Assembly (NCBI GenBank): GCA_963804645.1
Contig: CAWDRG010000008.1
Span: 1-64,000, forward strand
Length of the DNA stretch: 64,000 nt
Reading direction: 5' to 3'
Source of the DNA: an uncultured Bacillota bacterium
GTDB lineage: Bacteria > Sysuimicrobiota > Sysuimicrobiia > Sysuimicrobiales > Segetimicrobiaceae
In this document: piece by piece, positions 1-64,000 of the stretch
Layout: every line of letters begins with the position of its first letter
Position numbering within the stretch: position 1 is the first letter of the stretch
Program-made: the position numbers and the translations under genes
Notes under the pieces: generated by a model
The model's database searches: none
Seen by the model: only the letters and a program-made list of their open reading frames with translations
What the model was told of the DNA's origin: nothing

Positions 1-3000
1 GTTCAGCGTCACCGTGTTCGCCGCGTTGCCGAGGTTGGTGTCGGCACTCACGCTCAGGGTACCCGCTGTTACGGTGGCCCCGCCCGTAAACGTGTTTACG
101 CCGCTCAGGACCAGGGTCCCGGCACCGTCGAGCGTTAGTCCGCCCGCCCCACTCAGTACCCCCGACAGCGTCAGCGTCGTCGCCGCGCTCGGACTCAACG
201 CGCCGCCGCCCAGCGTGACGTTCCGGGCCGAGCCGAAGGTGGCGGTGCTCACCAGCGTCCCGCTATTCAGCGCGACGGTATTGGCCGCGTTCCCGAGGTT
301 ACTGTCGGCACTCACGCTCAGGGTGCCCGCTGTTACGGTGGCCCCACCCGTAAACGTGTTTACGCCGCTCAGGACCAAGGTTCCGGCGCCGTTGAGCGTC
401 AGGCCGCCCGCTCCACTCAGCACGCCCGACAGCGTCAGTGTCGTCCCGCCATTCGGGCTAATGACCCCGCCGCCCAGCGTCACGTTTCGGGTCGAGGCGA
501 ACGTTGCGGTAGTCGCCAGCGTCCCACCGTTCAGCGTGACGGTATTCGCCGCATTCCCGAGGTTATTGTCCGCGCCCACGCTCAGGATGCCGGCGGTAAT
601 GGTGGTCCCGCCCGTGTATGTGTTGACGCCGGTGAGCGTGCTCGTGCCGCCGCCGGAGGTTGTCAACCCACCGTTGCCGGAGATCACCCCCGAGAACGTC
701 GCGGTGTTCCCGCCGTTATTGAGCGTGCCCCCGCCGCTCAACGTGATCACGCGCGCGGAGGTCCCAAACCCCGCCGCGTTGACCAGCAGGGTCCCCGCGG
801 CCAGCGTGAGCCCGCCGGTCCCGAGATTGCTGTCGGTGCTGATGCTCAGCACGCCGCTGTTGACCGTCGTGCCGCCAGAATACAAGTTCGTCCCCCCGAG
901 CACGACCGTCCCCGGGCCCTGCACCGTGAGCCGCCCGGTCCCGACGAGGGTGCCCGACAGCGTCGTCGTGAAGCCACTGGGATTGATCGTGCCCCCGGCT
1001 CCCCCGGCGTTCAACTGGATCGTCCGGGCCGAGGTGACGTTCGCCGTCAGTTGCAGCGTAGCGTTCTGCAACGACAGCAGGTTCGCTGGGTCGCCGAGAT
1101 TGCTGTCACTGCCAATGCTCAGCGTGGAGTTCTGGACGATGACGGCGCCACCGTTGAAGGTGTTGGTACCAGAGAGCGTGACGGCGCCGCCGCCGAAGAT
1201 GGCGAGATCGCCCGTGCCGCTCATCACGCCGGCATAGGTACCGCTCCCGCCCTGGTTAAAGATGACCTCGTTGTTGTTCACGATGTTCCCTTGGAGGCTC
1301 ACGGTCGTCCCTTGCAGGATCCCCGTGTTGACGGTCGTGCCGCCGCTGTAGGTGTTCGTGCCGCTCAGCGTGGTCGTGCCGGCCCCCGCGAACGTCAACG
1401 CCCCGGCGCCGGAGATCACGCCGGAGAGCGTGATGGTATTGCCGCCGTTGTCGATCGTCCCACCGCCGCCGTTCACCGTGATCGTCCGCGCCGATGTCCC
1501 AAACCCATTCGCATTGATCACGAGCGTACCGCCGTTGAAGGTCACTGTCCCGGCAGCGTTGCCGAGGTTACTGTCCGCAGCCACGCTCACCGTACCCGCC
1601 GTGAGCGTCGTCCCGCCCGTGTACGTGTTCGTCCCGCTCAGCGTGAGCGTGCCCCCGCCCACCGTCACCCCGCCCGCCCCGCTGACGATCCCCGACAGCG
1701 TCAGCGTCCCGGTGTCCCCGCCGTCCCCCACCGTCAGCCCCGCCGCGTCCGCCACGTTCCCCGACAGCGTGCTCACTTGCCCGGTGCTCACCAGCAGCGT
1801 CCCGCCCGCGCCCGCCGTCGTCAGGCTCCCCGCCCACGTGAGCCCCGTGGTCATCGACAGCGTCCCGTTCGTCGCCCCGCCGCCCGCCTGCGTCCCGCCC
1901 AGCGTCAGTGCCCCCAGCGCCGCGCCGAGGTTCCCCGCCGCACTCACGCTCAGCGTCCCCGCGATCACGTTGGTGCTCGTCTGCTGGTTGTTCCGCGTCG
2001 ACAGCACCAGCGTTCCGCTGTTCGGGCTCTGCGTGTTCAGGTCCAACGTCGTCGCCGTGATCTGCGTCGCCCACGGCAGCGTCCCGCCCGTCGGCACCTC
2101 ACAGTCCAGCGGATCCGGGCCCGTGCACGCCCCCGGGTCCAGCGTCACGTCCACCGCATTCGCCTGATAGCGTCAGCTCCGGCGTCAACAGCCCGATGCT
2201 CACCCCGCCCTGCGTCAGCGTCCCGAACGTCCCCGTGACGCCCCCGGCCGCCGTCAGGATCGTGTACTCCGTCCCCGCCGTGTACGCCCCCGCGTCGAAC
2301 GTCAGCGCCAGCGTCCCCGCCAGCGACGCCGACCCGCTCGCCACCAGTTCGCTCGCCATCGTCGGGTTGGCTTCGATCGACAGCGTGTCGCCCGCCCCCT
2401 GCGTGTAGTTCCCCGCCACCGTCAGCGTCCCGATCGTCCCGCCCGGCGCCACCGTGCCACCGTTCGTCACCGTCCCGCTGACCGTCCCGTGGCCCGCCAG
2501 CGTCCCGCCCGCCTGCACCGTCACGTTCCCGCCGTACGTGACCCCGGGGATCGCCGCGCTCCCGACCTCCAGCGTCCCGCTCGTCACCGTGAACGTCCCC
2601 GTCGCGCCACTCGCTGTCCCGGTCAGCAGCAGCATCCCGGCGCCATTCAGCGCGAGCGCCCCGCTGCCGCGTCAGCGTCCCCGACAGCGTCAGCGTCGTG
2701 CCCCCGCTCGGGATGAACGTCCCGCCGCCCGCGCCCGCCGTCACCGTCCGCGCCGACGTGAACGTCCCCGTCGTCGCGAGCGCTCCGCCGTTCAGCGTCA
2801 CGCCGTTCGCCGCATTGCCGAGGTTCGCGTCGGCGCCCACGCTCAGCGTCCCCGCCACGAGCGTGTTGCCGCCCGTGAACGTGTTCGTCCCGGACAAGAG
2901 CAGCGTCCCCGCTCCGTTCAACGTGAGGCCGCCGCTGCTGCTGAGCACCCCCGACAGGGTCAGCGCCGTCGCCGCGTTCGGGCTGAAGACTGCCCCCCCC

Positions 3001-6000
3001 AGCGTCACCGCCCGCGCCGAACTAAACGTCGCCGTGGTCTGCAGCGTCCCCGCGGTCAGCGTCAGGGCGCCCGCGCCGCCGAGATTGGCGTCCGCGCTGA
3101 TGGAGAGGATGCCGCCAGTCGCGCTGAGCGTCGTCCCGCCCGTGTACGTATTGGTCCCGGAGAGGACGATCGTGCCGACGTTGGCGCCGCCCCCCGCCGC
3201 GAGCCCACCACTGCCCCCGATCACTCCGCTCAGGGTCAGGGTCCCGTTGAACGAGCTGACGGTGCCGCCGCCCGACCCCAACGTGAATCCTCGTGCGGAG
3301 GTAAACGTCGCGTCACCAATCAGCCTGCCGCCGCTTAAGGTCACCACGTTGGCGGCGTTCCCGAGATTGTTGTCCGCGCGTAATCTCAACCTGTCCGGCG
3401 TTTGAGATCATGACTCCGCCGGTGAAGGTGTTCGTCCCGGAAAGGATCAGCCGCCCGGTGGCCCCGTTCTCGATCAGGCCGCCGCTGCCGCTCAGCGTGC
3501 CGGAGAGCGTCAGCGAGAAGCCGTTCGTCGTAAGAGCCCCGCCACCGAGCGTGACGTTGCGCGCCGACGTGTAGTTCCCCGTCGTCAGCAGCGCTCCGCC
3601 GTTCAACGTAACGGCGTTGGCCGCGTTGCCGAGCTGGTTATCGAGACTGATGTCCAGCGTGCCGCTGGTGATCGTCACGCCGCCCGTGAATGTGTTCGTT
3701 CCGGACAGGAGCAGCGTCCCGGCGCCGTTGAGGGCCAGCCCACCCCCGCCGCTCAGGACCCCCGACAGCGTCAGCGTGGCGCCGCTGTCCGGCTGGAATG
3801 ACCCGCCGCCCAGCGTCACGTTCCGCCCCGACGCGAACGTCGCGTTCGCCTCCAGCGCCCCGCCGTTCAGCGCCACCGTGTTCGCCGCATTCCCCAGATC
3901 GGCGTCGGCGCCAACGCTCAGGTTGCCGGCCGTGATCGTGTTGCCACCGGTATAGCTGTTGCTGGCGTCCGACAGGAGCAGCGTCCCGGCGCCGTTGAGG
4001 GCAAGACCGCTGGCCCCGCTCAGCAGGCCGGACAGTGTCAGCGTCGCCCCGCTGTCCGGCTGAAACATCCCACCCCCCAGCGTCACCGCCCGCGCCGACG
4101 CGAACGTCGCGTTCGCTTCCAACGCCCCGCCGTTCAGCGTCACGGTGTTCGCCGCGTTTCCCAGATCGGCGTCGGCCCCGACGCTCAGCGTGCCGGCCGT
4201 GATCGTGTTTCCGCCCGTGTAGCTGTTGCTCGCGTCGGAGAGAACGAGCGTCCCTGCACCGTTCAGCGTCAGGCCGCCACTGCCGCTAAGGAGTCCCGAC
4301 AGCGTCAGCGTCGTCGCGGCCCCCGGCTCGAGCGTGCCGCCGCCGAGGGTCACGGCGCGGGCCGAGGTGAACGTCGCCGTCGTCTGGAGCTGGCCGCCGC
4401 CGTTCAGGGTCAGCCCGCCCGAGGCGTTACCCAGGTTGGCATCCGCGCCGATCTGCAGGATGCCGTTCTGCAGCGTCGTGCCGCCCGTGTACGTGTTCGT
4501 ACCCGTGAGCACCAGCGTCCCGATGCCGTTCAACTCGCTCAGCGGACCCCCACTCACGACGCCGGACAGTGTCAGGGTCCCGCTGAGCGGTGTAATGATC
4601 CCGCCGCCGGCGCCCAAAATGATCGACCGCGCCGAGGAAAGCGTCGCGGTACTCTTCAACTCGCCGCTCACGGTCACCGAGTTGCTCGCGTTGCCGAGGT
4701 TGGCGTCAGACGAGATGTCAATCTCTCCGCTTGCGATGTTGACGCCGCCGGTGAATGTGTTAGTGCCAGACAGGAACATCCGCGCGGTGCCGTTCTCGGT
4801 CAGCCCGCCGCTCCCGCTCAAAACACCGGAGAGCGTCAGGGCGAAAGCGTTGGTGGTGAACGCACCGCCGCCCAGCGTCATGTTCCGCGCCGACGTGAAT
4901 GACCCGGTCGTCACGAGCGCGCCGCCGTTAAGCACCACGGTGTTCGAGGCGTTGCCGAGATCGGCGTCCGCCGCCACGCTCAGGTTCCCCGCCGTGATCG
5001 TGACGTTCCCCGTGAAGGTGTTGCTGGCGTCGGCGAGGATCAGCGTCCCCGCTCCGTTGAGGGTGAGTCCGCCGCTGCCGCTCAGCAGGCCCGACAGCGT
5101 CAGCGTCGTCGCGCCGCTCGGACCGAACGATCCGCCGCCGAGCGTGATGCTCCGCGCCGAGCTGAACGTCGCGGTCGTCGCGAGCGCCCCGCCGTTGAGC
5201 GTCACGACGTTGGCGGCATTCCCCAGGTCGGCGTCGGCCCCAACGCTCAGGGTGCCGGCCGTGATGGTGTTGCCGCCCGTGTAGCTGTTGCTGGCGTCGG
5301 AGAGGATCAGCGTCCCCGCGCCGTTCAGCGTCAGCCCGCTGCTCCCGCTCAAGAGGCCGGACAGCGTATGCGTCGCTCCGCTGTCCGGCTGGAACGCCCC
5401 GCCGCCGAGCGTCACCGCCCGCGCCGACGCGAACGTCGCGTTCGCCTCGAGCGCCCCGCCGTTCAGCGTGACCGTGTTCGCCGCGTTTCCCAGATCGGCG
5501 TCGGCGCCGACACTCAGGTTCCCGGCGGTGATGGTGTTACCGCCCGTGTAGCTGTTGCTCGCGTCCGACAGCAGCAGCGTCCCGGCGCCGTTCACCGTCA
5601 GCCCGCTGGCGCCGCTCAACAAACCCGAGAGGGTCAGCGTTGCCCCGCTGTCCGGCTTGAACGCCCCGCCGCCGAGCGTCACCGCCCGCGCCGAGCTGAA
5701 CGTCGCGTTCGCCTCCAGCGTGCCGCCGTTCAGCGTCACCGTGTTTGCGGCGTTGCCCAGGTTCGCGTCGGCCCCAACGCTCAGGTTGCCGGCCGCAATC
5801 GTGTTGCCGCCCGTGTAGCTGTTGCTGGCGCCCGAAAGGATCAGCGTGCCCGCCCCGTTCAACGTCAACCCGCCGGTATTGCTCAGGACCCCCGACAGCG
5901 TCAGCGCCGTCGCCGCGTTCGGACTGAAGGTGCCGCCGGTGAGCGCGACCGCCCGGGCGGAGCTGAAGCTGGCCGTCGTCACTAACGTCCCGCCGGTGTG

Positions 6001-9000
6001 CAGCGTCACGCCGCCCGAGGCCGCGCCCAAATTGGCGTCGGCACCGATGCTGAGGGGCCCGCTCCAAATCAGGGTCCCGCCCTGGTACGTGTTCGTGCCG
6101 GTGAGCACGAGCGTGCCGGTACCGTCATCGAGCTGCACGTTCCCGGCGCCGCTGATCACGCCCGTGAGGGTCAGCGTCTTCCCGGCGCCGATCGACAGAT
6201 ATCCGCCGAAACTCGGGTTCCCGTAAGTGGTGGGTACCGTGACCGCCCGTGCCGAGCTGAAGCTGTTGGTGACCGACAGGACGTAGTTGCCTTCGAGCGT
6301 GAGCCCGCCGGCCGCATTCCCCAAGTTGGCGTCGGCGGACACGCTCAGGTTGGAGTACACCGCAGTACCGCCCGTGTAGGTGTTCGTCCCGGACAGCGTG
6401 ATGGCCCCACCGCCGACCGCCACCAGCCCGCCGCTGCCCGAGATGACCCCTGAGGCGGTCAAAAACCCGGCTGTTTCGTCGAGCTCTCCGCCGCCCGAGA
6501 GCGCGATCCCCCGTGCCGTGCCAATAGTCGCGGTCGTCTGCAGGATCGCGCCGCTGTTGAGCGTGATGTTGTTCGCCGCGTTGCCGAGGTAGGCGTCCGC
6601 GCCCACACTCAGGGTCCCGGTCGTCACGCTGATGCCGCCCGTGAAGGTGTTATTCTGGCCGCTCTGCGGGTTGAGCAGCAGCTCCCCCGACCCACTCATC
6701 GTCAGCCCGCCGCTGCCGGTGATCGCGTCGGTCATTGTCCAGGTCTTCCCGGAGCTCACGCTGAACGCCCCGCCGCCCAGCGTCACCGGCCGCGCCGACG
6801 TGAACGTCTGCGTGGCCGTCAGCGTGCCGCCGTTCAGGGTCAGCGAGTTGGCGGCGGCGCCCAGGTCGGCGTCGGCACCCACGCTCAGCGTGCCGGCGGT
6901 GATGGTGTTGCCGCCCGTATAGCTGTTGCTGGCGTCCGAGAGGATCAGCGTCCCGGCCCCGTTGAGCGTCAGCCCGCTGCTGCCGCTCAGCAAGCCCGAC
7001 AGCGTCAGCGTCTTCCCAGCGTCCGGCTGAAACGCCCCGCCGCCGAGCGTCACGCTCCGCGCCGACGTGAACGTCGCGTTCGCCTCCAGCGCCCCACCGT
7101 TCAGCGTCACCGTGTTCGCTGCGTTGCCCAGGTCGGCGTCGGCGCCGACACTCAGGTTCCCGGCGGTGATCGTGTTGCCGCCGGTGTAGCTGTTGCTCGC
7201 GTCGGAGAGGAGCAGCGTCCCGGCGCCGTTCACAGTCAGCCCGCTGCTCCCGCTCAGCAGGCCGGACAGTGTCAGCGTCGCCCCGCTGTCCGGCTGGAAC
7301 GCCCCGCCACCCAGCGTGATCGCCCGCGCCGACGCGAACGTCGCGTTCGCCTCCAGCGCCCCACCGTTGAGTGTGACCGTGTTGGCCGCGTCGCCCAGGT
7401 CGGCGTCGGCCCCGACGCTCAGGTTGCCGGCCGTGATCGTGTTCCCGCCCGTGTAGCTGTTGCTGGCATCCGAAAGGAGAAGCGTCCCGGCCCCGTTCAG
7501 CGTCAGCCCCCCGGTGCTGCTCAGCAGCCCCGACAGCGTGAGCGTCGTCGCGGCCCCCGGGCCGAATGTGCCGCCGCCGAGCGTCACCGCGCGCGCCGAG
7601 GCAAACGTCGCCGTCGACACCAACTTGCCGCCGTTCAACGTCAGGCCGCCAGACGCGTTGCCCAGATTAGCGTCGGCGCCGACGCTCAGGGTGCCCGCCG
7701 TGACAATGGTCCCGCCCTGATACGTGTTCGTGCCGGACACCACCAGCGTGCCGAAGTTCGCCAAAATCAGGTTCCCGGCCCCGCTCAGCACCCCGGTGAG
7801 GGTCAGCGTTCTCCCCGCCTCTACGTTGATGTTGCTGTTCGCGGGATTCGCAACGGTCGTGAACGTGAAGTTGCGCGCTGAGGTGAAACCTGAGGTGATT
7901 TGCAGGTAGCTATCGGCGCCCCCGAACGTCACCGAACCGGCTGCCGCTCCGAGGTTGGCATCGGCAGATACGAGGAGACTGGTGTAAATGACAGTCCCGC
8001 CCGTGTAGGTGTTCGTCCCAGACAGTGTCAGCCAGACACCGCCGCCTGTCTCGGTCAGGCCGCCGTTCCCCGAGATCACCCCCGAGACGGTCCATGCTCC
8101 GCTTGACGGCTCAAGCGTGCCGCCGCCCGAGAGCGAGATCGCCCGCGCCGTGGTGATGATCCCCCCGTTCATCTCCAGCGTGCCGGCGTTGAGCGTCACG
8201 CCGTTCGCCGCATTGCCGAGCTGGTTGTCGGCGCTCACCTGCAGGGTACCGGTCGTCACCGTGACGCCGTTCGTGAACGTGTTCCCGCTGCCGCCCGCAG
8301 AGAGCACGAGCGTCCCGGCACCGTTCAGCGTCAACCCGCCGCTGCCGCCCAGCACCCCGGACAGGGTCAGCGTCGTCCCGTTGTTCGGGCTGATCGCCCC
8401 GCCGCCCAGCGTGACATTCCGCGCCGAGGCGAACGTCGCCGTCGTCTGCAGCGCTCCACCGTTGAGCGTCACCGTGTTCGCCGCGGCGCCCAGGTCGGCG
8501 TCGGCACCCACGCTCAGGTTCCCAGCCGTAATTGTGTTGCCGCCCGTGTAACTGTTGCTGGCGTCGGAGAGGACGAGCGTGCCGGCCCCGTTGAGATTGA
8601 GCCCACCGGCGCCGGCCAGGAGGCCCGACAGGGTCAGCGTCACCCCGCTGTCCGGCTGGAACGCACCGCCGCCCACGGTGACGCCTCGCGCCGACGCAAA
8701 CGTCGCATTTGCCTCCAGTGCGCCGCCGTTGAGGGTCACCCCGTTGGCCGCGGCCCCGAGATCGCCGTTGGCGCCGACGCTCAGGTTGCCCGCCGTGATC
8801 GTGTTGCCGCCCGTGTAGCTGTTGCTCGCGTCCGACAGCAACAACGTCCCCGCGCCGTTCACCGTCAGCCCGCTGCTCCCGCTCAGCAAGCCGGACAGTG
8901 TCAGCGTCGCCCCACTGTCCGGCTGGAACGCCCCGCCCCCCAGCGTCACCGCCCGCGCCGAGCTGAACGTCGCGTTCGCCTCCAGCGCCCCGCCGTTCAG

Positions 9001-10794
9001 CGTCACCGAGTTCGCCGCGTTCCCCAGGTTGGCGTCCGCGCCCACGCTCAGGTTCCCGGCCGTGATGGTGTCCCCGCCCGTGAACGTGTTCGTCCCACTG
9101 AGCAGCAGCGTGCCGGCCCCGTTCAGCGTCAACCCGCCGGTGCTGCTCAGGACGCCTGACAGCGTCAGCGTCGTCGCGGCGTTTGGGCTGATCGTCCCTC
9201 CCGCCAGCGTCACGGCCCGCGCCGAGCTGAAGGTCGCCGTCGTCTGAAACGTGGCGGAGGTCAGCGTGAGCCCACCCGAGGCGGCGCCCAGGTTCGCGTC
9301 CGCGCTCACCGAGAGCGCCCCCCCGCTCATATCGACATTCGTGCCGCCCGTGTAGGTGTTGGTTCCCGAAAGCACCAGCGTCCCGCCGGACCCTCCCTGT
9401 GGTTTCATCGTGCCGCTGCCGCTGATGACGCCCGACAGCGTGGTGGTCCCGGCGAACGGGGTGATGTTCTCGTTGCCTGCGCCCAGCGTGATCGCGCGGG
9501 ACGAGGCGAAGCCGGAGGAGATAAACAGCCTGGCGTCGTTATTGAGAGTGATCGAGTTCGACGGGTCCCCCAACTGGTTATCAGCCGTGACTTGGAGCTG
9601 TACGGTCGTCGCCGTGACCCCGCCCGTGAACGTGTTCGTGCCCGTGAGATCCAGCCGCCCGGCGCCGTTGACGTTCAGCCCGCCGGTCCCGCTCAGGACG
9701 CCGGAGAGGGTGTAGGTGTTGGTGTTGGCCGTGATGGTGGCGCCGTTGCTCAGCGCGATGTTGCGGGCGGAGGCAAAGTTGCCCGCGGTGAGGAGCGTTC
9801 CGCCGTTCAGGGTGATGTTGTTGCTCGGGTCGCCGAGGTTGTTGTCCGCGCCGAATGAGAGGGTGCCCGTCGTGACGCTGATGCCGCCGGTAAACGTGTT
9901 CGTCCCGCTCAGCACGAGCGTCCCGGCCCCGGTCAGGGTCGAACCGCCCGACCCACTCAGCACCCCCGAGAGCGTCAGCGTCACCCCGCTATCCGGCTGG
10001 AAGGTACCCCCGCCGAGCGTGATGTTCCGCGCCGACGCGAAGGTCGACGTCGCCTCCAGGATGCCGCCGTTCAACGTGACGCTCCCGGCGGCGTTGCCGA
10101 GTTTCGCGTCCGCGCCGACCTGGAGCGTGCCGGCCGCGATCGTCGTTCCGCCCGTGTACGTGTTCGTCCCGGACAGCAGCAGCGTGCCGCCGTTCAGCGT
10201 GAGTGCCCCGGCGCCGCTGATGATTCCGGACAGCGTGACGGTCCCCGTGCCGTTGCTTCCGACGTCCAGGGCGGCCGCGTTATTGATGTTCCCGGTGAAC
10301 GTCCCCGACTGTCCCGAACTGACGCTCAGGTCCCCGCCGGTCCCGCCGGTCGTGATGCCGCCGTTCCACGTGAATCCCGTCGTCTCGAGCAGATTGCCAA
10401 ACGTATTGCCACCGCCGGCCTGCGAGCCGCCGATCGTCAGGGTGAGCCCGGCTCCCGAGCCGCCGAGGTTGACGGCTGCGCTGACGTCGATCTGCCCAGC
10501 ATCGATCGTCGTATTGGTCTGGGTGTTCGTGCCGCCGAGTGTGAGGGTGCCGTTGTTGGGGCTGGTTGTGTTGATGACGAGGTTCGTGTCGGTGATCGCC
10601 GTGTTATACGTGAAGTTGCCGGTCGGGACCTCACAGTCGGTGGTGCCCATGCCGTTCGAGATACAGCTCTGCGCCTCCGCCGGGATGACGAGCGCGGCGC
10701 CCTGGAGCGACACCACCAGCGCGACGATCACCGCCGCGCAGCAGGCGTCCCTCCGGACGCGGGACCACGTGCCGCGAGCGCTACGCCGTCCCAA
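1..10794 (-). CDS. Giant autotransporter-associated beta-strand repeat (PATR) beta-helical adhesin; 3' end outside window; three +1 frameshifts (~3378, ~2670, ~2170)
   Basis: ORF 3313..10794 (2493 aa) has a signal peptide ending ...PAEA-Q and repeated GAGTLxLSGxNTYTGG motifs. The same repeats continue in ORFs 2145..3389 and 2099..2635, then in a frame open from 2169 to position 1. Confidence 0.9.
2650..10200 (-). repeat. Intragenic tandem repeat of ~267 nt (~89 aa), 28 units counted in the first module
   Basis: Unit ASNSYTGGNTITAGNLSVGADADLGNAANTVTLNGGALEANATF...GAGTLILSD. Antisense shadow ORFs recur at 267-nt spacing (5288/5555, 7193/7460, 8555/8822). Confidence 0.9.
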
Positions 10795-11032
10795 CGCTCA
10801 CAAACCGCCCTGGCGCGCTTCCGGAATACGTCTCGACCGGCGGCGCGCCGCCGGCCACGTCGATGTGCCGCCGATTCCATTCGGGGTCGTCCAACTCCAT
10901 GCCCGGGCGCGCCGCCGCGCGGCACGACCCAGACCGGTGAGAGCCGACCGTTCGACTCGGCACACTATCGCGCGCCCCCCGAAACAGCCCAAAAAGCAGA
11001 ACGAAGTCAGAGCGATGCGTCCCGTCTCCGGC

Positions 11033-11110
11033 TTCGGCAGCCCCGCTGACCCAAGCATCTGGCCCGGTGGCTTTGCGTCCCTGGGTTACCCCAAGTTTGC
11101 CCTTATCGTG
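11033..11110 (-). ncRNA. c-di-GMP-I (GEMM) riboswitch upstream of the giant adhesin
   Basis: Minus strand reads AAGGGCAAACTTGGGGTAACCCAGGGACGCAAAGCCACCGGGCC...GGTCAGCGGGGCTGCCGAA, matching the GGCAAAC / GACGCAAAGCC / AGCGGG..GCCGA consensus. The position equivalent to Vc2 G20 is G (c-di-GMP type rather than cGAMP type). Confidence 0.92.
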
Positions 11111-11457
11111 CCCGACGCGCCTGTCTGAAAGTCTCCGTCCCTCCCACTTAATGACACGCGACAACGATACCGCGACTCACCATATACAGTCGAAAGCGGT
11201 ATATGCGCGGCATACGCTAGCAACGTACCCCGGCTGAATGGATTTGAGACCCGGGAGGGGGCCCGGTTCCGATCAGTTGTTCGGTATCAGTGTGCCGTGG
11301 TATACACCCTGAATCAATAGAGAGTTTGCTCTACGCCTCCCGAAGGAAGTTTGCAATCCTGTCGGCCATGATACGGGGCCCGTGGTGAAGAAAATGACTG
11401 AAAAGCGCACAAGAATCGCGAGCAAAAGGAGCACACGTTTGATGATTTGGCTGCGTT

Positions 11458-13005
11458 CTACGGGTTCGGGGGCGTGTTGGAGGCGTACAGCGCCACAAAC
11501 GCGATCTGGAACGCCCGGCCCGCGATCGGATGGAATGACGCGCGGATTGCGGGACCGAGCTCGTTGCGCACCGACGAATAGAACGGCGCCGTGAGCACGA
11601 TCCACACGCGCCGATACTGATGCGCAAGCGCTTCGATCTGCGCGGGCGTGAGCGCGGCGTGTCGGTCGCTGCGAAAGATCTCGCCGACCGGCGTCAGCAC
11701 CACGTTCGGGGGCCAGTTGCCGGGGAAGTAGTACAGTAAGCGCATCTCCGCCTCTGGGGTCAGAAAGATGAACGCATCGCCTGGCTCAACCTGCGGCCGC
11801 ACCGCCTCGGTCACGGTCAGCCACCCCTCCGGCGGCTGACTGCGGTAATACCCGCTCAACACCGGCACGCTGTACAGGAGGAGAAACACGGTGAGCCACG
11901 CCACCACGCGATGGCGCTCGGCCATCAGCAGATCCGCGCCCGCGCTGATCCCGCGCGCCACAACCATCGCGTAAAACGGCGCCAGAAACACGAACCACCT
12001 CGGCGCGAACACCGGGCGGAAGAAGCCGAACACGAGGCCGATCCCGATCGGCACCCCGAGGACGAGCGCGAGCAGCCCGCGTGATGGGCGGCCGGCATCG
12101 TCGGTGGCGCGCAGTCCGAGCGCGAGCGCCCCGAGGAACGGGAGCAAGATGATCGCCTGCTCGAGCAGCGTCACCTGTCCCGGGCTGAAGTAGGTTGCGC
12201 TGCCAAACAACCCGCCGCCGAACGCGAACAGCCCGAGGAGATCGCCAAAATTCAGCACGGCCCCGTGCGTCCGGTACCACTGCCCGCCCACGACCTGCGC
12301 GCTCTGCGCGGCGATCGACGGCACCCACGGCGCGAACGCCACCGCCGCGGCGAGCACCGCCCCGCCCCACGGCCGGAGCACGGCGGGGTGATACCGCCAG
12401 ATCCAGATGCCGTGCGCGGCGACGAGGAGGATGCCGAGGTACTGCGTGTACGCGAGGCACGCCGCCAACGCGGCGTACGCCGCCCACCGGCCGACGGTGC
12501 TCCGCTCCGCGGCCGACACGAGCGCCAGCGTGGCGCCGAGCGCGAGCACCGTCAGCAGCCCGTATGCCATCGCCTGCTGGCTCACCATGATCTCGAGCGG
12601 CGCCACGGCCACGAGCAGCGCGGCGAGCAGCGCGACCGGCGTCGCGGCCAGGCGCCGCATCAGCAGGAACGTCAACCACACCGACGCGACGCCGAAGGCG
12701 ACCGCCGGCAGGCGCAGCGCGACCGGATCGTGGCCCGCGATCGAGATCCACGCCTTCATGAGCACGTAGAAGCCGGGCGGATGCGTGTCGGTGAGACGCA
12801 GCAGCGGGACGATCGCGGACCAGCCGTGCTGCGCCACCCACACCGTGAACGTCTCGTCCGCCTCGACGTAGTTGGCACGGTCGAGGGCAAACAGGCGCAG
12901 GACCGCGGCGAGCACGAGGATGCCGCCGAGCTGCACCGCCGGGGTCAGCGGGACGTCGCGGGCCAGCCCGGCGCGCCCCGCCGCCGGGTCCGCCGCGCCG
13001 CTCAC
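11458..13005 (-). CDS. GT-C (family 39/ArnT-PMT-like) glycosyltransferase
   Basis: Multi-TM protein with LRLF..EADE and HPPGFY motifs. GTG start overlaps the upstream stop (GTGA). Confidence 0.8.
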   Translation of the reverse strand: MSGAADPAAGRAGLARDVPLTPAVQLGGILVLAAVLRLFALDRANYVEADETFTVWVAQHGWSAIVPLLRLTDTHPPGFYVLMKAWISIAGHDPVALRLPAVAFGVASVWLTFLLMRRLAATPVALLAALLVAVAPLEIMVSQQAMAYGLLTVLALGATLALVSAAERSTVGRWAAYAALAACLAYTQYLGILLVAAHGIWIWRYHPAVLRPWGGAVLAAAVAFAPWVPSIAAQSAQVVGGQWYRTHGAVLNFGDLLGLFAFGGGLFGSATYFSPGQVTLLEQAIILLPFLGALALGLRATDDAGRPSRGLLALVLGVPIGIGLVFGFFRPVFAPRWFVFLAPFYAMVVARGISAGADLLMAERHRVVAWLTVFLLLYSVPVLSGYYRSQPPEGWLTVTEAVRPQVEPGDAFIFLTPEAEMRLLYYFPGNWPPNVVLTPVGEIFRSDRHAALTPAQIEALAHQYRRVWIVLTAPFYSSVRNELGPAIRASFHPIAGRAFQIAFVALYASNTPPNP

Positions 13006-14624
13006 GGCCGCGCGCCCCCCATCCATGCCCACGGCGCGCCTGGCGGCACGTTCGGATCCCGGTAGCCGCCGAGATCCGCGATGCGTGTACGCACGTGGGC
13101 CCACACCGCGGGACCGATCTGCACGTAGCCGTGCGCCGCGAGTTCCGTGCGCAGCGCGTCGTCGATGACGTAATACGGTTCCTGGCCGTGCCCGTAGTCG
13201 TTCAGCACGATGTAATCGTACCACTCCCCGTCGATCTTCCACCGGACGTCCCCGCCCGTGTAGTCGATCCACCGCGGATCCCCGCCGGCGTAGAACATCG
13301 TCTGCGGGGTGTCCACGATCGTCCGGCCCGGCGGCAGCGCCGCGACGAGGCGCGCCGAATAGAATGGGACGGGATCGATCGCCGGCGCGTGCGTCATCGC
13401 CGCGCGGGCGAGGCGGTCGCCGGTGGGATCCCACAGGTCGTAGGCGACCGTCAGCGCGAGCACGGCCGCGAGCGCCAGCGCGACCGGCCGCGGCGGCCAC
13501 GACCGCCCCCGGGGCCGCGGCAGCCGCGTCCGCCACACCGCGAGCGCGGCGAGCGTCACCAGCACGTAGGTCGCCGGCAGATCGTAGTACCGGTTCGTGA
13601 GGCTGTCCCACGGCGCGACGACGTACGTCACCAGCCACGGCGCGCACCACAGCCAGATCCATCCGAGGCGCGACCGCCACCGCCCGGCGATCGCCAGGCC
13701 GCCGAGCAGCAGCAGGAACAGCGGGACGAATAAGTGCGCCTCAACCGAGAGCGGAATCTCCGACAGCGCCTTCACGAGGCCCCGCAGCGTCCAGTCCCGG
13801 TGGAAAAACTCCCCGCTCGCGTCGCGCGCAAACCAGCGGGTCGCGATCCACGCGAAGCTCGGCAGCACGGTCAGCCCGACGAACGCGGCCGCGGCCGCCG
13901 CGGCGCGGGACAGCCGCGCGGGGCGCACGGGCCACCACCACCAGAGGAACACCGGATACAACAGCGCCGCGGTGAACTTGAACCAGATCGCCAGCATGAG
14001 AAACACCCCGGCCCCGACGAGCGCGCCCGTTCGCCGGGTGTCGCGATACCGCACCATGCACACGGCTCCCGCGAGCGCGGCGCAGATGCTCGGGGTGTCG
14101 AGCTGCACGTTTTGGGAAAAGTACACGAGGCCGGGCGCCACCGCAACGCACGCCGCCGCGATCAGCGCGATCTGCTCGCTTCTGAGCACCCGCCGGACGA
14201 GCACGCCCAGCAGCACCACGGCGATGACCCCGCAGACGACGATCGGCAGCCGGGCCGCCCACTCGCTCGGGCCGAACAGCTTGAAGGACGCCCAGATCAT
14301 CCACGGAACGCCGGGAGAGAACGTCCGGTCGACGCCGAGCTCATTGCGCTGCGCCCACAGCCCGTAGCGGTCGAAGTTGAGCGCGGTCATCGCGTAGTGC
14401 CCCTCGTTCCAGGCCATGAGCCGGTTGAAGGGGCGCGTCAGGTGGGCGACGCGCAGCGCGGCGCCGAGCACCGCGCACGACGCGAGCCCCCACCGGTACA
14501 CGCCGGCGGGGAGATGCATGTCTTCCCAGGGCGGGACCGCCGCGTCCGCGCCCGCCTCGACGGCCGCGACCCCGGGCTCCGGGGCCAGCGCACGTCCGCG
14601 GTCCGCGACGATGGACCGGCTCAC
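13002..14624 (-). CDS. GT-C (family 39/ArnT-like) glycosyltransferase
   Basis: Multi-TM protein with [19 protein letters not shown] and WFKFT motifs. Confidence 0.8.
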
Positions 14625-15886
14625 GCGCCGAGCCGCACGCGCGCGAACCGCCGCCGGCCCACGCGCACCAGAAGGCCGTCGCGCACGCGGATCGGATACT
14701 CGACGTCGTCGCGGGCGAGCACGCCGTCCGCGACCAGCGCGGCGGCGTCCTGCGGGATCCGCTTGCCGTCGAGGCTGACCCCGCCCTGGCTGATCACGCG
14801 CCGCGCCTCGCCGTTCGACTCGGCCAGCCCGAGCGCCACCAGCAGATGTGCGAGGCGGACCGTGCCGTCCCGCACGAGCTCGCGCGGCAGCGGCACCTCG
14901 GGAATCTCGTCAGGCAGCTCGTGCGCGCGGAACACCCGGGCGAACTCCTCTTCCGCGGCGCGGGCCGCGGCCTCCCCGTGGTAGCGGGCGGTGATCTCGC
15001 GCGCGAGGCGCAGCTTGATGTCGCGCGGGTGTGCGCGCCCCTCGCGCAGCGCCGCCTCCAGGTCGCGCACGACCTCGAGCGGCACGAGCGTGCAGTACTC
15101 GAAGTACGCGCCCATCAGGTGGTCGGGCAGCGACATCACCTTGCCGAACATCACGCTCGGAGGCTCGGTGATCCCGATCGCGTTGCCGAGGCTCTTGCTC
15201 ATCTTGTGGACCCCGTCGAGGCCGGGCAGGAGCGGGGTCAGCAGGACCACCTGCGGCGCCTGCCCGAACTCGCGCTGCAGCTCCCGCCCCATGAGGTTGT
15301 TGAACTTCTGGTCGGTCCCGCCGAGCTCCACGTCCGCCTCGATCGCGACGGAATCGTATCCCTGGCAGAGCGGGTACAGGAGCTCGTGCAGATGAATCGG
15401 CAGATGCTCGCGGAATCGCTTCTCGAAGTCGTCGCGCTCGAGCAGCCGGTGCACGGTCGCCCGGCTCGCCAGTTTGATCACGTCGTAGAAGGTCATCGGA
15501 CTCAGCCACTCACTGTTGAACACGACACGGGTGCGCGCGGGATCAAGGATCAGGCTGTACTGTTCCCGATAGGTGGCGGCGTTCCGCTGAATCTCCTCGG
15601 GGGACAGCGCGGGACGGGTCTCGGACTTGCCCGAGGGGTCCCCAATCAGCCCCGTGAAGTCGCCGATCACGAGGATCGCCTCGTGGCCGAGATCCTGAAA
15701 CTGCCGGAGCTTCTGCAGCACGATCGCGTTGCCAATGTGAATGTCGGGAGCGGTGGGGTCCAGCCCGAGTTTGACGCGCAGCGGGCGCCCCTGCCCGAGT
15801 TTCTCGAGCAGCGCCTCTTCGCTGATGATCTCTACCGTGCCGCGTCGCAGAAGGGCGAGCTGCTCGTTCGGGCTCAACGTTGCCAC
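14621..15886 (-). CDS. tyrS: Tyrosine--tRNA ligase
   Basis: [15 protein letters not shown] (HIGH), [13 protein letters not shown] and a C-terminal S4 domain. Confidence 0.97.
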
Positions 15887-15892
15887 GCCCGG

Positions 15893-15901
15893 ATTATAGC
15901 A
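15893..15901 (-). promoter_or_regulatory. Extended -10 promoter, probably giving a leaderless tyrS mRNA
   Basis: TGcTATAAT lies 6 nt upstream of the GTG at 15886, with no SD sequence. Confidence 0.65.
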
Positions 15902-15933
15902 CTGACCCGCCGCCCGGACCACCGGCGGGCGCG

Positions 15934-16911
15934 TCACCCCGATCGGAATGCGCCATCACCGCGTGCGGGCGCGACCGGGACCGGCACCTCCGGCCCGCAG
16001 TTCGGATGCCACGGCGCGTCCAGCGGCTCCGTCTCCATCTGCAGCGTGACGTGCCCGAGATGGAACCGGTCATGCAGCAGCGCGCACAGGTCGACGAGGA
16101 TCCGCTGGGCGGACGCCGGGTCGGCGATCAGGACGTGGCCGGTGACCGCCGGCACGCCGGAGGTCACCGACCACACGTGGAGGTCGTGAATGCCGAGCAC
16201 GCCGGGGACGCCGCGCATCGCCGCGTCTACCTCGGGGATCGACACGCCGCGCGGCGTGCCCTCCATCAAGACCTCGACGGCGTGCCCCACAATCGGCCAC
16301 GCCATCACGATCAGCACCCCGGCGATGCCGAGGCTGACCAGCGGATCCGCGGCGGTCCACCCGGTCGTCAGAATCACCAGGCTCGCGGCGATCGTCCCCA
16401 CGGCGGCCGCGGCGTCCGCCAGGACGTGCGCCAGCGCGGCACGGACGTTCAGGCTGGTGCCGCGCGCGGGCGCGAGCAGCGCCGAGCTCGCGAGGTTGCC
16501 CACGAGGCCGAGGACGGCGATGCCGAGCATCCCGGACGCGACGATCGGATGCGGCGTCGCGAGGCGGCGCACCGCCTCGTACACGATCGCCGCGGCGATC
16601 GCCCACAACGCCAGCCCATTCGTCACCGCGGCGAACATCTCCGCGCGCCGGTAGCCGTAGGACATCTGCGCGGTCGCGGGGCGCATCGCGATCCAGCCGC
16701 CGATCAGGCTCACGGCCAAGCTGCCGACGTCGACGAGGAGATGACCGGCGTCGGCGAGCAGCGCGAGGCTGCCGGTCAGCCATCCGCCCACGGCCTCAAT
16801 CGCCATCAGCAGCAGGGTCACCGCGAGCGTCCACAGGAGCGCGCGCGTCGACCCCGCGGTAACGGGCCCATGATGGTGCCCGTGATGTCCTCCGGTCCCG
16901 TGGTCGGTCAT
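15934..16911 (-). CDS. Cation diffusion facilitator (CzcD/ZitB-like)
   Basis: His-rich N-terminus, [19 protein letters not shown] and IHDLHVW motifs. Confidence 0.93.
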
Positions 16912-19277
16912 CGGCGTCCCAACTCCACGATCGTCGCCCCGCTGCCGCCCTCGCCGTCTCCCCCGAGGCGGTAGGACGCCACCTCGGGATGATGGGCCAG
17001 GTGGTCGTGGACCGCGCGGCGCAGCGTGCCGGTACCCTTCCCGTGGATCACGGTCACCCGGGGCAGGCCAGCCAGGGTCGCGTCGTCCAGATATTTGTCG
17101 AGCTCCGCGAGCGCCTCCTCCGTCGTCATGCGCCGGAGATGGATCGACGACGGCACGCTGACCGTCCGATCGAATGTCGTCACCCCGCGCGGCGCGACCG
17201 CCGGGGCGGCCGGCGCGGCGCCAACCGGTCGCCGCAGGTCGTCGCGCGGCACCCGCACCTTGAGCGCGCCGAGCTGCACTTCCACGTCCCCACGCGCGTC
17301 AGGCGGTCCCTGGGCCGTGCCCCGCTGCCCGAGCGACGCGACGAGCACCTCGTCGCCCGCCCGCACGTCCTCCGGCACCTCCCCGGGCGCCTCCGTCCGC
17401 GTCTCGGCGGCGTAGGTGTCCGCGATCTCGCTGACCCGACGGAGGTACTCCCGCACGCGCGCGGTCGCGGCGGGGGTGGGCTTCGCGCGCAGGGCCCCGA
17501 GCAGCGCCTCGAGCTCCTGCCGCCCCCGGCGCTGCAGGGCGGCGAGCTCCGCCTGGGCCCGCTCGAGGGTGCGCCGGCGATCCTCCGCGATCCGCTGGAG
17601 CTCCTCCCGCGCGCGTGCCTGGGCGCGGGCCAGTTCCGCCCGCTCGCGCGCCAGCGCCGCGCGTTCGCCCGAGAGCTCGTCGCGCTCCTCTTCCACCCGC
17701 TCGATGACGCGCGTCAGGTCCGTCGCCTGCCGCGACAGATAGCCGCGCGCCCGCTCGATCACGTCGGACTCGAGCCCCAACCGCGCCGCGATGGCCAGCG
17801 CATTGCTGCGGCCGGGGGTGCCGATCAGCAGCCGATACGTCGGGCGCAGCGTCACCTCGTCGAACTCGACCGAGGCGTTCTCGACGCCGGGGTGGGTGAA
17901 CGCGAGCGATTTCAGCTCGTTGTAGTGGGTCGTGACGGCTGTGCACACGCCCCGGGCGTGGAGCGTCTCGATAATCGCGCGCGCGAGCGCCGCGCCCTCC
18001 GTCGGATCGGTGCCGGCGCCGACCTCGTCGAGCAGCACGAGCGCCCGCGCGGGACCGGGCGGCGTCTCCGTCAGTGAGGACAAAATCTCCACGATCGCGC
18101 GCAGGTGCGACGAGAACGTGGACAGGTTCTGCTCGATGCTCTGTTCGTCCCCGATGTCCGCGTAGACGCTCGGAAACACCGCGACCTGACTCTCCGGCGC
18201 CGCCGGGACGTGCAGGCCGCACTCCGCCATCAGCGTCAGGAGGCCGAGCGTCCGCAGCGCGACGGTCTTCCCGCCGGTGTTGGGCCCGGTGATCACGAGG
18301 GTGCGGAACGCGTCGCCGATCCGAATGTCGATCGGCACGACGATCCCGGTCAGGAGCGGGTGCCGGGCCGCGCGCAGGTCGGCGCGGCCGTCGGCGTTCA
18401 GGTGCGGGGTCGCCGCGCTAAGCTCCGCGCTGAGCTGCGCCTTCGCCGCGTCGAGGTCGAGGGCGGCGAGCACGCCGAGCGTGTCCGTGATGCGCTCCGC
18501 GGACTCGCCCACGAGCGCGCTCAGGGCCGTCAGGATCCGCGAGATCTCCTCCCGCTCGGCGGACATGAGCTCGCGCAGCCGGTTGCCGAGCGGCACCGCG
18601 GCGAGCGGCTCCATGAACACCGTCATGCCGCTCGACGACGAATCGTGCGCCACGCCGGGAAACTGCTCGCGAAACTCCGCGCGCACCGGCACCACGAACC
18701 GGTCGCCGCGGATCGTGATGAGCGGGTCCTGCAGCATGCGGGCGAGCGCCGGTGTCCGCAGCACCTGCTCCATCCGCTCGCGCAGCCGCGCTTCGCCGCT
18801 CCGCCGCTCCCGCCGGATCTTCGCGAGCTCGGGGCTCGCGGAATCCAGCACGATCCCTTCGTCGTTCAGGGCGCCGGCGATCTCGGCCTCGATCTCCGTG
18901 AACACCTCGATCCCCTCGGCGAGGTCCGCAAGCGCCGGCACGTCCTCGGCCCGCCCGACGACAAACCCCCGGAGCAGCCGGCCGGCCGCGAGCGAGTCGC
19001 GCACGTCCAGCAGCTCGCGCGGGGCGAGCGCCCCGCCGATGCCGGCGCGGTGGACGGGTGCGCGAATATCGCGCACGCCGCGGACCGGGAGCCCGCCGGC
19101 GTGCTCGAGAAGGAAGCGCGCCTCGGTGGTCTCCCGCTGCCGGCGCTCGACCTCTTCGAGATCGGCGGACGGCACGAGCGCGAGCGCTCGTTCGCGGCCG
19201 GCGACCGACGCGGTGCGCCCCGCGAGCCGGTCGAGCACGGTGGGGAGCCCCAGCACCCGGAGCGCCCGCTCGTTCAC
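16908..19277 (-). CDS. mutS2: Endonuclease MutS2
   Basis: ITGPNTGGKT, DIGDEQSIEQNLSTFSSH, LLDEVGAGTDP and a C-terminal Smr domain (IHGKGTG). Confidence 0.96.
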   Translation of the reverse strand: MNERALRVLGLPTVLDRLAGRTASVAGRERALALVPSADLEEVERRQRETTEARFLLEHAGGLPVRGVRDIRAPVHRAGIGGALAPRELLDVRDSLAAGRLLRGFVVGRAEDVPALADLAEGIEVFTEIEAEIAGALNDEGIVLDSASPELAKIRRERRSGEARLRERMEQVLRTPALARMLQDPLITIRGDRFVVPVRAEFREQFPGVAHDSSSSGMTVFMEPLAAVPLGNRLRELMSAEREEISRILTALSALVGESAERITDTLGVLAALDLDAAKAQLSAELSAATPHLNADGRADLRAARHPLLTGIVVPIDIRIGDAFRTLVITGPNTGGKTVALRTLGLLTLMAECGLHVPAAPESQVAVFPSVYADIGDEQSIEQNLSTFSSHLRAIVEILSSLTETPPGPARALVLLDEVGAGTDPTEGAALARAIIETLHARGVCTAVTTHYNELKSLAFTHPGVENASVEFDEVTLRPTYRLLIGTPGRSNALAIAARLGLESDVIERARGYLSRQATDLTRVIERVEEERDELSGERAALARERAELARAQARAREELQRIAEDRRRTLERAQAELAALQRRGRQELEALLGALRAKPTPAATARVREYLRRVSEIADTYAAETRTEAPGEVPEDVRAGDEVLVASLGQRGTAQGPPDARGDVEVQLGALKVRVPRDDLRRPVGAAPAAPAVAPRGVTTFDRTVSVPSSIHLRRMTTEEALAELDKYLDDATLAGLPRVTVIHGKGTGTLRRAVHDHLAHHPEVASYRLGGDGEGGSGATIVELGRR

Positions 19278-20194
19278 GGGACCGGCACGCCCGCGGTCAG
19301 AAGGTCCACGCACGCCGGCGCCACGTCCGTGATCGCGCGCAGCCGCGGCGCCAGGTCCCGGCGGCCGGCGCCGATGAGCAGTGCCGGCACGGGATTGAGC
19401 GTGTGCGCACGGGTGCCCCCGTCCTCCAGATTCCCGTGGTCGCTCGTGACGAGCACGAGCGTCTCGCGGAGATCGGCCGCGTCGAGAATTCCGCCGAGCA
19501 GCGCATCCAGACGCTCCACGACCTCGATCGGGTCGCCGGCGCGCCCGTGCCCCGCCAGGTCCGTTTGAAAGAACTCGAACAGCGTGAACGCGTGCGTCGA
19601 CGAGATCTCCGCGAGCCGCCGCCCCGCGTCCTTGGGCGTCACCTCCGGCACGTCGATGCCGTGCCGTCCGAGGCCGGTGTTGGTGAGGTCGTGGAAGACG
19701 GCCTGGCCGGCACGGAGGTCCTCCAGCCCGCGGATGCGCACGCCGGCCTGAAGCGCGTTGAGCGTGACCGCCGCGTGCCGGAGCCGGCGGGACGCCACCG
19801 CCTCGAAGTACGCGTCGGTGTACGCGTTGGCTAGCGCCGTCGACACCCCGGCCTCGCCCAATCGGACGAAGACGCCGTGCGAGGCGAGGAGCGTCCGGAG
19901 GGTCGGGGTCGGATAGGCCGTCACGTGCCGGCCGAGCAGCGCGGGCGCGTTCTCGCCGGTCAAGAGCGCGGTCTGGCCGGTCGCGCTCTGCGGCAGCCCG
20001 CTCACGCCGAGGCGCGCGTCGAGCGGGAGGAGCGTCGCCGCGTCGGTTCCCACCGGATCGCGGCCGGCCAGCGGCTGACCCAACAGCGCCCGGAGCGTGG
20101 GGGTGCGTCCCCGCACGAAAGGGTTCGTCGCGGGGTCCATGTCGCCCAACCCCACGCCGTCCACGAAGAGAAACAGCATCCGAACGGACCGCAC
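19274..20194 (-). CDS. Alkaline-phosphatase-superfamily metalloenzyme (phosphoglycerate/phosphopentomutase-like)
   Basis: FVDGVGLG, LPQSATGQT, TDLAGH, TSDHGN and HTLNPVP motifs. TAGAAT lies 6 nt before the GTG. Confidence 0.8.
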   Translation of the reverse strand: MRSVRMLFLFVDGVGLGDMDPATNPFVRGRTPTLRALLGQPLAGRDPVGTDAATLLPLDARLGVSGLPQSATGQTALLTGENAPALLGRHVTAYPTPTLRTLLASHGVFVRLGEAGVSTALANAYTDAYFEAVASRRLRHAAVTLNALQAGVRIRGLEDLRAGQAVFHDLTNTGLGRHGIDVPEVTPKDAGRRLAEISSTHAFTLFEFFQTDLAGHGRAGDPIEVVERLDALLGGILDAADLRETLVLVTSDHGNLEDGGTRAHTLNPVPALLIGAGRRDLAPRLRAITDVAPACVDLLTAGVPVP

Positions 20195-20274
20195 GATACC
20201 ATTCTACCTCGCGAGTGCGCCGGAGCGGCGCCGGGCGGCGCGGTTCCGTCAGGAGAGGCCGTCAAATGCCTGAC

Positions 20275-21123
20275 TCAACGGCTGCCGGTGCGCCCGCGCT
20301 GATGATCGGCGAGCGGCCACCCGACGAGCTGGCCGACCGCGCGAACCCACGAGGTTTGTTCGTGCCCGCGGGGTTCGTCTTGAAATCGGTAGTCGCGCTT
20401 CCTGATGAGTTCCCCGAGCTCACCGCGCAGTGCGGTCAATTTGGCATCCGCGATCTCGAGCAGCCGGCACGCCTGCGCTACCGTCGCGGCACCATCAAGC
20501 GTGATGAGCAGGTCGGGCAGGCAGAGAAACGACGATCGATTCATCGCGGCGACCATGTCGGCGTCATCGAGATGCCGCAGCAGGGTGGAGACGTAGCGGT
20601 CCTCGGCTTCCCGGGCGATCTGGCAGGCAGGACACGGGACCTGCGCCACGCGCCTCCGCCGCAGCAGTTCCACAAGCCACACACGTCGTGCCCCACCACG
20701 CGCCCCGCGGGTACCGTGCCGCTGTGGCCCTCCAACCCGCTGGACTTCCCGAATGGCCTCCTGGGCGAGCGCAACCTGATCCTGGTAAAGGATGGCCGCG
20801 GCGAGACTGTCGCCCAGACGTATCAACGCCCATGCATGCTCGCGGCAGAACCCTCTGGAAAGGTCGAGCGTGTGGCGTAATCCTGGGTCATTGACCTGCT
20901 CGTAGAGCGCGTCATCGAGATAGCGGTGGACCGCCTCGTTGCGAAGATAGCACAGCGGGCACTCCGGCTGCCCCAGGGCCGAGATCACGCGATGGTAGAG
21001 CATGTCGCGCTGGGCCAGCGCACGCGGCTGCGGTCCCAACCATCGTAAGCGCCGCACTCGTGCCATGCACACCACGTCCTCTCCCGGCGTCGCGTGAGCG
21101 CTCGTGCTGACCGAGTCGCCCAC
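20275..21123 (-). CDS. DUF6062-like protein with two CxxC...C Zn-binding-like motifs (start may be ATG 21066)
   Basis: ECPLC...YEQVNDP...GFCREH and CPAC...FLCLPD; C-terminal IRKRDYRF..EP.G.E..SW.RA. Confidence 0.7.
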   Translation of the reverse strand: MGDSVSTSAHATPGEDVVCMARVRRLRWLGPQPRALAQRDMLYHRVISALGQPECPLCYLRNEAVHRYLDDALYEQVNDPGLRHTLDLSRGFCREHAWALIRLGDSLAAAILYQDQVALAQEAIREVQRVGGPQRHGTRGARGGARRVWLVELLRRRRVAQVPCPACQIAREAEDRYVSTLLRHLDDADMVAAMNRSSFLCLPDLLITLDGAATVAQACRLLEIADAKLTALRGELGELIRKRDYRFQDEPRGHEQTSWVRAVGQLVGWPLADHQRGRTGSR

Positions 21124-21152
21124 CCCATCCGCAGGGCCGTCTCCCCATCCTT

Positions 21153-22628
21153 CTACGCCGGACCGCGGCGGGGCCGCGTGTCATCGGGCCCGGCCGATCG
21201 CGTCCCCCGCATCTGCTCCAGCGCCGCACGCGCTCCCTCGATCTCTTCACGCGAGAGTGCCGCCAGTCCGTATCGCGCGCGGCTGTACGTCGCGGTCAGC
21301 GTATCGACGGCGTCCGCCACACTCGGGTGCGCCGCGCGCACGACGCCGGCAAACTCCGCGGGGGTCTCGCTCGTGTGCCTGGAACTCCCACGCGCGGCGG
21401 CCAGGGTCAGGAATTCCGCGTAGCATCGGCGGATCGCACCGGCCGGTCCGGTGCCGTAGTCCGCCGGAGGGCTGACACGCCACCCTCGCCGGCGCCGTCG
21501 AAACCACGCGCGCCATGACGCGCGCACGTCGGCCCACGACCAGACGGACTCGCGGCTCTCGTCGGCGGAACGACGCCGCCCCGGCTGCCCAAACCGAAAT
21601 ACCGACCGGGCGAGCCACAGTGATCCGAGGATGAGCAGCAGTACCGCCACGCCCCACCGGAATGCCATGGCGGCCTCCGGCGGGAGTCCGGTCGTCTGAT
21701 GAGCCGCCGCCTGCTGGATCCAGGCCGGAGCCAGCAAGGGTGACAGCGACGGATGGATCCCGGGATGGACGAGCCGTTGGAAGATCCACAGGACCCCCGC
21801 GACGATCACGCCGAGGGGAATTGCGATGACGTAGAGGATGACGAGCAGCAGGACGTTCGCGGCTGATCCCATCGCGTCCCACAACGCTTTGACATCGAGC
21901 CGGAGCGCCACGCCTGCCAGGGTGGCGATCCCGAGCAGCACGATCACCGCACCGCCAAGCACCCCATACCAACCGCCAGACACCCGGGTGTGGCGCGCGG
22001 ATGCGCGAGTGAGCCGCTGCACGCTCTCGAGCCGTGCTAACGGAAGCGCAAGCAAGCCCGCGGCGAAAAACACGAGCAGGTAGGGAAAGGCGGCGGTCGC
22101 CACCGCCGCCAAGGCGGCGACCGAGCTGCCGCACGCCATCAGCACCGCGAAGATGCCGAGCGCGGCGAGCCCGAGATTGAACACCGCGTCCACGTCATAA
22201 TAATCCAGGGTCGTGCGCCCGACGACCAGCCCGCGCCGCCACACGAGCACGGCCAAGAGCCATGCGGGCGCCGCCGGCCGCGACCCGGTCAAGGCCGACG
22301 CCGCGGTGCGCCACAGCGGACCAGGAACTCCCCCCCGCACGTCGCCGTACTGCCAGGCCACGACGCCCGCCGCGACCAACACGCCAAGAGCGGCCAGCAC
22401 CGCCCCCGCCCGGCGTTCGCCGGTCCTCGCGAGGAACCGCCGCGTGAGGAGCTGTGAACCAGCGAGCAACCCGAGAATGACGACCGGGTGCAGGAGGCTC
22501 GTGCCCGGAGGAAGCCAGATCGTCCCGGCGAGCAGCGCATACGGGGTTATCCACGCAGCATCCATGATGGCCACAAGTGACGGCAGCATCCAGCCCGCGG
22601 ATGCCTCCGGCCGCTCCGCGGCATTCAT
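21153..22628 (-). CDS. Multi-TM membrane protein with C-terminal DUF4129 domain
   Basis: Many hydrophobic helices; C-terminal IRRCY...SETPAEF...LTATYSRARYG. Confidence 0.8.
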   Translation of the reverse strand: MNAAERPEASAGWMLPSLVAIMDAAWITPYALLAGTIWLPPGTSLLHPVVILGLLAGSQLLTRRFLARTGERRAGAVLAALGVLVAAGVVAWQYGDVRGGVPGPLWRTAASALTGSRPAAPAWLLAVLVWRRGLVVGRTTLDYYDVDAVFNLGLAALGIFAVLMACGSSVAALAAVATAAFPYLLVFFAAGLLALPLARLESVQRLTRASARHTRVSGGWYGVLGGAVIVLLGIATLAGVALRLDVKALWDAMGSAANVLLLVILYVIAIPLGVIVAGVLWIFQRLVHPGIHPSLSPLLAPAWIQQAAAHQTTGLPPEAAMAFRWGVAVLLLILGSLWLARSVFRFGQPGRRRSADESRESVWSWADVRASWRAWFRRRRRGWRVSPPADYGTGPAGAIRRCYAEFLTLAAARGSSRHTSETPAEFAGVVRAAHPSVADAVDTLTATYSRARYGLAALSREEIEGARAALEQMRGTRSAGPDDTRPRRGPA

Positions 22629-22687
22629 CGGGGCGTCGTGCCCGGTGATCGTCGGTCACGACGGCTCGGCATGATCACCTCCGGAGA

Positions 22688-23920
22688 TCACGCCAGCGCG
22701 ACGTGGGTGACGTCGCGCCATGCCTCCTCACCCCGCACGTGAAACACCGGCACGCGCCCTCCGTCGAATGCGGGCGCGGCGGTGCCCACCACGACCAGAC
22801 CCACCCCGCGTCCCTGCTGTCGGGTCGTCTCGAGCAGCGTGAGCACCTCCTGGTCGGGGAGCGCCGTGATGGCGATCGCCGTGGTGCCCCACGGGAGTTG
22901 CGGGACCTCCGCGGCCAGCATGTCCGCGAGCGCGATCGTGGCCACAGGAACGACCGTCGCCAGCGCTTCCAGCACCGCCTGCAACTGCCGGGGATGCTCG
23001 CTGGGCGGCAGGGCGATCGTGGCTGCGCCAGTCCCGCGAACTCGGGGCCCGTTGACGTAGAGGCCCACCGGAAGCTTCTGCTCAGCGGCCCACGCGGCGA
23101 CGGAGGCGGCCACGATGATCGCGAGTTCGACAATGAGCGGATCGTAGCCGGCCCACCACGCCAGTCCACGGAGCGTGTACATATCGAGGAACAGCGCCAC
23201 ACGCGCATGGGTCGTGGGCTCGACCATCTTGACTTGGAGGCTGCGGAGTCGCGCCGAGGCCTTCCAGTGGATGCGGCGCACGGAATCGCCGGCTTGATAC
23301 GCACGCACCCCCGCCTGATAGGTGGGATCGTCCCACAGCGTGTGGGGGGTCACCACGTCCCCAAACGGGCCGCGGGCAGCCAGCCCGAGGTGGTCAAGCG
23401 GGACGATCCGCGGATACACCACGAGCCGATCCACGTCGGACAGCTCCCGCTGCTGTGTCGACAATCCGAATAGATCGCCGCTCCGGAGCGTCGCCGGACC
23501 AAATTCGTACAGACCGCGGTGGGTGCACCTGAGACGATACCGGCGGCGAATGCGTTCGTACCAGCGGGGTGAGCACAGGTGCACGAGCGTGCGGCGGCGT
23601 GGCTTGTACGAGCTGGTCAGGTCCGCGTCGAGAAAGGTCAACGCGTCCGGCACGTCATCCTCGACCTCGAGCCACGGGAGCGGCAGAAGCTTGCGATTCA
23701 CCACCTCGAGGACGAGATCAATTTCTTCGTCAAAGAAGGCCCGCTGCTGGCTGAGCGTCCGTCGATAGGTGACCCCAGAGAAGCAGGACCGCTGCCAGAG
23801 CCAGGACACCAACACGATCAACAGCCCGATCACGGCGAACACAAACAGCAGCGCCTGGCGCAGGACGAGTCCAACGAGGCACAGGAGCACGAGCAGGCTG
23901 ACCCAGGCCTCGGAACTCAC
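22688..23920 (-). CDS. DUF58 domain protein (VWA-like MoxR partner) with N-terminal TM helices
   Basis: RGLYEFGP..LRSGDLFG, VRAYQAGDSVRRIHWKASAR. Confidence 0.9.
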   Translation of the reverse strand: MSSEAWVSLLVLLCLVGLVLRQALLFVFAVIGLLIVLVSWLWQRSCFSGVTYRRTLSQQRAFFDEEIDLVLEVVNRKLLPLPWLEVEDDVPDALTFLDADLTSSYKPRRRTLVHLCSPRWYERIRRRYRLRCTHRGLYEFGPATLRSGDLFGLSTQQRELSDVDRLVVYPRIVPLDHLGLAARGPFGDVVTPHTLWDDPTYQAGVRAYQAGDSVRRIHWKASARLRSLQVKMVEPTTHARVALFLDMYTLRGLAWWAGYDPLIVELAIIVAASVAAWAAEQKLPVGLYVNGPRVRGTGAATIALPPSEHPRQLQAVLEALATVVPVATIALADMLAAEVPQLPWGTTAIAITALPDQEVLTLLETTRQQGRGVGLVVVGTAAPAFDGGRVPVFHVRGEEAWRDVTHVALA

Positions 23921-24894
23921 GACCCCGCCCCGCCGGACGGCAGCGGGATTTCGGCCGGGACCGCCACGCCGGCAACAATCTCCGTCACGATCTCCTGAAG
24001 GGCGGTGCCGCGGAGCCGCGTCTGCCCGGTCGGCAGCAACCGGTGGCCCAGGACCGGCGCGGCGAGCGCCTTGACGTCGTCCGGCACCACGAAGGACCGG
24101 CTGCGAACGGCCGCAAGCGCTTGGGCGGTGCGCCGCAGCGCGAGCGTCGCCCGCGGGCTGGCGCCGAGCGCCAGGGCGGGATGCCTGCGCGTCGCTTGGA
24201 CGACGGCGACGATGTAATCGCGCACGACCGGCGCCACCGTCACCGAACGGATGGCTCGAGCGGCCGCCACCAGCGTGTCCAGATCCGAGCAGGGCTGGAG
24301 GTCGTCGAGGGGTGACGCGCGCTCAAATCGGTCGAGGATCGCGGCCTCGTCCGCAGCGTCGGGATACCCAAGCGACAGGCGCATCAGGAACCGGTCGAGC
24401 TGCGCCTCGGGCAGCGGAAACGTGCCGACGAGTTCGATCGGATTCTGGGTGGCCAGCACCAGAAACGGGGGAAGGAGCGCCCGCGTCTCTCCCTCGACCG
24501 TGACCTGCCGTTCCTCCATCGCTTCCAGGAGCGCCGACTGCGCGCGCGGGGTTGCCCGGTTGATCTCGTCCACCAACAGTACGTGGCTGAAGATCGGCCC
24601 GGGATAAAATTGGAACGCGTCTCCCTGGTCGCGGTAGACGGACACGCCCAAAATATCGGTCGGGAGCAGATCGGGTGTGCACTGAATTCGTCGGAACGTC
24701 CCGCCGATGCTGCGGGCGACCGCCTTCGCCAGCATCGTCTTCCCGATACCGGGCACGTCCTCCAGCAACACGTGCCCTTCGCTCAGCAACGCGACGAGTA
24801 GCAACTCAATCACGGCGTCCTTGCCGACGATCACGCGACTCACCTGCTGCCGGATCCGTTCCGCGATCGCCCCGACCTCTGCGGGCGTGTTCAC
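23917..24894 (-). CDS. MoxR-family AAA+ ATPase
   Basis: HVLLEDVPGIGKT, RIQCTPDLLPTD, DEINRATPRAQSALLE, FPLPEAQLDRF. SD-like GGGGGTG precedes the GTG. Confidence 0.95.
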   Translation of the reverse strand: MNTPAEVGAIAERIRQQVSRVIVGKDAVIELLLVALLSEGHVLLEDVPGIGKTMLAKAVARSIGGTFRRIQCTPDLLPTDILGVSVYRDQGDAFQFYPGPIFSHVLLVDEINRATPRAQSALLEAMEERQVTVEGETRALLPPFLVLATQNPIELVGTFPLPEAQLDRFLMRLSLGYPDAADEAAILDRFERASPLDDLQPCSDLDTLVAAARAIRSVTVAPVVRDYIVAVVQATRRHPALALGASPRATLALRRTAQALAAVRSRSFVVPDDVKALAAPVLGHRLLPTGQTRLRGTALQEIVTEIVAGVAVPAEIPLPSGGAGS

Positions 24895-24910
24895 GGTCGC
24901 CACCCCCAGG

Positions 24911-24950
24911 AACAAAAATGACCTCTACAGCTGCGTCCTGTAGAAGCCAT
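24911..24950 (-). terminator. Intrinsic terminator overlapping the 3' end of the leftward fluoride aptamer
   Basis: ATGGCTTCTACAG-gacgcag-CTGTAGAGGTCAT followed by TTTTGTT. Confidence 0.8.
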
Positions 24951-25008
24951 CGGCCACCGAGACCTTTCGGCTACCCGCTCGGAGGCGGTTTCGGCGAGCT
25001 TCATCGCC
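24940..25008 (-). ncRNA. Fluoride riboswitch (crcB motif) upstream of the moxR operon
   Basis: Minus strand reads GGCGATGAAGCTCGCCGAAACCGC...GGCCGATGGCTTCTAC. P1 is GGCGA/TCGCC; pseudoknot is GAAGC/GCTTC. Confidence 0.85.
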
Positions 25009-25047
25009 GTCACATTGCGGCTATTCAATTGTCTCCCTGTCTACCCG

Positions 25048-25076
25048 ATTATACGAACCGCCCCAGACGCCGTCAA
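25048..25076 (-). promoter_or_regulatory. sigma70-type promoter for the leftward riboswitch/moxR operon
   Basis: TTGACG-17 nt-TATAAT. Confidence 0.8.
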
Positions 25077-25150
25077 ATTCGGCGGCGCGCCGGCGCGGGG
25101 TGTGTCGACGGGAATGCGCACGGCCGCCGGCGAACGCGAGGTGCCGGGGC

Positions 25151-25179
25151 TTGTCGCTGCACCGCTCTCCGGGTATAAT
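25151..25179 (+). promoter_or_regulatory. sigma70-type promoter for the rightward riboswitch/Ehr operon
   Basis: TTGTCG-17 nt-TATAAT. Confidence 0.75.
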
Positions 25180-25214
25180 CGGCGTCGTACGACGATCGCC
25201 CCAGTTCGGCTCTT

Positions 25215-25264
25215 GGCGATGAGGCTCGCCATATAACCGCGTGATCCACGCTGATAGCCTCTGC
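25215..25264 (+). ncRNA. Fluoride riboswitch (crcB motif) upstream of the Ehr/hyf-like operon
   Basis: GGCGATGAGGCTCGCCATATAACCGCGTGATCCACGCTGATAGCCTCTGC. P1 is GGCGA/TCGCC; pseudoknot is GAGGCT/AGCCTC. Confidence 0.9.
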
Positions 25265-25297
25265 TGCCCGCTCCGGGTCCGCAGAGGCTTTTGTGTT
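25256..25297 (+). terminator. Intrinsic terminator overlapping the rightward fluoride aptamer
   Basis: AGCCTCTGC...GCAGAGGCT followed by TTTGTGTT. Confidence 0.8.
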
Positions 25298-25362
25298 GTC
25301 TGGACGACCGCGGGCCACGGCGGCAGTGGACTGGCCGTGCCCTGAGGCGTCGGAGGTGTGGA

Positions 25363-26307
25363 GTGGACGACCGGATTCTTTTCAATATCATCCAAGCCCT
25401 GACCGTGCTGCTGTTATCGCCGCTGGTCAAAGGTCTCCTCGACCGTCTGAAAGAGCGCGTCCAGTCGAGGCGGGGCCCGACGATCTGGCAGCCGTACCGA
25501 GATCTGTGGAAGCTCTTCTCGAAGGACGAGGTCGTTTCGGACCAGAGCTCGTGGATCTTCCGAGCCGCTCCCTATATCGTGTTCACGATGCCGCTGTTTG
25601 TCACACTGCTCATCCCCGCGCTCACGGATTACCCGCTCTTTTTCGCGTTCATGTCGGACATGCTCGGGGCGGGGTTTCTGCTCGCACTGGGCGGGTTCTT
25701 CGCCGCCCTGGCGGCGGTGGACACCACCAACCCCTATGGGCCCATGGGCGCGAGCCGCACCCGGATGGTCGGATTTCTCGCCGAGCCGGTGTTCATGATC
25801 GTGTTCTTCACCATCTCGTTCGTGGCCGGCTCGACGATTCCGTACATCGTCCAGCAGCAGTGGGTCACCCCGCCGTCCAACTTCTTCGAGCCAGGCCACG
25901 TGCTGCTGATGATCGCCTTTTTGATGCTGCTGCTCGCAGAGACGGGACGGATTCCGGTCGACAGCGCGACGGGACATTTCGAACTCGCGATGATCGACGA
26001 GTCAAAAGGGCTCGAGTATTCGGGCCGCGGGGCCGCACTCATGAAGTGGGGCGGGGCGATGAAGTTCATGGTGCTCCAACTCGTCTTTCTCAACGTGCTC
26101 GTGACCCCGTGGGGCTTGGCCACACGGGCGTCGGTCGGCGCCGTGCTGCTCGCGATCCCGGTCGTCTTCCTGAAGATCGTCATCCTGCTGCTGGTGTTGA
26201 CGGCGATCGAGTCGTCCCTGGCCAAGCTCCGCCTGTTCCGCATTACCGAGTTTCTGGGCGCGGCATTTGTCATCGCGACGATCGCGATGATCACGCGCGT
26301 CTTCTAG
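25363..26307 (+). CDS. HyfC/HycD-like (NuoH family) membrane subunit
   Basis: QSRRGPTIWQPYRDLWKL, GPMGASR, AETGRIPVD and LEYSG motifs. SD GGAGG precedes the GTG. Confidence 0.9.
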   Translation: MDDRILFNIIQALTVLLLSPLVKGLLDRLKERVQSRRGPTIWQPYRDLWKLFSKDEVVSDQSSWIFRAAPYIVFTMPLFVTLLIPALTDYPLFFAFMSDMLGAGFLLALGGFFAALAAVDTTNPYGPMGASRTRMVGFLAEPVFMIVFFTISFVAGSTIPYIVQQQWVTPPSNFFEPGHVLLMIAFLMLLLAETGRIPVDSATGHFELAMIDESKGLEYSGRGAALMKWGGAMKFMVLQLVFLNVLVTPWGLATRASVGAVLLAIPVVFLKIVILLLVLTAIESSLAKLRLFRITEFLGAAFVIATIAMITRVF

Positions 26308-26322
26308 CCAAGGGGGCGACGT

Positions 26323-27000
26323 ATGGTGCAGTCGACCTGGATGCCCGCGCTCAATGATCTGGCGGGAGCGCTGTTTCTCCTCACCGCGGTCGGGCTCGTC
26401 GTGGTGCGGCAGGTGCAGGCGTGCCTCGCGGTATTCGTCCTCGAATCGGTCCTGCTCGGCGCCTCGGCGCTGATCTTGGGCACGGCGCTCGGGACACCGG
26501 ATCTCCTCGCCGTCGGCCTGATCACGATTGGGGTCAAAGCCATCCTGCTCCCGTGGCTGCTGCGCCGTACGGTCAGCGGTGAGATTTACACGCACCGCGA
26601 GCTCTCACAGCTGATCAACGTGCCCGCCTCCCTGCTGATCGCCCTCGGGCTCACGGTCGCGGCGTATTTGATCGCCGGGCCGCTCCTGTCACATCAGACA
26701 GAATTCGTCCGCGTGAATCTCCCGATCGGACTCGCGGGCCTGCTCCTGGGCGCGTTCACCTTGGTCACCCGCCGTGAAGCCGTCCCGCAGCTGATAGGGC
26801 TCCTGGCCATGGAGAACGGGGCATTCCTCGCGGGCGTGTCGATCGCCCCCGGCCTTCCGCTGATCGCCGAACTAGCGGCCTCGTTCGATGTCTTGGTGAT
26901 AGTCCTGGTCATGGGCATCCTCACCCAGGCGATCCACGAGCACGTCGGCACCACCGACATCGTGCACCTGGTGGAGCGCGGTGACGAGGGCCACGCATGA
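26323..27000 (+). CDS. HyfE-like membrane subunit
   Basis: Hydrophobic protein with KAILLPWLL and QLIGLLAMENG. Confidence 0.85.
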   Translation: MVQSTWMPALNDLAGALFLLTAVGLVVVRQVQACLAVFVLESVLLGASALILGTALGTPDLLAVGLITIGVKAILLPWLLRRTVSGEIYTHRELSQLINVPASLLIALGLTVAAYLIAGPLLSHQTEFVRVNLPIGLAGLLLGAFTLVTRREAVPQLIGLLAMENGAFLAGVSIAPGLPLIAELAASFDVLVIVLVMGILTQAIHEHVGTTDIVHLVERGDEGHA

Positions 27001-28442
27001 TGCTGCTCCTGATCCCCATCCTCCCGCTGCTGGCGGCGCTGTGCGCCCTGCTCCGGCCGCGGGGGCGCATCGCCGCGGCGGGGACGATCGCCGCCGCCGT
27101 GCTCGCGGCGGCGGGCGCCGCGCGCACGGCGCTGCTCGGCGCTGCCGGCACGACAATCGTGGCCGTGCCGGGGTGGATCGCCTGCGACGGTCTGAGCGCG
27201 CTCGTGCTGCTGCTCGTCGCCGCGGTCAACGTGAGCGCCGCGATCTTCTCGTGGGGCTACGTCCCCGCGAGACTCGCGCCGGCGGATCCGGCGGCGGAGC
27301 GGCGCTACTACATCAACTACAATCTGTTCGTCTCGTCGCTGCTCCTCGTGCCGCTGGTCCTCGAGCCCGCGCTGGTCTGGATCATGATCGAGCTGACCAC
27401 GCTCCTCTCCGTGTTCCTCGTCGGCTTTGATCGCACGCGGGGCGCGCTCGAGGCCGCCTGGAAGTACGTCGTCCTCACCCTCATGGGGGCGGCCATCGCC
27501 CTGCTGGGCGTGCTCCTCATGTATTGGGCGCTGTGGACCGCGGGGGGACGGGCGTTCACGTGGGATGGCCTCGTGGCCGCGGCCCCGCACATGCCGGCCG
27601 GCGTCATTCAGATGGCGTTTCTGCTGGTGCTGGTCGGCTTCGGGGCCAAGATCGGACTCGTGCCCCTCCACACATGGATCCCCGCGGCGTACAGTTACGC
27701 GCCCTCTCCCATCTGCGCGCTGCTGTCCGGCGCGGAGGCCACGGCGGTCTTGTATGTCGTGTTGCGCCTGGTCCCGGTGGCGGTCTCGGTGCCGGCCGTG
27801 CATGTCAGCGGCGCGCTCCTGGCCTTCGGCCTGCTGTCGGTGGCGGTCGCGGTGTTCCTGATCCTGCAGACGAGCGACTATAAGCGCCTGTTCGCCTACT
27901 CCACGATCGAGCACATGGGCATCATCCTGGTCGCCGCGGGCCTCGGGGGCGCGCTCGCGTCCTATGGGGCCGTCGCCCAGCTCCTCACGCACTCGGTCAC
28001 CAAGGCGTTCTGCTTCCTTGCCGTCGGGTCAGCGGTGATCGTCACGAACACCAGGGACACGGGCTCGATCCGGGGGCTCGTACGGACGTCTCCGGTCGCC
28101 GGGATCGCGCTGCTCCTGGGAGGCCTGGCCATCGCGGGAGCGCCTCCGTTCGCGGTCTTCCTCAGCGAGTTCGCGATTTTCCGCGCCGGGGTGTCCGAGG
28201 GGCACGCGGTCGTCGTCGCGCTCCTCGCCGCGTGTGTGATCGTCGGGTTTGTGGCCATTATGGTGCACGTGAACCGCATGGTGTTTGGATCTCCGACCGG
28301 CGCATCCGGGCGGCCACGCCTTCCCGCCGCCTGCGTCGTGGCGCTGGCCGCCGCCGTGGTCCCGGTGGTGGCGCTTGGCCTGTACGTGCCGCGTCCGGTG
28401 TTCGAGCTCCTGTCCGAAGCCGCGCGCTGGATCGGGAGGTGA
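26997..28442 (+). CDS. HyfF-like proton-translocating (Mrp/NuoN-like) subunit
   Basis: IELTTL, ALEAAWKY, GFGAKIGLVPLHTWIP, KRLFAYSTIEHMG. Confidence 0.9.
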   Translation: MMLLLIPILPLLAALCALLRPRGRIAAAGTIAAAVLAAAGAARTALLGAAGTTIVAVPGWIACDGLSALVLLLVAAVNVSAAIFSWGYVPARLAPADPAAERRYYINYNLFVSSLLLVPLVLEPALVWIMIELTTLLSVFLVGFDRTRGALEAAWKYVVLTLMGAAIALLGVLLMYWALWTAGGRAFTWDGLVAAAPHMPAGVIQMAFLLVLVGFGAKIGLVPLHTWIPAAYSYAPSPICALLSGAEATAVLYVVLRLVPVAVSVPAVHVSGALLAFGLLSVAVAVFLILQTSDYKRLFAYSTIEHMGIILVAAGLGGALASYGAVAQLLTHSVTKAFCFLAVGSAVIVTNTRDTGSIRGLVRTSPVAGIALLLGGLAIAGAPPFAVFLSEFAIFRAGVSEGHAVVVALLAACVIVGFVAIMVHVNRMVFGSPTGASGRPRLPAACVVALAAAVVPVVALGLYVPRPVFELLSEAARWIGR

Positions 28443-28449
28443 GAGAGAC

Positions 28450-30048
28450 GTGAGTCCTGCGCAGCCAGCCGAGATGAGGATCGCGGACGTGCGGTCCGCG
28501 GCCGCGTCGCGATGGATCGACGTGCGGGTCCGCGAGAACATGGCCCAGGACGTCGCGACGATCGAGTGCTCCCCCCAACGCCTGCGTCAGGTGTGCGCGT
28601 GGCTGTTCGCCGGTCTGGGCTGCGCGTTTGGAGGGCTGGTCGTCGAAGACACGCCCGCGGCCTGGGTGCTGCGGTATCTGTTCTACGGCCCCACGCCCGG
28701 GCAGATCCACGTGGTCACGGAGTGCGCCAAACCGTCGGAGACGGTACCCAGTATCAGCGTCGAGGTCCACGCCGCAGACTGGCATGAGCGAGAGGCGGAG
28801 GATCTCTTCGGCCTGGTGTTCGAGGGGCATCCGCGCCTGGGCGACTTCGTCCTCCACAACGACACGTGGCCGGAGCAGGTCGCCCCGATGCGCCGGGCCT
28901 TTGACCCGACCGCACGCCCGCCCTATCCGGCTCCTGACGACGCCTGGGCCCCGCTGCGACTCGTGGCCGAGCCCGGAGCCTTTCTCATGCCCGTCGGCCC
29001 GGTGTACTCCGGCATCACGGAAAGCGCTTTGTTTCTGCTCGAAACCGTCGGCGAGGACGTGATCCGCATCTTTCCCCGTCTCTTCTACAACTACCGAGCC
29101 ATTGAGAAGAGCGCCGAGGGCCGGACGGTGGACGATGCACTGCTGCTCGCGGAACGCTTTTCGGCCACCTCCGCGTTCGCGCACTCGCTCGCGTTCTGCC
29201 GCGCGGTCGAGACGATCTCGGAGGTTGTCGTCCCGCTCAGGGCGCAGGCGCTTCGCGTCCTGTTGGCGGAGCTCGAGCGGCTCCGTCACCATGCCGCCGC
29301 GATCGAAGCGATCTGCGACTCCACGGCCCTGGCCGTGGCGACCAGCCAGGCGGCGCTGCTGGAGGAAGACCTCCTGCGGCTGTCCGGGGCGCTCACCGGG
29401 CACCGGTATTTGTTCGGGCTGAACGTCCCGGGCGGTCTCGCGCGGGACGTGGCGACCGCGGCATGCCGCGAGGCCGCCGCGGCGGCGGCGGATGTCCTGC
29501 GGCGCCTCCGGGACCTCCGTCAGATGGTGCGATTCTCCACCAGCTTTCTCGACCGGATCGAAGGCGTGGGCGCGATCCCCGAAGTCGCGGCGCGGACCCA
29601 CGGGCTCGTGGGGCCCGTCGCCCGGGCCTCGGGCATCGTCCGGGATCTGCGCCGCGCGCAGCCGTACGCTGGGTACGAGCGACTCGCGTTCGAGGTGCCG
29701 CAGGAAACCGCCGGAGACGGATACGCCCGGCTCTTAGTGTTGTTCGCCGAAGCCGAACAATCCGCGGCCCTGATGCGCCAGAGTGCCGACCAACTCTCGG
29801 ACGGACCGGTCCGTGTGCCGGTGCGGACCGCATCGGGAGCGGCGTTTGGGTGGGCGGAGGCGCCGCGCGGAGCCACGTTCCATTGGGTCCGAATCGGCGA
29901 GGACGGACGGCTCGAACGCTATCGGGCCGTGACGCCCTCATTCATCAACTGGCACGGCCTGCATCTTGCGGCTGAGAACTTCGCGTTCCAAGACTTCCCG
30001 ATCATCCTGGCCACCCTCGGCCTGTCGGCCGCGGAGTGCGACCGCTAG
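28450..30048 (+). CDS. HyfG/HycE-like large subunit (NuoC+NuoD fusion) lacking NiFe-binding cysteines (Ehr type)
   Basis: ADWHEREAEDLFGLVFEGHP, GPVYSGITES and EAPRG motifs. The L1 site reads ERFSATSAFAH and the L2 site LGLSAAECDR, with no CxxC. Confidence 0.9.
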   Translation: MSPAQPAEMRIADVRSAAASRWIDVRVRENMAQDVATIECSPQRLRQVCAWLFAGLGCAFGGLVVEDTPAAWVLRYLFYGPTPGQIHVVTECAKPSETVPSISVEVHAADWHEREAEDLFGLVFEGHPRLGDFVLHNDTWPEQVAPMRRAFDPTARPPYPAPDDAWAPLRLVAEPGAFLMPVGPVYSGITESALFLLETVGEDVIRIFPRLFYNYRAIEKSAEGRTVDDALLLAERFSATSAFAHSLAFCRAVETISEVVVPLRAQALRVLLAELERLRHHAAAIEAICDSTALAVATSQAALLEEDLLRLSGALTGHRYLFGLNVPGGLARDVATAACREAAAAAADVLRRLRDLRQMVRFSTSFLDRIEGVGAIPEVAARTHGLVGPVARASGIVRDLRRAQPYAGYERLAFEVPQETAGDGYARLLVLFAEAEQSAALMRQSADQLSDGPVRVPVRTASGAAFGWAEAPRGATFHWVRIGEDGRLERYRAVTPSFINWHGLHLAAENFAFQDFPIILATLGLSAAECDR

Positions 30049-30057
30049 GAGGCGCGC

Positions 30058-30822
30058 ATGACCACCTGGGTGTGGAAGGGCCTGTCGACGCCGGTCCGCA
30101 CCACGCGATATCCGGCCGCGCCGGACGACACGCCGGGGACGTCGCCCGGCCGGCCGGCCGGCGGCGCGGTCAGCCCGACCACCGGCGCGGACTTGATCGC
30201 CCGCTGCCCGACCGGAGCCCTCACCGCGTCGGACGGGCACATCGTCGTGGATCCGGCACGCTGCGTGCACTGCTACCGCTGCGTCCGAGGCGTCGCCCAC
30301 CCAATCGGGTGGGAGTCGGGTTATGAATGGGCCCGGGCGACGTCCGGGGATGGACAGCCGAGCGCCCCGCTCGGTCGAGCGTTTCATCGATCCGCGCATA
30401 TCCTGGTCGTTGACGCCGGGGACTGCGGAGCGTGCCTGAGTGAGGTCAAACAGCTGAACAATCCCTACTACAACATGCACCGGCTCGGATTCTTCATCAC
30501 GCCGACGCCCCGGAACGCGGACATCCTGCTCGTGGTCGGGCCTGGGACCGCGAACATGCGGTGGGCGCTGCGGAAAGCGTACGACGCGATGCCGACGCCC
30601 AAGCGGGTGATCGCGGTCGGCACGTGCGCATCGAGCGGCGGCGTCTTCACCCCGAGTTTCGCGTCGGGGACGGGCATCCACGAGGTCCTGCCGGTGGACG
30701 TCATCGTGCCGGGCGCTCCTCCCCCGCCGCTCGCGATTCTGCACGGCTTGCTCGTGGCCACGGGACGGGCCGCGCCGGCCGAGCGGCCCACCGCGGCGGC
30801 CAACGGGACGGTCGCCCGATGA
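30058..30822 (+). CDS. HyfI/HycG-like (NuoB) small subunit with a fused N-terminal 4Fe-4S ferredoxin segment
   Basis: CPTGAL...CVHCYRC; GDCGACLSE, PRNADILLV, GTCA, VPGAPP. Confidence 0.88.
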   Translation: MTTWVWKGLSTPVRTTRYPAAPDDTPGTSPGRPAGGAVSPTTGADLIARCPTGALTASDGHIVVDPARCVHCYRCVRGVAHPIGWESGYEWARATSGDGQPSAPLGRAFHRSAHILVVDAGDCGACLSEVKQLNNPYYNMHRLGFFITPTPRNADILLVVGPGTANMRWALRKAYDAMPTPKRVIAVGTCASSGGVFTPSFASGTGIHEVLPVDVIVPGAPPPPLAILHGLLVATGRAAPAERPTAAANGTVAR

Positions 30823-32963
30823 CGCACGCCGAACCCTGGCTCCTCTGCTGCCTCGGCCTCTGCGCGGCCGGCATCGTCGCCAGCGCGGTGACCCCAGAAC
30901 GGCTCGTGCCCACGGTCATCGCGTGGATCGGTTCGGCGGCCTCGGTGCTCCTCATGGCGCTCGGCGGGTCGGTCGTCGTGGCCGGACACCCGATGACCCT
31001 CTCGCTGTGGTCGATCACTCCCACCGACGCGCTCGTCCTCAGTCTCGACCGCTTGGGAGGGGTGTTTGCGGCCGCCGCCGGCCTCGTCTGCCTGCCCGTG
31101 TCCATCTTCTCGGCAGGATACCTTGGGCGGTATCTGGGTCGCTACAGCCTGAGATCGTTCGGCATCCTGTACCACGCGCTGCTCGCCGCCATCGTCCTCG
31201 TGCTGGTCGCCGGCGACGTCCTGTCGTTCCTGCTGGCATGGGAAGCGATGGCGATCTCCAGTTACCTGCTGGTGAACTACGAGCACGAAGACCGGGAGCA
31301 CACGCGTGCCGGGTACCTGATGCTGGTCATGGGGGAAGCCGGCACCGTCGTGGCGATGCTGGGCCTGCTCGTCCTCGCGAACGGTGCCGGCGGCCTGTCG
31401 TTCGGCGCGCTCCGGAGCGCCGGCGCCGCGCTTGGAGGCGCCGGACGCTGGGCGGTGTTTCTGCTCACCTTCTTCGGGTTCGGCGTGAAGGCCGGCCTGC
31501 TGCCGAGCAGTTCATGGCTGCCCCGGGCGCATCCGGCCGCGCCGGCTAACGTGTCGGCGATCCTGTCGGGCGTCATCCTGAACCTCGGGCTCTACGGCAT
31601 CGTCCGCGTCAATCTCGACCTGCTGCCGGTCGATCGGGTCGGTCCCGGGGTGATCGTGTTGATCATCGGCAGCCTCTCGGCGCTCGTCGGCATTCTCTAC
31701 GCCACGACGCAGAACGATCTCAAGACCATGCTCGCGCACAGCTCCATCGAAAACATCGGCATCGTGGCCACCGGGCTCGGCGCGGGCCTGATCTTCGGCG
31801 CGTCGGGATATCCGGTGCTGGCGGGGATGGCCTACATCACCGCGTTCTACCACATGGTCAATCACGCGGCCTACAAAGGGCTCTTGTTCCTGGGCGCGGG
31901 CGCGGTCGACGTCGCGGCCGGAGCCCGGGACATGGACCGGCTCGGCGGGCTGATCCGCGGAATGCCGTGGACCGCGTTGTGCTTTCTCATCGGGGCGCTG
32001 TCGATCGCCGCGATGCCGCCGTTCAACGGGTTTGTCAGCGAGTGGCTGACGCTGCAGATGCTGCTGCGCAGCGTGGAACTCCAGGCGACGGTGGTGAAGA
32101 TCGTCTTCGCGCTGTGCGGGGCGGCGCTCGCCCTAACCTCCGCCCTGGCCGTCACGTGCTTCGTCAAGACGTTCGCGATGAGCTTCCTCGGCATGGCCCG
32201 GTCCGCCGGCGCCGAATCGGCGCGCGAGACCACCCCGGCCGCCCTCGCGGCGATGGGCCTGCTCGCGGTCGCGTGCCTGACGCTCGGGGTGATTCCCACC
32301 GCCGTCATTCCGGCCCTGGACCGCGTCGTCACCCCACTCGTCCACGCGAGCGCCGTGGACGCGCTGGTCCCGCCGTTCTTCCACCCCACCGTGCCCGGGC
32401 ACGCGCTGCCGCCCGCGTTCGTCGCGGACTTCCACGACCTCGGGGCCCAAGTCGGGCGACACGTCATCCCGGGGCCGGGCCTCGTCGTGATGCACCGCGG
32501 CGGGTTGAGCAACCCCGTGGTCTTCGCGATGTCGACGAGCTATCTGCTCCCCGTGCTGGCGCTCCTCCTGACCCTCCTCTACGCCGTCGTCCGGCTGGCG
32601 ACACGGGCCCGCGCGGTCGTCCGCCGCACGCGCTGGGACGGCGGACTGCCGCGGCTGGACGCGAGCATGACGTACACGGCGACCGGATTTTCCAACCCGG
32701 TGCGGGTCGTGTTCAACGCCGTGTTCCATCCGTCCGTCGATGACGACACGACGGAGGTGGTCGCGGAACACTTTCGCACCGCCGTCCGTCGGTCCCGGAG
32801 CGAAGTCTATCTGGCCGACCGGCTGCTCACGGAGCCCCTCGCCCGCTGGTCGCGCCGGTACGCGCGCGCCCTCGCGGGCATGCATCACGGCCGTCTCAAC
32901 GCGTACGCGGGGTACGTGCTGCTGACGCTCCTTGCCTGTCTGATCGCCGGCCGGTACCTGTGA
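30819..32963 (+). CDS. HyfB/HycC-like (NuoL/MrpA family) membrane subunit
   Basis: FLLAWEAM, GFGVKAG..WLPRAHPAAP, LAHSSIENIG, PPFNGFVSEW. ATGA overlap with the upstream gene. Confidence 0.9.
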   Translation: MTHAEPWLLCCLGLCAAGIVASAVTPERLVPTVIAWIGSAASVLLMALGGSVVVAGHPMTLSLWSITPTDALVLSLDRLGGVFAAAAGLVCLPVSIFSAGYLGRYLGRYSLRSFGILYHALLAAIVLVLVAGDVLSFLLAWEAMAISSYLLVNYEHEDREHTRAGYLMLVMGEAGTVVAMLGLLVLANGAGGLSFGALRSAGAALGGAGRWAVFLLTFFGFGVKAGLLPSSSWLPRAHPAAPANVSAILSGVILNLGLYGIVRVNLDLLPVDRVGPGVIVLIIGSLSALVGILYATTQNDLKTMLAHSSIENIGIVATGLGAGLIFGASGYPVLAGMAYITAFYHMVNHAAYKGLLFLGAGAVDVAAGARDMDRLGGLIRGMPWTALCFLIGALSIAAMPPFNGFVSEWLTLQMLLRSVELQATVVKIVFALCGAALALTSALAVTCFVKTFAMSFLGMARSAGAESARETTPAALAAMGLLAVACLTLGVIPTAVIPALDRVVTPLVHASAVDALVPPFFHPTVPGHALPPAFVADFHDLGAQVGRHVIPGPGLVVMHRGGLSNPVVFAMSTSYLLPVLALLLTLLYAVVRLATRARAVVRRTRWDGGLPRLDASMTYTATGFSNPVRVVFNAVFHPSVDDDTTEVVAEHFRTAVRRSRSEVYLADRLLTEPLARWSRRYARALAGMHHGRLNAYAGYVLLTLLACLIAGRYL

Positions 32964-33055
32964 GCGCCCGGTTCACCACCGACCCGGACGGGCAGCGCGG
33001 CTGAGATCCGCCGCCGCGGACCGCCGGCGGGAGGCAGCAGCCGGCGGTTCACACA

Positions 33056-33643
33056 TCAGCGCAGGCGCCGCGAGAGAAAGGACGACGCGCGATCGACAAA
33101 CCGCCACGGCACCTCGACCGCCGAGGAGATCCCGATCCGGGGCGTGCGGGCGATCGCCTCGGGCGGCGTGCCGCGCCCCACGTAGAGCGGTCCCGCGACC
33201 AAGTCCGATCGGTTGAGGCCGAGCGTGATGCCGAGCGCCTGCGTGAGCCGTCCGGGTCCACTGGCGAGGAGGCGCGCGTCCGCGGTGCCCCGGCGCCGCC
33301 GCATCAGCGCGAGCCCCTCCACCGGCTCGAGCGCGCGCAGCAGCACGGCACCGGCGCGCCCTTCGGCCTCGGTGACCACGTTCACGCACGCGTGCGCCCC
33401 GTAGCTGAAGTAGACGTACGCGGTGCCCGGCCGGCCCCACATCACCTCGCTGCGGGCGGTCCGGCGGTAGGCGTGACTCGCGGGGTCCCGCGCCCCGAGA
33501 TACGCCTCCACCTCGACAATCCGGCCGGCGGCGCGCCCCGCGGGGGTCTCGTGGACTAAGTAGCAGCCGAGCAGATCGCGCGCGACGGCGAGCGTCGGAC
33601 GCGCGAAAAACGTCCGGGGCAGCCGCGCATACGCGCGAGTCAC
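33056..33643 (-). CDS. mpg: DNA-3-methyladenine glycosylase (MPG/AAG family)
   Basis: [43 protein letters not shown]. Confidence 0.92.
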
Positions 33644-35361
33644 CGCCCGAGAAACGCCAGCAGCGTGGCGAGCGGCCACGTGTTTATCACCCGCGCCGCC
33701 TCGACCCAGCCGCGCCGCGCGGTGCCGATGCCGTACTCGAGCGACGCGAACTCCGACGCGCGGTGCGCGTCCGTGCCGATCTCGAACCACGCCCCGCGAT
33801 CGCGCGCAAGGCGGACGTGCACGTCGCTCAGGTCGAGGCGTTCCGGCGAGGCGTTGATCTCGAGGGCGGTCTCGGTGCGGCAGGCCGCGTCGACCACCGC
33901 CTCCATGTCGAACTCCATCGGGGCCCGCTCGCCGAGGAGCCGCCCCGTCGGGTGGCCGAGGATGTCGAGGTGCGGGTTCTCGACCGCCCGCACGATGCGC
34001 CGGGTGAGGGCGTCGGGCGGCATCCCCATCCGCGAGTGCACCGACCCGACCACGACGTCGAGGGAGGCCAGCACGTCGTCGGGATAATCGAGCGCGCCGT
34101 CGGCAAGGATGTCCACCTCGGCGCCCATCAAGATCCGCAGCCCCACGCGATCCTCGATCTCGGCGACCGCGCGCGCGTGCTCCCGGAGCGCGTCGACGGT
34201 CACGCCGCCCGCGAACTTGAGGGCCGGGGAATGGTCGGTGACGCAGACGTACTCGCGTCCGAGCGCCTTGGCCGCCCGCGCCATCGCTTCCGCCGTGTCC
34301 TTGCCGTCGCTCCACGTCGTATGCATGTGCAGCTCGCCGCGGATATCCGAGGCCGCGACGAGCGCGGGCAGCGCGCCGCGCTGCGCGAGAGCGATCTCGC
34401 CCTGTCCCTCGCGGATCTCGGGCGGAATCCAGGGCAGCCCCACCGCGCCGTAGACGTCGGCCTCAGCGGCCCCGGCGATGCGCGCCTCCCCGTCCACGCG
34501 AAACACCCCGTACTCGTTGATCTTGAGGCCGAGGCGCACGCCGAGCTCCCGGAGCTGCACGTTGTGGTCCTTGCTGCCGGTGAAGTACTGCAGCGCCGCG
34601 CCGTACGACTCAGGGGCGACCGCGCGCACGTCGCACTGCACCCCGGCCCGTCCCATCAGCACGCTGCTGCGCGTCGGCCCTTGGAGCAGAACCTGCCGCA
34701 CCTGGGGCAGCGAGACGAACCGCGCCATCAGCTCGTCCGGGGCGCGCGTCGCGACGACGATGTCGACGTCCGCGATCGTATCCCGCATCCGCCGGAGGCT
34801 GCCGGCGAGGCTCAGCGCCTCCACCCCCGGGGTGGCGCGGAGGACCTCCGCGATCGCGCGCGCGTCCGGCAGCACGGTGCCGAGCGGCGCCCGCGTCCCC
34901 TGCCGGCGGCGTCGCTCGATCCCGGCGAGAATCTTCTGTTCGGTCTTGGCGCCCATCCGGGGGAGCGAGCGGATCTGCCCGGCACGTGCGGCGCGCTCGA
35001 GCGCGTCCACGTCGGCCACGCCGAGGCTCTGGTACAGCAACAGCGCGGTCTTCGGGCCCACTTCGGGAATCTCGAGGAGCGTCGCCAGACCTGCCGGCAA
35101 CTCCGACGCGAGCTGCTGGTGATAGACCACGACACCAGTCTTCAGGTATTCGGTGATCTTGTCGGCGAGAGCCGGCCCGATCCCGGTGATCGTGCGCAGC
35201 TGGCCCCGCTCGGCGATCGTCGACACGTCCTCGCCGAGGCTCTCCATGGCGCGCGCGGCCCGGCGGTAGGCGTTGACGCGGAACGTCGATTCCTGTTTGA
35301 TCTCCAGCAGGTCGGCGATCTCCCCAAAGATTCGGGCGAGATCGAGGTTTCTGGAGCTCAC
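33640..35361 (-). CDS. polX: DNA polymerase X with PHP domain
   Basis: [44 protein letters not shown]. Confidence 0.95.
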
Positions 35362-35871
35362 CTAGAACGTCTTTCCGCCAGGACCGATCTGGGGGACTTT
35401 CACCGGAAGATTCGGGAGTTCTCTCGCCGCGCGTGAATTCAGCGCCAGGAGGTAGGTCGCGAGCAGGGAGTTATCGGCGTCACGCTGCACGGTGGCACGA
35501 AACGGGGCGGCGAGCGCGACGACCAGAATCGCCGTGGCCAGGATGAAGCCCCGTGCCGCGCCGAGCATCGCGCCGGTGATCTCGCTCGCGGGAAACGGCA
35601 CGTCGCGCAGCAGCATGCGCGCGAGCCGGCTGAGGGGAAAGTAGATCACGACCCACACGACGACGAACGCGATCAGCGCCCCCCACGACGGCGGCACCAT
35701 CTGCAGATATTGGGTGACGATCGTCCCCCCGCCGGTGTAGAGGGCGGAGGCGGCGAGAAACCCCACGATCACGGAGGCCGTGTCGATCAGCACGACCCAA
35801 AAGCCGTAGCGCGCGCCTCGAACGCCCGAGACGAGGATCAACGCCACCGTGACCCAATCGATCCAGTTCAT
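35362..35871 (-). CDS. CvpA (colicin V production) family membrane protein
   Basis: MNWIDW...GVRGARYGF, GAMLGAARG; lies between pheT and polX. Confidence 0.8.
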   Translation of the reverse strand: MNWIDWVTVALILVSGVRGARYGFWVVLIDTASVIVGFLAASALYTGGGTIVTQYLQMVPPSWGALIAFVVVWVVIYFPLSRLARMLLRDVPFPASEITGAMLGAARGFILATAILVVALAAPFRATVQRDADNSLLATYLLALNSRAARELPNLPVKVPQIGPGGKTF

Positions 35872-35922
35872 GCGAATGATCCGAGGCAAGCGTCCGCCGC
35901 CTCTGCCACCCGGCGCCCGCGT

Positions 35923-38106
35923 TTATTCACGCAATTCCACCCCCGCGAGCGCCCGTACGGCTATTCGGACTCGGTCCAAAATCTCCTCCGCTTCCCCGGC
36001 CACCAACGTCCGGTCCGGGGCGCGGAGCCGCAGGCGGTAGGCCAGGCTCCGGCGGCCGGCGGGGATCGGCGGGCCCGCGTAGACATCGAACAGCTCGACG
36101 GCTTCGACGAGCGGCCCCGCGGCGCGCCGGACCGTCTCCTCCAGCCGCGCCGCGGGCAGATCGTCCGGGGCGACCACGGCGAGGTCCCGCTCCAGCTCGG
36201 GATACCGCGGGAGCCCGCCGAAGAGACGCGTCGCGCCGATCGGTCGTGACGCGGCGGACGCGGGGCCGATCTCGTCGCTCACCCGCTCGGTCGCGGGTCG
36301 GCCGCTCGCGACCGCGTAGAGCGCCTCCAGATCGACCTCCGCGAGGTAGGCCCGGTGCGGCAGCCGGATTCGCTCCACCTGGTCCGGGTGCATCTCGCCG
36401 AATCGCGCGACGGGCGCCCCGCCCACGGAGACGTCCGCCGCGCGTCCGCGGTGCCACCAGTCGAGCGGCCCGACGCGCGGGGCCCCGGCCGCATCACCCG
36501 GGAGATCGGACACCGGCTCCACGCGCGCCGCGGGGAGTCCTAACGCATCGATCAGCGCGTCCAGCATCCAGCGAACGTGAAAAAAATCGACGGCCGCGCT
36601 GTCCTCGGGCACGTTCCACCCGAACCGCCACCGCCCCATCGCCGCGAGCGCGAGGCTCCGGCGCTCCACGGGACGGCCTCCCGCATCGGGCAGGAACACC
36701 CGCCCGAGTTCAAACACCTGCACGTCGCCGATCCGCCGCGCCGCGTTGGTGGCGAGGACCTGGACGAGTCCGGGCACGAGCGAGGCGCGCAGCGCGTCGT
36801 GGTCCTGCGTGAGCGGGTTCACGAGCCGCACGCACGGCGTCTCGGAGGCGGCGGCCGAGACCAGGGTCAGCGTCAGCGCTTCCACGAGCCCGCAGCGGGT
36901 GAGGAGGGCCCGCACGCGGCGATCCGCCGCGACGGCGGGCGCGACGGTGCCGGGCGTCGTCGTGCCCCGCGGCAGCGTGAGCGGCACGCGATCGTAGCCG
37001 TGCACCCGGATGACCTCTTCGATCAGGTCCTCCTCGCGCACGAGGTCGGGACGAAACGTCGGCGCAACCACCTTGAGAGTGCGCCCCGCGGTCACCGCGC
37101 ACCCGAGCGCGCGCAGCGTCCGCGTCATCTCCCCCGGCGTGATCTCGACACCGAGCAGCGCGACCGCGCGGTCCGGCCGCAGGCGGATCGCGCGCGGCGC
37201 GATCCGCCCGGCACGCTCGTCCACGAGCCCCCCGGACGGGCGTCCGCCGGCCACCTCCGCGAGCAGCCCCATCGCGCGGGCCTGGGCCCGCGGCGCGATG
37301 TCCGGATCCGCGCCCCGCTCGAACCGCGCCACCGCCTCGGTCCGCACGCCGAGCCGGCGGGCGGTGCGGGCGACCGTCGCGGGATCCCAGTACGCCGCTT
37401 CGAGCAGCACCGTGGTCGTCTCCGGCCCGATCTCGGTCGCCCGCCCGCCGATGATGCCGGCGAGCGCCACCGCACGCGCCGCGTCCGCCACGACCAGCAC
37501 CGTGTCGTCGAGGGTGCGCACGACCTCGTCCAGGGTCTCGAGCATCTCGCCGGGCCGCGCGCGGCGCACGACCAGGCGGCGGCCTTCGAGGCGGTCGTAG
37601 TCGAAGGCGTGCATCGGCTGCCCGGTCTCGAGCATCACATAGTTGGTCACATCGACGACGTTGTTGACCGCACGCACGCCGGCCGCTTCAAGGCGGCGCC
37701 GCATCCACTCGGGGGCCGGACCGACCCGCACGCCCTCGATCAACGCCGCCGTGAACCGGGGACACCCCACGGGATCCTCGATCGCCACCGCGGCATGCGC
37801 GGGCGCCCGCATCGATCCCGCGCGCGGGCGGGCGGCGGCGCGTCGAGGCGCGCGGCGGCCCGGGCTGACGAGGCCCGGTGGACGGCGCACCCGGCGCCCG
37901 AGCGCGAGCGCCACCTCGCGGGCGATGCCGAGCAGGCTCATGCAGTCGGGGCGGTTCGCGGTGATCTCGAGGTCGAGCACGACCTCGTCCCCCACCCGTT
38001 CGATCGCCTCCGCGGGCAGCCCGATCTCCGCGAGGCGGGCGGCCAGCACCTCCGCCTCCTCATCCACGTCCACGTACTCCCGCAGCCACTCGAGCGGCAC
38101 GCGCAT
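35923..38106 (-). CDS. pheT: Phenylalanine--tRNA ligase beta subunit (lacks B2 OB-fold)
   Basis: ITANRPDC, VDVTNYVMLETGQPMHAFD, DLIEEV and a C-terminal FDX-ACB domain. Confidence 0.95.
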   Translation of the reverse strand: MRVPLEWLREYVDVDEEAEVLAARLAEIGLPAEAIERVGDEVVLDLEITANRPDCMSLLGIAREVALALGRRVRRPPGLVSPGRRAPRRAAARPRAGSMRAPAHAAVAIEDPVGCPRFTAALIEGVRVGPAPEWMRRRLEAAGVRAVNNVVDVTNYVMLETGQPMHAFDYDRLEGRRLVVRRARPGEMLETLDEVVRTLDDTVLVVADAARAVALAGIIGGRATEIGPETTTVLLEAAYWDPATVARTARRLGVRTEAVARFERGADPDIAPRAQARAMGLLAEVAGGRPSGGLVDERAGRIAPRAIRLRPDRAVALLGVEITPGEMTRTLRALGCAVTAGRTLKVVAPTFRPDLVREEDLIEEVIRVHGYDRVPLTLPRGTTTPGTVAPAVAADRRVRALLTRCGLVEALTLTLVSAAASETPCVRLVNPLTQDHDALRASLVPGLVQVLATNAARRIGDVQVFELGRVFLPDAGGRPVERRSLALAAMGRWRFGWNVPEDSAAVDFFHVRWMLDALIDALGLPAARVEPVSDLPGDAAGAPRVGPLDWWHRGRAADVSVGGAPVARFGEMHPDQVERIRLPHRAYLAEVDLEALYAVASGRPATERVSDEIGPASAASRPIGATRLFGGLPRYPELERDLAVVAPDDLPAARLEETVRRAAGPLVEAVELFDVYAGPPIPAGRRSLAYRLRLRAPDRTLVAGEAEEILDRVRIAVRALAGVELRE

Positions 38107-38116
38107 CGGGGTCTCC

Positions 38117-39142
38117 TTACACCTGTTCCAGAAATCGCAGGTCGTTCTCGTAGAACAACCGGATGTCGTCGATGCGATGCTTGAGCATCGCGAGGCGCTC
38201 CGCGCCCATGCCGAAGGCGAACGCGGAATACCGCTCCGGGTCGATCCCGCCCATCTCGAGCACGCGCGGATGGAACATCCCGCACCCGAGGATCTCGAGC
38301 CAGCCCGAACGCTTGCAGACCGGACAGCCGCGTCCCCCGCAGATCACGCACGCGATCGCCATCTCGGCGCTCGGCTCGGTGAACGGGAAGTAGGACGGCA
38401 CAAACCGCGCGCGCGTCTCCGGCCCGAAGAACTCCCGCGCGAACTGCAGCAGGACGCCCTTCAGGTCCGAGAAGCGCACGCCCTCGTCGACCACAAACCC
38501 GTCGATCTGCTGAAACATCGGCGAGTGACTGGCGTCGACCGGATCGCGCCGGTAGCAGTGTCCGTACGCGAGCGCGCGCATCGGCGGCCGCCGATGGTCA
38601 AGGACGTGCACGTCTACGACGGTCGTGTGCGTCCGCAGCACCCACTCCGCCCCGAGGTAGAACGAGTCCTGCGCGTCCCGCGCGGGGTGATAGGGCGGCA
38701 TGTTCAGCCGCTCGAAGTTGGTGTGGTCGCGCTCCACCTCGGGCCCCTCGACGATCTCGAATCCGAGGCCGAGAAAGATCTCCGCGATCTCGTCGAGCGC
38801 GCGCGTCAGCACGTGCGTGCGTCCGAGCGCGAGCGGCCGGCCGGGGAGCGTGACATCGATCCGCTCCGCGGACAGCCGATCCCGGCGCGCCGCGGCGGCG
38901 AGCGCTTCGGCGCGCCGCGCAACCGCCGCCTCGACGGAGGCCTTGAGGCGATTCAGCGCCTGTCCGAGGCGCGGACGGTCCTCGGCCGGCGCCTGTCCGA
39001 GCGTGCGAAACGCCTGGGCGACGGCGCCCTGGCGCCCGAGGTACCGGATGCGCACGTCTTCGAGCGCGCTTTCGGTCGCGGCCGCCTCAGTGGCCGCCGC
39101 GGCCTCGCGCTCCATCGCCTCGTACCGATCGAACTCCGCCAC
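38117..39142 (-). CDS. pheS: Phenylalanine--tRNA ligase alpha subunit
   Basis: HPARDAQDSFY, LRTHT, YFPFTEPS, FAFGMGAER. SD GGAGG precedes the GTG. Confidence 0.97.
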   Translation of the reverse strand: MAEFDRYEAMEREAAAATEAAATESALEDVRIRYLGRQGAVAQAFRTLGQAPAEDRPRLGQALNRLKASVEAAVARRAEALAAAARRDRLSAERIDVTLPGRPLALGRTHVLTRALDEIAEIFLGLGFEIVEGPEVERDHTNFERLNMPPYHPARDAQDSFYLGAEWVLRTHTTVVDVHVLDHRRPPMRALAYGHCYRRDPVDASHSPMFQQIDGFVVDEGVRFSDLKGVLLQFAREFFGPETRARFVPSYFPFTEPSAEMAIACVICGGRGCPVCKRSGWLEILGCGMFHPRVLEMGGIDPERYSAFAFGMGAERLAMLKHRIDDIRLFYENDLRFLEQV

Positions 39143-39161
39143 GCCGCGCCTCCCGTCCTCG

Positions 39162-39425
39162 AACACAAAACGCACCTCCGTCCAAGGGACGGAAGTGCGC
39201 CTTCCGCGGTGCCACCCTTCTTCCGTCCGCGCCGGCTGGCGCTGGACGGCACTCGAGATCCCCCGGGGTACGGGCCGGGCGCCCTGTCTGCCTACCTCCG
39301 GCGTCCGCCGGCGTCAGCACACGGCTCGGGAGTGAACGTGCGCGCTGCGAAACGCGGGCCGGCTCGCAGTCGGGACCGGCCCTCCCTTGGCGCCGCGATC
39401 TCGCGCACCCTCTCCGTCATCGCGA
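39162..39425 (-). ncRNA. T-box leader, Phe specifier, with terminator
   Basis: Stem I with AGGGAG and CTGCGAG motifs; specifier TTC at 39334-39336; T-box AAGGGTGGCACCGCG (39205-39219); antiterminator CGTCCCTT; terminator GCGCACTTCCGTCC/GGACGGAGGTGCG-TTTTG. Confidence 0.93.
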
Positions 39426-39466
39426 TCGTGCGATTCCATCCGATCGCGGCCGGGGTCCCCGGCCGC

Positions 39467-39595
39467 TCAGTTCAAGATCGGGATCACCCAACGCGGCGGA
39501 CGCTTCGTGAGCTGCCGATAGAGCAGATACGCCCACACCGAGCCGGTGGTCTCAAACACCCGCCAGAAGAACTCTGGGGTCCATGTGATTTCCAC
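39467..39595 (-). CDS. YqzL-like small protein (42 aa), absent from the ORF track
   Basis: MEITWTPEFFWRVFETTGSVWAYLLYRQLTKRPPRWVIPILN fits the FW+VFE.TG...AYLLY+ pattern. SD GGAGG and upstream TGcTATACT (39682-39690). Confidence 0.75.
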   Translation of the reverse strand: MEITWTPEFFWRVFETTGSVWAYLLYRQLTKRPPRWVIPILN

Positions 39596-39802
39596 CGCGC
39601 CCCTCCAGGGACCGGGTGCGCCGCATCGTGGGAGGCTCCGAACGGAGCGAGCGCCGCACGCGGTACTCTCAGGTCTGGCCTAGTATAGCACAGCCTGGGA
39701 ACCGGTGCCAACGAAACCCGACGCCAACCGACGCCAACGGGGACCATCGCCCTCACGAACGCGGCAGCATCGCGGACAAGACGTGGACGCACACCGTACC
39801 TA

Positions 39803-40951
39803 GTGTAATGATTTGTAAATAACTTGACAATCTCCCAATGTGGTGCTATGGTGAGAGTACGATGTGGGAGTCTCCGGGAGGCCATCCCGCTCACCCCTGA
39901 GGATCGCCGGACACTCGAGACGTGGGTGGCGGCCCGGACGACGCCGCAGCGGCTCGCCTTCCGCGCCCGGATCGTTGCTGGCGGCGATCGGGGATGGCGA
40001 ATCGACGCATCGCTCGACGAGGTCGGGACGAGTCGCCCCACCGTCATCTCTCGTGGCGCGCCATCGGTTTCTCGGCCCGGCGGCCCGACGCCCTGACGGA
40101 AGATGCGCCGGGCCGCGGCCGCAAACCAAGTTCTCCAGCGCCAAAGTGCAGCAGATTGTGGAGGCGACGCTGCACACGACCCCGAAGGCCGCAACGCACT
40201 GGAGCACCCGCACGCTGGCCGCGGTGCAGGGCGTGAGCGCCTCGACAGTGCAACGAATCTGGGATGCGCACGGCCTGCAGCCGCATCGGACGCGGACGTT
40301 CAAGCTCTCGCGGGACCCGCACTTTGTCGAGAAGTTGACCGATGTCGTGGGGTTGTATCTGAACCCTCCTGACAAGGCCCTCGTGCTGGCCGTGGATGAG
40401 AAAAGTCAAATCCAGGCGTTAGATCGCACCCAGCCCGGCCTCCCGCTGAAGAAGGGACGGTGCGGCACGTTCACGCACGACTACAAGCGCAATGGCACGA
40501 TGACCTTGTTCGCCGCGCTCAATGTGCTCACCGGCACCGTCATTGGGGAATGCTTGGCCCGCCACCGGCATCAGGAGTTTATCCGCTTCCTCCGCACGCT
40601 GGATCGCGAGACCCCGCCCGAACTGACGCTCCATCTCATCGTCGCACAATTACGGCACCCACAAACATCCTGCGCAAGGTCAAGACGTGGTTGGCCCGGC
40701 ATCGGCGGTTTCATCTGCACTTTACGCCGACCAGCCTCCTCATGGTTGAATCTGGTGGAGCGCTGGCTGGGCAAGTTGCCGCCAAGCGAATCCGACGAGG
40801 ATCCTTTGCGAGTGTCAAGGATCTGATCCAGGCCATCCGGGAGTACCTCGATGAGAACAACAAGCAACCCACGCCGTTTGTCTGGACCGCCAGTGTCGAA
40901 CAGATCCTGGCCAAGGTCAATCGTTGTAAAGCCATTTTAGAGGCGGCACAC
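39803..40951 (+). mobile_element. IS630-family insertion sequence with multiply frameshifted transposase
   Basis: [51 protein letters not shown]. Flanked by a TA duplication (39801-2, 40952-3) with GTGT...ACAC ends. Internal TTGACA-17-TATGGT promoter. Confidence 0.9.
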
Positions 40952-41736
40952 TACATCAGGCCGGCGGCCCGGTACAGCAGCAGTGCCGCCGCGGCGGCCA
41001 CGTTCAGGGACTCCACGGCGCCCGCGGTCGGCACGCGCACCAGCGCCGCGCCCGCGCGCTGCCACGCGGCGTCGGCCCCCGCCCCCTCATTGCCGAAGAC
41101 CAGCGCGAGCGGGCGCAAGAACGGCATCGTGGCAGCCGGCGCCCCACCGTGCGGGTCGGCGACGATCAGCCGGACTCCCGCGTCCGCCAGCGCCGCCGCC
41201 GCGGCCGCCGCAGTCTCGAAGTGACAGGACGGCACCCGGAACGCGGCACCCGCGGACGCCCGCAGGGCCTTCGGACCGAACGGATCCGCGGCGGATCCCG
41301 CGGTCACCACGACCGTCGCGCCCGCCGCGGCCGCGGTCCGCACGATCGCGCCCACATTGCCCGGGTCCTGCACGCCGTCGAGTACGGCCGCGAATGTCTC
41401 GGCGGCGGCCAGCTGCGACATCTCGGGCGGTGCCGGGCGCGCGGCGATCCCCAGCGCACCCTGCGGCGCCTCGACCTGCGTCAGCGCCGCGAACACCTCG
41501 GGCGACACGACCACCTCGCGGGCGCCCAACGACCGCAGTCGATCCCGGAGCGCGGCACGGCGCGGGTCGGCGGCCGACTCCGGCGTGTAGACCGCGAGGT
41601 CGAAGCGCACCCCCGCCTCGGCGGCGGCGGCCAGCACGCGCCACCCCTCCACGGGCACGCGTGCGGCCCTACGCGTCGGCGACCGCACGAGCCCGCGCAG
41701 CTCGCGGATCAGGGCGTTGCCGCGACTCGTGATCAT
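40951..41736 (-). CDS. TrmH/SpoU-family RNA methyltransferase
   Basis: ITSRGN, DGVQDPGNVGAIVRTA, FGNEGAG, ESLNVA. Confidence 0.92.
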   Translation of the reverse strand: MITSRGNALIRELRGLVRSPTRRAARVPVEGWRVLAAAAEAGVRFDLAVYTPESAADPRRAALRDRLRSLGAREVVVSPEVFAALTQVEAPQGALGIAARPAPPEMSQLAAAETFAAVLDGVQDPGNVGAIVRTAAAAGATVVVTAGSAADPFGPKALRASAGAAFRVPSCHFETAAAAAAALADAGVRLIVADPHGGAPAATMPFLRPLALVFGNEGAGADAAWQRAGAALVRVPTAGAVESLNVAAAAALLLYRAAGLM

Positions 41737-41760
41737 CGCGAGGGCGGCCGAGCCGTCACG

Positions 41761-41797
41761 CGACGAGCCCTCCCCGGAAACCGGGGAGGGCTCGTCG
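41761..41797. terminator. Perfect 17-bp GC hairpin after rplT (no U-tract)
   Basis: CGACGAGCCCTCCCCGG-AAA-CCGGGGAGGGCTCGTCG. Confidence 0.55.
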
Positions 41798-41815
41798 ACC
41801 ACCGCGCCGCCGTGA

Positions 41816-42169
41816 CTACTTCTCCGTCTCGACCCGCTTGACCAGCGCTTCGAACGCGTGGTTGTCGCGCACGGCCAGATCCGCAAGAATCTTCCGGTTG
41901 ACCCGAATCCCGGCCCGCCGCAGCCCGCAGATCAGACGGCTGTACGACGTCCCGTGCGTCCGCGCCGCCGCGTTGATGCGGGCGATCCACAGACGGCGGA
42001 AATCGCGCTTCCGTGCCCGCCGGTGCGCGTACGCCTGCGCCAGCGCACGCAGCACCGTCTGGTTCGCCATCTTGAACCAGCGGCTCTTCTTGCCCCAGTA
42101 GCCCTTGGCCAGCTTCAGCACCTTGCGGTGCCGATGCTTGGCCACCATACCTCGTTTGACGCGCGCCAT
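41816..42169 (-). CDS. rplT: 50S ribosomal protein L20
   Basis: [31 protein letters not shown]. Confidence 0.98.
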
Positions 42170-42202
42170 CGAACGCCCCTCCTCTGCGCGAACTCGTGCG
42201 GA

Positions 42203-42400
42203 CTAGGAGTACGGCAGGAGCCGCTTGAGCCGCTTCGCGTCGCTCCCGACGATCTCTCGTGTCTGATGCAGCGAGCGCTTCCGCGACCCCCGCTTGTGCT
42301 CCATGAGATGCCCGCCCAACTGCCGGCCGCGGAGGAGCTTCCCGCTGCCGGTGACGCGCAGCCGTTTGGACGCCCCGCCGTGCGTTTTCAGCTTTGCCAT
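42203..42400 (-). CDS. rpmI: 50S ribosomal protein L35
   Basis: MAKLKTHGGASKRLRVTGSGK; lies between infC and rplT. Confidence 0.96.
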   Translation of the reverse strand: MAKLKTHGGASKRLRVTGSGKLLRGRQLGGHLMEHKRGSRKRSLHQTREIVGSDAKRLKRLLPYS

Positions 42401-42464
42401 GTGTCCCCCTCCTCGCGCCCGCCGGACGGGATAGCCCGGAGGCGCCCCGACGCGACGTGCGCCG

Positions 42465-42992
42465 TCAGTTCTTCTTCGGCGCCATGATCATGATCATGTT
42501 GCGGCCTTCCATCAGCGGCTGGCGCTCCACGACCCCGACATCCAGCAGTTGACTGGCCATCCGCTTCAGAATCGACTCGCCGACCTGCGGATGCGCCATC
42601 TCGCGGCCGCGAAACCACATCGACACGCGGACCTTGTCGCCGTCCTTCAGAAACCCGCTGACCGCGCGGGTCTTGACCTGCAGGTCGTGCTCCCCGATCT
42701 TCGGGCTCAAGCGCATGCCCTTCAGTTCGGACGTCTTCGCCTTCTTGTGCGCGAGCCGCTCGCGCTTCGCCTGTTCGTACTTGTACTTCCCGAAGTCCAT
42801 GACGCGGCACACGGGAGGCGCCGCGGTGGGTGCCACCTCGACCAGGTCGACCCCCGCCTCCTGAGCCTTGGCCAGCGCGTCCTGCAGCGACAACACACCG
42901 AGTTGCTCGCCGGCGGCCCCGATCAGCCGGACCTCCTTGGCCCGGATGCGACTGTTGATCCGCGTTTCGCGCTCACGCTCGACAGGTGCGAT
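42465..42992 (-). CDS. infC: Translation initiation factor IF-3, probable ATC start
   Basis: RINSRIRAKEVRLIG, DLVEVAP..PPVCRVMDFGKYKYE, FRGREM. An in-frame TGA lies 9 nt upstream of ATC 42992, with SD-like AAAGGGGG. Confidence 0.95.
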   Translation of the reverse strand: MAPVERERETRINSRIRAKEVRLIGAAGEQLGVLSLQDALAKAQEAGVDLVEVAPTAAPPVCRVMDFGKYKYEQAKRERLAHKKAKTSELKGMRLSPKIGEHDLQVKTRAVSGFLKDGDKVRVSMWFRGREMAHPQVGESILKRMASQLLDVGVVERQPLMEGRNMIMIMAPKKN

Positions 42993-43021
42993 GGGTGTTC
43001 AGCCCCCTTTAATGGTCTCTC

Positions 43022-43143
43022 CCCAAATCAACGAGGGGATGGCAACGCCATCCCCTCCACGTCGATCGACCTCTCGGTGGACCTTACCGGCAACCGCGTC
43101 CGCACGCCGGCGCCGTAAGGTGAGAAGCGGATGGCTTCTACTT
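43022..43143 (-). ncRNA. L20 leader (ribosomal protein leader) with terminator
   Basis: AAGTAGAAGCCATCCGCTTCTCACCTTAC...GTAAGGT; terminator GAGGGGATGGC/GCCATCCCCTC. Promoter TTGATT-17-TACAAT at 43150-43178. Confidence 0.85.
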
Positions 43144-43178
43144 GTGGCGATTGTAGCACAGGTGCACCCCGGAATCAA

Positions 43179-45446
43179 TCAACGAATCCCGCGCTCCCCG
43201 GCCCCGGTCGGGTACCAGGGCAGCACCCGAGCCACCACGAGAGCCTGATCGTCCTTCGGCCCGGCCACGCCCCATTCCCCGACCGCGCGCATGATGCGGT
43301 CGGCGATGTCCTGCGGTGGGGCCTCCCGGCCTGCGACGAGCAGCGGGCCGAGCCGCTCCTCGCCAAACTCCTCACCGTCGGCGTTGCGCGCCTCGGTGAT
43401 CCCGTCGGTGAACAGCAGCAGGAGATCGCCCGGGTGCACCGTCAACTCGGTCGCCGCATACCGCGCGTCGGGGCTCACGCCGAGCAGGAGGCCCCGGGCG
43501 TCGAGCGGACGCGGGTCCGATGCGCCGTGACGCAGCAGCAGCGGCGCCGGATGCCCGGCGCAGGTGCAGCGCAGCGTGCCCGCCGCGGCGTCCACGACGG
43601 CGTAGAACAGCGTCACGAACAGCGCCGAGGCCGCGTCTTGGGTGAGCACGGCGTTCATCCGGGCGAGCACCGTTTCGGGCGGCCGCCCGTCGAGCGCGAA
43701 CGCTTCGAGCAGATAGCGGCCCCGCGCGGAGAGCGCAGCCGCCGGAATGCCTTTGCCCGTGACGTCCGCGATCGCCAGGCCCACCTGCCCGCGGGCGAGC
43801 GGAAAAATCGCGTAGAAGTCGCCGCCGACCTCGCGGCTCGGCAGGTACCGGCCGGCGGCGATGACGCCCGGGAGCTCTACGCTCGACGTCGGCACGAGGG
43901 CCTGTTGAATGACGCCCGCGATCTCCTGCTGCCGCTCGTAGGCCCGCGCGTTGTCGACCGCGAGCGCGACCCGGTCCGCGAACGCCTCGAGCAGTCCGAT
44001 CTCCCGCGCGCGGAACTCGCGCGGCAGCCGGGACAGCACCAGGATCACCCCGATCACCCGCCCGCCGACCCGCAGCGGCACGCCCAGCGCGGCCCGCACG
44101 CCGTCGGCCAGCAGCCCCGGATCGATCACCCGCAGCGCGTCCGGCCCCGACAAGGCGAGCGGCCGTCCCCCATCCGCGACGCGGCCGGCAAGCCCGGCCC
44201 CGGGCTCGCGGCCGGCGTCGGACGCCGATCCACCGCCTACGCCGACCGGCACGCCGAGGCGCCCGGTCGTCTCATCGATGAACCACACCGTCCCCCCGTC
44301 CGCCCCGAGCGCGGCCGCGATCTGCTGCACGAGGGTGGGGAGCAGATCGTCCAGCCGGACCGTCGACAGCGCCGCATCGCTGACGGCCTGCAGCGCGTTC
44401 ATCTCGCTCATCGATCGCCCAAGACGCTCGCTCATCTCGTCGAACGCGGCACCGAGCTCCCCCAACTCATCCTGCCGGCGCAGCGCTACGCGGTACTCAG
44501 TCTCACCCCGGCCGAGCGCGCGCGCGCCACGGGCAAGCGCGAGGATCGGGGCGCTCAACCCGCCGCCAAGCGTCCAGGCCAGGCCGAGACCGCACAGCAC
44601 GGCGCCGAGGAACCACGCGAGCTCCGCCTGCGCGGCGCGCTGGACCGGCTGTAGCGCCACCGCCTCCGGCTCAAGCACGATCGCGGCCCAGCCAAGGGTC
44701 GGGATCGGCGCCGCCGCCCCGAGCTCAGCGACACCGGTCCGAGGATCCGCGTATCCCGTGATCGGCACCACCTGACCGGCCAATGCGGCTCGCACGGCCG
44801 GCAGCGAGCGCAGCGACGAGGACGGCCGATCTCCGCGGCGCAGATCGAGGACGGTGCGACCGGCACCGTCGACGATCATGCCGTCCATCTCGGGGGCAAC
44901 GTCGGTGGCCATCTCGGGTCGCACCGCCTCAAGATTGACGACCCCGTCCACGACCGCGGTAAGGCGTCCCGCCACGCTGATGCGCGAAGCGACCTCCAGA
45001 CTCGACCGCCCCGTGACCGTGACGATCCCGCGGGCCGCCCACGGCGCATCGACCCTGGCAGCGTCGAACGCGGGGCGCTCCATCAGGTTCGCGCGCGGGT
45101 CGCCTGCGGGATCCGACGCTTCGACGTGGCCGTCTGGTCTCGCCAGACCGAGCCAGAGAAACGACGGGTCGTTCGCCCGGATCGTGCCGAAGAGGTGCGT
45201 GATGCCGGCAAGGGGGTAGGGTTGGCTCTCCACCGCCGACCCCGCCGCAAGCTCGGCGTGGGCGATGTTCGCGACGAACATCTCGACGTCCGCCGCCACC
45301 GCCTGCGCCGCGTCCTCCTGAGCGTGCAGCACGGCGTCCCGGCGCTCACGATCTTGGTCCGCGTACAGGCGGACCCCAGCGATCAACACCGGGACCATGC
45401 ACACGAGGATCACGCACGCAACTTTCTCGCGAATGCCGAACCGCAT
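43179..45446 (-). CDS. PP2C/SpoIIE-type phosphatase with Cache, HAMP and GAF domains
   Basis: Two TM helices, RQDELGELGAAF (HAMP), GAF, VGGDFY, IADVTGKG, FTDGITEA, DDQALVV. Confidence 0.9.
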   Translation of the reverse strand: MRFGIREKVACVILVCMVPVLIAGVRLYADQDRERRDAVLHAQEDAAQAVAADVEMFVANIAHAELAAGSAVESQPYPLAGITHLFGTIRANDPSFLWLGLARPDGHVEASDPAGDPRANLMERPAFDAARVDAPWAARGIVTVTGRSSLEVASRISVAGRLTAVVDGVVNLEAVRPEMATDVAPEMDGMIVDGAGRTVLDLRRGDRPSSSLRSLPAVRAALAGQVVPITGYADPRTGVAELGAAAPIPTLGWAAIVLEPEAVALQPVQRAAQAELAWFLGAVLCGLGLAWTLGGGLSAPILALARGARALGRGETEYRVALRRQDELGELGAAFDEMSERLGRSMSEMNALQAVSDAALSTVRLDDLLPTLVQQIAAALGADGGTVWFIDETTGRLGVPVGVGGGSASDAGREPGAGLAGRVADGGRPLALSGPDALRVIDPGLLADGVRAALGVPLRVGGRVIGVILVLSRLPREFRAREIGLLEAFADRVALAVDNARAYERQQEIAGVIQQALVPTSSVELPGVIAAGRYLPSREVGGDFYAIFPLARGQVGLAIADVTGKGIPAAALSARGRYLLEAFALDGRPPETVLARMNAVLTQDAASALFVTLFYAVVDAAAGTLRCTCAGHPAPLLLRHGASDPRPLDARGLLLGVSPDARYAATELTVHPGDLLLLFTDGITEARNADGEEFGEERLGPLLVAGREAPPQDIADRIMRAVGEWGVAGPKDDQALVVARVLPWYPTGAGERGIR

Positions 45447-45526
45447 CGTTCTCCCCGCCCGGACGCCGCGCCCGTCGGCGGAAGGCGCGGGATGCCCGCG
45501 ACTCAGCGGCGACGCCGCGCGCGGCC

Positions 45527-45889
45527 TCAGGATTGACGCGGCGCGCGCGACCGGACCCGCGCGAGCGCCTCGGACTCCGTCGCGGACAGCGAAAAGACCT
45601 GATCCAATCCCGTGATCGTGAACAGCTTGGCGATCTTGGCCTCGGTGGACACGAGCGCCAGTTCTCCATCCCGCTCGCGCACGCGCTTCAGCGCGGCCGT
45701 CAGCACGCGCAGCCCGGTGCTGTCCATGTAGGTCGTGCGTGCGAGATTGACGACCACCAGCGGTGGCGCGCCCGTGGCCCCCCGCGTCAGGGCGTCTTCC
45801 AACCGTGGCGCCGTGTACAGGTCCACTTCGCCCGCCACGTCGACCACCGTGACCGTCCCCTCACTCCGAACCCCGACTTCGAAATCCAT
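45527..45889 (-). CDS. STAS-domain anti-sigma factor antagonist
   Basis: GEVDLYTAP, YMDSTGL, LFTITGL. Confidence 0.92.
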   Translation of the reverse strand: MDFEVGVRSEGTVTVVDVAGEVDLYTAPRLEDALTRGATGAPPLVVVNLARTTYMDSTGLRVLTAALKRVRERDGELALVSTEAKIAKLFTITGLDQVFSLSATESEALARVRSRAPRQS

Positions 45890-45920
45890 CCCGATCCCTC
45901 CCGGCGCGCGGCGATTGCCG

Positions 45921-46202
45921 TCAATCGACCGTGCCGACGGCCGTGGCGGCCTGATACAGCGCGATCCCCTTGTTCGCCACCGCGGATGCCACGAAACCCA
46001 ATACGATCAAGAATCCGACCTTGATTCCGGCGACGAGCATGCTGTCGCCGACCGAACGCCCGGACACGGCCGACGCGAGCGCCCCCGAGGACACAAACTC
46101 CACGTACGCCCAATAAAAGACGAGCAGCAGCAGCACCACGCCGAGCACAAACACGCCCAGTCCTGCACCCCGCCCGAGCCCGTCCCGTCCGACCCGCGCC
46201 AT
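45921..46202 (-). CDS. Small hypothetical membrane protein (2 TM)
   Basis: Two hydrophobic helices; SD GAGGGG before the ATG. Confidence 0.65.
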   Translation of the reverse strand: MARVGRDGLGRGAGLGVFVLGVVLLLLVFYWAYVEFVSSGALASAVSGRSVGDSMLVAGIKVGFLIVLGFVASAVANKGIALYQAATAVGTVD

Positions 46203-46216
46203 TCGACCCCCCTCGG

Positions 46217-47017
46217 CTACTCCAGCCTCGCGTGCGCCAACGCCGTCTGACACGAACACGCCCGCGTACGCGGGAGGCGTTCGATCATCGCGAAAAGGAG
46301 GCGCCGGAGCTTCTCGTTGTTCTCCTGAAAGACTTTGAGCACGGCCTCGTGCGTCACCGGCGCCGCCGTCGGATCGCCGACGACCCCGACGTCATAATCG
46401 GTGATCAGCGAAATGTTCACGTAGCACAGCTCCAGTTCCCGTGCCAGGATGCCTTCAGGGTAGTTGGTCATGTTGATGACCTCCCACCCCTGGCCGCTGA
46501 ACCACCGGCTCTCCGACCGGGTGCTGAACCGCGGCCCCTGAATGACCACCACGGTGCCGCGATCGTGCACCGTGATGCCGAGCGCCCGCGCGGTCTCCGC
46601 CGCCAACCCCCGCAGCGTCGGGCAGTACGGATCCGCCGCCGACACGTGGGTGACGATCGGCCCGTCGTAGAACGTGTCCGCCCGCCCCCAGGTACGGTCC
46701 ACGAACTGGTCGCAGATGACGAACTCGCCCGGCCGAACGTGCGGCTGCAGGCTGCCGGCGGCGCAGGGGCCGAACACCCATTCCACCCCCAACGACTTCA
46801 TGGCCCATACGTTCGCGCGGTAGTTGATCTTGGCAGGGGGGAGGCGGTGCGTCCGGCCGTGCCGCGGGAGAAATGCCACAGATCGACCGCCGATCTCGGC
46901 GATCGTGACCGCGTCGCTCGGCTCGCCGTACGGGGTGTCGATCTTGTGCTCTCGCGCACCCTCCAGCAGCGAATAGAACCCAGACCCCCCGAACACCCCA
47001 ATCTCTGCGTGCGCCAC
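46217..47017 (-). CDS. mtnP: S-methyl-5'-thioadenosine phosphorylase
   Basis: IGVFGGSG, FLPRHG, INYRAN, QGPRFSTRSES, ITDYD. SD AAGGAGG. Confidence 0.9.
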   Translation of the reverse strand: MAHAEIGVFGGSGFYSLLEGAREHKIDTPYGEPSDAVTIAEIGGRSVAFLPRHGRTHRLPPAKINYRANVWAMKSLGVEWVFGPCAAGSLQPHVRPGEFVICDQFVDRTWGRADTFYDGPIVTHVSAADPYCPTLRGLAAETARALGITVHDRGTVVVIQGPRFSTRSESRWFSGQGWEVINMTNYPEGILARELELCYVNISLITDYDVGVVGDPTAAPVTHEAVLKVFQENNEKLRRLLFAMIERLPRTRACSCQTALAHARLE

Positions 47018-47039
47018 CCGTCTCCTCCTTACCCCATGA

Positions 47040-48083
47040 TCACGAGTGCCGAAACGCGTCCGGGGCGCCCGGCCCGGATCGGCCGGCCAGAATCCCCGCC
47101 AGGACCTGGGAATCGATGTTTGCCCCCGAGACAATGCAGACGACCGTCCCGGTGCCCGCGCGGCCGTCGAGCGCGGCCGCCACGGAGGCCGCCCCCGCTC
47201 CCTCGGCGACGATGCCGTTCCGCTCCGCCAGCAGGCGCACCGCCGCCGCCACCTGGTCCACGGACATCACCGCTGAGCCGGCGAGCAGCACCCGCGCGAG
47301 CTCCCACATCTCCGGCAGCACCCGCGGCGCCCCAATGCCGTCGACGAACGACGGCACGTACTCGACGTCGGTCGGGCGGCCGGCCGCCAGCGAGGCCGCC
47401 AGCGGCGCGGCGGTGGCCACCTCCGCAGCCATCACCGCGACGCGCGGCGCGAGGGCGCGCAGCGCCGAGGCGATCCCGCAGGCCAGCCCCCCGCCCCCGA
47501 AGGGCACGAGCACCGCGTCGAGATCGGGCAGGTCCTCGACGATCTCGATTCCGATTGTACCGTTCCCCGCCATGACCGCGCGATCGCTAAAAGGATGGAT
47601 GAACAACCCCCGCATCCCTTCGAACCGCCTGGTCTGGAACACCTCAAACCATTGGGCCGGCGGGACCTTGACCACCGTTCCCCCGAGCCGCTGGATCGCC
47701 CGGACCTTCGTCTCCGGAATGTGGTCGGGAACGACCACGCTGCACGACAGGCCCCGGTCCCGCGCGTACCACGCGACCGCCTGGGCCATGTTCCCGGCGC
47801 TCGCGGTCCACACGCCGTGCGCGAGTTGACCCGGGGACGCGACCGCGATCGCATTGCCCGCGCCCCGCAGCTTGAACGAGCCGATCGCCTGCAGGCTCTC
47901 CAGTTTGAGGTAGATCCTGGCCGGCGCTCCGTCGGCGCGCAGCGGCACTAGCGGTGTCCGGATCACGCTCCCGGCGATGCGCCCGTGTGCCGCGCGAATC
48001 TCGTCCAGCGGGATCGGGCCCGGCGCGGTTGATCGGCTCACGTTGCGGGACTCCCGAGGCAGCGCCCGAGACGGGCGGGACAT
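47040..48083 (-). CDS. PLP-dependent threonine/serine dehydratase family protein
   Basis: KLESLQAIGSFKLRGA, SAGNMAQ, PFGGGGL, VSGANID. Confidence 0.88.
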   Translation of the reverse strand: MSRPSRALPRESRNVSRSTAPGPIPLDEIRAAHGRIAGSVIRTPLVPLRADGAPARIYLKLESLQAIGSFKLRGAGNAIAVASPGQLAHGVWTASAGNMAQAVAWYARDRGLSCSVVVPDHIPETKVRAIQRLGGTVVKVPPAQWFEVFQTRRFEGMRGLFIHPFSDRAVMAGNGTIGIEIVEDLPDLDAVLVPFGGGGLACGIASALRALAPRVAVMAAEVATAAPLAASLAAGRPTDVEYVPSFVDGIGAPRVLPEMWELARVLLAGSAVMSVDQVAAAVRLLAERNGIVAEGAGAASVAAALDGRAGTGTVVCIVSGANIDSQVLAGILAGRSGPGAPDAFRHS

Positions 48084-48380
48084 GCCCCCATTCACTGCGA
48101 TGATACCATCCGGCACGCGCAACCGCGAGGCGGGTGACCGCCGCCGCGTGGGTGCATGTCGGACCGCGGGCGTGGTGCGCCATCGCGGCGCCTCACGGGG
48201 CGCGTATCACCGGACACACCCCGCAGGGACCCTCCCAACGGCGATGCGACGTGCCGGTCTTCTTCGGACGGGGACCGTCGACCGAGGCGGCCGACGAGGA
48301 CCGGCTGTTCGAGATGAAGAAGATACCATGTATCGTCTCCAGCCCGCCTCGCCCCATTCAGCCGCACCGGGAGGTGTCCG

Positions 48381-49565
48381 ATGCCCGCTCGATATACCCT
48401 CTACGAAGAGCCGCGCGCGTTCCGCACGCCCAGCCGGGTGTGGTACGGCGCGGGCGCCGCCGCGCGGACCGGAGCCTGCGCGCAGGAACTGGGGATCCCG
48501 GCCGGCCCGACGCTGCTTGTCACCGACGCGGTCGTCGACAAGCTCGGCCTGGCCCGGGAGGCGGCCGCGGGCCTCGAGGCCGCGGGGTACACGCTCAGCC
48601 GGTTCTCCGATATTCCCGGTGAGCCGACCGCCGAGGTCGCGGACCGGGCCGCGGCGGTGGCGCGCCAACTGGCGCCCGTGCTCGTCGTGGGCGTGGGCGG
48701 CGGCAGCGTGATGGATGTCGCGAAGCTCGCCGCGGCGCTCGTCGGCAATCCGGGCGGCGTGATGGAGTACACCAACTTCGGCGACAAGCGGTTCGCGCGG
48801 CCGGCCGTCCCGGTGATCCTCGTGCCGACCACCGCCGGCACCGGCGCGGAGGCCAGCCCGAACGCCGTCGTCACGAGCGGGCACCGCAAGGCGTTCGCCA
48901 ACAACTACCCGCAGCTGCTCGCCGCAGCCGCCGTCCTCGATCCGCGCCTGACGGCGTCGCTGCCGCCGGTCGTGACCGCGCACACGGGGCTCGACGCGCT
49001 GAGCCACTGCGTCGAGGGCATGCTGTCGACGAACGCGACCGCGCTGACGGACCTCGCCGCCACCCAGGGCATCGGGCTGATCACCCGCGCGCTCCCGCGG
49101 GCCTACGCGGCGGGGAACGACGCGCACGCCCGCGCCGAGATGCTGCTCGGCGCGTATCTCGGCGGCCAGTCGCTGAACGCCGGCATGGTGCTCGGCCACT
49201 CGATCGCGTACACGATTGCGAATCGCCTCCACCTGCCCCACGGGTTCTCGTGCGCGCTCGCGCTGCCGTACACGGTCGCCTACAACCGCGACGCCGCGCA
49301 GGAACGGCTGGGAAAAATCGGCGAGGCGGCCGGGATCGACGGCGGCCGCGTCGTGCAGCGGATCCAGTCGCTGGGGCAGGACGTCGGCATTCCGGAGGCG
49401 CTTCGCACGCTCGGCCTGGAGCGGGACCGGCTCCCCGAGATGGTCACCGAGTGCCTCGAACTGTACCCGCGCCCCAACAATCCGCGGCCGCTCGAACGCG
49501 ACGCGCTGTTGTCGCTCTACCAGGCGATGTGGGAAGGCCGACCGGCGGACGCGTGGACCGCGTGA
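48381..49565 (+). CDS. Iron-containing alcohol dehydrogenase
   Basis: GGGSVMD, PTTAGTGAE, DALSHCVE, GHSIA...HG. Confidence 0.92.
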   Translation: MPARYTLYEEPRAFRTPSRVWYGAGAAARTGACAQELGIPAGPTLLVTDAVVDKLGLAREAAAGLEAAGYTLSRFSDIPGEPTAEVADRAAAVARQLAPVLVVGVGGGSVMDVAKLAAALVGNPGGVMEYTNFGDKRFARPAVPVILVPTTAGTGAEASPNAVVTSGHRKAFANNYPQLLAAAAVLDPRLTASLPPVVTAHTGLDALSHCVEGMLSTNATALTDLAATQGIGLITRALPRAYAAGNDAHARAEMLLGAYLGGQSLNAGMVLGHSIAYTIANRLHLPHGFSCALALPYTVAYNRDAAQERLGKIGEAAGIDGGRVVQRIQSLGQDVGIPEALRTLGLERDRLPEMVTECLELYPRPNNPRPLERDALLSLYQAMWEGRPADAWTA

Positions 49566-50215
49566 GCCGTGCCGCCGATCCGCGCGCGGTCCTGTTCGAT
49601 CTCGACGGCACGCTGCTCGACAGCGCCGAGCTGATCATCACCGCGTTTCAGGAGACGTGCCGGCACCTCCTCCACCGCGAGGTCGACCGCGAGACGATCC
49701 TCCGCGAGTGGGCCCGGCCGATCCGCGAGCGGTTCCACGCGCTGGCGCCCGATCGGGACGAAGCGCTGTCGCAGGAATATCTGCGGCGGTATCTCGCGCT
49801 GCACAGCCAGCGGGCGCGGCTGTTCCCGGGCGTGACCGACGTGCTCGAGGCGCTGCGCGCGCGCGGCTACCCGATGGCGATCGTCACGTCGAAGCGCCGG
49901 GCGACGACCCAAGCCGCCCTCGACGCGTTTCACCTCGACCGGTGGTGCTCCGTGGTGATCGCCGACGAGGACGTGACGCGACACAAGCCGGATCCCGAAC
50001 CGGTCCGCCTGGCGTCCGAGCGCCTCGGCGTGCGGCCGGAAAACGCCCTGATGGTCGGCGACACGCCGCTCGACATCACGTCGGGCCGCACCGCGGACGC
50101 GAGCACGGCCGCCGCGCTGTGGGGGACGGTCGACGCGGCGGCGCTGCGCGCCGCGGCACCCGACCACGAGCTCGCGCATCCCGCGGACCTGCTGCCGCTC
50201 TGTCCGCCGCGGTAG
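49562..50215 (+). CDS. HAD-IA hydrolase (PpaX/phosphoglycolate phosphatase-like)
   Basis: FDLDGTLLDS, VTSK, KPDPEP, MVGDTPLD. Confidence 0.9.
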   Translation: MSRAADPRAVLFDLDGTLLDSAELIITAFQETCRHLLHREVDRETILREWARPIRERFHALAPDRDEALSQEYLRRYLALHSQRARLFPGVTDVLEALRARGYPMAIVTSKRRATTQAALDAFHLDRWCSVVIADEDVTRHKPDPEPVRLASERLGVRPENALMVGDTPLDITSGRTADASTAAALWGTVDAAALRAAAPDHELAHPADLLPLCPPR

Positions 50216-50239
50216 CCGCGGGGCGGCGGCGCGGGGACG

Positions 50240-50757
50240 TCAGCGCGCCGGACCGAAGACGTCGATCCGGACGATGGGCCACCCATCCGGACCGCCCGAC
50301 CTCGGCCCCAGGTAGACTGCGATGCCGCTCCGGTCGTAGACCCACGCCGTCTACGCCGGCGCGGTCACCGACCGTGTCGGCGGACCCATCGTAAGCCGCA
50401 CGGCTCGACCGATCGCGCCGACCCGCAGCGCATTCACCAGTGAATAGTCCGCGCTCCCGACGATGCCCACCGCGTACCCGCGGCCGTCCGGCCCGACCAA
50501 ACCGCGTCACGCCGTTGCGCCAGAGGGACTGGACGGATTCCGGCGGCGCGGCGATGACGGTCGGCGCGGCCACGCGCCGATGCGAGACCGGCGGCCTGAA
50601 CATCGTCGCCGCCGCCTGATCGACCGTCATGCCGAGCGACACGCCCCCGATCGCATACCCGGGCGTGATCCGAAAGTCCGTGACTTCCTGCGCGCCCGCC
50701 GGGACCGCCGGCAGGACCGCGAGCAGCAGGAGCGCCGCCGCCCGTCCACCGCGTCAC
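50240..50757 (-). pseudogene. Disrupted secreted hypothetical protein (two frameshifts and an in-frame TAG)
   Basis: Reconstructs as MTRWT/AAALLLLAVLPAVPAGAQEVTDFRITPGYAIGGVSLGM...NGVT/GLVGPDG...TAPA*TAWVYDRSGIAVYLG...DVFGPAR. Confidence 0.5.
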
Positions 50758-53504
50758 CGCGTCTTGCCTCCGCCGCGCAGCCGCGCGATATACAGGCGCG
50801 CGGCCTCGTTCATCGACGCACCGCGCAGCTTCTCCTCCTCGGCGAAGCGCGCCTCCTCGGCGGCCCACCGGTCCGCGGACGCATACGCGTCGTCCTCGGC
50901 CTGCCGGCCCGGACGGTCGACCCCGCGGCCGCCGAAGACGGCGGCGATCGCCGCCGACAGATCGCCGACCCGCTGCGCGACCGCGGGCACGCGGCGCACC
51001 GTCACCTCCGCGAGCAGCAGTGCCGCCGCGAGGCCGGCGATGGGCGGCCAGCCGTCCGCCTGGCCCTGTCCAGATCCCGGACGGAACGCCTCGTCCGGCG
51101 AGTGCAGGAGGCTTCCCCCGGTCGCCTCGGTGAGCTGGGCGAGCAGCGCCGGATTGCCCCCGGGGTCGCGCAGCTCCGGTGAGTACGGGATCACCAACCC
51201 GCCGGCCCGCGTGCCGACCGCGCCTCCCGCGCCGCGTGCCGCGACCGTCACGGCGTAGGTGCCCGGCACGGCCGCCGGCCAGGTCGCCTCGTAGCGCCCG
51301 GGCGCGGTCTGGGTGACCTCGAGCGGACGGCGCGAGCCGCCCGGCCCCTGGACCGCCGCGGCGACCGTCAACCCGTCCCACGAACTGCCGTCGGGGTGAC
51401 GCGCGTCGAGGATCAGCCTGGCGTCGGAGCCGCGCGGGTCGCGCGCGAGCGACAGGTACAGCCCGGCGCCCTCGTCGCGCAGCGTCCACCGGATCGCCTG
51501 GGACCAGAATCGCGCGGCGTCGGGCCATGCCGCCCACCCCGACGTCCACCGGGCGCCGTCGTCCGAGGTGAACGCGACGGCGCGCCCGAGGCCGTACTGC
51601 CACGTCGCGAGCACCGGATCGCGCCGCGGCCCCTCGAGCGCCACGTCCGCGGTGGGCTTCGCCACCGCGGCGACGTAGCCCGCGATCGGCGGCGGCGTCC
51701 CGACGTCGACGAGCGTCGGCGCCTGACCAACGCGCGCGAGCGGCGTGGGCTCCTCGACGACGTACGACCGGACGGCGATCAGCGCTTCGGTCGTGAAGAT
51801 CTCGGGGATGTCGTAGAAATCCTTCGCCACGTAGGACCGTCCGTTGCCCCAGCGCGCGACGTTCCGCATAAACGTGAGGTCCGCGTCGCTGCCGATCGCG
51901 ACCGTGCTGACCGTGAGCTTCTCGCGGGCCATCTGCGACACGAGCGTGTGGAAATCGCCGGGGTCCGTCAGCCCGTCGCTCATGACGATCACGTGCCGGA
52001 CCTTGGCGGGCGACTTCACCAAGAACCGCTCGGCCCCGACGAGCGGCGGATACATCAGCGTGCCCCCGCCCGCGCTGATCCGGGCGACCTCGTTGAGGAT
52101 GCGGTCCTTGAAGCGGGCTTCCGTCGGCGGCACGAGCCACCGGTACGTCTGATCGAACGTGATCACGCCGATCTGATCGTGCTCGCTCAGGAGATCGATC
52201 GTGGACGACGCGATCTCCTTGGCGAGGTCCTCCTTGGCCAGCTCGGAGCCGAACGCCTCCATGCTGCCCGAGGTGTCGAGCACCAGCACCACCGCGACGG
52301 TCGGGAGCGCGGTCTGCTGGCGGACGTCCATGCGGACCGGCAGGATCGTCTCGAGCGGCGTGCCCGCGTATCTGCCGACGCCGTAGCTGTGGGGCCCGCC
52401 GACGGCGACCAGCCCGCCGCCGAGCGCACCGACGAACGTCTGGAGCCCCTCCTGCTGCGCCGCGCTCAGATCGGACGCGCCGATGTCATCCAGGACGACG
52501 CTGCCGTACGGCGCGAACCCCGTCGGCAGCGTGGGCACCTGATCGGGAGTCCGGACATCGACGCGCAGGCCCTGCCGGGCGAGCGACTCGGGCAGCACGG
52601 TGGGATCCTCGGCCACGAACAGCACGCGGGGCGCGCCGCGCACGACGACCAGCGCCTCGCCGTGGTTGTTCCCGGGCAGGCTGAACGGCGGCGCGGCGAC
52701 GTCGACCCGGTACCGCAGCAGCGACTCGCTCGTCACCCGGTCGGTAAACGACACGGCCGTTTCTCCGGGCGCCACCGCCACGCGGCGTGTCGCGATCGGC
52801 GTGCCGTCCCGGCTCAGGGTCACCGCGGCCTGGACCGGCACCGTGGCACGCAGCACCGCACGCACCTCGTAGGCTTCCCCCACATGCACCTCCGCGGGGG
52901 TGGCCAGGTCGTCGACCAGGATCTCGGGCGGCGCGGTCGCGCCGAGAGGCACCGCGTCGACCGCGATGCCGTCGGCCGCGGCGCGGCGGGCCGCGGCGAC
53001 CGCGTTGCCCGCGTTCTCGGCCCCATCGCTCAGCACGACGATCCGGCGCGCGCCGTCGCGCGGCAGCACGGCGCGCGCCAGATCGATGCCCGCGCCGATG
53101 TCGGTCGCGTCCGGCTCCGGCGCCGTCGCGAGCTCATCGACCCCGAGACGGGGCGCGACCGGCGACTGCAGCAGCGGCTGCCCCGCGAAGGTGACGACGC
53201 CGGCCTCATCGTCCGGGTGCATCCGGGCGAGCGCGTCTCTGACGAATCCCGTCTCCGCACGCGCGTCGTTGGACGTGATGCTGAGCGACCGGTCCGCGAC
53301 GAACGCGACGCGGACGCCCGCCACCGGCACGCGAAGGATCGGTTCGGCGAGCGCCAGCACGAGCAGGGCGAGCAGCGCCGCACGCAGCACCGTCGCGATC
53401 CGCCAACGGCGCCCGACGCGGCGGCGCCCCAGATGCCACACGACCAGCACGAGGGGCAGCAGCAGGAGCCACAGCGGCTGCTGGAAGCCGATCGGCAGCG
53501 TCAC
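50754..53504 (-). CDS. VWA domain membrane protein (two VWA domains plus GATase-like region)
   Basis: DRSLS and DTSGS MIDAS motifs, LSDGAEN, MSDG, WQYGLGRAVAFTSD. Confidence 0.88.
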   Translation of the reverse strand: MTLPIGFQQPLWLLLLPLVLVVWHLGRRRVGRRWRIATVLRAALLALLVLALAEPILRVPVAGVRVAFVADRSLSITSNDARAETGFVRDALARMHPDDEAGVVTFAGQPLLQSPVAPRLGVDELATAPEPDATDIGAGIDLARAVLPRDGARRIVVLSDGAENAGNAVAAARRAAADGIAVDAVPLGATAPPEILVDDLATPAEVHVGEAYEVRAVLRATVPVQAAVTLSRDGTPIATRRVAVAPGETAVSFTDRVTSESLLRYRVDVAAPPFSLPGNNHGEALVVVRGAPRVLFVAEDPTVLPESLARQGLRVDVRTPDQVPTLPTGFAPYGSVVLDDIGASDLSAAQQEGLQTFVGALGGGLVAVGGPHSYGVGRYAGTPLETILPVRMDVRQQTALPTVAVVLVLDTSGSMEAFGSELAKEDLAKEIASSTIDLLSEHDQIGVITFDQTYRWLVPPTEARFKDRILNEVARISAGGGTLMYPPLVGAERFLVKSPAKVRHVIVMSDGLTDPGDFHTLVSQMAREKLTVSTVAIGSDADLTFMRNVARWGNGRSYVAKDFYDIPEIFTTEALIAVRSYVVEEPTPLARVGQAPTLVDVGTPPPIAGYVAAVAKPTADVALEGPRRDPVLATWQYGLGRAVAFTSDDGARWTSGWAAWPDAARFWSQAIRWTLRDEGAGLYLSLARDPRGSDARLILDARHPDGSSWDGLTVAAAVQGPGGSRRPLEVTQTAPGRYEATWPAAVPGTYAVTVAARGAGGAVGTRAGGLVIPYSPELRDPGGNPALLAQLTEATGGSLLHSPDEAFRPGSGQGQADGWPPIAGLAAALLLAEVTVRRVPAVAQRVGDLSAAIAAVFGGRGVDRPGRQAEDDAYASADRWAAEEARFAEEEKLRGASMNEAARLYIARLRGGGKTR

Positions 53505-55306
53505 GCGTCACCCCCCGAGCGGCGGGTCGCCAGCGCCCACTCCGCCAGCACGGCGGCCACGGCGGCGGCCACCAGCCCGGGCCACAGCGGCACGCGCACG
53601 AGCACGGTCTGGGGCACGCCCGCGGGTCCCTGCACCGGCGCGGCCGAGGTGCCCGCCGGCGCCGACCCGGGGCGGATCACGCTCGCCTGGGGCGCTCCGA
53701 TTTGTGCGGCGAACACGCGGTCCGCGCCGCCCGGAACCGAGAGGCGGTAGAGGCCGGCGTGCACAAGCGGCGGCAGGACGAACACCCCGTCGACCGGCCG
53801 GAGCGCCGCGCGCCCGCCGCCGGGGTCGGTGAGCGTCGCCGCGGGCGCCGCGCCCGCAGGCACCTCCACGTCGTCTCCGACGCGGGCGTCCGCGATCGCG
53901 CCGCCGAGCCACGCGAGGCTGTTCTGCACCAAGATCGGAAACGCCACGTGCAGCGGGAGGTCGGAGTCCTCGAGCGCAAACCCCAGGATCACAATCCGCA
54001 CGCCGCCGCCGTCGTAGGCCCAGACGAGCGGCACGGCACCCTCGGCCAGGACCCGGCCCCCCTCCGGGGCGAGCGCGAGCGCCCGGTCGATCCGCACGCT
54101 GCTGAGGTCCACGAACCGCAGCACCGGGTCGTCGCGATCCCACGCCGCGACGGTCGGGTGCGAGACCACGCCCGAGGCACTCACCGGCAGACCCGACGGC
54201 ACGGTCCCGATCGCGAGGTAGTTCCCCGGCGGCAGCGTCCCGACGTCGACGCGGTCGAGAATCACGATCCCGAACCGGCTCCACGTCGCGGGGGACACCG
54301 TCGCGGTCTCGGCGGCGCGAGCCACCGGCAGCACGCGCAGCATGCCCTCGAGATACGGACTGCCGCGGCTCACAAGCAGGACCGACGGCAGCGGCGTCGG
54401 ATCGATCACCGCCGTCGCCTGGTCATCCGCCGGCAGCAGGTCGTGCACGTCGAGCCGGGCACGGAGCACGCCGGCGCCGGCGACCGGGAACACGGTCGTC
54501 CAGGTGTCCCCCGGCGTGACGGTGACCGTCCGCCGATACACCACGACGTCGCCCAACCGAACCTCGAGGGGGACCTGGCGTGCGGCGCCGCCGTCGTTGG
54601 CGACGCGCACGAGCACCCGCACCCCGTCGGCGTCGCGCAGCACCCGGAACTCGGTAATCGCGACGTTGTCGTCCGAGGTCCCGACGATCCGGTAGGTCAC
54701 CCCGGCCACCGACGGCAGCGCGCCGCGCGCCCCGTCCGTCCACACGAGGACTTGCCCGCCGGGGCCCGGCTGCTGGGCGGCCCCGAGCGTCACCGCCGCG
54801 GCGACGTCTCCCTGGGCGTCCCACGGCGCCGCCGCGCGCAGCGCGCCCGCGAGCGCGCGCCGGTCGTCGGTCAGCGCGGCGAGCAAGAGTGGATGGGGCG
54901 CGGCAAGCACGACCGCTGCCCGCTGCCCCGGCGCGAGGCGCGACACGATCTCGAGCGCCTCGGCGCGGGCCCGGTCGAACCGGGTCGGCGCCACGTCACG
55001 CGCCTGCATCGACAGCGAGCCGTCGAGCACCAGCACGATATCGCGGCCCGCGACGCCCCGGCCGATCACCGCGGGTCGCGCGAGCCCGACGACGAGGCAG
55101 GCGACCGCCAACAACTGCAGCAGGAGCAGGAGGCTCCGCTCAATCCGGCGCGACGGCCGGGACGCGGCCAGCGACGGCGCCGACCGCCGCCACAAGAGGA
55201 TGCTGCTGACCGGCTGCTCCCGGCGCCGGACCCGCAGCAGATAGAGCAGCACGAACAGCGGCAGGGCCAGCAGCCCCCACAGCGCCGCCGGAGCGCCGAA
55301 CGTCAC
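53501..55306 (-). CDS. BatA-N/VWA domain protein
   Basis: N-terminal LLYLLRVRR..VSSILLW, LARP, DGSLSM..TRFDRA; C-terminal EW. Confidence 0.85.
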   Translation of the reverse strand: MTFGAPAALWGLLALPLFVLLYLLRVRRREQPVSSILLWRRSAPSLAASRPSRRIERSLLLLLQLLAVACLVVGLARPAVIGRGVAGRDIVLVLDGSLSMQARDVAPTRFDRARAEALEIVSRLAPGQRAAVVLAAPHPLLLAALTDDRRALAGALRAAAPWDAQGDVAAAVTLGAAQQPGPGGQVLVWTDGARGALPSVAGVTYRIVGTSDDNVAITEFRVLRDADGVRVLVRVANDGGAARQVPLEVRLGDVVVYRRTVTVTPGDTWTTVFPVAGAGVLRARLDVHDLLPADDQATAVIDPTPLPSVLLVSRGSPYLEGMLRVLPVARAAETATVSPATWSRFGIVILDRVDVGTLPPGNYLAIGTVPSGLPVSASGVVSHPTVAAWDRDDPVLRFVDLSSVRIDRALALAPEGGRVLAEGAVPLVWAYDGGGVRIVILGFALEDSDLPLHVAFPILVQNSLAWLGGAIADARVGDDVEVPAGAAPAATLTDPGGGRAALRPVDGVFVLPPLVHAGLYRLSVPGGADRVFAAQIGAPQASVIRPGSAPAGTSAAPVQGPAGVPQTVLVRVPLWPGLVAAAVAAVLAEWALATRRSGGDA

Positions 55307-56217
55307 CGGACGAGGCCCCCCTGCCGCAGATAGCGGAGGATCAACAGATCGACGGGCACCGAGGATGCCGTGCGCACGTAGTCGATCCGGTGCCGGAAGC
55401 AGAAGCGTTCGAGATCACGGAAGTAGGCGTCGCGCGCCGCGGCGTACTCGCGCAGCGCCTCCGCGTCCACCGACAGCTCGATCGCGCGCCCGGTTTCGAC
55501 GTCGACGAGCCGCAGCTCGCCCGACAACTGCGGGGCGATCTCCTCATCCGCGAGCACGTGGATCACGAACGTTTGGAACCGGTGGTGGCGCGCCTGCAGC
55601 AGGGCGTGCTCGTACCCGTGCGGGTCCAGCAGATCGGAGAGCAGAACTAGGAGGCCGCCCCGGCGCTGCTCGCCGAGATCGCGGGTCAGCGCCTGGCCGA
55701 GGTTCGTCTCGCCGCTCGGGGTCAACCGGTCGAGAAAGCGCAAGAGATCGAACGCGCGGCCGCGCCCGCGCAGCCGGGGCAGGTGCGGACCCCGGTCGGA
55801 GGCCACGGCGGTCACGGTGACCCGGTCGAGGTTGCTGAGCCCGATGTACCCGATCGCCGCGGCGACCCGCTTCGCCAGCGCGAGCTTGCTCGGGGTACCG
55901 GCGGCCATCGACGCGCTCGTGTCCACGACGAGGCGGACCTCGAGATCCTCCTCTTCGCTGAACAGCTTCACGAAGATCCGGTCGAGGCGGGAGACGATGT
56001 TCCAGTCGATGTAGCGGTAGTCATCGCCCGGCTCGTAGGGCCGGTAGTCGTCGAACTCGATGCCGCGCCCCTTCACGATGCTGCGGCGCTCTCCGCGCAG
56101 CTGCCCCTGCACTCGGCGCCGGCTGATCAGGCTCAGCGTTTCGAGGCGCTGGAGAAACGCCGGGTCAAACAGGCGCGCATCCTGCGCGTCAGATTCCGGA
56201 GGGACCGGCAGGGACAT
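55303..56217 (-). CDS. DUF58 domain protein
   Basis: GIEFDDYRPYEPGDDYRYIDWN, DTSASM, LSDLL. Confidence 0.92.
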   Translation of the reverse strand: MSLPVPPESDAQDARLFDPAFLQRLETLSLISRRRVQGQLRGERRSIVKGRGIEFDDYRPYEPGDDYRYIDWNIVSRLDRIFVKLFSEEEDLEVRLVVDTSASMAAGTPSKLALAKRVAAAIGYIGLSNLDRVTVTAVASDRGPHLPRLRGRGRAFDLLRFLDRLTPSGETNLGQALTRDLGEQRRGGLLVLLSDLLDPHGYEHALLQARHHRFQTFVIHVLADEEIAPQLSGELRLVDVETGRAIELSVDAEALREYAAARDAYFRDLERFCFRHRIDYVRTASSVPVDLLILRYLRQGGLVR

Positions 56218-56225
56218 CCGCCGGC

Positions 56226-57239
56226 CTACGCGCCGCCGGCGGCCGACGCGGCCGCGCCGACCTCGTTGATCGCCGCACGCAGCAGGTCGTCCGGATCCGC
56301 GCCCTCGGCCTCTCCCTCGAAGTTCATGATCAACCGGTGCCGCAGCGCGGGCAGCGCGAGCGCCTGGATGTCCTCGATCGACACGTTGAAGCGCCCCTCG
56401 GCGAGCGCGCGCACCTTGCCCGCCCGGATCAGCGCCTGCAGTCCGCGCGGGCTCGCGCCGTAGCGGATGAAGCGCTTGGCGCCGGCCGACGCGCCCGGAG
56501 TGTCGCCGTGGGTCGCGAGCACGAGCCGCGCCGCGTAGTGCTGCACGTGGGCCGCCGCCGGCACCTGACGCGCGGTCGCCTGCATGGCGCGCACGGCGGT
56601 GCCGTCGAGGACTTGGTGCGCGACGGGCTCCTCGGGCCCGGTCGTCCGCTCGGCGATCGCGCTCAACTCCTCGAGGCTCGGAAACGGCACGCGCAGCTTG
56701 AACAGAAACCGGTCGAGCTGCGCCTCCGGCAGCGGATAAGTGCCCTCCATCTCGATCGGATTCTGCGTGGCGAGCACGAAAAACGGACGCTCGAGCGGCC
56801 GGGATTCCCCGGCCGTCGAGACCGCGTGCTCCTGCATCGCTTCGAGGAGCGCGGACTGCGTCTTCGGCGTCGCCCGGTTGATCTCGTCCGCGAGCACGAT
56901 CTGGGCGAACACCGGGCCGGGCTGGAACTCGAACCGGCGGCGCCCGGCCTCGTCCTGCACGATCAGGTTCGTGCCGAGGATGTCCGCGGGCATCAGGTCC
57001 GGCGTGAACTGGATCCGCGAGAAGCGCAGGTCCAGCGCCTGCGCGAGCGTGCGCACGAGCAGCGTCTTGCCGAGCCCCGGGACGCCCTCGAGCAGCACGT
57101 GCCCGTCGGCCATCAGCGCGGTCACCACCAAGTCCAGCAGCGGCTCGTGCCCGACGATCACCCGGCCGAGCTCCTCACGCACCGCCGCGTACCCTCGGCG
57201 AAACTCCTCCACCTCGCGCGATCCGGCGAGATCCGTCAC
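56226..57239 (-). CDS. MoxR-family AAA+ ATPase
   Basis: GVPGLGKT, RIQFTPDLMPAD, DEINRATPKTQSALLE, YPLPEAQLDRF. Confidence 0.96.
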   Translation of the reverse strand: MTDLAGSREVEEFRRGYAAVREELGRVIVGHEPLLDLVVTALMADGHVLLEGVPGLGKTLLVRTLAQALDLRFSRIQFTPDLMPADILGTNLIVQDEAGRRRFEFQPGPVFAQIVLADEINRATPKTQSALLEAMQEHAVSTAGESRPLERPFFVLATQNPIEMEGTYPLPEAQLDRFLFKLRVPFPSLEELSAIAERTTGPEEPVAHQVLDGTAVRAMQATARQVPAAAHVQHYAARLVLATHGDTPGASAGAKRFIRYGASPRGLQALIRAGKVRALAEGRFNVSIEDIQALALPALRHRLIMNFEGEAEGADPDDLLRAAINEVGAAASAAGGA

Positions 57240-58816
57240 GGCGTGCCTCCCAGCGTCTCGAAGTACTGGCGGATCAGCGTGAGGTACGCGGGCGGCAGCG
57301 GCGCCTGCGACATCGCCCGGTCGATCTCGCGGGTAACCGCTGGAGAGGTGCGCCCCGCCGGCAGCCGCGATGCCCCGGCCTGGCCGGGCGCGACGATCTC
57401 CTTGATCGTCGACGGCCCTTCGCCCTGGATCCCCGGGAGGTGCTCCTCGGCGCGCGTGGCGCGAATCCGCGGGCTCGGCGCGCCCAGACGGCCGCCGGTC
57501 CCCTTCCCGGGCAGGCTGCCCTGGTTCGGGCCGGGCGGCGCCGGCGGTCCGGCGTCGCTGCTCGGCTCGGTCGGGGCGTTCGGCCCGGACGCCGTCGGCG
57601 GCGGCGCGCTCTTCGACGATCCCGTCTCGGGCGTCGTGTCGGAGCCGCCAGTCGGCGCGGCGTCCGCGATCCGCGAGGCGGAGCTCTGAACGTCCTTGCT
57701 CGCCTCTCCCAGCATCTCGTCGTCTCCGGCCATCTGCTCCATGTCCTGCAGATTCTCAAGCGCCTCGTTGAGCGCACCCGACGCGGCCGCCGGATGCCCC
57801 GCCGCGGCTTCCTGACGCGCCTTGGCGACGGCCTGCCGGGTCGAGACCGGGGCGTTCATCTGATCGAGCGAGTCCGACAGCGCCTGCATCTGGGACGACA
57901 GCTGCCGCGGGTCGACCGGACTGCCGCCCCGCTCGAGCTGTCCGGTGAGCTGGCGCACCTGGCGCACCGCGGCGCTCAGGCGCTCGAGCCGCTGCGCCGG
58001 GGTCTCGTTGGCTTGGGGCGTCGCCGGCGACACGGTTCCCCCGGTGCGGGTCTGCGAGAGCGCCGCGTCGAGCTGCCGCTGCACCTGCTGCTGCGCCGCG
58101 CTCAGCTGGCGGTCCGTGTCGCGCAGCAGCGCAAGCGCCTGCTGGCGGTCGATGCGGGACGATTCCAGCCGCTGGCCCAGCTCCTCGAGCCGCGGCGCCG
58201 CGCGTTGGGTCTCGGGCAGCCCGCGCGAGCGCGCCGCCGCTTCAAGCTGCCGGCCGGCCCCCGCGATCGCCTGTCCCTCTTGGTGGATGGCAGCCGCCAC
58301 TCTTGCCGAAGGCGTCGCGGGCAGCGACCACCCCATGAGCAGCCGCGCCCACACGAGCAATACGACGCACGCGGCCGCGGCCAGGCCGGCGTCGCGCGGC
58401 ACTCGAACCGGCGCGACGTCCCGCGGGACGACCGTATGGGACACCGCCATCGCATCCGAGATCTGCAGACGCGCGAGGCCGAGCGGAGGCGTGGGCCGGG
58501 CGAGCAGTTCGAGGGCCGTGCTCAGGCGGTCCGCAAGCCCGGCGCCCCGATCGGCGATCTGCGCGGCCTGCGCCAGCGGCGGCCGGAGCCGCCACGACAG
58601 CACCACGAACGCCAGGGCGAGTGCGCCGCCGAGGCCACCCGCCAGCCGGGCGAGCGGAAACGGCACCGGGATCACCGCGGTGAGCAGCGCCCACACGACG
58701 AGGCCCGCCCCGCAGACGGCCGCGCCGCGCGCGACGATCGCGGCGGCCGCGGCCACGCCCCGCCGGAACGCGACGCGGCGCAGCAGCGTCCGAAGCACCA
58801 TGTACTCGTGGCTCAC
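57236..58816 (-). CDS. Membrane-anchored coiled-coil hypothetical protein (MoxR-cluster associated)
   Basis: N-terminal TM helices, ADRLSTALE, Q-rich coiled coil, C-terminal LPPAY..LIRQYF. Confidence 0.75.
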   Translation of the reverse strand: MSHEYMVLRTLLRRVAFRRGVAAAAAIVARGAAVCGAGLVVWALLTAVIPVPFPLARLAGGLGGALALAFVVLSWRLRPPLAQAAQIADRGAGLADRLSTALELLARPTPPLGLARLQISDAMAVSHTVVPRDVAPVRVPRDAGLAAAACVVLLVWARLLMGWSLPATPSARVAAAIHQEGQAIAGAGRQLEAAARSRGLPETQRAAPRLEELGQRLESSRIDRQQALALLRDTDRQLSAAQQQVQRQLDAALSQTRTGGTVSPATPQANETPAQRLERLSAAVRQVRQLTGQLERGGSPVDPRQLSSQMQALSDSLDQMNAPVSTRQAVAKARQEAAAGHPAAASGALNEALENLQDMEQMAGDDEMLGEASKDVQSSASRIADAAPTGGSDTTPETGSSKSAPPPTASGPNAPTEPSSDAGPPAPPGPNQGSLPGKGTGGRLGAPSPRIRATRAEEHLPGIQGEGPSTIKEIVAPGQAGASRLPAGRTSPAVTREIDRAMSQAPLPPAYLTLIRQYFETLGGTP

Positions 58817-59517
58817 GACGCTCCGTACCTCCGGAGTGCGAGCTGCGCGAGACCGCCCGCCGCGAGCCCGAGCGCCGCGTAGACGATCACGGCCTGCACG
58901 GGAAACGCGCCGCCGGCCGCGCGCGCCACGGCGACGATCGGGTTCAGCCACTGCTGATCCACCGGCAGCGCGAGGGTGGCGACAAACAGCGCGAGCAGCG
59001 TCGTCCAGTGCACCACCGCGCGCGAAAACTCAGAGTCGATGACGATGCTGTAGAGCAGTCCGAGCTGCGCGATGCCCCACGCCTCGATCGCGACCAGCGC
59101 GGACACGGCCGCGAGCATCGCCACCGAACCCTGCCGGATCCCGATGGCGAGAATCAGCAGCGGAGACCCGAGCAGCAGCCAGTAGACGATCGTCGCCAGC
59201 GACGCGAGGCTCTTCCCCACGACGATCATCCGCCGCGGGAAGGGCCCGAACGCGAGGTCCACCGAGGGCCGCTCGCCCTCGACCGCGATCTCCTGCGCCG
59301 CGCAGGCCGACGCAAAGTAGGTCACGAGCACCCCCTGCACGCCGAGCAGCGCGAGCCCCAGGCTGGTTTGGTTGGACACCTCGGGCCGGTTCAGTTCGGG
59401 CGGAAGGCCGAGCAGCGTGAGCAGCCCGAGGATCCCGAGGTAGAAGAACTCGATAGCGAGGACCTTGCGGCTGGCCCCTCGAGCCCGGAGATCCCCGCGC
59501 AGAACGGCGTTGCCCAC
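58813..59517 (-). CDS. ABC-2-type permease-like membrane protein
   Basis: NAVLRGDLR, IAVEGE, IVVGK and about six TM helices. Confidence 0.65.
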   Translation of the reverse strand: MGNAVLRGDLRARGASRKVLAIEFFYLGILGLLTLLGLPPELNRPEVSNQTSLGLALLGVQGVLVTYFASACAAQEIAVEGERPSVDLAFGPFPRRMIVVGKSLASLATIVYWLLLGSPLLILAIGIRQGSVAMLAAVSALVAIEAWGIAQLGLLYSIVIDSEFSRAVVHWTTLLALFVATLALPVDQQWLNPIVAVARAAGGAFPVQAVIVYAALGLAAGGLAQLALRRYGAS

Positions 59518-59522
59518 CGCGG

Positions 59523-61323
59523 CTATCGCCCTGCCACCGGCAGCAGCAGGATCGCGGGGCGCGCATCGACCGTTCCGCCGTCCGCCAAGTCAAACACAGG
59601 CACGGTGTGCGGGATCTCCCCTACGAGGATCGGCGTTGTGGGGTTCATTATAACATCGCCCGTAGACGCCTGGAAGATCCACGCGCGGACCGGGGTGTGG
59701 CTGTCGATCTCCGTCAGCGACACCCATCGCGACGGATCCATCGCGTGCGTCGACGCCCCCGGCGGGAGGTCGCCCGAACCGGTAGGTGCGCGCGCCCCAA
59801 CGCAGCTCCGCGCGCCGGACCGGTTCGGGGCCGACATCGACCGTCAGCGTGCGCCCGTCCGCGGTGATCTCCGCGCGCGCCGCGAACTGCGCAAGGGCGA
59901 GCGACTGGAACGCGCGCATCTCCGCGCCCGCCGGCAGCGTGCCTTCCAGCACGGTGCCGGTGTCGGCGACCGTGGCGCGCAGATCGCCCGAGGCCGCGGC
60001 CGGGCCGACCACCTCCCGCGGGGCGCCGCGCACGCGGTACGGTCCACCGTACGGGACCGACACGACCGCCACGGTCAGCGCGCGGGCCGCGTCGGTCCCC
60101 GGTGCGGCTTCGAAAAACGTGACCTCCGCGACCGACGTCGACCGGCCGCGCACGTCGCCGGCGAGCAGCCAAAACACGGCCAGCGCGATCACGACGACCC
60201 CCACGGAGGCCAGCGCGCCCGCGCCCGGGGCGCGGCGCCGCGCGATCAGGTAGAGCACGCCCAGGTAGGCGACGATCGCGCCCGCCACCAGCGCGTGCAC
60301 CCCCGGCCCGATCGGGGTGCCGTTCGGCAGCAGGTCCGCGACGCTCGAGACATTGACGAGCGGCCTGGACGGCGGCCCGAGCGCCCCCACCCACAGCCCC
60401 TGGCGGCCCGCCCATCCGGCCACCGGGGGCTGCCACGGATCGACGCCCCACACCGCGACCCATCCCAGCCCGACGGCGGCGCTGGCGATCACCGGGATCC
60501 CGCCGAGGCGCGTCACCGTGGCGCCGGGGCGCGGCGCGAGGGCCGTCACCGTGTACGGCCCCGGCGGCCACGCGGCGCCCGGGGACGCGGTCGCTCCGCC
60601 GGACACCGTCAACGACCGGACGTCCCCGGCGTCGGCCGGCAGGATGTCGTCGAGAAACGCGGGCGCCGGGACGCCCTGGCGCACGATCACGACCAGGCGC
60701 CCGCCGAGGCGCACCCATGTCGCGAGCGCGTCGCGCTGCTCGTCGTCGAGGCGCGCCGGGTCCAGATCCCGGATCACGAGCAGGTCGACGGCCCCGTACT
60801 CCTGCCAGCGGTGCGGCAGCGCGTCCGCGTCGGCGTACGCGGGGACGACCCGCTCGTCAAGGCGCGAGAGTGAATCCAGACCGGCGTGCTCGTCGGAGAG
60901 CGTGACGACCACGCGGCCGCCGACGAGCGAGGGGGTAATCGGCACGACGCGGCGCGCTACCTCGCGACCGGCCATGAGGACGCGCACCACCAGCGGTTGT
61001 CGGATATTGCCGAGCACCACGGGAACATCGAACGATTGCAGCGCACCGGGCTCGGCCTCAAACGGCACCACCGTCGTGTCGGTCACCGGGCCGGCCTGTG
61101 GGCCCATCGCCGGGGCGTCGATCACGAGCGACGCGGGGCCCGCCTCCGGCAGCAGCGAGACCGCGACCCGCACCGGCACCGGGACGCCGACCCGCACCGC
61201 GCCGGCGAATCCCACGCGCACGTCGAGCCCGCCCGCCTGCGCCGCCGCCGCGGGCCGGGCCAGCAGCAGGACCCCACAAAGCACAGCGAGGGCATGGCCC
61301 GAGAGCCATGCCCTCGTCCGCAC
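59523..61323 (-). CDS. Secreted/membrane hypothetical protein with GATase-like region; +1 frameshift near 59774
   Basis: Signal peptide, LPHRWQEYGAVDLLVI, LATWVRLGGRLVV. An extra G in TTCGGGCGAC joins ORF 59590..61593 to 59523..59837. Confidence 0.65.
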
Positions 61324-61330
61324 CGATCGA

Positions 61331-61666
61331 CTAGGACGACTTGGCCCCGGCACTGGGCGCCACGGGCGTCGTGGACTTCTTGTCGCTGCCGCCGGCGGCG
61401 CCGTCACTGCTCCCCGAAGTGCTGGATGTCGTCGACGCAGCCGGCGCCGGCGCGGCCGGCTTCTTGGCGTCGCCCTCGACCGGCGCGGGCGTCTTGCGAT
61501 AGTCGTTGATGTGGAATCCCGATCCCTTGAAGATGATCCCGACCGGAGAGAACACCTTGCGCACTGGACCGCCGCAGCGCTCACAGCGCTCAACCGTCCC
61601 GCTGACGCCGTGCGTCACTTCGAACTGGTGGCCGCATTTCGTGCACTTGTATTCGTAGAGCGGCAT
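61331..61666 (-). CDS. FmdB-family zinc-ribbon protein
   Basis: MPLYEYKCTKCG...CERCGG...IIFKGSGF. Promoter TTGACA-17-CACAAT at 61748-61776. Confidence 0.92.
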   Translation of the reverse strand: MPLYEYKCTKCGHQFEVTHGVSGTVERCERCGGPVRKVFSPVGIIFKGSGFHINDYRKTPAPVEGDAKKPAAPAPAASTTSSTSGSSDGAAGGSDKKSTTPVAPSAGAKSS

Positions 61667-61792
61667 CCGTCACCTCCAACGCCGCACATGCTGCGGCCCC
61701 GCCCGCGCGGCGGGCAGGGCCGCCATGCGCTTCCGATACCTCTTCTTATTGTGGGCTCCCCTCCACAGGGTGTCAAGCAAGCCGGCGGCGCC

Positions 61793-62875
61793 TTATTGCC
61801 GCGCGAACGTCGCCACCCACACCGGCCCTGCGTTGTCTCCGGTGTCGGTGCCGAATGCGAGCCGGAGACCGTCCGGCGCCCACCGGATCACCATCGCCGT
61901 CCCGTGCTGCGGGAGCTCAGGACGGTAGTCGATCACCCTGAGGCGCGCCCCCGTCGCCGTGTTCACAACCTCAAGCGCGACCTCATCGGCCCCCAGGACC
62001 TCTCCGAATGCCAGCGACGGGCCGAACGGCGCCCACGCCAGCCCGGTGTAGGTGCCGGGGGGCGTGAGCGCCCGCCGCCCGCTCCCGTCGAGGCGGGCGA
62101 CCGTCACGATCCCGCGCCCGCTCGCGACGGCGTCGGGCGTCCCGCCGACGTAGGCGACCAGCGTCCCTGTCCGGTCGAGCGCGGGGCCGCTCATCGCCGC
62201 GTCCGTGAGCGCCGTGGTGATGGTCAGCGTCGGGGGCACCGCGCGGATCCGCAGCACGCGGGTCGAGACCGCGCCGCCCCTCGGCCCCGCGGCGATCAGC
62301 AGGCCGCGGCCGTCCGGCAGCCACACCAGCGCCCGCGCCGCCAGACCGTCCGGGAGCACGACCCGCCGCGGGGATCGCGCGGCGCCGGCCCCATCCGACA
62401 CGATGAGCTCATCGGCGTCGGAACCGCTCTGCACGTACGCCAACCGGCCGGCGCGGGGGGCCCACTCGACGAGCCGGACGTTCGCCGAGCCCGCAACCGG
62501 CACCGCTTCCGAGACGGAGGGATCCAGGGTGTACAGGGCCCCGCCCGCAACCGCGGCGAGCCCGGCGCGGCCGGGGCCCCACGCGACCGCGGTCACGCGT
62601 CCGATCGCCGCGAGGCGATGCGGGCCGGTCCCGTCGAGCGGCACCTGCCACACCCCGCCGTCGGTCCCGAGCCCGACGGCGTCGCCCCGCGGCGCCCATG
62701 CCGGCGGGCTGAGCGCGGGCAGGTCGTAGACGCGCGCGGCGCGCACCACCCGCAGAAACGGCGGGCCCAGATCCACGGGCGTCCGCTGCACCGTGCACGC
62801 CGCAAATGCGAGTGCGGCTGCGAGGAGGACCCCCGGCAGCCGCACGCGCACGCCCCGGACGCGGGGGATCAGCAC
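61793..62875 (-). CDS. Lipoprotein with TolB/PD40-like beta-propeller repeats
   Basis: Lipobox-like FAAC; repeated PAWAP.G, VEWAP, VWLPDG and RWAPDG. Confidence 0.65.
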   Translation of the reverse strand: MLIPRVRGVRVRLPGVLLAAALAFAACTVQRTPVDLGPPFLRVVRAARVYDLPALSPPAWAPRGDAVGLGTDGGVWQVPLDGTGPHRLAAIGRVTAVAWGPGRAGLAAVAGGALYTLDPSVSEAVPVAGSANVRLVEWAPRAGRLAYVQSGSDADELIVSDGAGAARSPRRVVLPDGLAARALVWLPDGRGLLIAAGPRGGAVSTRVLRIRAVPPTLTITTALTDAAMSGPALDRTGTLVAYVGGTPDAVASGRGIVTVARLDGSGRRALTPPGTYTGLAWAPFGPSLAFGEVLGADEVALEVVNTATGARLRVIDYRPELPQHGTAMVIRWAPDGLRLAFGTDTGDNAGPVWVATFARQ

Positions 62876-64000
62876 ACGCTATACTTGCCCTCCGCGAGAT
62901 CCCGGCAGAAGACGTGGATGCCGGCGAGCTCCCGGTCGACGACCTCCAGCACACGCCGCTCGACCGCGGACTTGCGCACGCCCTTCTGGGAGATGATCTG
63001 CGCCGCCGTGACGGGCTGGTCGATCGGCTTGCCGATCTGGCTCACCATCCAGATGTACACCTCGCGCAGTCCCGGGACTTCCTCGTACACCTTCTGCGCG
63101 ACCTGGTGCGTGAAGATCGAGTAGATCTTCCCGACGTGAGACACCGGGTTCTTGCCCGCGGCGGCCTCGGTGCCCATCGGCCGGTTGATCGCGATCACGC
63201 CGTTCACCTTGTTCCCGCGTCCGATCTGGCCGCTGTCGCCCGATTCCGCGGACGTCCCCAGTACCGACAGATACACGCCGTTGAGCCCGCGGCCGGGTTC
63301 GTCAAGGGTGTTGAGATCAAAAGAGATCTTGTCCATCGTGGTGCGCGAGGCGAGGAACTCCATCAGCGAGTCGTACAGCGCGCGCTTCCGGCGGAAGTAG
63401 TGCTCCTCCCCCTCGATGAACCGGTCCACAAACGCGACCGCGGCCGTGAGCCGCAGCTCGCGTCCCATGCGGACCCCCATGACCTTCACGTCCTCGCCGG
63501 CCTCGGGGAACTGCTCCTTGAAGGTGCTCGAGTTGATGAACTGCTCGGACTCGCGGACGAGGCGTTCCGTCTCCGTCGTCGGCCAGTACCCCACCGCGGC
63601 GGAGGTGTCGTTTGCCCCGGTGGTGTCTCGGCTGAAGATGTCGACCAGTTCCTGCGACCCCGGCTTGATCTCGTTCTGGTATGTGACGTGCGGCCCGTCC
63701 TGATCGTCGGCGCCGCCCGGGTCCACGAACCGGAGATTTTCGCGGATCCAGTCCTTCGCGGTCTTGATCGCGATCTCGCGAATCGGCAGCTCGCGGCCAT
63801 TCAGCCCGTACGCCGCGCGATCGCCGAAGATGAGTTTCATCGGCTCCTTGATCATCCCGCCGCCGAACTTGACCTGGGCGTCGCCCGCGACGAGAAACGC
63901 CTTGTCGATGTTGTGGTGCAGGATGTGGCCGAACTGGCTCAGGTACTCCTTGCTGAGGGCCACGGACACGCGGTCCATGATCGCGTCACAGATCGAATCC
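62869..64000 (-). CDS. mat: Archaeal-type S-adenosylmethionine synthetase (5' end outside window)
   Basis: [53 protein letters not shown]. Confidence 0.92.

Follow-up and report, generated by a model that had tools for sequence, protein, structure and literature searches.

What do two back-to-back fluoride riboswitches control in a genome with no known fluoride exporter, and do the operons behind them work as one system? The question arose from a sequence-only reading of the first 64,000 nucleotides of contig CAWDRG010000008.1 (below, the window), which belongs to an uncultured Bacillota bacterium (assembly GCA_963804645.1). That reading placed ten genes on either side of one spacer in a single fluoride-response module.

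Two divergent fluoride riboswitches in one spacer

The following elements were located in the spacer at 24895-25362:

24934-25017, minus strand: fluoride riboswitch aptamer 1 (crcB motif; Rfam RF01734, 38.2 bits, E 5.3e-07)
25206-25270, plus strand: fluoride riboswitch aptamer 2 (crcB motif; Rfam RF01734, 36.5 bits, E 1.8e-06)
25048-25076, minus strand: sigma-70-like promoter of the minus operon (TTGACG-17-TATAAT, 11/12 matches)
25151-25179, plus strand: sigma-70-like promoter of the plus operon (TTGTCG-17-TATAAT, 10/12 matches)
24917-24951, minus strand: intrinsic terminator hairpin of leader 1, then T-run UUUUUGUU (-19.7 kcal/mol, z -2.65)
25256-25299, plus strand: intrinsic terminator of leader 2 (hairpin 25256-25289, stem AGCCUCUGC/GCAGAGGCU, then UUUUGUGUUG)

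Both aptamers scored 2-4 bits over the RF01734 gathering score of 34 bits, and the Rfam matches enclosed the positions first proposed for them (24940-25008 and 25215-25264). The invariant core nucleotides and the pseudoknot were all retained in both. The pseudoknot strands are GAAGC/GCUUC in aptamer 1 and GAGGC/GCCUC in aptamer 2, and the compensatory pairing that had been claimed from them proved real. In an alignment of 42 riboswitches from the same lineage all five pseudoknot pairs were 100% paired, and two of the five covaried (27 GC and 15 AU at one; 26 AU, 12 GC and 4 GU at the other). None of 500 shuffles matched the covariation score. The two aptamers are the sole fluoride riboswitches of the genome.

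The two claimed promoters were both located, each with 17-nt spacing, in a scan that gave 4 promoter-like sites in 17 kb compared with 0.8 expected. The claimed terminators were located as well, each covering the 3' pseudoknot strand of the aptamer in its own leader. The fold of the leader 2 terminator (-24 kcal/mol, z -4.82) was equalled by 0 of 200 shuffles. This terminator was overlooked by a simple terminator scan, probably because the 16-nt apical part between its 9-nt arms exceeds the 3-8 nt loop limit. As the terminator competes for the 3' pseudoknot strand, fluoride binding should block termination and switch the operon on. From this anatomy and the established behaviour of the riboswitch class, each operon is predicted to be turned on by fluoride. 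The proposal of genuine fluoride aptamers and terminator-type ON platforms ahead of both operons was thus upheld.

A 254-nt contig of an RNA library was identical to positions 24777-25030 (0 mismatches), spanning aptamer and terminator and reaching into moxR. Exact pieces of moxR were found in two other RNA libraries. These matches are a weak hint of expression, and DNA carry-over is possible.

The plus operon encodes an Ehr-type complex

Six genes follow aptamer 2:

25363-26307, plus strand: NuoH/HyfC-like membrane subunit (Pfam NADHdh 1.7e-33)
26323-27000, plus strand: HyfE-like membrane subunit (NCBIfam 'hydrogenase 4 membrane subunit' 3.9e-20, under cut-off)
26997-28442, plus strand: HyfF-like antiporter-like subunit of NuoN/M type (Pfam Proton_antipo_M 1.1e-46)
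28474-30048, plus strand: large subunit, a NuoC-NuoD/HycE-like fusion (Pfam Complex1_49kDa, Complex1_30kDa)
30058-30822, plus strand: single-cluster ferredoxin-like (HyfH/NuoI-like) and NuoB/HycG-like fusion (Pfam Oxidored_q6 4.4e-23, Fer4 fragments)
30819-32963, plus strand: HyfB-like antiporter-like subunit of NuoL type (Proton_antipo_M 4.3e-53; NCBIfam 'hydrogenase 4 subunit B' 1.3e-169, under its cut-off)

The names given earlier to the ten genes of the two operons all stood; the boundary of the first plus-strand gene was corrected. The open reading frame at 25293-26357 had no family match, and the overlapping frame 25363-26307 is the NADHdh gene.

The best PDB match was the formate hydrogenlyase Hyc/Hyf of E. 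coli (group 4a, PDB 7Z0S), with E 2.2e-61 for the large and 4.1e-27 for the small subunit. The subunit types HyfB, C, E, F, G, H and I are common to both complexes, but here HyfH and HyfI are fused and one ferredoxin cluster remains. Formate dehydrogenase is missing from the operon. The features of a hydrogenase are gone too. In the large subunit 'rvCgiCgfahs' of E. coli HycE (7z0s_E) has become 'rfSatSafahs', and the C-terminus ends in LSAAECDR without CxxC. The subunit therefore lacks all four NiFe cysteines, a loss shared by each of the 15 homologs compared across phyla, and a search of the genome did not find HypD. In the fusion subunit 'ipgCpp' of HycG has become 'vpgApp', so that the fourth proximal-cluster cysteine is alanine. 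Among 74 sequences of this subunit seven cysteines are nearly invariant (four in 74/74, the others in 73, 74 and 71 of 74), and their alignment has no cysteine-rich column at the canonical fourth position. As judged from these sequences, the plus operon encodes an Ehr-type complex and no hydrogenase, as the earlier reading had held.

The modular architecture is shared with the MBS/Mbx complexes of Pyrococcus furiosus (6U8Y) and with complex I, and the charged residues of the antiporter-like subunits are kept. MBS subunit H was the best PDB match of the HyfF-like subunit (E 9.9e-31). In this subunit E132, K218, H225, H332, K336 and E391 are invariant across the family, and in the HyfB-like subunit E142, K224, H349, K353 and E408. 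Across phyla the NuoH-like subunit retains 70-79% identity, and among 68 sequences 144 of 314 columns reach 97% identity or more. Ion-translocation signatures are thus retained. Unlike MBS/Mbx and complex I, Ehr has only six genes, no NuoEFG input module and no quinone-site His/Tyr; at what we take to be the quinone-ligating residues of T. thermophilus Nqo4, a short alignment places Glu and Ala in the large subunit. The active-site pocket resembles neither that of hydrogenase nor that of complex I, yet it is strongly conserved. No locus has an electron donor module with the operon. Ehr could do something other than ion pumping.

In the literature, Ehr denotes energy-converting or Ech hydrogenase-related complexes of a function described as unknown, formerly also named putative formate hydrogenlyase (PMC6349859; PMC12342949). 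A publication of 2010 ties crcB-motif RNAs to 'formate hydrogen lyase' genes (PMC2864571), and the link appears and again in a 2024 review that cites Baker 2012 (PMC11139923). The link between riboswitch and hydrogenase-like genes has therefore been in print since 2010, and its novelty had been overstated. Further associated categories are mutS-type genes, Na+/H+ antiporters and pyrophosphatase (PMC2864571; PMC11139923). Fluoride was not mentioned in the Ehr literature examined, and no publication on Ehr and fluoride was found.

Known exporters are missing from the genome, and Ehr is widely linked to fluoride riboswitches

As the sequence-only reading had stated, the window holds no known exporter. 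This extends to the whole source assembly (96.77% complete, 22 contigs), which gave no match to CrcB (PF02537, CRCB) or CLC (PF00654, Voltage_CLC). In 14 genomes used as positive controls PF02537 matched in 11 and PF00654 in 12.

All 80 Ehr loci, drawn from many phyla, showed synteny of the six-gene operon. Of the 66 loci with enough upstream DNA, 62 had a same-strand fluoride riboswitch no more than 1.5 kb upstream of the operon's first gene (56 from an in-house model, 6 added by Rfam at or over the gathering score). In seven loci from seven different higher-level taxa a riboswitch at the Rfam gathering score was found upstream of the operon in every case; in six of them no more than 300 nt separate it from the first gene. 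At one locus the riboswitch lies 1 kb upstream with crcB in between. Four loci from Nitrospirota MAGs fall within the riboswitch-linked Ehr clade. The family sits in fluoride islands: 23 of the 80 loci have a crcB-like ORF no further than 10 kb from Ehr, frequently in one island or operon with it, and 22 of the 80 have a DUF6062 ORF nearby. In four Acidobacteriaceae loci DUF6062 stands opposite Ehr and is driven by a divergent riboswitch at the Rfam gathering score. CrcB was present in 36 of 50 Ehr-bearing genomes and missing in 14. The idea of Ehr as a substitute for a missing exporter thus fails for the family.

The minus operon encodes a MoxR set and DUF6062

The genes behind aptamer 1, with the two further downstream, are:

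23917-24894, minus strand: MoxR-type AAA+ ATPase (Pfam AAA_3 9.7e-61, AAA_lid_2 1.8e-21)
22688-23920, minus strand: DUF58 protein (Pfam DUF58 4.9e-11)
21153-22628, minus strand: polytopic membrane protein with C-terminal DUF4129 domain (Pfam DUF4129 2.1e-14, residues 402-471)
20275-21123, minus strand: DUF6062 protein (Pfam DUF6062 3.9e-18)
19274-20194, minus strand: iPGM-like metalloenzyme-superfamily protein (Pfam Metalloenzyme 1.2e-16)
16908-19313, minus strand: MutS2 endonuclease, full length, with Smr domain (NCBIfam TIGR01069 mutS2 3.1e-257)

Translation of moxR most likely begins with the GTG at 24894, which follows GGGGGTGG. The DUF58 protein has a hydrophobic N-terminal anchor (TM-like segment at residues 23-41), and the DUF4129 protein has six TM-like segments. 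The conserved domain of DUF6062 begins at about residue 38, which makes the ATG at 21066 a possible true start. DUF6062 is all-alpha (AF2 pLDDT 90.6), and C39, C74, H77, C145, C148 and C182 are invariant in 95 sequences, with two conserved Cys3His sites. The iPGM-like gene is possibly the fifth gene of the operon: it lies on the same strand after an 80-nt gap, and the terminator scan predicted no terminator-like site between it and DUF6062. The MutS2 gene is possibly co-transcribed. The iPGM-like and MutS2 pair also adjoins fluoride-riboswitch loci in three relatives (G004, G006, G019).

The order of an AAA_3 and AAA_lid_2 ATPase, DUF58 and a membrane protein is that of MoxR/DUF58/vWA-type chaperone operons such as RavA-ViaA, but the minus operon belongs to a separate paralog clade under a fluoride riboswitch. 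The riboswitch-linked members in G001, G003, G006 and G011 are 74-79% identical, and all six MoxR copies of the clade (74-100% identical, the window's included) have a riboswitch match directly upstream. The phylum's other MoxR genes, compared in these relatives and in 33 genomes outside the riboswitch scan, reach no more than 62% identity to this clade; in the 61 relatives scanned for riboswitches none was beside a riboswitch match. No publication was found on MoxR-DUF58-DUF4129-DUF6062 under a fluoride riboswitch; the gene lists of Baker 2012 may name them. Compared with the known fluoride riboswitch regulon (RF01734; Weinberg 2010, Baker 2012), the aptamer class, the terminator-type ON design and the gene categories are the same, whereas this genome lacks CrcB and CLC-F and has one switch on this gene set.

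Some relatives separate the two operons

The two operons occur back to back again only in G001, of the same genus. In G011 they are about 7 kb apart on the same contig, each with its own riboswitch. The riboswitch-linked MoxR-DUF58-DUF4129 paralog was found in five related genomes, and in two of them (G003, G006) the Ehr gene was not found. In G004, a genome of only 65% completeness, Ehr is present and the MoxR operon is lacking. Only one of 80 Ehr loci had the MoxR operon within 10 kb. The claim of one module is only partly supported: the operons are linked in G001 and G011, but the search of G003 and G006 found MoxR without Ehr, and 79 of the 80 Ehr loci have no MoxR operon nearby.

The genes driven by fluoride riboswitches in the relatives encode Na_H_Exchanger, MFS, H+-PPase and MutS_V-only proteins and DUF6062. 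The commonest first gene is a Na+/H+ exchanger (PF00999). DUF6062 was riboswitch-linked in 14 of 16 genes, most of them adjoining Na+/H+ exchanger or MFS genes, and it follows riboswitches also in genomes without Ehr. It is thus a protein that recurs in the fluoride regulon. The riboswitch-linked exchanger clade was present in 18 of 61 relatives, and a search of the four genomes carrying this Ehr operon did not find it; this complementarity is not statistically meaningful because the four and the 18 genomes are related and non-independent. The exchangers of the same order likely have a role in ion and pH homeostasis, as is proposed for Ehr, but are single-subunit secondary transporters.

Discussion

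We consider it fairly probable that both operons belong to one fluoride regulon as separate units, with no obligate single machine, and that Ehr supports ion and pH homeostasis. That the aptamers have decayed or sense another ligand, with a coincidental gene neighbourhood, is very hard to credit. The narrow margin over the Rfam threshold and an unusual 27-nt insertion in the P3 loop of aptamer 1 would fit such decay, but the core and pseudoknot are intact, the orthologous leaders before the same genes in G001, G004 and G011 score similarly or better, and the association of riboswitch and operon persists across phyla. A dedicated assembly or repair role of MoxR-DUF58-DUF4129(-DUF6062) for Ehr also seems improbable. 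The MoxR-family RavA-ViaA pair of E. coli is reported to interact with respiratory complexes, and the linkage in G001 and G011 and of DUF6062 with Ehr, including the divergent Acidobacteriaceae riboswitches, would agree with such a role. Against it are the riboswitch-MoxR operons of G003 and G006, the 79 Ehr loci without a MoxR neighbour, and the DUF6062 genes that sit beside exchanger or MFS genes in genomes without Ehr.

Two other readings concern Ehr itself. It might be the fluoride or HF extrusion system and the sole exporter of this genome, through its antiporter-like subunits or through the former quinone/NiFe cavity and a NuoH-like tunnel, driven by PMF or a redox reaction. The absence of CrcB here and in 14 of 50 Ehr-bearing genomes leaves room for direct export. 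The genome also lacks CLC, its only two fluoride riboswitches sit here, Ehr is riboswitch-controlled nearly throughout, and both the unusual pocket and the NuoH-like subunit are strongly conserved. We nevertheless regard export as doubtful, since most Ehr-bearing genomes also have CrcB, a crcB gene near Ehr is easier to reconcile with an accessory role than with redundant export, no feature that would bind anions was recognised, and the antiporter-like subunits retain a cation/proton-type Lys, Glu and His set. Alternatively, Ehr could be a metabolic bypass that fluoride does not inhibit: an oxidoreductase linked to ferredoxin or another donor would return carriers to the oxidised state and conserve energy while enolase and phosphoryl-transfer enzymes are blocked. 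The enolase and pyrophosphatase copies that other bacteria keep under riboswitch control would be a parallel; in the review these two and 'formate hydrogen lyase' count as common riboswitch partners and are taken for metabolic acclimation (PMC11139923). The conserved cluster cysteines and the ferredoxin-like N-terminal part suggest that electrons can still enter the complex. Across the 80 loci, however, neither a donor nor an acceptor module is conserved beside the operon, and the loss of the NiFe ligands, the Glu and Ala at the presumed quinone-ligating positions and the family-wide lack of one proximal-cluster ligand make a bypass unlikely, if worth keeping in mind.

In the favoured reading of separate regulon members, the spacer holds two independent divergent transcription units, each with promoter, fluoride aptamer and intrinsic terminator. 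One switch would gate the membrane-anchored MoxR AAA+/DUF58/DUF4129 remodelling set and then the zinc-type DUF6062, perhaps with the iPGM-like and MutS2 genes on the same transcript. Judging from family annotation, this set may act under fluoride stress to repair or assemble protein complexes that lie in the membrane or depend on metals. The other switch would gate the six-subunit Ehr complex, which is related to complex I and to group-4 hydrogenases. Ehr would move H+ or Na+ and so uphold membrane potential and pH under HF influx and enzyme inhibition, a job that elsewhere in the regulon may fall to riboswitch-controlled Na+/H+ exchangers and H+-pyrophosphatase. Such ion movement would also aid Fluc channels where these are present.

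Two fluoride riboswitches in the shared spacer

The window was searched against Rfam and three matches were found above gathering score, two of them fluoride riboswitches (RF01734, gathering score 34 bits). Both lie in the spacer 24895-25362 between two divergent operons, a minus-strand MoxR-DUF58-DUF4129-DUF6062 set (the MoxR operon) and a plus-strand six-gene operon for a hydrogenase-related (Ehr) complex at 25363-32963. The control elements of the spacer were:

24934-25017, minus strand, fluoride riboswitch aptamer 1 (RF01734, 38.2 bits)
24951..24917, minus strand, terminator hairpin with U-run of leader 1 (-19.7 kcal/mol, z -2.65)
25076..25048, minus strand, promoter-like TTGACG-17-TATAAT from the promoter scan
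25151..25179, plus strand, promoter-like TTGTCG-17-TATAAT from the promoter scan
25206-25270, plus strand, fluoride riboswitch aptamer 2 (RF01734, 36.5 bits)
25256-25289, plus strand, terminator hairpin with U-run of leader 2 (-24 kcal/mol, z -4.82)

An earlier, sequence-only reading had proposed a back-to-back pair of crcB-motif aptamers here, to be checked with the Rfam crcB model on both strands; that search was run and both aptamers scored above the threshold. Both matches recurred in a whole-genome search of the window's own genome (G000), where they were the only fluoride riboswitches. The two promoter hexamers named in that reading were also present, with four promoter-like sites observed in 17 kb and 0.8 expected from shuffles. 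The overlap of aptamers and terminators was borne out as well, as the 3' pseudoknot strand of each aptamer sits inside its terminator stem. Terminator and aptamer are thus predicted to compete in both leaders, which is a classical terminator-type ON design.

Both window aptamers were aligned with 40 from related genomes. In these 42 lineage sequences P1, P3 and the pseudoknot between the P1 loop and the 3' tail were paired in 98.2% of cells, and double changes were found in 8/13 pairs. The compensatory pseudoknot pairing suggested by the two window aptamers was retained in the whole alignment: the pseudoknot was paired in 42/42 sequences (100%), and two of its five pairs vary on both sides (GAAGC/GCUUC, GAGGC/GCCUC, GGAGC/GCUCC). 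Covariation as high as that observed was seen in 0/500 shuffles, a control that favours the structure as this was derived from the same sequences. The window also has an unrelated c-di-GMP-I-GGC riboswitch at 11032-11110 on the minus strand (RF03167, 66.9 bits, gathering score 59).

The window's stretch was mostly present in six peat-metagenome DNA runs. A 254-nt contig from an RNA library matched 24777-25030 exactly, spanning aptamer and terminator and reaching into the beginning of moxR, and exact moxR pieces were detected in two other RNA libraries. The contig fits a read-through transcript, although DNA in the library is possible too. Only short imperfect pieces of the Ehr operon and of DUF58-DUF6062 were found in RNA libraries X12, X17 and X18, which are too small to show absence.

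Genes beside the spacer

The genes on the two sides of the spacer were:

16908-19313, minus strand, full-length MutS2
19274-20194, minus strand, iPGM-like metalloenzyme, 80 nt beyond DUF6062
20275-21123, minus strand, DUF6062 protein (PF19538, 66.2 bits, gathering score 27)
21153-22628, minus strand, six-TM protein with DUF4129 at its end
22688-23920, minus strand, DUF58 protein, gene next to MoxR (DUF58 4.9e-11)
23917-24894, minus strand, MoxR (AAA_3 9.7e-61, AAA_lid_2 1.8e-21)
25363-26307, plus strand, NuoH/HyfC-like Ehr subunit
26323-27000, plus strand, HyfE-like Ehr subunit
26997-28442, plus strand, HyfF-like Ehr subunit
~28474-30048, plus strand, NuoCD/HycE-like Ehr large subunit
30058-30822, plus strand, fused HyfH/HyfI-like Ehr subunit
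30819-32963, plus strand, HyfB-like Ehr subunit

With an AAA_3 core, AAA_lid_2 and a DUF58 partner gene, the first minus-strand gene belongs to the MoxR class. A longer ORF at 25293-26357 was rejected as a gene, having no family match; the overlapping frame 25363-26307 encodes the NuoH-like protein and is the frame chosen in the sequence-only reading.

No terminator was predicted in the 80-nt gap between the DUF6062 and iPGM-like genes. The iPGM-like and full-length MutS2 genes, in that order, form a conserved pair (window 16908-20194, minus strand; loci L045, L034 and L050) that adjoins fluoride-riboswitch loci in the genomes G004, G006 and G019. In G019 a riboswitch, an exchanger, a chromate-transporter-family gene and then the iPGM-like/MutS2 pair lie on the same strand. 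On the other side of the Ehr operon, the 419-aa ORF at 33056-34315 (minus strand) has a methylpurine-DNA glycosylase domain in residues 236-410 only, and in this GC-rich DNA the long stretch before the domain may stem from faulty ORF calling.

The Ehr complex lacks the NiFe ligands of a hydrogenase and the probable quinone ligands of complex I

Subunits homologous to HyfB, C, E, F, G, H and I are encoded in the plus-strand operon, among them membrane subunits of the antiporter-like and NuoH-like types. This subunit set is common to group 4 [NiFe] hydrogenases and formate hydrogenlyase, but the NiFe cysteines and a complete four-Cys proximal cluster are missing here, and HypD was not found. Aligned with E. 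coli HycE (7z0s_E, E 2.2e-61), the large subunit has SxxS in place of the N-terminal NiFe CxxC. The canonical C-terminal motif of a hydrogenase large subunit is also CxxC; the window's protein ends in ...LSAAECDR, without it. The NiFe cysteines were absent from 15/15 large-subunit homologs, several of them from records named for different phyla, which have the motifs AERFxATSAFAH and LSVAE[NC]DR. The small-subunit part keeps 3/4 proximal-cluster cysteines, with HycG 'ipgCpp' replaced by 'vpgApp', and among 74 family members no alignment column at the fourth position has at least 30% Cys. HypD (PF01924) gave no match in the G000 assembly (5.3 Mb, 22 contigs, 96.77% complete), and was positive in 4/14 control genomes.

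Respiratory complex I (Nuo) differs in other respects. When aligned to T. thermophilus Nqo4 (2fug_4), the Ehr large subunit has Glu and Ala at the positions of H38 and Y87, which we take to be quinone ligands. NuoE, F and G are absent from the window operon and from the conserved core of 80 Ehr loci. With SxxS, the lost cluster cysteine, no HypD and Glu/Ala at the quinone positions, the complex fits, on sequence, the definition of Ehr complexes, which two papers describe as group-4-like, with Mrp antiporter-like subunits, without Ni/Fe-coordinating residues and of unknown function (PMC6349859, PMC12342949).

In alignments of 68-74 sequences, 144/314 columns of the NuoH-like subunit were at least 97% identical. 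Invariant Glu, Lys and His residues were found in both antiporter-like subunits, HyfF-like (E132, K218, H225, H332, K336, E391) and HyfB-like (E142, K224, H349, K353, E408), and the fused HyfH/I subunit has seven nearly invariant cysteines. This conservation argues for a working, ion-coupled and probably cluster-bearing Ehr complex, and its substrate pocket is predicted to be of a new kind.

Ehr loci of many phyla are preceded by a fluoride riboswitch

Among 8000 candidates scored, 2613 relatives of the large subunit were found at E <= 1e-20, mostly ~60% identical and many with the JGI label 'formate hydrogenlyase subunit 5'. A scan with one genome per species gave 463 Ehr relatives, and the loci of the best 80 were studied. 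Their record labels were Acidobacteriota, Desulfobacterota/'delta proteobacteria', Planctomycetota, Verrucomicrobiota, Nitrospirota, NC10, Gemmatimonadales, Alpha- and Gammaproteobacteria, Spirochaetia, Dadabacteria, Binataceae and Bacillota. The gene order C-E-F-G-HI-B was kept, among genes present, in 80/80 of these best loci.

Riboswitches were sought in those 66 of the 80 loci whose upstream sequence, counted from the first Ehr gene, was 400 nt or longer. Our own covariance model R1, built from the 42 lineage riboswitches, gave a same-strand match (E <= 0.05) at most 1.5 kb upstream in 56/66 loci, in 44 of them at E <= 0.001. R1 is less sensitive than Rfam outside the window's lineage and scored 'none' at 10 loci, six of which (L062, L076, L082, L089, L114, L118) were rescued with Rfam. 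R1 and Rfam combined thus placed a same-strand fluoride riboswitch within 1.5 kb upstream in 62/66 Ehr loci. Among the remaining four, a gathering-score match lies 2.0-2.3 kb upstream of Ehr in L086 and L095, L069 has only a 32.6-bit match 3.3 kb upstream, and L099 had no R1 match, the Rfam rescan having covered the other nine R1-missed loci. RF01734 reached gathering score in 7/7 Ehr loci from different phyla, and in 4/4 Acidobacteriaceae loci both members of back-to-back pairs did so. A divergent minus-strand riboswitch was found at most 2 kb upstream of the Ehr operon in 15/66 loci, and the back-to-back design is therefore common.

A second HyfB-like gene directly follows the six-gene operon in several phyla (L055, L087, L092, L093, L099, L108, L109, L120, L125), and some complexes may therefore have three antiporter-like subunits. 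'Fluoride islands' with at least four riboswitch matches within ~20 kb were seen at L060, L071, L083 and L119; L060 has five matches on one strand, four of them at Rfam gathering score. Bog, palsa or SPRUCE sites are named in the record titles of the MAGs to which many of the 80 Ehr loci belong. Entry of HF is favoured in acid habitats, which may account for rich fluoride regulons.

The MoxR and Ehr operons as probable members of one regulon

In the sequence-only reading the two operons formed a single module. Linkage in other genomes speaks partly for this: G001, a genome of the same genus, also has the MoxR and Ehr operons back to back, and in the relative G011 the operons lie ~7 kb apart, each with its own riboswitch. 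The MoxR proteins behind riboswitches make up a paralog clade of their own. Besides the window, it was found in G001, G003, G006 (two copies) and G011, with 74-79% identity to the window's protein; outside the clade, the closest MoxR proteins of the phylum reach at most 62%. A riboswitch match lies directly upstream of 6/6 copies of the clade, the window's included. (This search of 94 genomes takes in G034 and G128, both of which bear on denominators only.) Against a single module, no Ehr gene was found in G003 or G006, both with a riboswitch-linked MoxR operon, and in G004 (65% complete) the place opposite Ehr is taken by iPGM-like and MutS2 genes, with no MoxR. Only 1/80 Ehr loci from other genomes, that of G011, has a MoxR operon within 10 kb. 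The single-module claim is therefore weak, and the MoxR and Ehr operons behave as separate members of the regulon that happen to have a spacer in common.

DUF6062 is a recurrent member of the regulon

DUF6062 ORFs were detected in 22/80 Ehr loci (best 80 of 463), and 18/27 such ORFs had a same-strand riboswitch match at most 3 kb upstream. The gene that comes first after the divergent riboswitch in Acidobacteriaceae is DUF6062. In the window's order, 14/16 DUF6062 genes are downstream of a same-strand match, the exceptions being in G027 and G039.

A search at E <= 0.001 yielded 2410 cluster representatives of the family. In 95 aligned members C39, C74, H77, C145, C148 and C182 are invariant and C36 and H185 at least 90% conserved, and because of this set of residues DUF6062 is predicted to have two Cys3His sites in an internal repeat. 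The AlphaFold model has eleven helices (pLDDT 90.6). Among solved structures no convincing fold match was found (Foldseek best E 0.62); the wide VIA-align search gave a best Z of 5.3 over 54 residues, which is in the generic helical range and does not in itself make the fold new. An Atlas search returned only DUF6062 clusters and fusions to dynamin-like GTPases, the latter in some Acidobacteriota and Actinomycetota clusters. We found no mention of DUF6062 in the literature.

In several families of the order a soluble protein of ~160-170 aa, probably a coiled coil and with no Pfam match, is encoded by the first gene between the riboswitch and DUF6062 (L037:12325-12840(-), L038:12148-12648(-), L047:10337-10810(+), L039:8314-8835(+)). 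No homolog was found in the window.

Exporters, exchangers and other regulon genes

The absence of a known exporter, claimed for the window, holds for the whole G000 assembly: CrcB (PF02537) and CLC (PF00654) were found neither in the locus nor elsewhere in it. In 61 same-order genomes, a count that takes in G000 and the unpublished G034 (no matches), a fluoride riboswitch was detected at E <= 0.001 in 34. CrcB was present in only 5/61 and missing from 56/61, and a close copy of the window's Ehr operon was found in only 4/61 (G000, G001, G004, G011). The riboswitch-driven genes of these relatives encode a Na_H_Exchanger (PF00999) clade, MFS proteins, MutS_V-only proteins, DUF6062, an H+-pyrophosphatase, the MoxR operon and Ehr.

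The exchanger clade (~410 aa; L044:8677-9906(-) and 17 other genomes) was found in 18/61 relatives, directly behind a detected fluoride riboswitch in 17/18 carriers. The exception is G027, where the exchanger follows DUF6062 and no riboswitch was detected. With 56/61 genomes lacking CrcB, the clade may be the actual fluoride or pH defence of the order. Together with DUF6062, it is a near-obligate member of the fluoride regulon in this lineage. It was not found in any of the four Ehr carriers. Set against 18/57 other genomes, this 0/4 comes from few, phylogenetically dependent genomes; the complementarity of Ehr and exchanger is suggestive only and was rejected as a test.

A crcB-like ORF was found in 23/80 Ehr loci (best 80 of 463); it either precedes the operon closely, behind a riboswitch of its own, or comes immediately after the last Ehr gene. 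CrcB was present somewhere in 36/50 Ehr-bearing genomes. Ehr is therefore an accessory of fluoride defence and no general replacement for the CrcB channel.

Paired MutS_V-only proteins of ~510-590 aa, without mismatch-recognition or Smr domains by Pfam, are encoded behind their own riboswitches (L032:6756-9886(-), L042:12021-13628(+), L040, L041, L046) and also beside Ehr operons in other phyla. They are probably the 'mutS' class noted in 2010 (PMC2864571). In G028 an H+-translocating pyrophosphatase (PF03030, E 3.8e-244; L047:12077-14437(+)) follows DUF6062 behind a riboswitch.

Discussion

The finding is real and extends beyond one locus. The association at its centre was known before, and the single-module reading is weak. 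The link of crcB-motif RNAs to 'formate hydrogen lyase' genes is printed in Weinberg 2010 (PMC2864571), and formate hydrogen lyase is among the commonest riboswitch-associated enzymes in a 2024 review citing Baker 2012 (PMC11139923). The link between Ehr and the riboswitch is therefore not new, but it went by a name for which the sequence gives no support. The accessible text of the two Ehr papers (PMC6349859, PMC12342949) does not mention fluoride. Our searches of the literature for Ehr with NiFe and fluoride gave nothing, and those for fluoride riboswitch with hydrogenase nothing relevant by title or abstract. Nothing was found in print on MoxR, DUF58 or DUF6062 with fluoride riboswitches, although the supplementary gene lists of Baker 2012 might include them.

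Three points are new. The regulon genes named 'formate hydrogen lyase' are shown to encode a NiFe-less Ehr clade, with a riboswitch in control almost everywhere; the fluoride regulon also takes in DUF6062 and a MoxR paralog; and in an exporter-less genome the whole fluoride response consists of the Ehr and MoxR/DUF6062 operons.

We consider it possible, if rather unlikely, that this NiFe-less and quinone-site-less Ehr clade, spread over at least a dozen higher-level taxa, is a dedicated fluoride-defence machine. It would then either extrude F- or HF by a new kind of energy-coupled system or, on induction by fluoride, generate the membrane potential by which Fluc is driven. The window's genome, without CrcB or CLC-F, would depend on Ehr alone.

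Fluoride riboswitches mark genes needed under fluoride stress, most of which, beyond the two exporter families, are unexplained. The Ehr family is often found beside crcB and almost everywhere under fluoride-riboswitch control. One gene set has carried two names, 'formate hydrogen lyase' in the riboswitch field and Ehr, 'function unknown', in the hydrogenase field, and uniting both views makes the role of Ehr directly testable by NaF. If the dedicated machine is true, this would be the first physiological function for Ehr complexes, and two new parts would be added to fluoride biology: the MoxR paralog specific to fluoride, and DUF6062, an all-alpha protein with two Cys3His sites and what would be a new fold.

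Follow-up and report, generated by a model that had tools for sequence, protein, structure and literature searches.

In the genome of an uncultured Bacillota bacterium, four genes encoding a MoxR ATPase, a DUF58 protein, a polytopic DUF4129 protein and a DUF6062 protein lie behind a fluoride riboswitch, and the linkage recurs among relatives of the bacterium and in some Chloroflexota. We propose that fluoride switches on a cytoplasm-facing remodelling machine made of MoxR, DUF58 and DUF4129, and that DUF6062 is a separate member of the same regulon. This is the best explanation we have and one that we hold with moderate confidence: the anatomy of the switch and its linkage to these genes are strongly supported, and the action of the proteins is what we infer from them.

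Much of the fluoride regulon beyond its two exporters is poorly understood. MoxR-DUF58-DUF4129 triads occur across bacteria, and the recurrent riboswitch link suggests that the fluoride stress response has a branch which our literature searches found in no paper. The initial annotation of this DNA supposed that the link had not been described, and so it appeared in those searches, which did not extend to Baker et al. 2012 or its supplement and which returned neither MoxR-DUF58-DUF4129 nor DUF6062 as cargo of a fluoride riboswitch. With a conditional cue, three widespread DUF families gain a testable phenotype, fluoride tolerance, with a bearing on fluoride toxicity (Mg2+ sequestration, ATPase inhibition) and on engineered microbes that have to tolerate the fluoride set free from organofluorines.

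The window, by which we mean the whole 64,000-nt stretch of DNA analysed, holds the following features around the switch.

20275..21123, minus strand: DUF6062 protein (Pfam PF19538, 66.2 bits against a cut-off of 27)
21153..22628, minus strand: multi-TM protein with a C-terminal DUF4129 domain (Pfam PF13559)
22688..23920, minus strand: DUF58 protein, its start overlapping the MoxR stop (Pfam PF01882)
23917..24915, minus strand: MoxR AAA+ ATPase of the MRP/AAA_3 type (Pfam AAA_3 and AAA_lid_2)
24908..24951, minus strand: intrinsic terminator with a 14-pair stem, 7-nt loop and U tract (terminator scan and MFE fold)
24934..25017, minus strand: fluoride riboswitch aptamer (crcB motif), 84 nt, its P3 loop carrying a 27-nt insert (Rfam, model R1 and covariation)
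25048..25076, minus strand: sigma-70-type promoter of the MoxR leader, TTGACG-17-TATAAT (consensus scan, 11 of 12 matches)
25151..25299, plus strand: divergent unit of promoter (25151-25179), aptamer (25206-25270) and terminator (25256-25299) (Rfam and scans)
25291..32963, plus strand: Ehr/hydrogenase-4-like membrane complex with NuoH-, HyfE-, HyfF-, NuoCD-, NuoB- and HyfB-like genes, headed by the second aptamer

The switch ahead of moxR

The minus-strand aptamer (24934-25017) matches RF01734 in Rfam with 38.2 bits against a cut-off of 34 (E 5.3e-07) and scores 60.2 bits with our own model, R1. Among 40 aptamers from the window and relatives, 95% of the cells that make up the two helices and the pseudoknot are paired; versions slid by 1-3 columns reach 43-55%. 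Covariation is found in P1, P3 and the pseudoknot alike: 9 of 13 pairs have changed on both sides, which none of 500 shuffles matches, and pseudoknot pair 22:86 is GC in 22 of the aptamers and AU in 18.

The aptamer's 3' pseudoknot strand is at the same time the 5' arm of the terminator hairpin (24951..24917, minus strand), which is present in the MFE fold. Judged from sequence, this overlap strongly supports the view that the terminator is the expression platform of a transcriptional ON switch; by the known mechanism of this riboswitch class, fluoride would block the hairpin. The maximal MoxR ORF opens within the terminator's U tract, and the gene likely starts at a GTG near 24894-24903, about 15-20 nt beyond the beginning of that ORF. 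The initial annotation placed four co-oriented genes just past a riboswitch terminator, an arrangement borne out by the Rfam aptamer, the terminator scan and Pfam matches for all four ORFs.

Each of the two aptamers in the window has its own promoter, according to a consensus scan that finds four promoter-like sites in 7 kb against 0.4 expected. On the plus strand TTGTCG-17-TATAAT (25151..25179) precedes a second RF01734 aptamer (25206-25270, 36.5 bits) and then a hairpin followed by UUUUGUGUUG, the terminator again sharing the aptamer's 3' pseudoknot strand. No further aptamer was found in the assembly (G000), where an exhaustive core-pattern scan gives 2 hits, with 0 in the control. There is also a weak hint of expression: a 254-nt metatranscriptome contig covers 24777-25030 with zero differences, crosses the aptamer and terminator, runs 140 nt into moxR, and has its other end at 25030, some 18 nt past the -10 hexamer and near the predicted transcript start, but it is one contig from one sample, its strand is ambiguous and it may stem from contaminating DNA.

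The genes of crcB-motif units include crcB/Fluc, eriC-F/CLC-F, Na+/H+ antiporters, pyrophosphatase, enolase and 'formate hydrogen lyase' (Baker et al. 2012, as summarised in PMC11139923). The unit described here resembles these classical RF01734 units in its covarying P1, P3 and pseudoknot and its terminator-type ON platform, and the divergent Ehr/hydrogenase-4-like operon belongs to the 'formate hydrogen lyase' class named in that summary (PMC11139923). It differs in a cargo of MoxR-DUF58-DUF4129 plus DUF6062, absent from the published gene lists consulted, and in lying in a genome without Fluc or CLC.

Distribution of the linkage

Eight related loci reach the start of MoxR (L056, L057, L058, L059, L062, L063, L064 and L066, with L059 a duplicate of L058, hence seven distinct), and all eight have an aptamer just upstream, no more than about 30 nt from the maximal MoxR ORF. 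Rfam scores six of the eight above its cut-off and two just below; counted over the seven distinct loci, five are above (35.5-45.9 bits) and two just below (33.9 and 32.7 bits). MoxR is 72-80% identical in the 7 other riboswitch-linked operons. In a sister clade none of five more distant operons of the same order (MoxR 58-61% identical) has an aptamer, even with filters off. No crcB gene was seen beside the MoxR-DUF58-DUF4129 genes in the loci examined.

Among Chloroflexota operons of the same build, an aptamer-like leader is seen in 3 of 11 and none in the remaining 8. In G068 such a leader is followed by MoxR-DUF58-DUF4129, a second aptamer-like element and DUF6062, and on the opposite strand three aptamers precede the NuoH-like gene of an Ehr complex. 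In G102 a promoter, variant aptamer and terminator lead into DUF6062-MoxR-DUF58-DUF4129, and in G252 a variant aptamer is followed by MoxR. All of these MoxR leaders fall below the Rfam cut-off (25.9 bits in G068, unreported at E<=0.01 in G102, a sub-gathering score in G252), and the calls rest on model R1, itself derived in part from MoxR-type leaders.

In a tree of MoxR plus DUF58 (25 rows, from a short search and with the outgroup on a long branch), the window's lineage contributes 8 linked operons, which form a single clade (SH-aLRT 100), sister (95) to the five unlinked operons, and the three Chloroflexota cases stand apart, among unlinked ones. The eight operons count as one inherited event, not eight, and the aptamer-linkage label needs at least four changes, gains or losses, on this tree. 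Because an entire clade has inherited the linkage and other lineages have acquired it separately, we take it to be selected for and not accidental.

The initial annotation saw in the riboswitch a fluoride cue for the three DUFs, and comparison supports the cue, both in the loci just described and for DUF6062, which lies behind aptamers in 9 of 11 relatives. It does not support the four genes as one fixed unit: L053, the closest sequence-distinct relative (DUF4129 76% and DUF58 93% identical), has the operon without DUF6062. The annotation also looked to orthologous operons lacking the switch as evidence against the cue, and on this the genomes divide, since the aptamer is missing throughout the sister clade and from most of the Chloroflexota operons but present in every related locus that could show it. 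Given such switch-free orthologous operons, the module is general, and some lineages have recruited it to the fluoride regulon.

Those switch-free operons (5 of 5 and 8 of 11) also suit an alternative view, that MoxR and DUF58, with a Mg2+-dependent hexamer and an ATPase site, are themselves sensitive to fluoride and the switch simply makes more of them to do the same job as in switch-free lineages, much as with enolase and pyrophosphatase. A published study speaks for it: fluoride sequesters Mg2+, disassembles the hexamer of the AAA+ protein ClpX and inhibits its ATPase, overexpression of ClpX or ClpC rescues the cells, and ATPases are among the enzymes made in extra copies under fluoride (PMC12700350). 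Yet the assembly has no DUF4129-type module besides the one under the switch (the DUF4129 gene occurs once in G000), which argues that the module is gated rather than topped up. Of the three AAA_3 genes, the copy at 23917..24915 is the only one with a switch and with a DUF4129 partner; no aptamer accompanies the two other MoxR-DUF58 systems, by the core-pattern scan included, and the linked paralogue therefore appears to be dedicated to the fluoride condition. Finally, an ON switch of the terminator type implies that expression is low when fluoride is absent, as suits a conditional function more than a housekeeping one. We regard compensation of dosage as rather unlikely.

MoxR, DUF58 and DUF6062

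MoxR matches AAA_3 with 203.9 bits (cut-off 27, 9.6e-61) and AAA_lid_2 with 76.1 bits (cut-off 22.7, 1.8e-21) in Pfam, and its sequence has intact Walker A and B motifs, GIGKT and VDEINR. DUF58 matches PF01882 over residues 205-328 (42.7 bits against a cut-off of 23.4, a partial profile match); its N-terminus has a hydrophobic stretch of about two membrane helices, read by eye, and a VWA-like body follows. The canonical MIDAS metal site, DxSxS, was not found in the DUF58 alignment: the aligned position reads D-M-Y-T-L, and 13 related DUF58 proteins read D/N-x-x-T-x there, with or without a riboswitch.

Among the close counterparts of the module are the MoxR(AAA_3)-DUF58-transglutaminase/DUF4129 triads exemplified by yeaC-yeaD-yebA of Bacillus subtilis and the TgpA locus of Pseudomonas aeruginosa. 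They share with it the order MoxR, DUF58 and a polytopic protein ending in DUF4129, with genes overlapping or close, whereas here the polytopic protein has no transglutaminase core, a fluoride aptamer gates the operon and DUF58 lacks DxSxS. Another candidate was the Bat (Bacteroides aerotolerance) type, MoxR-DUF58-BatA-VWA-TPR, which likewise has an MRP-type MoxR first in the operon with a DUF58 partner; Bat itself is linked to stress tolerance, and MRP-type MoxR proteins with DUF58/VWA partners are described as giving stress resistance (PMC11834572). We rejected this identity: BatA, VWA and TPR genes are absent from the riboswitch operon, and the genes downstream of DUF58 encode DUF4129, DUF6062, a PGM-like metalloenzyme and MutS2. 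The window does contain a true Bat-type operon, at 50757-57239, with no riboswitch.

The ORF of the last gene, 282 aa long, has the two CxxC motifs that were claimed for it at the outset, CPLC at 55-58 and CPAC at 164-167. In ORF numbering C55, C58, C93, H96, C164, C167 and C201 are invariant in 34 DUF6062 sequences, making two CxxC...C motif groups with a conserved histidine in the first; the protein is probably metal-binding, of the zinc type. Its predicted structure is all-helical (pLDDT 89.6, pTM 0.82). Shorter gene calls elsewhere point to M20 or M41 of the ORF (21066 or 21003) as the probable start of translation, and the gap behind DUF4129 would therefore be 30-150 nt, in which a consensus scan found no terminator.

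DUF6062 is a large family (more than 5,000 cluster representatives), and we view it as a member of the fluoride regulon in its own right that has been placed into the MoxR operon here. It might instead belong to one functional system with MoxR, as a client or adaptor, for example a metal-site protein that the machine loads or resets. Two phyla do have DUF6062 within or next to MoxR-DUF58-DUF4129 operons, in three gene orders (last in the window's operon, first in G102, and in G068 on both sides), and DUF6062-like domains inside dynamin-family GTPases (protein atlas, TM by query 0.74) would mark it as a module that accompanies membrane NTPases. Most relatives, however, hold it in a cassette from which MoxR is absent (aptamer, two small coiled-coil proteins, DUF6062, then MFS, NhaP or H+-PPase), L053 does without it, and it adjoins a DUF4129-type protein in only 2 of the 34 published Chloroflexota genomes that have the latter, a comparison that leaves 3 unpublished genomes aside. 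A single system is accordingly improbable in our estimation. At the best 30 Chloroflexota DUF6062 loci an aptamer lies within 1.5 kb in 4 only, and one more locus has it behind an NhaP gene.

The membrane protein and a possible mechanism

The 491-aa DUF4129 protein was described in the initial annotation as a multi-TM protein without a transglutaminase core, and Pfam agrees: at E<=0.01 it finds PF13559 alone (residues 402-471, 53.7 bits against a cut-off of 24.8) and no transglutaminase family. The model has many helices at a pLDDT of 69, rising to 85-95 over roughly residues 11-90 and 121-200 and lower in between, and at this moderate confidence Foldseek gives no match in the PDB at E<=0.001; Pfam places the protein in neither PF02537 nor PF00654. 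The lack of a fold match is compatible with a transporter as well. Conservation is mostly in loops, such as RESVWSWAD and WRRGxVxGRTxLxYYD, and in the C-terminal domain, which is probably cytoplasmic because it is arginine-rich.

Could this protein, alone or with DUF58, move fluoride or another ion in place of the missing Fluc/CLC-F, with MoxR as its assembly or gating factor? The 96.8%-complete assembly has no CrcB (PF02537) or CLC (PF00654) gene, in 41 genomes (G000 and 40 relatives) CrcB occurs in 3 and CLC in 9, and no membrane proteins were found behind aptamers in G000 other than DUF58, the DUF4129 protein and those of the Ehr complex; but Pfam sees nothing in the protein beyond its C-terminal domain, the membrane helices are mostly not where conservation lies, G001, G003 and G011 have the switch-linked operon and a CLC gene together, and ions could be handled equally well by the Ehr complex, which has Mrp-type antiporter subunits, so that the idea is very improbable, and for the anion transport that the initial annotation suggested for this protein we find nothing in support.

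We return to the remodelling machine. The promoter at 25076..25048 would start the leader, and an aptamer bound to fluoride would keep its 3' strand tied up in the pseudoknot, so that the terminator (24951..24917), which overlaps that strand, could not form and RNA polymerase would read on into moxR, DUF58, DUF4129 and DUF6062. MoxR would act as a hexameric AAA+ ATPase, DUF58 as its membrane-anchored, VWA-like adaptor and DUF4129 as a polytopic scaffold, the three together making up a machine at the membrane that faces the cytoplasm. Under fluoride stress it may serve complexes that fluoride has disabled, either membrane complexes or Mg2+-dependent ones, by assembling, repairing or re-activating them, the first candidate client being the co-regulated Ehr complex next door. 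Published precedents for such a role are the stress resistance given by MRP-type MoxR with DUF58/VWA partners (PMC11834572), the damage that fluoride does to ClpX together with its rescue by overexpression (PMC12700350), and 'formate hydrogen lyase' genes as riboswitch cargo (PMC11139923).

RavA-ViaA, NorQ-NorD and CbbQ-CbbO, in which MoxR-family ATPases and VWA partners act on respiratory complexes or metalloenzymes, offer a possible working model, for here too an AAA+ ATPase and a VWA-like adaptor are found, beside a complex-I-like membrane complex. RavA and the AAA_5 proteins CbbQ and NorQ belong, however, to other MoxR subfamilies, and Ehr adjoins the linked operon in three cases only (the window, G001 and G068), lying about 5 kb away in L066 and not nearby in G003, G006 or G011. 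Adjacency in three operons is the basis for supposing that the module may mature its neighbour. The NiFe-binding cysteine motifs are absent from the Ehr large subunit.

An organism with fluoride switches and no recognisable exporter is, for that reason, well suited to finding other means of protection. One such means, put forward tentatively, would be a tolerance strategy independent of Fluc and CLC-F: MoxR-DUF58-DUF4129, with DUF6062 and Ehr, would provide membrane-anchored AAA+ repair that re-assembles or re-metallates fluoride-poisoned, Mg2+-dependent membrane complexes, would have been recruited to riboswitch control on at least four separate occasions, and with Ehr would constitute this organism's entire riboswitch-controlled response. 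In the relatives, the other cargo of fluoride switches comprises NhaP, MutS-like genes, H+-PPase, MFS, Usp and NUDIX.

The switch and the genes behind it

The MoxR operon on the minus strand is headed by a fluoride aptamer found by Rfam, and a second lies back to back with it in the window.

Features of the operon and of the riboswitch pair (window coordinates, strand, identity)
20275-21123, minus: DUF6062 protein (Pfam)
21153-22628, minus: 491-aa polytopic protein, sole Pfam match DUF4129 (residues 402-471)
22688-23920, minus: DUF58 protein (Pfam), with a hydrophobic N-terminal stretch of about two membrane helices
23917-24915, minus: MoxR, AAA_3 + AAA_lid_2 (Pfam)
24934-25017, minus: fluoride aptamer 1 (Rfam, 38.2 bits; cut-off 34)
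25076..25048, minus: near-consensus sigma-70-type promoter of aptamer 1, TTGACG-17-TATAAT (scan)
25151..25179, plus: near-consensus sigma-70-type promoter of aptamer 2, TTGTCG-17-TATAAT (scan)
25206-25270, plus: fluoride aptamer 2 (Rfam, 36.5 bits)

Pfam agrees exactly with the identities that the initial annotation gave the four genes, and for the protein said there to lack a transglutaminase core it returns nothing but DUF4129. NCBIfam offers no name for DUF58, DUF4129 or DUF6062.

That a fluoride switch regulates the MoxR operon is well supported by sequence and comparison. Each aptamer is overlapped by a terminator hairpin whose 5' arm is the 3' pseudoknot strand of that same aptamer; fluoride ON switches are usually built in this way. 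The pseudoknot strands of the 84-nt leader (25017..24934) are GAAGC and GCUUC. Where chance would give 0.4 promoter-like sites in 7 kb, a consensus scan located 4. In an alignment of 40 aptamers, drawn from the window and from its relatives, 95% of the cells of P1, P3 and the pseudoknot are paired, 9 of 13 pairs have changed on both sides, and at one pseudoknot pair 22 sequences have GC and 18 have AU. No shuffle out of 500 reached the observed values, and versions shifted by 1-3 columns paired in only 43-55% of cells. A long insert in P3 and a CCGAU variant are common to the MoxR-type leaders. The idea that a single aptamer serves both operons was rejected, as promoter, aptamer and terminator are all present twice, one set for each operon.

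One metatranscriptome contig of 254 nt, with zero differences from the window, spans 24777-25030, that is, from near the predicted start of transcription through aptamer and terminator to 140 nt within moxR. As a sign of expression this is a single contig of a single sample, and it may stem from carried-over DNA. Of three RNA runs compared, two gave no match, and no RNA run is listed among the sequencing runs that match 20200-25400. In five public DNA runs, all labelled peat metagenome and belonging to two coded studies, half or more of the words sampled from that region are present.

The plus-strand aptamer heads a complex resembling Ehr or hydrogenase-4, with NuoH-, HyfE-, HyfF-, NuoCD-, NuoB- and HyfB-like genes. 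Its homologue of NuoCD and hydrogenase large subunits (28285-30048, plus) is missing the N-terminal CxxC and keeps a single C-terminal Cys. Since the large subunit is without the cysteine motifs of the NiFe site, the complex is of the Ehr type and has no such site. Genes described as "Formate hydrogen lyase" are known cargo of the fluoride riboswitch (PMC11139923).

The two aptamers are the only ones found in the window's assembly (22 contigs, 96.8% complete), and on this Rfam, R1 (my own aptamer model, built in part from MoxR-type leaders) and an exhaustive scan for the core pattern all agree; a weak R1 match at 43062-43152 (16.5 bits) was judged to be noise. AAA_3 MoxR genes number three in the genome; a riboswitch and a DUF4129 partner are found only with the copy in this operon.

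Inheritance and recruitment of the link

MoxR is the first gene after an aptamer in four relatives (G001, G003, G006 and G011); the relatives are metagenome-assembled genomes that carry the depositor label "Bacillota bacterium". Searching metagenomes with the DUF4129 alignment yielded 20 loci, 8 of which reach the start of MoxR (L056, L057, L058, L059, L062, L063, L064 and L066, with L059 a duplicate of L058), and in 8/8 an aptamer lies no more than about 30 nt from the maximal MoxR ORF. The Rfam model places five of the seven distinct loci over its cut-off (35.5-45.9 bits) and two, matching G003 and G001, just below it (33.9 and 32.7 bits). The controls were five more distant operons with the same gene order (MoxR 58-61%, DUF58 44-49% and DUF4129 about 30% identical), none of which has an aptamer even with filters off (0/5; best match 10 bits). 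A contig scan with the same alignment gave five loci, four of them relatives already found and the fifth a fragment of a Ktedonobacteraceae genome in which no aptamer was found.

Two loci (L069:1102-1764 and L070:1009-1671) have an aptamer (65-67 bits, R1) and then MoxR residues 7-55 joined to DUF4129 residues 355-488, a remnant that seems to have arisen from the operon by deletion, with its switch retained. The DUF4129 gene of G001 (L042:6743-8305) is broken by one in-frame TAG, owing perhaps to an error of assembly or to decay into a pseudogene.

DUF4129-type proteins are encoded by 37 of 301 sampled Chloroflexota genomes (a tally that includes three unpublished genomes not used further), and 3 of the 11 MoxR-DUF58-DUF4129 operons inspected with upstream sequence have aptamer-like leaders, the other 8 having none. 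The leader in G068 is followed by MoxR-DUF58-DUF4129, a second aptamer-like element and DUF6062, and on the opposite strand three aptamers (42.7, 38.6 and 26.1 bits) precede the NuoH-like gene of an Ehr complex, an arrangement that mirrors the entire layout of the window. The order in G102 is promoter, variant aptamer, clean terminator and DUF6062-MoxR-DUF58-DUF4129; in G252 a variant aptamer is followed by MoxR. All three MoxR leaders, identified by R1, score below the Rfam cut-off and are probably fluoride aptamers.

A tree of MoxR and DUF58 from 25 operons, made by a short search with a long-branch outgroup, unites all eight linked operons from the lineage of the window in one clade (SH-aLRT 100), sister (95) to five unlinked operons. 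The three linked cases from Chloroflexota stand apart amid unlinked neighbours, and the label "linked to a riboswitch" changes at least four times on the tree. These positions and changes argue for one inheritance in the window's lineage and several separate recruitments.

DUF6062 as a follower of aptamers

DUF6062 follows aptamers independently of the MoxR operon. An aptamer on the coding strand precedes, by up to about 1.1 kb, 9 of 11 non-self homologues in relatives (E<=1e-10; the count leaves out pseudogene-like hits in G014 and a weak hit in G035). The usual cassette is an aptamer, two small coiled-coil proteins, DUF6062 and then MFS, NhaP, Usp or H+-PPase. The coiled-coil proteins make up two families of about 140-180 aa, present in several families of the order and fused into one protein in one genome; they have no Pfam match, and neither family was found in the window. 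A further kind of gene, encoding MutS_V-only proteins of about 480-535 aa, is often the first after an aptamer in this order (4 of the 38 aptamers that have a locus); these proteins differ from the full-length MutS2 with Smr domain in the window (16908-19313).

Proteins behind aptamers in relatives (locus and its own coordinates)
L033:2338-2811; L035:6170-6652, 5679-6212; L038:6749-7297, 6325-6840: coiled-coil proteins
L034:2136-2591, 2585-3013; L044:1409-1930; L037:5972-6844 (fusion); L025:584-988: coiled-coil proteins
L041:7021-8628; L042:3279-4886, 1756-3282; L025:1614-3065; L007:2-1453: MutS_V-only proteins

DUF6062 is not a fixed member of the MoxR operon. At L053, whose DUF4129 is 76% identical, DUF4129 is followed directly by a PGM-like gene and MutS2, without DUF6062, and the near-identical L051 carries DUF6062. 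Because that pair lies directly 3' of DUF4129 in L053, MutS2 is placed outside the operon; it was rejected as a member together with the CDF transporter and TyrRS, all of them housekeeping genes. In the window, DUF6062 is followed by a 306-aa member of the metalloenzyme superfamily (19274-20194, minus), whose C-terminal part resembles cofactor-independent phosphoglycerate mutase/phosphopentomutase, far under the equivalog cut-offs. G006 has the same pair of PGM-like and MutS-type genes, divergent from an aptamer.

In Chloroflexota DUF6062 occurs in 88 of 301 genomes (including two unpublished ones not used further). An aptamer lies within 1.5 kb at 4 of the 30 best loci and, at one more, upstream of an intervening NhaP gene; other members adjoin unrelated genes. 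The family is large, with 5,249 cluster representatives at E<=0.001; in the profile search, every one of the 150 best rows is a DUF6062 protein, either single or tandem. Tandem double proteins, about 450-530 aa long, occur often, and many of those 150 match in two stretches (L039:2510-4093 of G006 is an example).

AlphaFold models DUF6062 with confidence as an all-helical protein (pLDDT 89.6), with seven invariant Cys/His positions arranged in two CxxC...C groups. Foldseek found no match to the model in the PDB at E<=0.001, and the top result of a wide VIA-align search, Z 5.7 over 83 residues, does not rise above helical noise. A protein atlas places DUF6062-like domains within dynamin-family GTPases, putative fusions for which the homologue search scored no longer or fused form. 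A literature search on the name DUF6062 found no publication.

A possible remodelling machine under fluoride

How the MoxR, DUF58, DUF4129 and DUF6062 proteins act I infer from their architecture and from related systems. DUF58 has its N-terminal hydrophobic stretch and the polytopic DUF4129 protein an arginine-rich linker before its C-terminal domain, so the soluble parts of both would lie in the cytoplasm, on the side of MoxR. RavA-ViaA acts on respiratory complexes. MRP-type MoxR systems give stress tolerance (PMC11834572), and fluoride sequesters Mg2+, takes apart the hexamer of one AAA+ protein and inhibits its ATPase (PMC12700350). I propose, as the likeliest reading, that the operon encodes a membrane-tethered AAA+ remodelling machine induced under fluoride, whose task would be the assembly or repair of membrane or Mg2+-dependent complexes, with Ehr as the first candidate client.

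The rivals are three. The switch might provide simple dosage compensation, raising the amount of proteins that fluoride impairs. The polytopic DUF4129 protein might transport ions; six-frame searches of the assembly found neither CrcB (PF02537) nor CLC (PF00654), Foldseek gave no match to the protein's model, and among 41 genomes (the window's and 40 relatives) CrcB occurs in 3, CLC in 9 and fluoride aptamers in 23. The four genes might form a unit with DUF6062 as client, against which stands the locus without DUF6062; a complex prediction for DUF58(45-410), DUF4129(345-491) and a DUF6062 partner scored 0.00 and is counted neither for nor against it.

The fluoride cue that the initial annotation proposed for the DUFs, that is, the link of the switch to MoxR/DUF58/DUF4129/DUF6062, was not found in the portions of the literature searched, which took in reviews, with Baker et al. 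2012 outside the search; the papers found on MoxR, DUF58 and DUF4129 are, by title and abstract, not about fluoride.

The window holds a further MoxR operon, of the Bat type (50757-57239, minus: AAA_3 MoxR, DUF58/VWA_2, BatA-N/VWA_2 and a 916-aa VWA protein), near which Rfam and the core-pattern scan found no fluoride aptamer. There is also a c-di-GMP-I-GGC riboswitch (11032-11110, minus; Rfam, 66.9 bits, cut-off 59), followed some 240 nt downstream by an ORF of 2493 aa (3316-10794, minus) that has nine PATR repeats and a Shr-like domain and looks like a giant surface protein controlled by c-di-GMP.

What the first reader, a model, noticed from the sequence alone, without database searches (positions are those of the whole stretch)
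25363..32963. Fluoride-regulated 'hydrogenase-4' that cannot be a hydrogenase: no NiFe ligands and a small subunit missing its fourth Cys
Seen: the large subunit reads ERFSATSAFAH and LGLSAAECDR where group 4 hydrogenases have RxCGxC and DPCxxC. The small subunit has CGAC and GTCA but PGAPP in place of PGCPP, and is fused to a one-cluster ferredoxin remnant. No hyp maturation or formate dehydrogenase genes are in the window, and the hyfB-like gene comes last. Established: NiFe-less relatives are called Ehr complexes and have no defined function, and 'formate hydrogenlyase' annotations have been noted behind fluoride riboswitches. Inference: these may be a distinct Ehr clade using Mrp-like subunits for anion/proton handling, with a 3-Cys Fe-S site open to a ligand.
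Basis: partly seen in the sequence, partly recalled or inferred. Interest (0 to 1): 0.75.

Follow-up and report, generated by a model that had tools for sequence, protein, structure and literature searches.

The report
Fluoride-switched, rewired nickel-free ion pump
A fluoride-sensing RNA sits in front of six genes for a relative of membrane hydrogenases and respiratory complex I that lacks all four nickel-iron ligands and has clade-wide changes in its membrane ion path, so the 'formate hydrogenlyase' long listed among fluoride-response genes is likely an ion-moving machine that helps cells cope with fluoride, not a hydrogenase.

Summary
Observation confirmed. The operon is a NiFe-less Ehr complex behind a fluoride riboswitch that has its own promoter and terminator. 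It lies in a well-supported hyfB-last clade (100/100), sister to ordinary Ehr. A switch precedes hyfC in 58 of 61 and 45 of 45 loci of two sub-branches, against 0 of 44 ordinary Ehr and 0 of 16 hydrogenase loci.

The missing fourth Cys is real but does not mark the clade. The position drifts among eight residues, and the sister sub-branch keeps all four Cys.

The clade's marks are in the membrane arm. HyfB has Asn for the TM8 Lys (131 of 131), and HyfC lacks two E-channel charges (126 of 126), while HyfF stays canonical.

The complex usually co-occurs with Fluc (34 of 50 genomes), so it does not replace it in general. This genome has no Fluc or CLC.

Best reading: a likely proton pump that offsets HF entry (0.4). 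Main rival: a third fluoride-exporter family (0.27). The scan reported the switch-Ehr link before on seven other genomes; I found it in no paper.

The parts
25151..25179 (+). sigma-70-like promoter (TTGTCG-17-TATAAT) ahead of the riboswitch
   Evidence: 3 promoter-like sites found against 0.1 expected in shuffles
25206..25270 (+). fluoride riboswitch aptamer (RF01734) leading the operon
   Evidence: 36.5 bits, E 1.8e-6
25256..25293 (+). predicted terminator hairpin with U tail, overlapping the aptamer's 3' strand (predicted ON switch)
   Evidence: z -5.0, 0 of 200 shuffles fold as well; not picked up by the simple scan
25363..26307 (+). HyfC/HycD/NuoH-like membrane anchor, 8 TM. Lacks HycD Arg108 (G111) and Glu130 (T133); keeps E141, E193, E207; has clade-wide T88, Y125, P160, H179, N244
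   Evidence: Foldseek top hit 7z0s_D, TM 0.80
26323..27000 (+). HyfE-like membrane subunit
   Evidence: NF008556 below cut-off, E 4e-20
26997..28442 (+). HyfF-like antiporter subunit with canonical charged axis (E132, K218, H225, H332, K336, E391); private D230A in this genome
28450..30048 (+). large subunit (NuoC+NuoD/HycE-like) without NiFe cysteines or C-terminal extension; start uncertain (GTG 28450 or ATG 28474); residue numbers in this report count from 28486
30058..30822 (+). small subunit fused to a one-cluster ferredoxin: C50/C69/C72/C75, then D122, C123, C126, C190 and A220 in place of the fourth Cys
   Evidence: Foldseek top hit 7z0s_G
30819..32963 (+). HyfB/HycC-like antiporter subunit, last in the operon. 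TM8 Lys replaced by Asn255, Glu173 gained; E142, K224, H349, K353, E408 kept
24934..25017 (-). second, divergent fluoride riboswitch with promoter (25076-25048) and terminator (24951-24917), leading moxR-DUF58-DUF4129-DUF6062

Best explanation
The six genes encode a nickel-free, complex-I-like membrane complex behind a fluoride riboswitch, and it likely works as a fluoride-induced proton pump that would remove the acid load of entering HF and keep up the membrane potential on which fluoride efflux depends. Shown: riboswitch, promoter-like site and overlapping hairpin; loss of the NiFe ligands; one clade; near-perfect switch linkage; a canonical HyfF axis; a rewired HyfB-HyfC path. Inferred: fluoride turns transcription on; a soluble ferredoxin feeds the fused [4Fe-4S] cluster and then the N2-like cluster, with Asp122 possibly standing in for the lost Cys; an unknown acceptor at the emptied active-site pocket drives translocation through HyfF and the altered HyfB-HyfC channel. 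The acceptor and the ion are not shown.
For: Switch linkage: 58 of 61 and 45 of 45 loci, against 0 of 44 and 0 of 16 control loci. Seven of the eight Fe-S cysteines are kept in 80-83 of 83 close relatives, and all four small-subunit Cys in 62 of 64 of the sister branch, so the wire is under selection in most members. HyfF keeps its charged axis, and HyfB keeps the TM5 Glu, TM7 Lys, TM11 Lys and TM12 Glu. Fluc is present in 34 of 50 carrier genomes, and within the fetched locus in 9 of 80 and 22 of 80 clade loci against 0 of 44 ordinary Ehr loci: a partner pattern. In this bacterial family, genomes without the complex put a cation/proton antiporter (6 genomes) or a membrane H+-pyrophosphatase (1) behind the same switch. 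PMC11139923 (passages) describes HF entry lowering the proton-motive force and cytoplasmic pH.
Against: No electron acceptor is evident. The quinone-site Tyr and His of complex I align with A227 and E179 (their roles recalled), and the pocket is not conserved between sub-branches. The M. branderi member has lost all four small-subunit Cys yet keeps the switch, so redox turnover cannot be essential in every member. The TM8 Lys and two E-channel charges are lost, which could break a proton wire, although K239A did not lower H2 production in E. coli FHL (PMC9474812 section 13). This genome has no Fluc or CLC to partner with. The antiporter/Ehr exclusion is small: P 0.27 among 23 genomes, 0.049 among the 13 with switches, and kin are not independent; 3 of 27 other carrier genomes hold a full copy of that antiporter.
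Confidence: 0.4

Rival explanations
1. The complex is itself a fluoride exporter, a third family beside Fluc and CLC-F. Protons would enter through canonical HyfF and drive F- out through the rewired HyfB-HyfC path, with the soluble arm as scaffold or redox gate.
For: Clade-wide loss of Lys/Arg/Glu and gain of Asn/His/Thr/Tyr fall mainly in HyfC and HyfB, the two subunits packed together in FHL. T88, P160, H179 and N244 lie on the predicted outer face of HyfC (helix limits; topology recalled from NuoH). HyfC is the best-conserved subunit, at 74% median identity against 53-60% for the others. This 96.8% complete genome has no Fluc and no CLC, and its only two switches are here. 16 of 50 carrier genomes lack Fluc, and none of 37 aligned CLC loci shows the GREGT/V signature.
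Against: No anti-correlation with Fluc: 34 of 50 carriers have it, and 4 of 5 carriers in an Acidobacteriota sample against 74 of 151 overall. The window's family lacks Fluc in 0 of 23 whether or not the complex is present. No member of the superfamily is known to move anions (recalled).
Confidence: 0.27
2. It is an Mrp-like secondary Na+(K+)/H+ antiporter for pH homeostasis, and the hydrogenase-derived arm is vestigial.
For: Apparent exchange with a switch-led PF00999 antiporter within the family, 4 against 6 genomes with no overlap. Variable loss of small-subunit Cys. A second hyfB-like gene follows the first in about 18 of 80 loci. HyfB Glu173 and Asn255 could form a cation site (inference).
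Against: No homologues of the small Mrp subunits among the six genes. Most Fe-S ligands stay nearly invariant. The exclusion is statistically weak.
Confidence: 0.18
3. It is a redox enzyme that bypasses fluoride-blocked metabolism or acts on a fluorinated substrate, with ion movement secondary.
For: Enolase, pyrophosphatase and metallophosphoesterase recur in the same islands (enolase in 11 of 80 and 9 of 80 loci, 0 of 44 controls). HycE Glu193, Arg478 and Asp529 equivalents appear largely retained (E179, R461, D503; mapping inferred).
Against: No dehydrogenase or donor module recurred among neighbours. The strongest clade-specific conservation is in the membrane, not at the pocket.
Confidence: 0.1
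4. It is a working formate hydrogenlyase or hydrogenase-4, as annotated.
For: Annotation-level similarity: best PDB hit is HycE, E 1.8e-61. The genome has a likely selenocysteine molybdo-enzyme elsewhere (identity inferred).
Against: All four NiFe Cys positions are lost; there is no C-terminal extension, protease, HyfA or HyfD; no HypD or HypF was found.
Confidence: 0.02

Closest known systems
Ehr (energy-converting hydrogenase-related) complexes, as described in PMC6349859, PMC10284858 and PMC4378227 (passages read)
   Same: No NiFe motifs, six subunits with two antiporter-like ones, no assigned function; nested among group-4f-like hydrogenases and joined with ordinary Ehr at 98/98.
   Different: Separate sister clade (100/100); hyfB last instead of ahead of hyfC; fluoride switch; HyfB TM8 Asn; HyfC without Arg108 and Glu130; tail not NKSFNLSYxGxDL.
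E. coli formate hydrogenlyase (Hyc, PDB 7Z0S/7Z0T) and hydrogenase-4 (Hyf)
   Same: Folds and sequences of the large, small and anchor subunits match HycE, HycG and HycD best.
   Different: No NiFe site, extension, protease, HycB/HyfA or HyfD; one-cluster ferredoxin fused to the small subunit; altered E-channel.
Respiratory complex I and P. furiosus MBH/MBS
   Same: NuoB/C/D/H/I-like core with antiporter-like subunits; the large subunit ends in a NuoD-like ExDR.
   Different: No NADH module, no tandem Cys, quinone-site Tyr/His not kept, two antiporter subunits.
Fluoride-riboswitch regulon (crcB motif: Fluc, CLC-F, Na+/H+ antiporters, enolase, 'formate hydrogen lyase'; PMC2864571, PMC11139923)
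   Same: Same riboswitch and the same neighbours (Fluc, enolase, MutS-domain proteins, pyrophosphatase).
   Different: The passages read treat the target as a formate-oxidising FHL; the sequences here exclude hydrogenase chemistry.

Membership tests
Group 4 [NiFe]-hydrogenase (Hyc/Hyf) | N-terminal RxCGxC and C-terminal DPCxxC nickel ligands | tested here: not met
Group 4 [NiFe]-hydrogenase (Hyc/Hyf) | C-terminal extension, maturation protease and hyp genes | tested here: not met
   protein ends at ECDR; no HypD or HypF genome-wide; hypA/B only on C22
Group 4 [NiFe]-hydrogenase (Hyc/Hyf) | H2 turnover | not testable with these tools
   needs protein
Ehr complex | group-4-like large subunit without NiFe ligands | tested here: met
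Ehr complex | six-gene set with NuoH-like, HyfE-like and two antiporter-like subunits | tested here: met
Ehr complex | groups with other NiFe-less complexes next to group 4f | tested here: met
   98/98 in the careful tree; references are my own loci and hits, not a curated Ehr set
Ordinary (hyfB-ahead) Ehr branch | hyfB before hyfC, NKSFNLSY-type tail, HyfB TM8 Lys, HyfC Arg108/Glu130 | tested here: not met
Complex I / Fpo-like quinone reductase | tandem Cys at N2 and quinone-site His/Tyr | tested here: not met
   CxxC motif; Tyr aligns to A227, His to E179 (residue roles recalled)
Mrp antiporter | MrpA-G set | tested here: not met
   only two MrpA/D-like genes
Mrp antiporter | Na+/H+ antiport | not testable with these tools
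   needs transport assay
Fluc / CLC-F exporters | PF02537 or PF00654 homology | tested here: not met
Fluoride riboswitch RF01734 | score above the Rfam cut-off, 5' of genes, overlapping terminator | tested here: met
Fluoride riboswitch RF01734 | F- binding and induction | not testable with these tools
   no RNA holder listed

The most novel reading that the evidence does not exclude
A complex-I-superfamily machine has been converted into an active fluoride exporter: the third family of microbial fluoride transporters and the first anion-moving member of the superfamily, with the rewired HyfB-HyfC channel as the F- path.
Probability: 0.27. Interest if true: 0.92.

Novelty: new variant of a known kind. 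Interest (0 to 1): 0.7.

Why it matters
Ehr complexes are widespread and have no assigned function, and 'formate hydrogenlyase' has stood unexplained in the fluoride regulon since 2010; a 2024 review still reads it as a formate-oxidising enzyme. One Ehr clade now has an inducer, a phenotype to test, a cultured soil host (Caballeronia sp. SBC1, L095) and a short list of residues to mutate. If it pumps protons, it adds the energy side of fluoride resistance, relevant to organofluorine-degrading microbes. If it exports fluoride, it changes what complex-I antiporter modules are known to carry.

Tried and rejected
Independent second loss of the NiFe site: suggested by FastTree, rejected because IQ-TREE LG+C20 joins both NiFe-less branches at 98/98; no AU test was run.

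General replacement of Fluc: rejected. PGAPP as clade marker or as an error: rejected.

Asp122/Cys220 covariation as proof of a ligand swap: Ala122 goes with Cys in 20 of 20 ungapped rows, and Asp122 with a non-Cys in 53 of 61. But position 122 changes once on the tree, giving one independent pair, so it is a lead only.

A contig-number estimate of Fluc adjacency (19 of 34) rests on an assumed numbering and was replaced by the direct count.

My first RNA model missed the GGCAT-type switches; Rfam and model R2 recovered them. R2 was built from clade switches, so Rfam itself was run on 16 ordinary Ehr loci and 1 hydrogenase locus: no fluoride hit.

Expression: no RNA holder listed. The models give no coordinates, so cluster geometry could not be measured. 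Baker 2012 (PMC4140402) was not held. No complex prediction was run.
Full report
Observation. Rfam finds a fluoride riboswitch at 25206-25270 and a divergent one at 24934-25017; these are the genome's only two hits. Each has a promoter-like site and a hairpin with a U tail overlapping the aptamer's 3' strand, the layout PMC2864571 describes for ON switches (passages). The Ala220 codon is matched by contigs of two public DNA runs. The genome (96.8% complete) gave no Fluc, CLC, HypD or HypF hit. It does have two NuoD-type loci, and on C22 a hydrogenase with intact Cys motifs beside hypA and hypB (my reading of it as group 3b is recalled).

The clade. A 65-sequence IQ-TREE run puts the hyfB-last complexes in one clade (100/100), the other NiFe-less complexes in a sister clade (98/93), the two together at 98/98, inside group-4f-like hydrogenases. 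Eight of the 23 clade rows are proteins without genomic context. An earlier FastTree result implying a separate NiFe loss did not survive.

Switch linkage. Groups were set by gene order and large-subunit sequence, not by the switch. Among close loci with at least 400 nt upstream of hyfC, 55 of 61 have a same-strand hit within 600 nt by my model. Rfam adds three, giving 58 of 61; the other three have one 1.4-2.4 kb upstream. The second sub-branch gives 45 of 45. All 13 further clade loci have an upstream hit, one of them weak and two duplicating genomes already counted. Controls: 0 of 44 ordinary Ehr loci, apart from one partial 18.5-bit match, and 0 of 16 hydrogenase loci, nearly all with at least 700 nt of upstream room. 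Rfam agreed on the 17 controls it scanned. Many loci are near kin, so these are not independent events.

Soluble arm. All four NiFe positions are lost. In 83 close small subunits (including a few duplicates) C123, C126 and C190 are invariant and the ferredoxin Cys are kept in 80-82. Position 220 takes eight residues, including Phe, which looks like release from constraint and not like a selected open site. Cys220 is lost only where Asp (once Asn) precedes Cys123. That suggests Asp ligation, but rests on one evolutionary event. The second sub-branch keeps four Cys (62 of 64 by pattern). M. branderi has none, as does one ordinary Ehr, L097. The one-cluster fusion also occurs outside the clade.

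Membrane arm. Mapped on E. coli FHL (PMC9474812 section 13 read whole), HyfB Asn255 is HycC Lys239 on TMH8. It is Asn in 76 of 76, 52 of 52 and 3 of 3 clade sequences, and Lys in 40 of 43 ordinary Ehr (Asn in 3) and 8 of 8 hydrogenases. Glu173 is gained in 127 of 131 (Lys in the three actinobacterial rows). A Cys in the ND3-like tail becomes Gly or Ser (subsample). In HyfC, the E-channel residues Arg108 and Glu130 are absent from 126 of 126 clade sequences but present in 40 and 43 of 44 ordinary Ehr and in 8 of 8 hydrogenases; T88, Y125, P160, H179 and N244 are invariant. HyfF keeps its canonical axis. So the changes concentrate in the two subunits that form the continuous channel in FHL. Caveat: K239A had no effect on H2 production in FHL.

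Partners. Fluc occurs in 34 of 50 carrier genomes (50 of the 80 loci). The Acidobacteriota background is 74 of 151, and 4 of 5 carriers in that sample have it (the tally includes one unpublished genome, G813). It lies inside the fetched locus in 9 of 80 and 22 of 80 clade loci and 0 of 44 controls. No CLC-F signature appeared in 37 aligned CLC loci from the Fluc-negative carriers and the family; 6 fragments did not align. The window's family has Fluc in 0 of 23 genomes, switches in 13, this complex in 4 and a switch-led PF00999 antiporter in 6 others, without overlap. Two more have what look like truncated antiporter genes behind the switch, and one has an H+-pyrophosphatase. The numbers are too small to prove exclusion.

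Mechanism. HF enters as a weak acid and F- leaves through a channel, so the cycle carries protons in (PMC11139923 passages). A proton pump under the same switch would close that loop, and conserved Fe-S ligands plus an intact HyfF fit this best (0.4). The missing acceptor, the cluster-less members and the rewired channel keep direct F- export (0.27) and Mrp-like antiport (0.18) alive. That it is an ion-moving fluoride-stress machine of some kind I put near 0.85.

Literature. Passages read: PMC6349859, PMC10284858 and PMC4378227 (Ehr lacks NiFe motifs, function unknown or suspected only); PMC2864571, PMC7266159 and PMC11139923 (the switch and its 'formate hydrogen lyase' targets); PMC13645896 (no mention of Ehr or fluoride); PMC9474812. 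Searches found no paper joining Ehr and fluoride. The library lacks most subscription papers; Baker 2012 was not held; Marreiros 2013 is recalled only; no supplements were read, and those of Weinberg 2010 and Baker 2012 may list these genes. Seven earlier reports of this scan reached the switch-Ehr link on other genomes. A word search for the membrane-arm changes returned none, which does not show that they were unnoticed.

Verdict. A real feature and a new variant of a known kind.

Noticed in passing
window 19274-25017 (-): The divergent fluoride switch leads moxR AAA, DUF58, DUF4129, DUF6062 and a metalloenzyme gene; a switch also precedes moxR in G001, G003, G006 and G011.
   Followed up: partly
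L276-L283 (family genomes G002, G003, G013, G015, G017, G019): In a family with no Fluc and no CLC-F signature, the fluoride switch leads a ~400-aa PF00999 antiporter; it is itself a candidate fluoride exporter.
   Followed up: partly
L292 (G006): Fluoride switch ahead of a membrane H+-pyrophosphatase gene.
   Followed up: no
window 27684-27686: HyfF has Ala230 where all 188 other sequences in the alignment have Asp; contigs of the four DNA runs cover the place and no difference was listed there.
   Followed up: partly
L021, L024, L046 and others: A second hyfB-like gene follows the first in about 18 of 80 close loci; its residues were not examined.
   Followed up: no
L033:265-2121 and relatives: A dynamin-like GTPase recurs beside the operon (20 of 80 and 7 of 80 loci, 0 of 44 controls), as do MutS_V-only ATPases, an MFS transporter and a metallophosphoesterase.
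   Followed up: partly
window 11032-11110 (-) and 3313-10794 (-): A c-di-GMP-I-GGC riboswitch leads a 2493-aa protein with 21 passenger-associated repeats.
   Followed up: no
G000:C22:5754-12821: A soluble hydrogenase operon with intact NiFe motifs, hypA and hypB, in a 96.8% complete genome where HypD and HypF were not found.
   Followed up: partly
L096:9318-10112 and L097:9263-10135: Small subunits with all four cluster Cys replaced, one inside and one outside the fluoride clade.
   Followed up: partly
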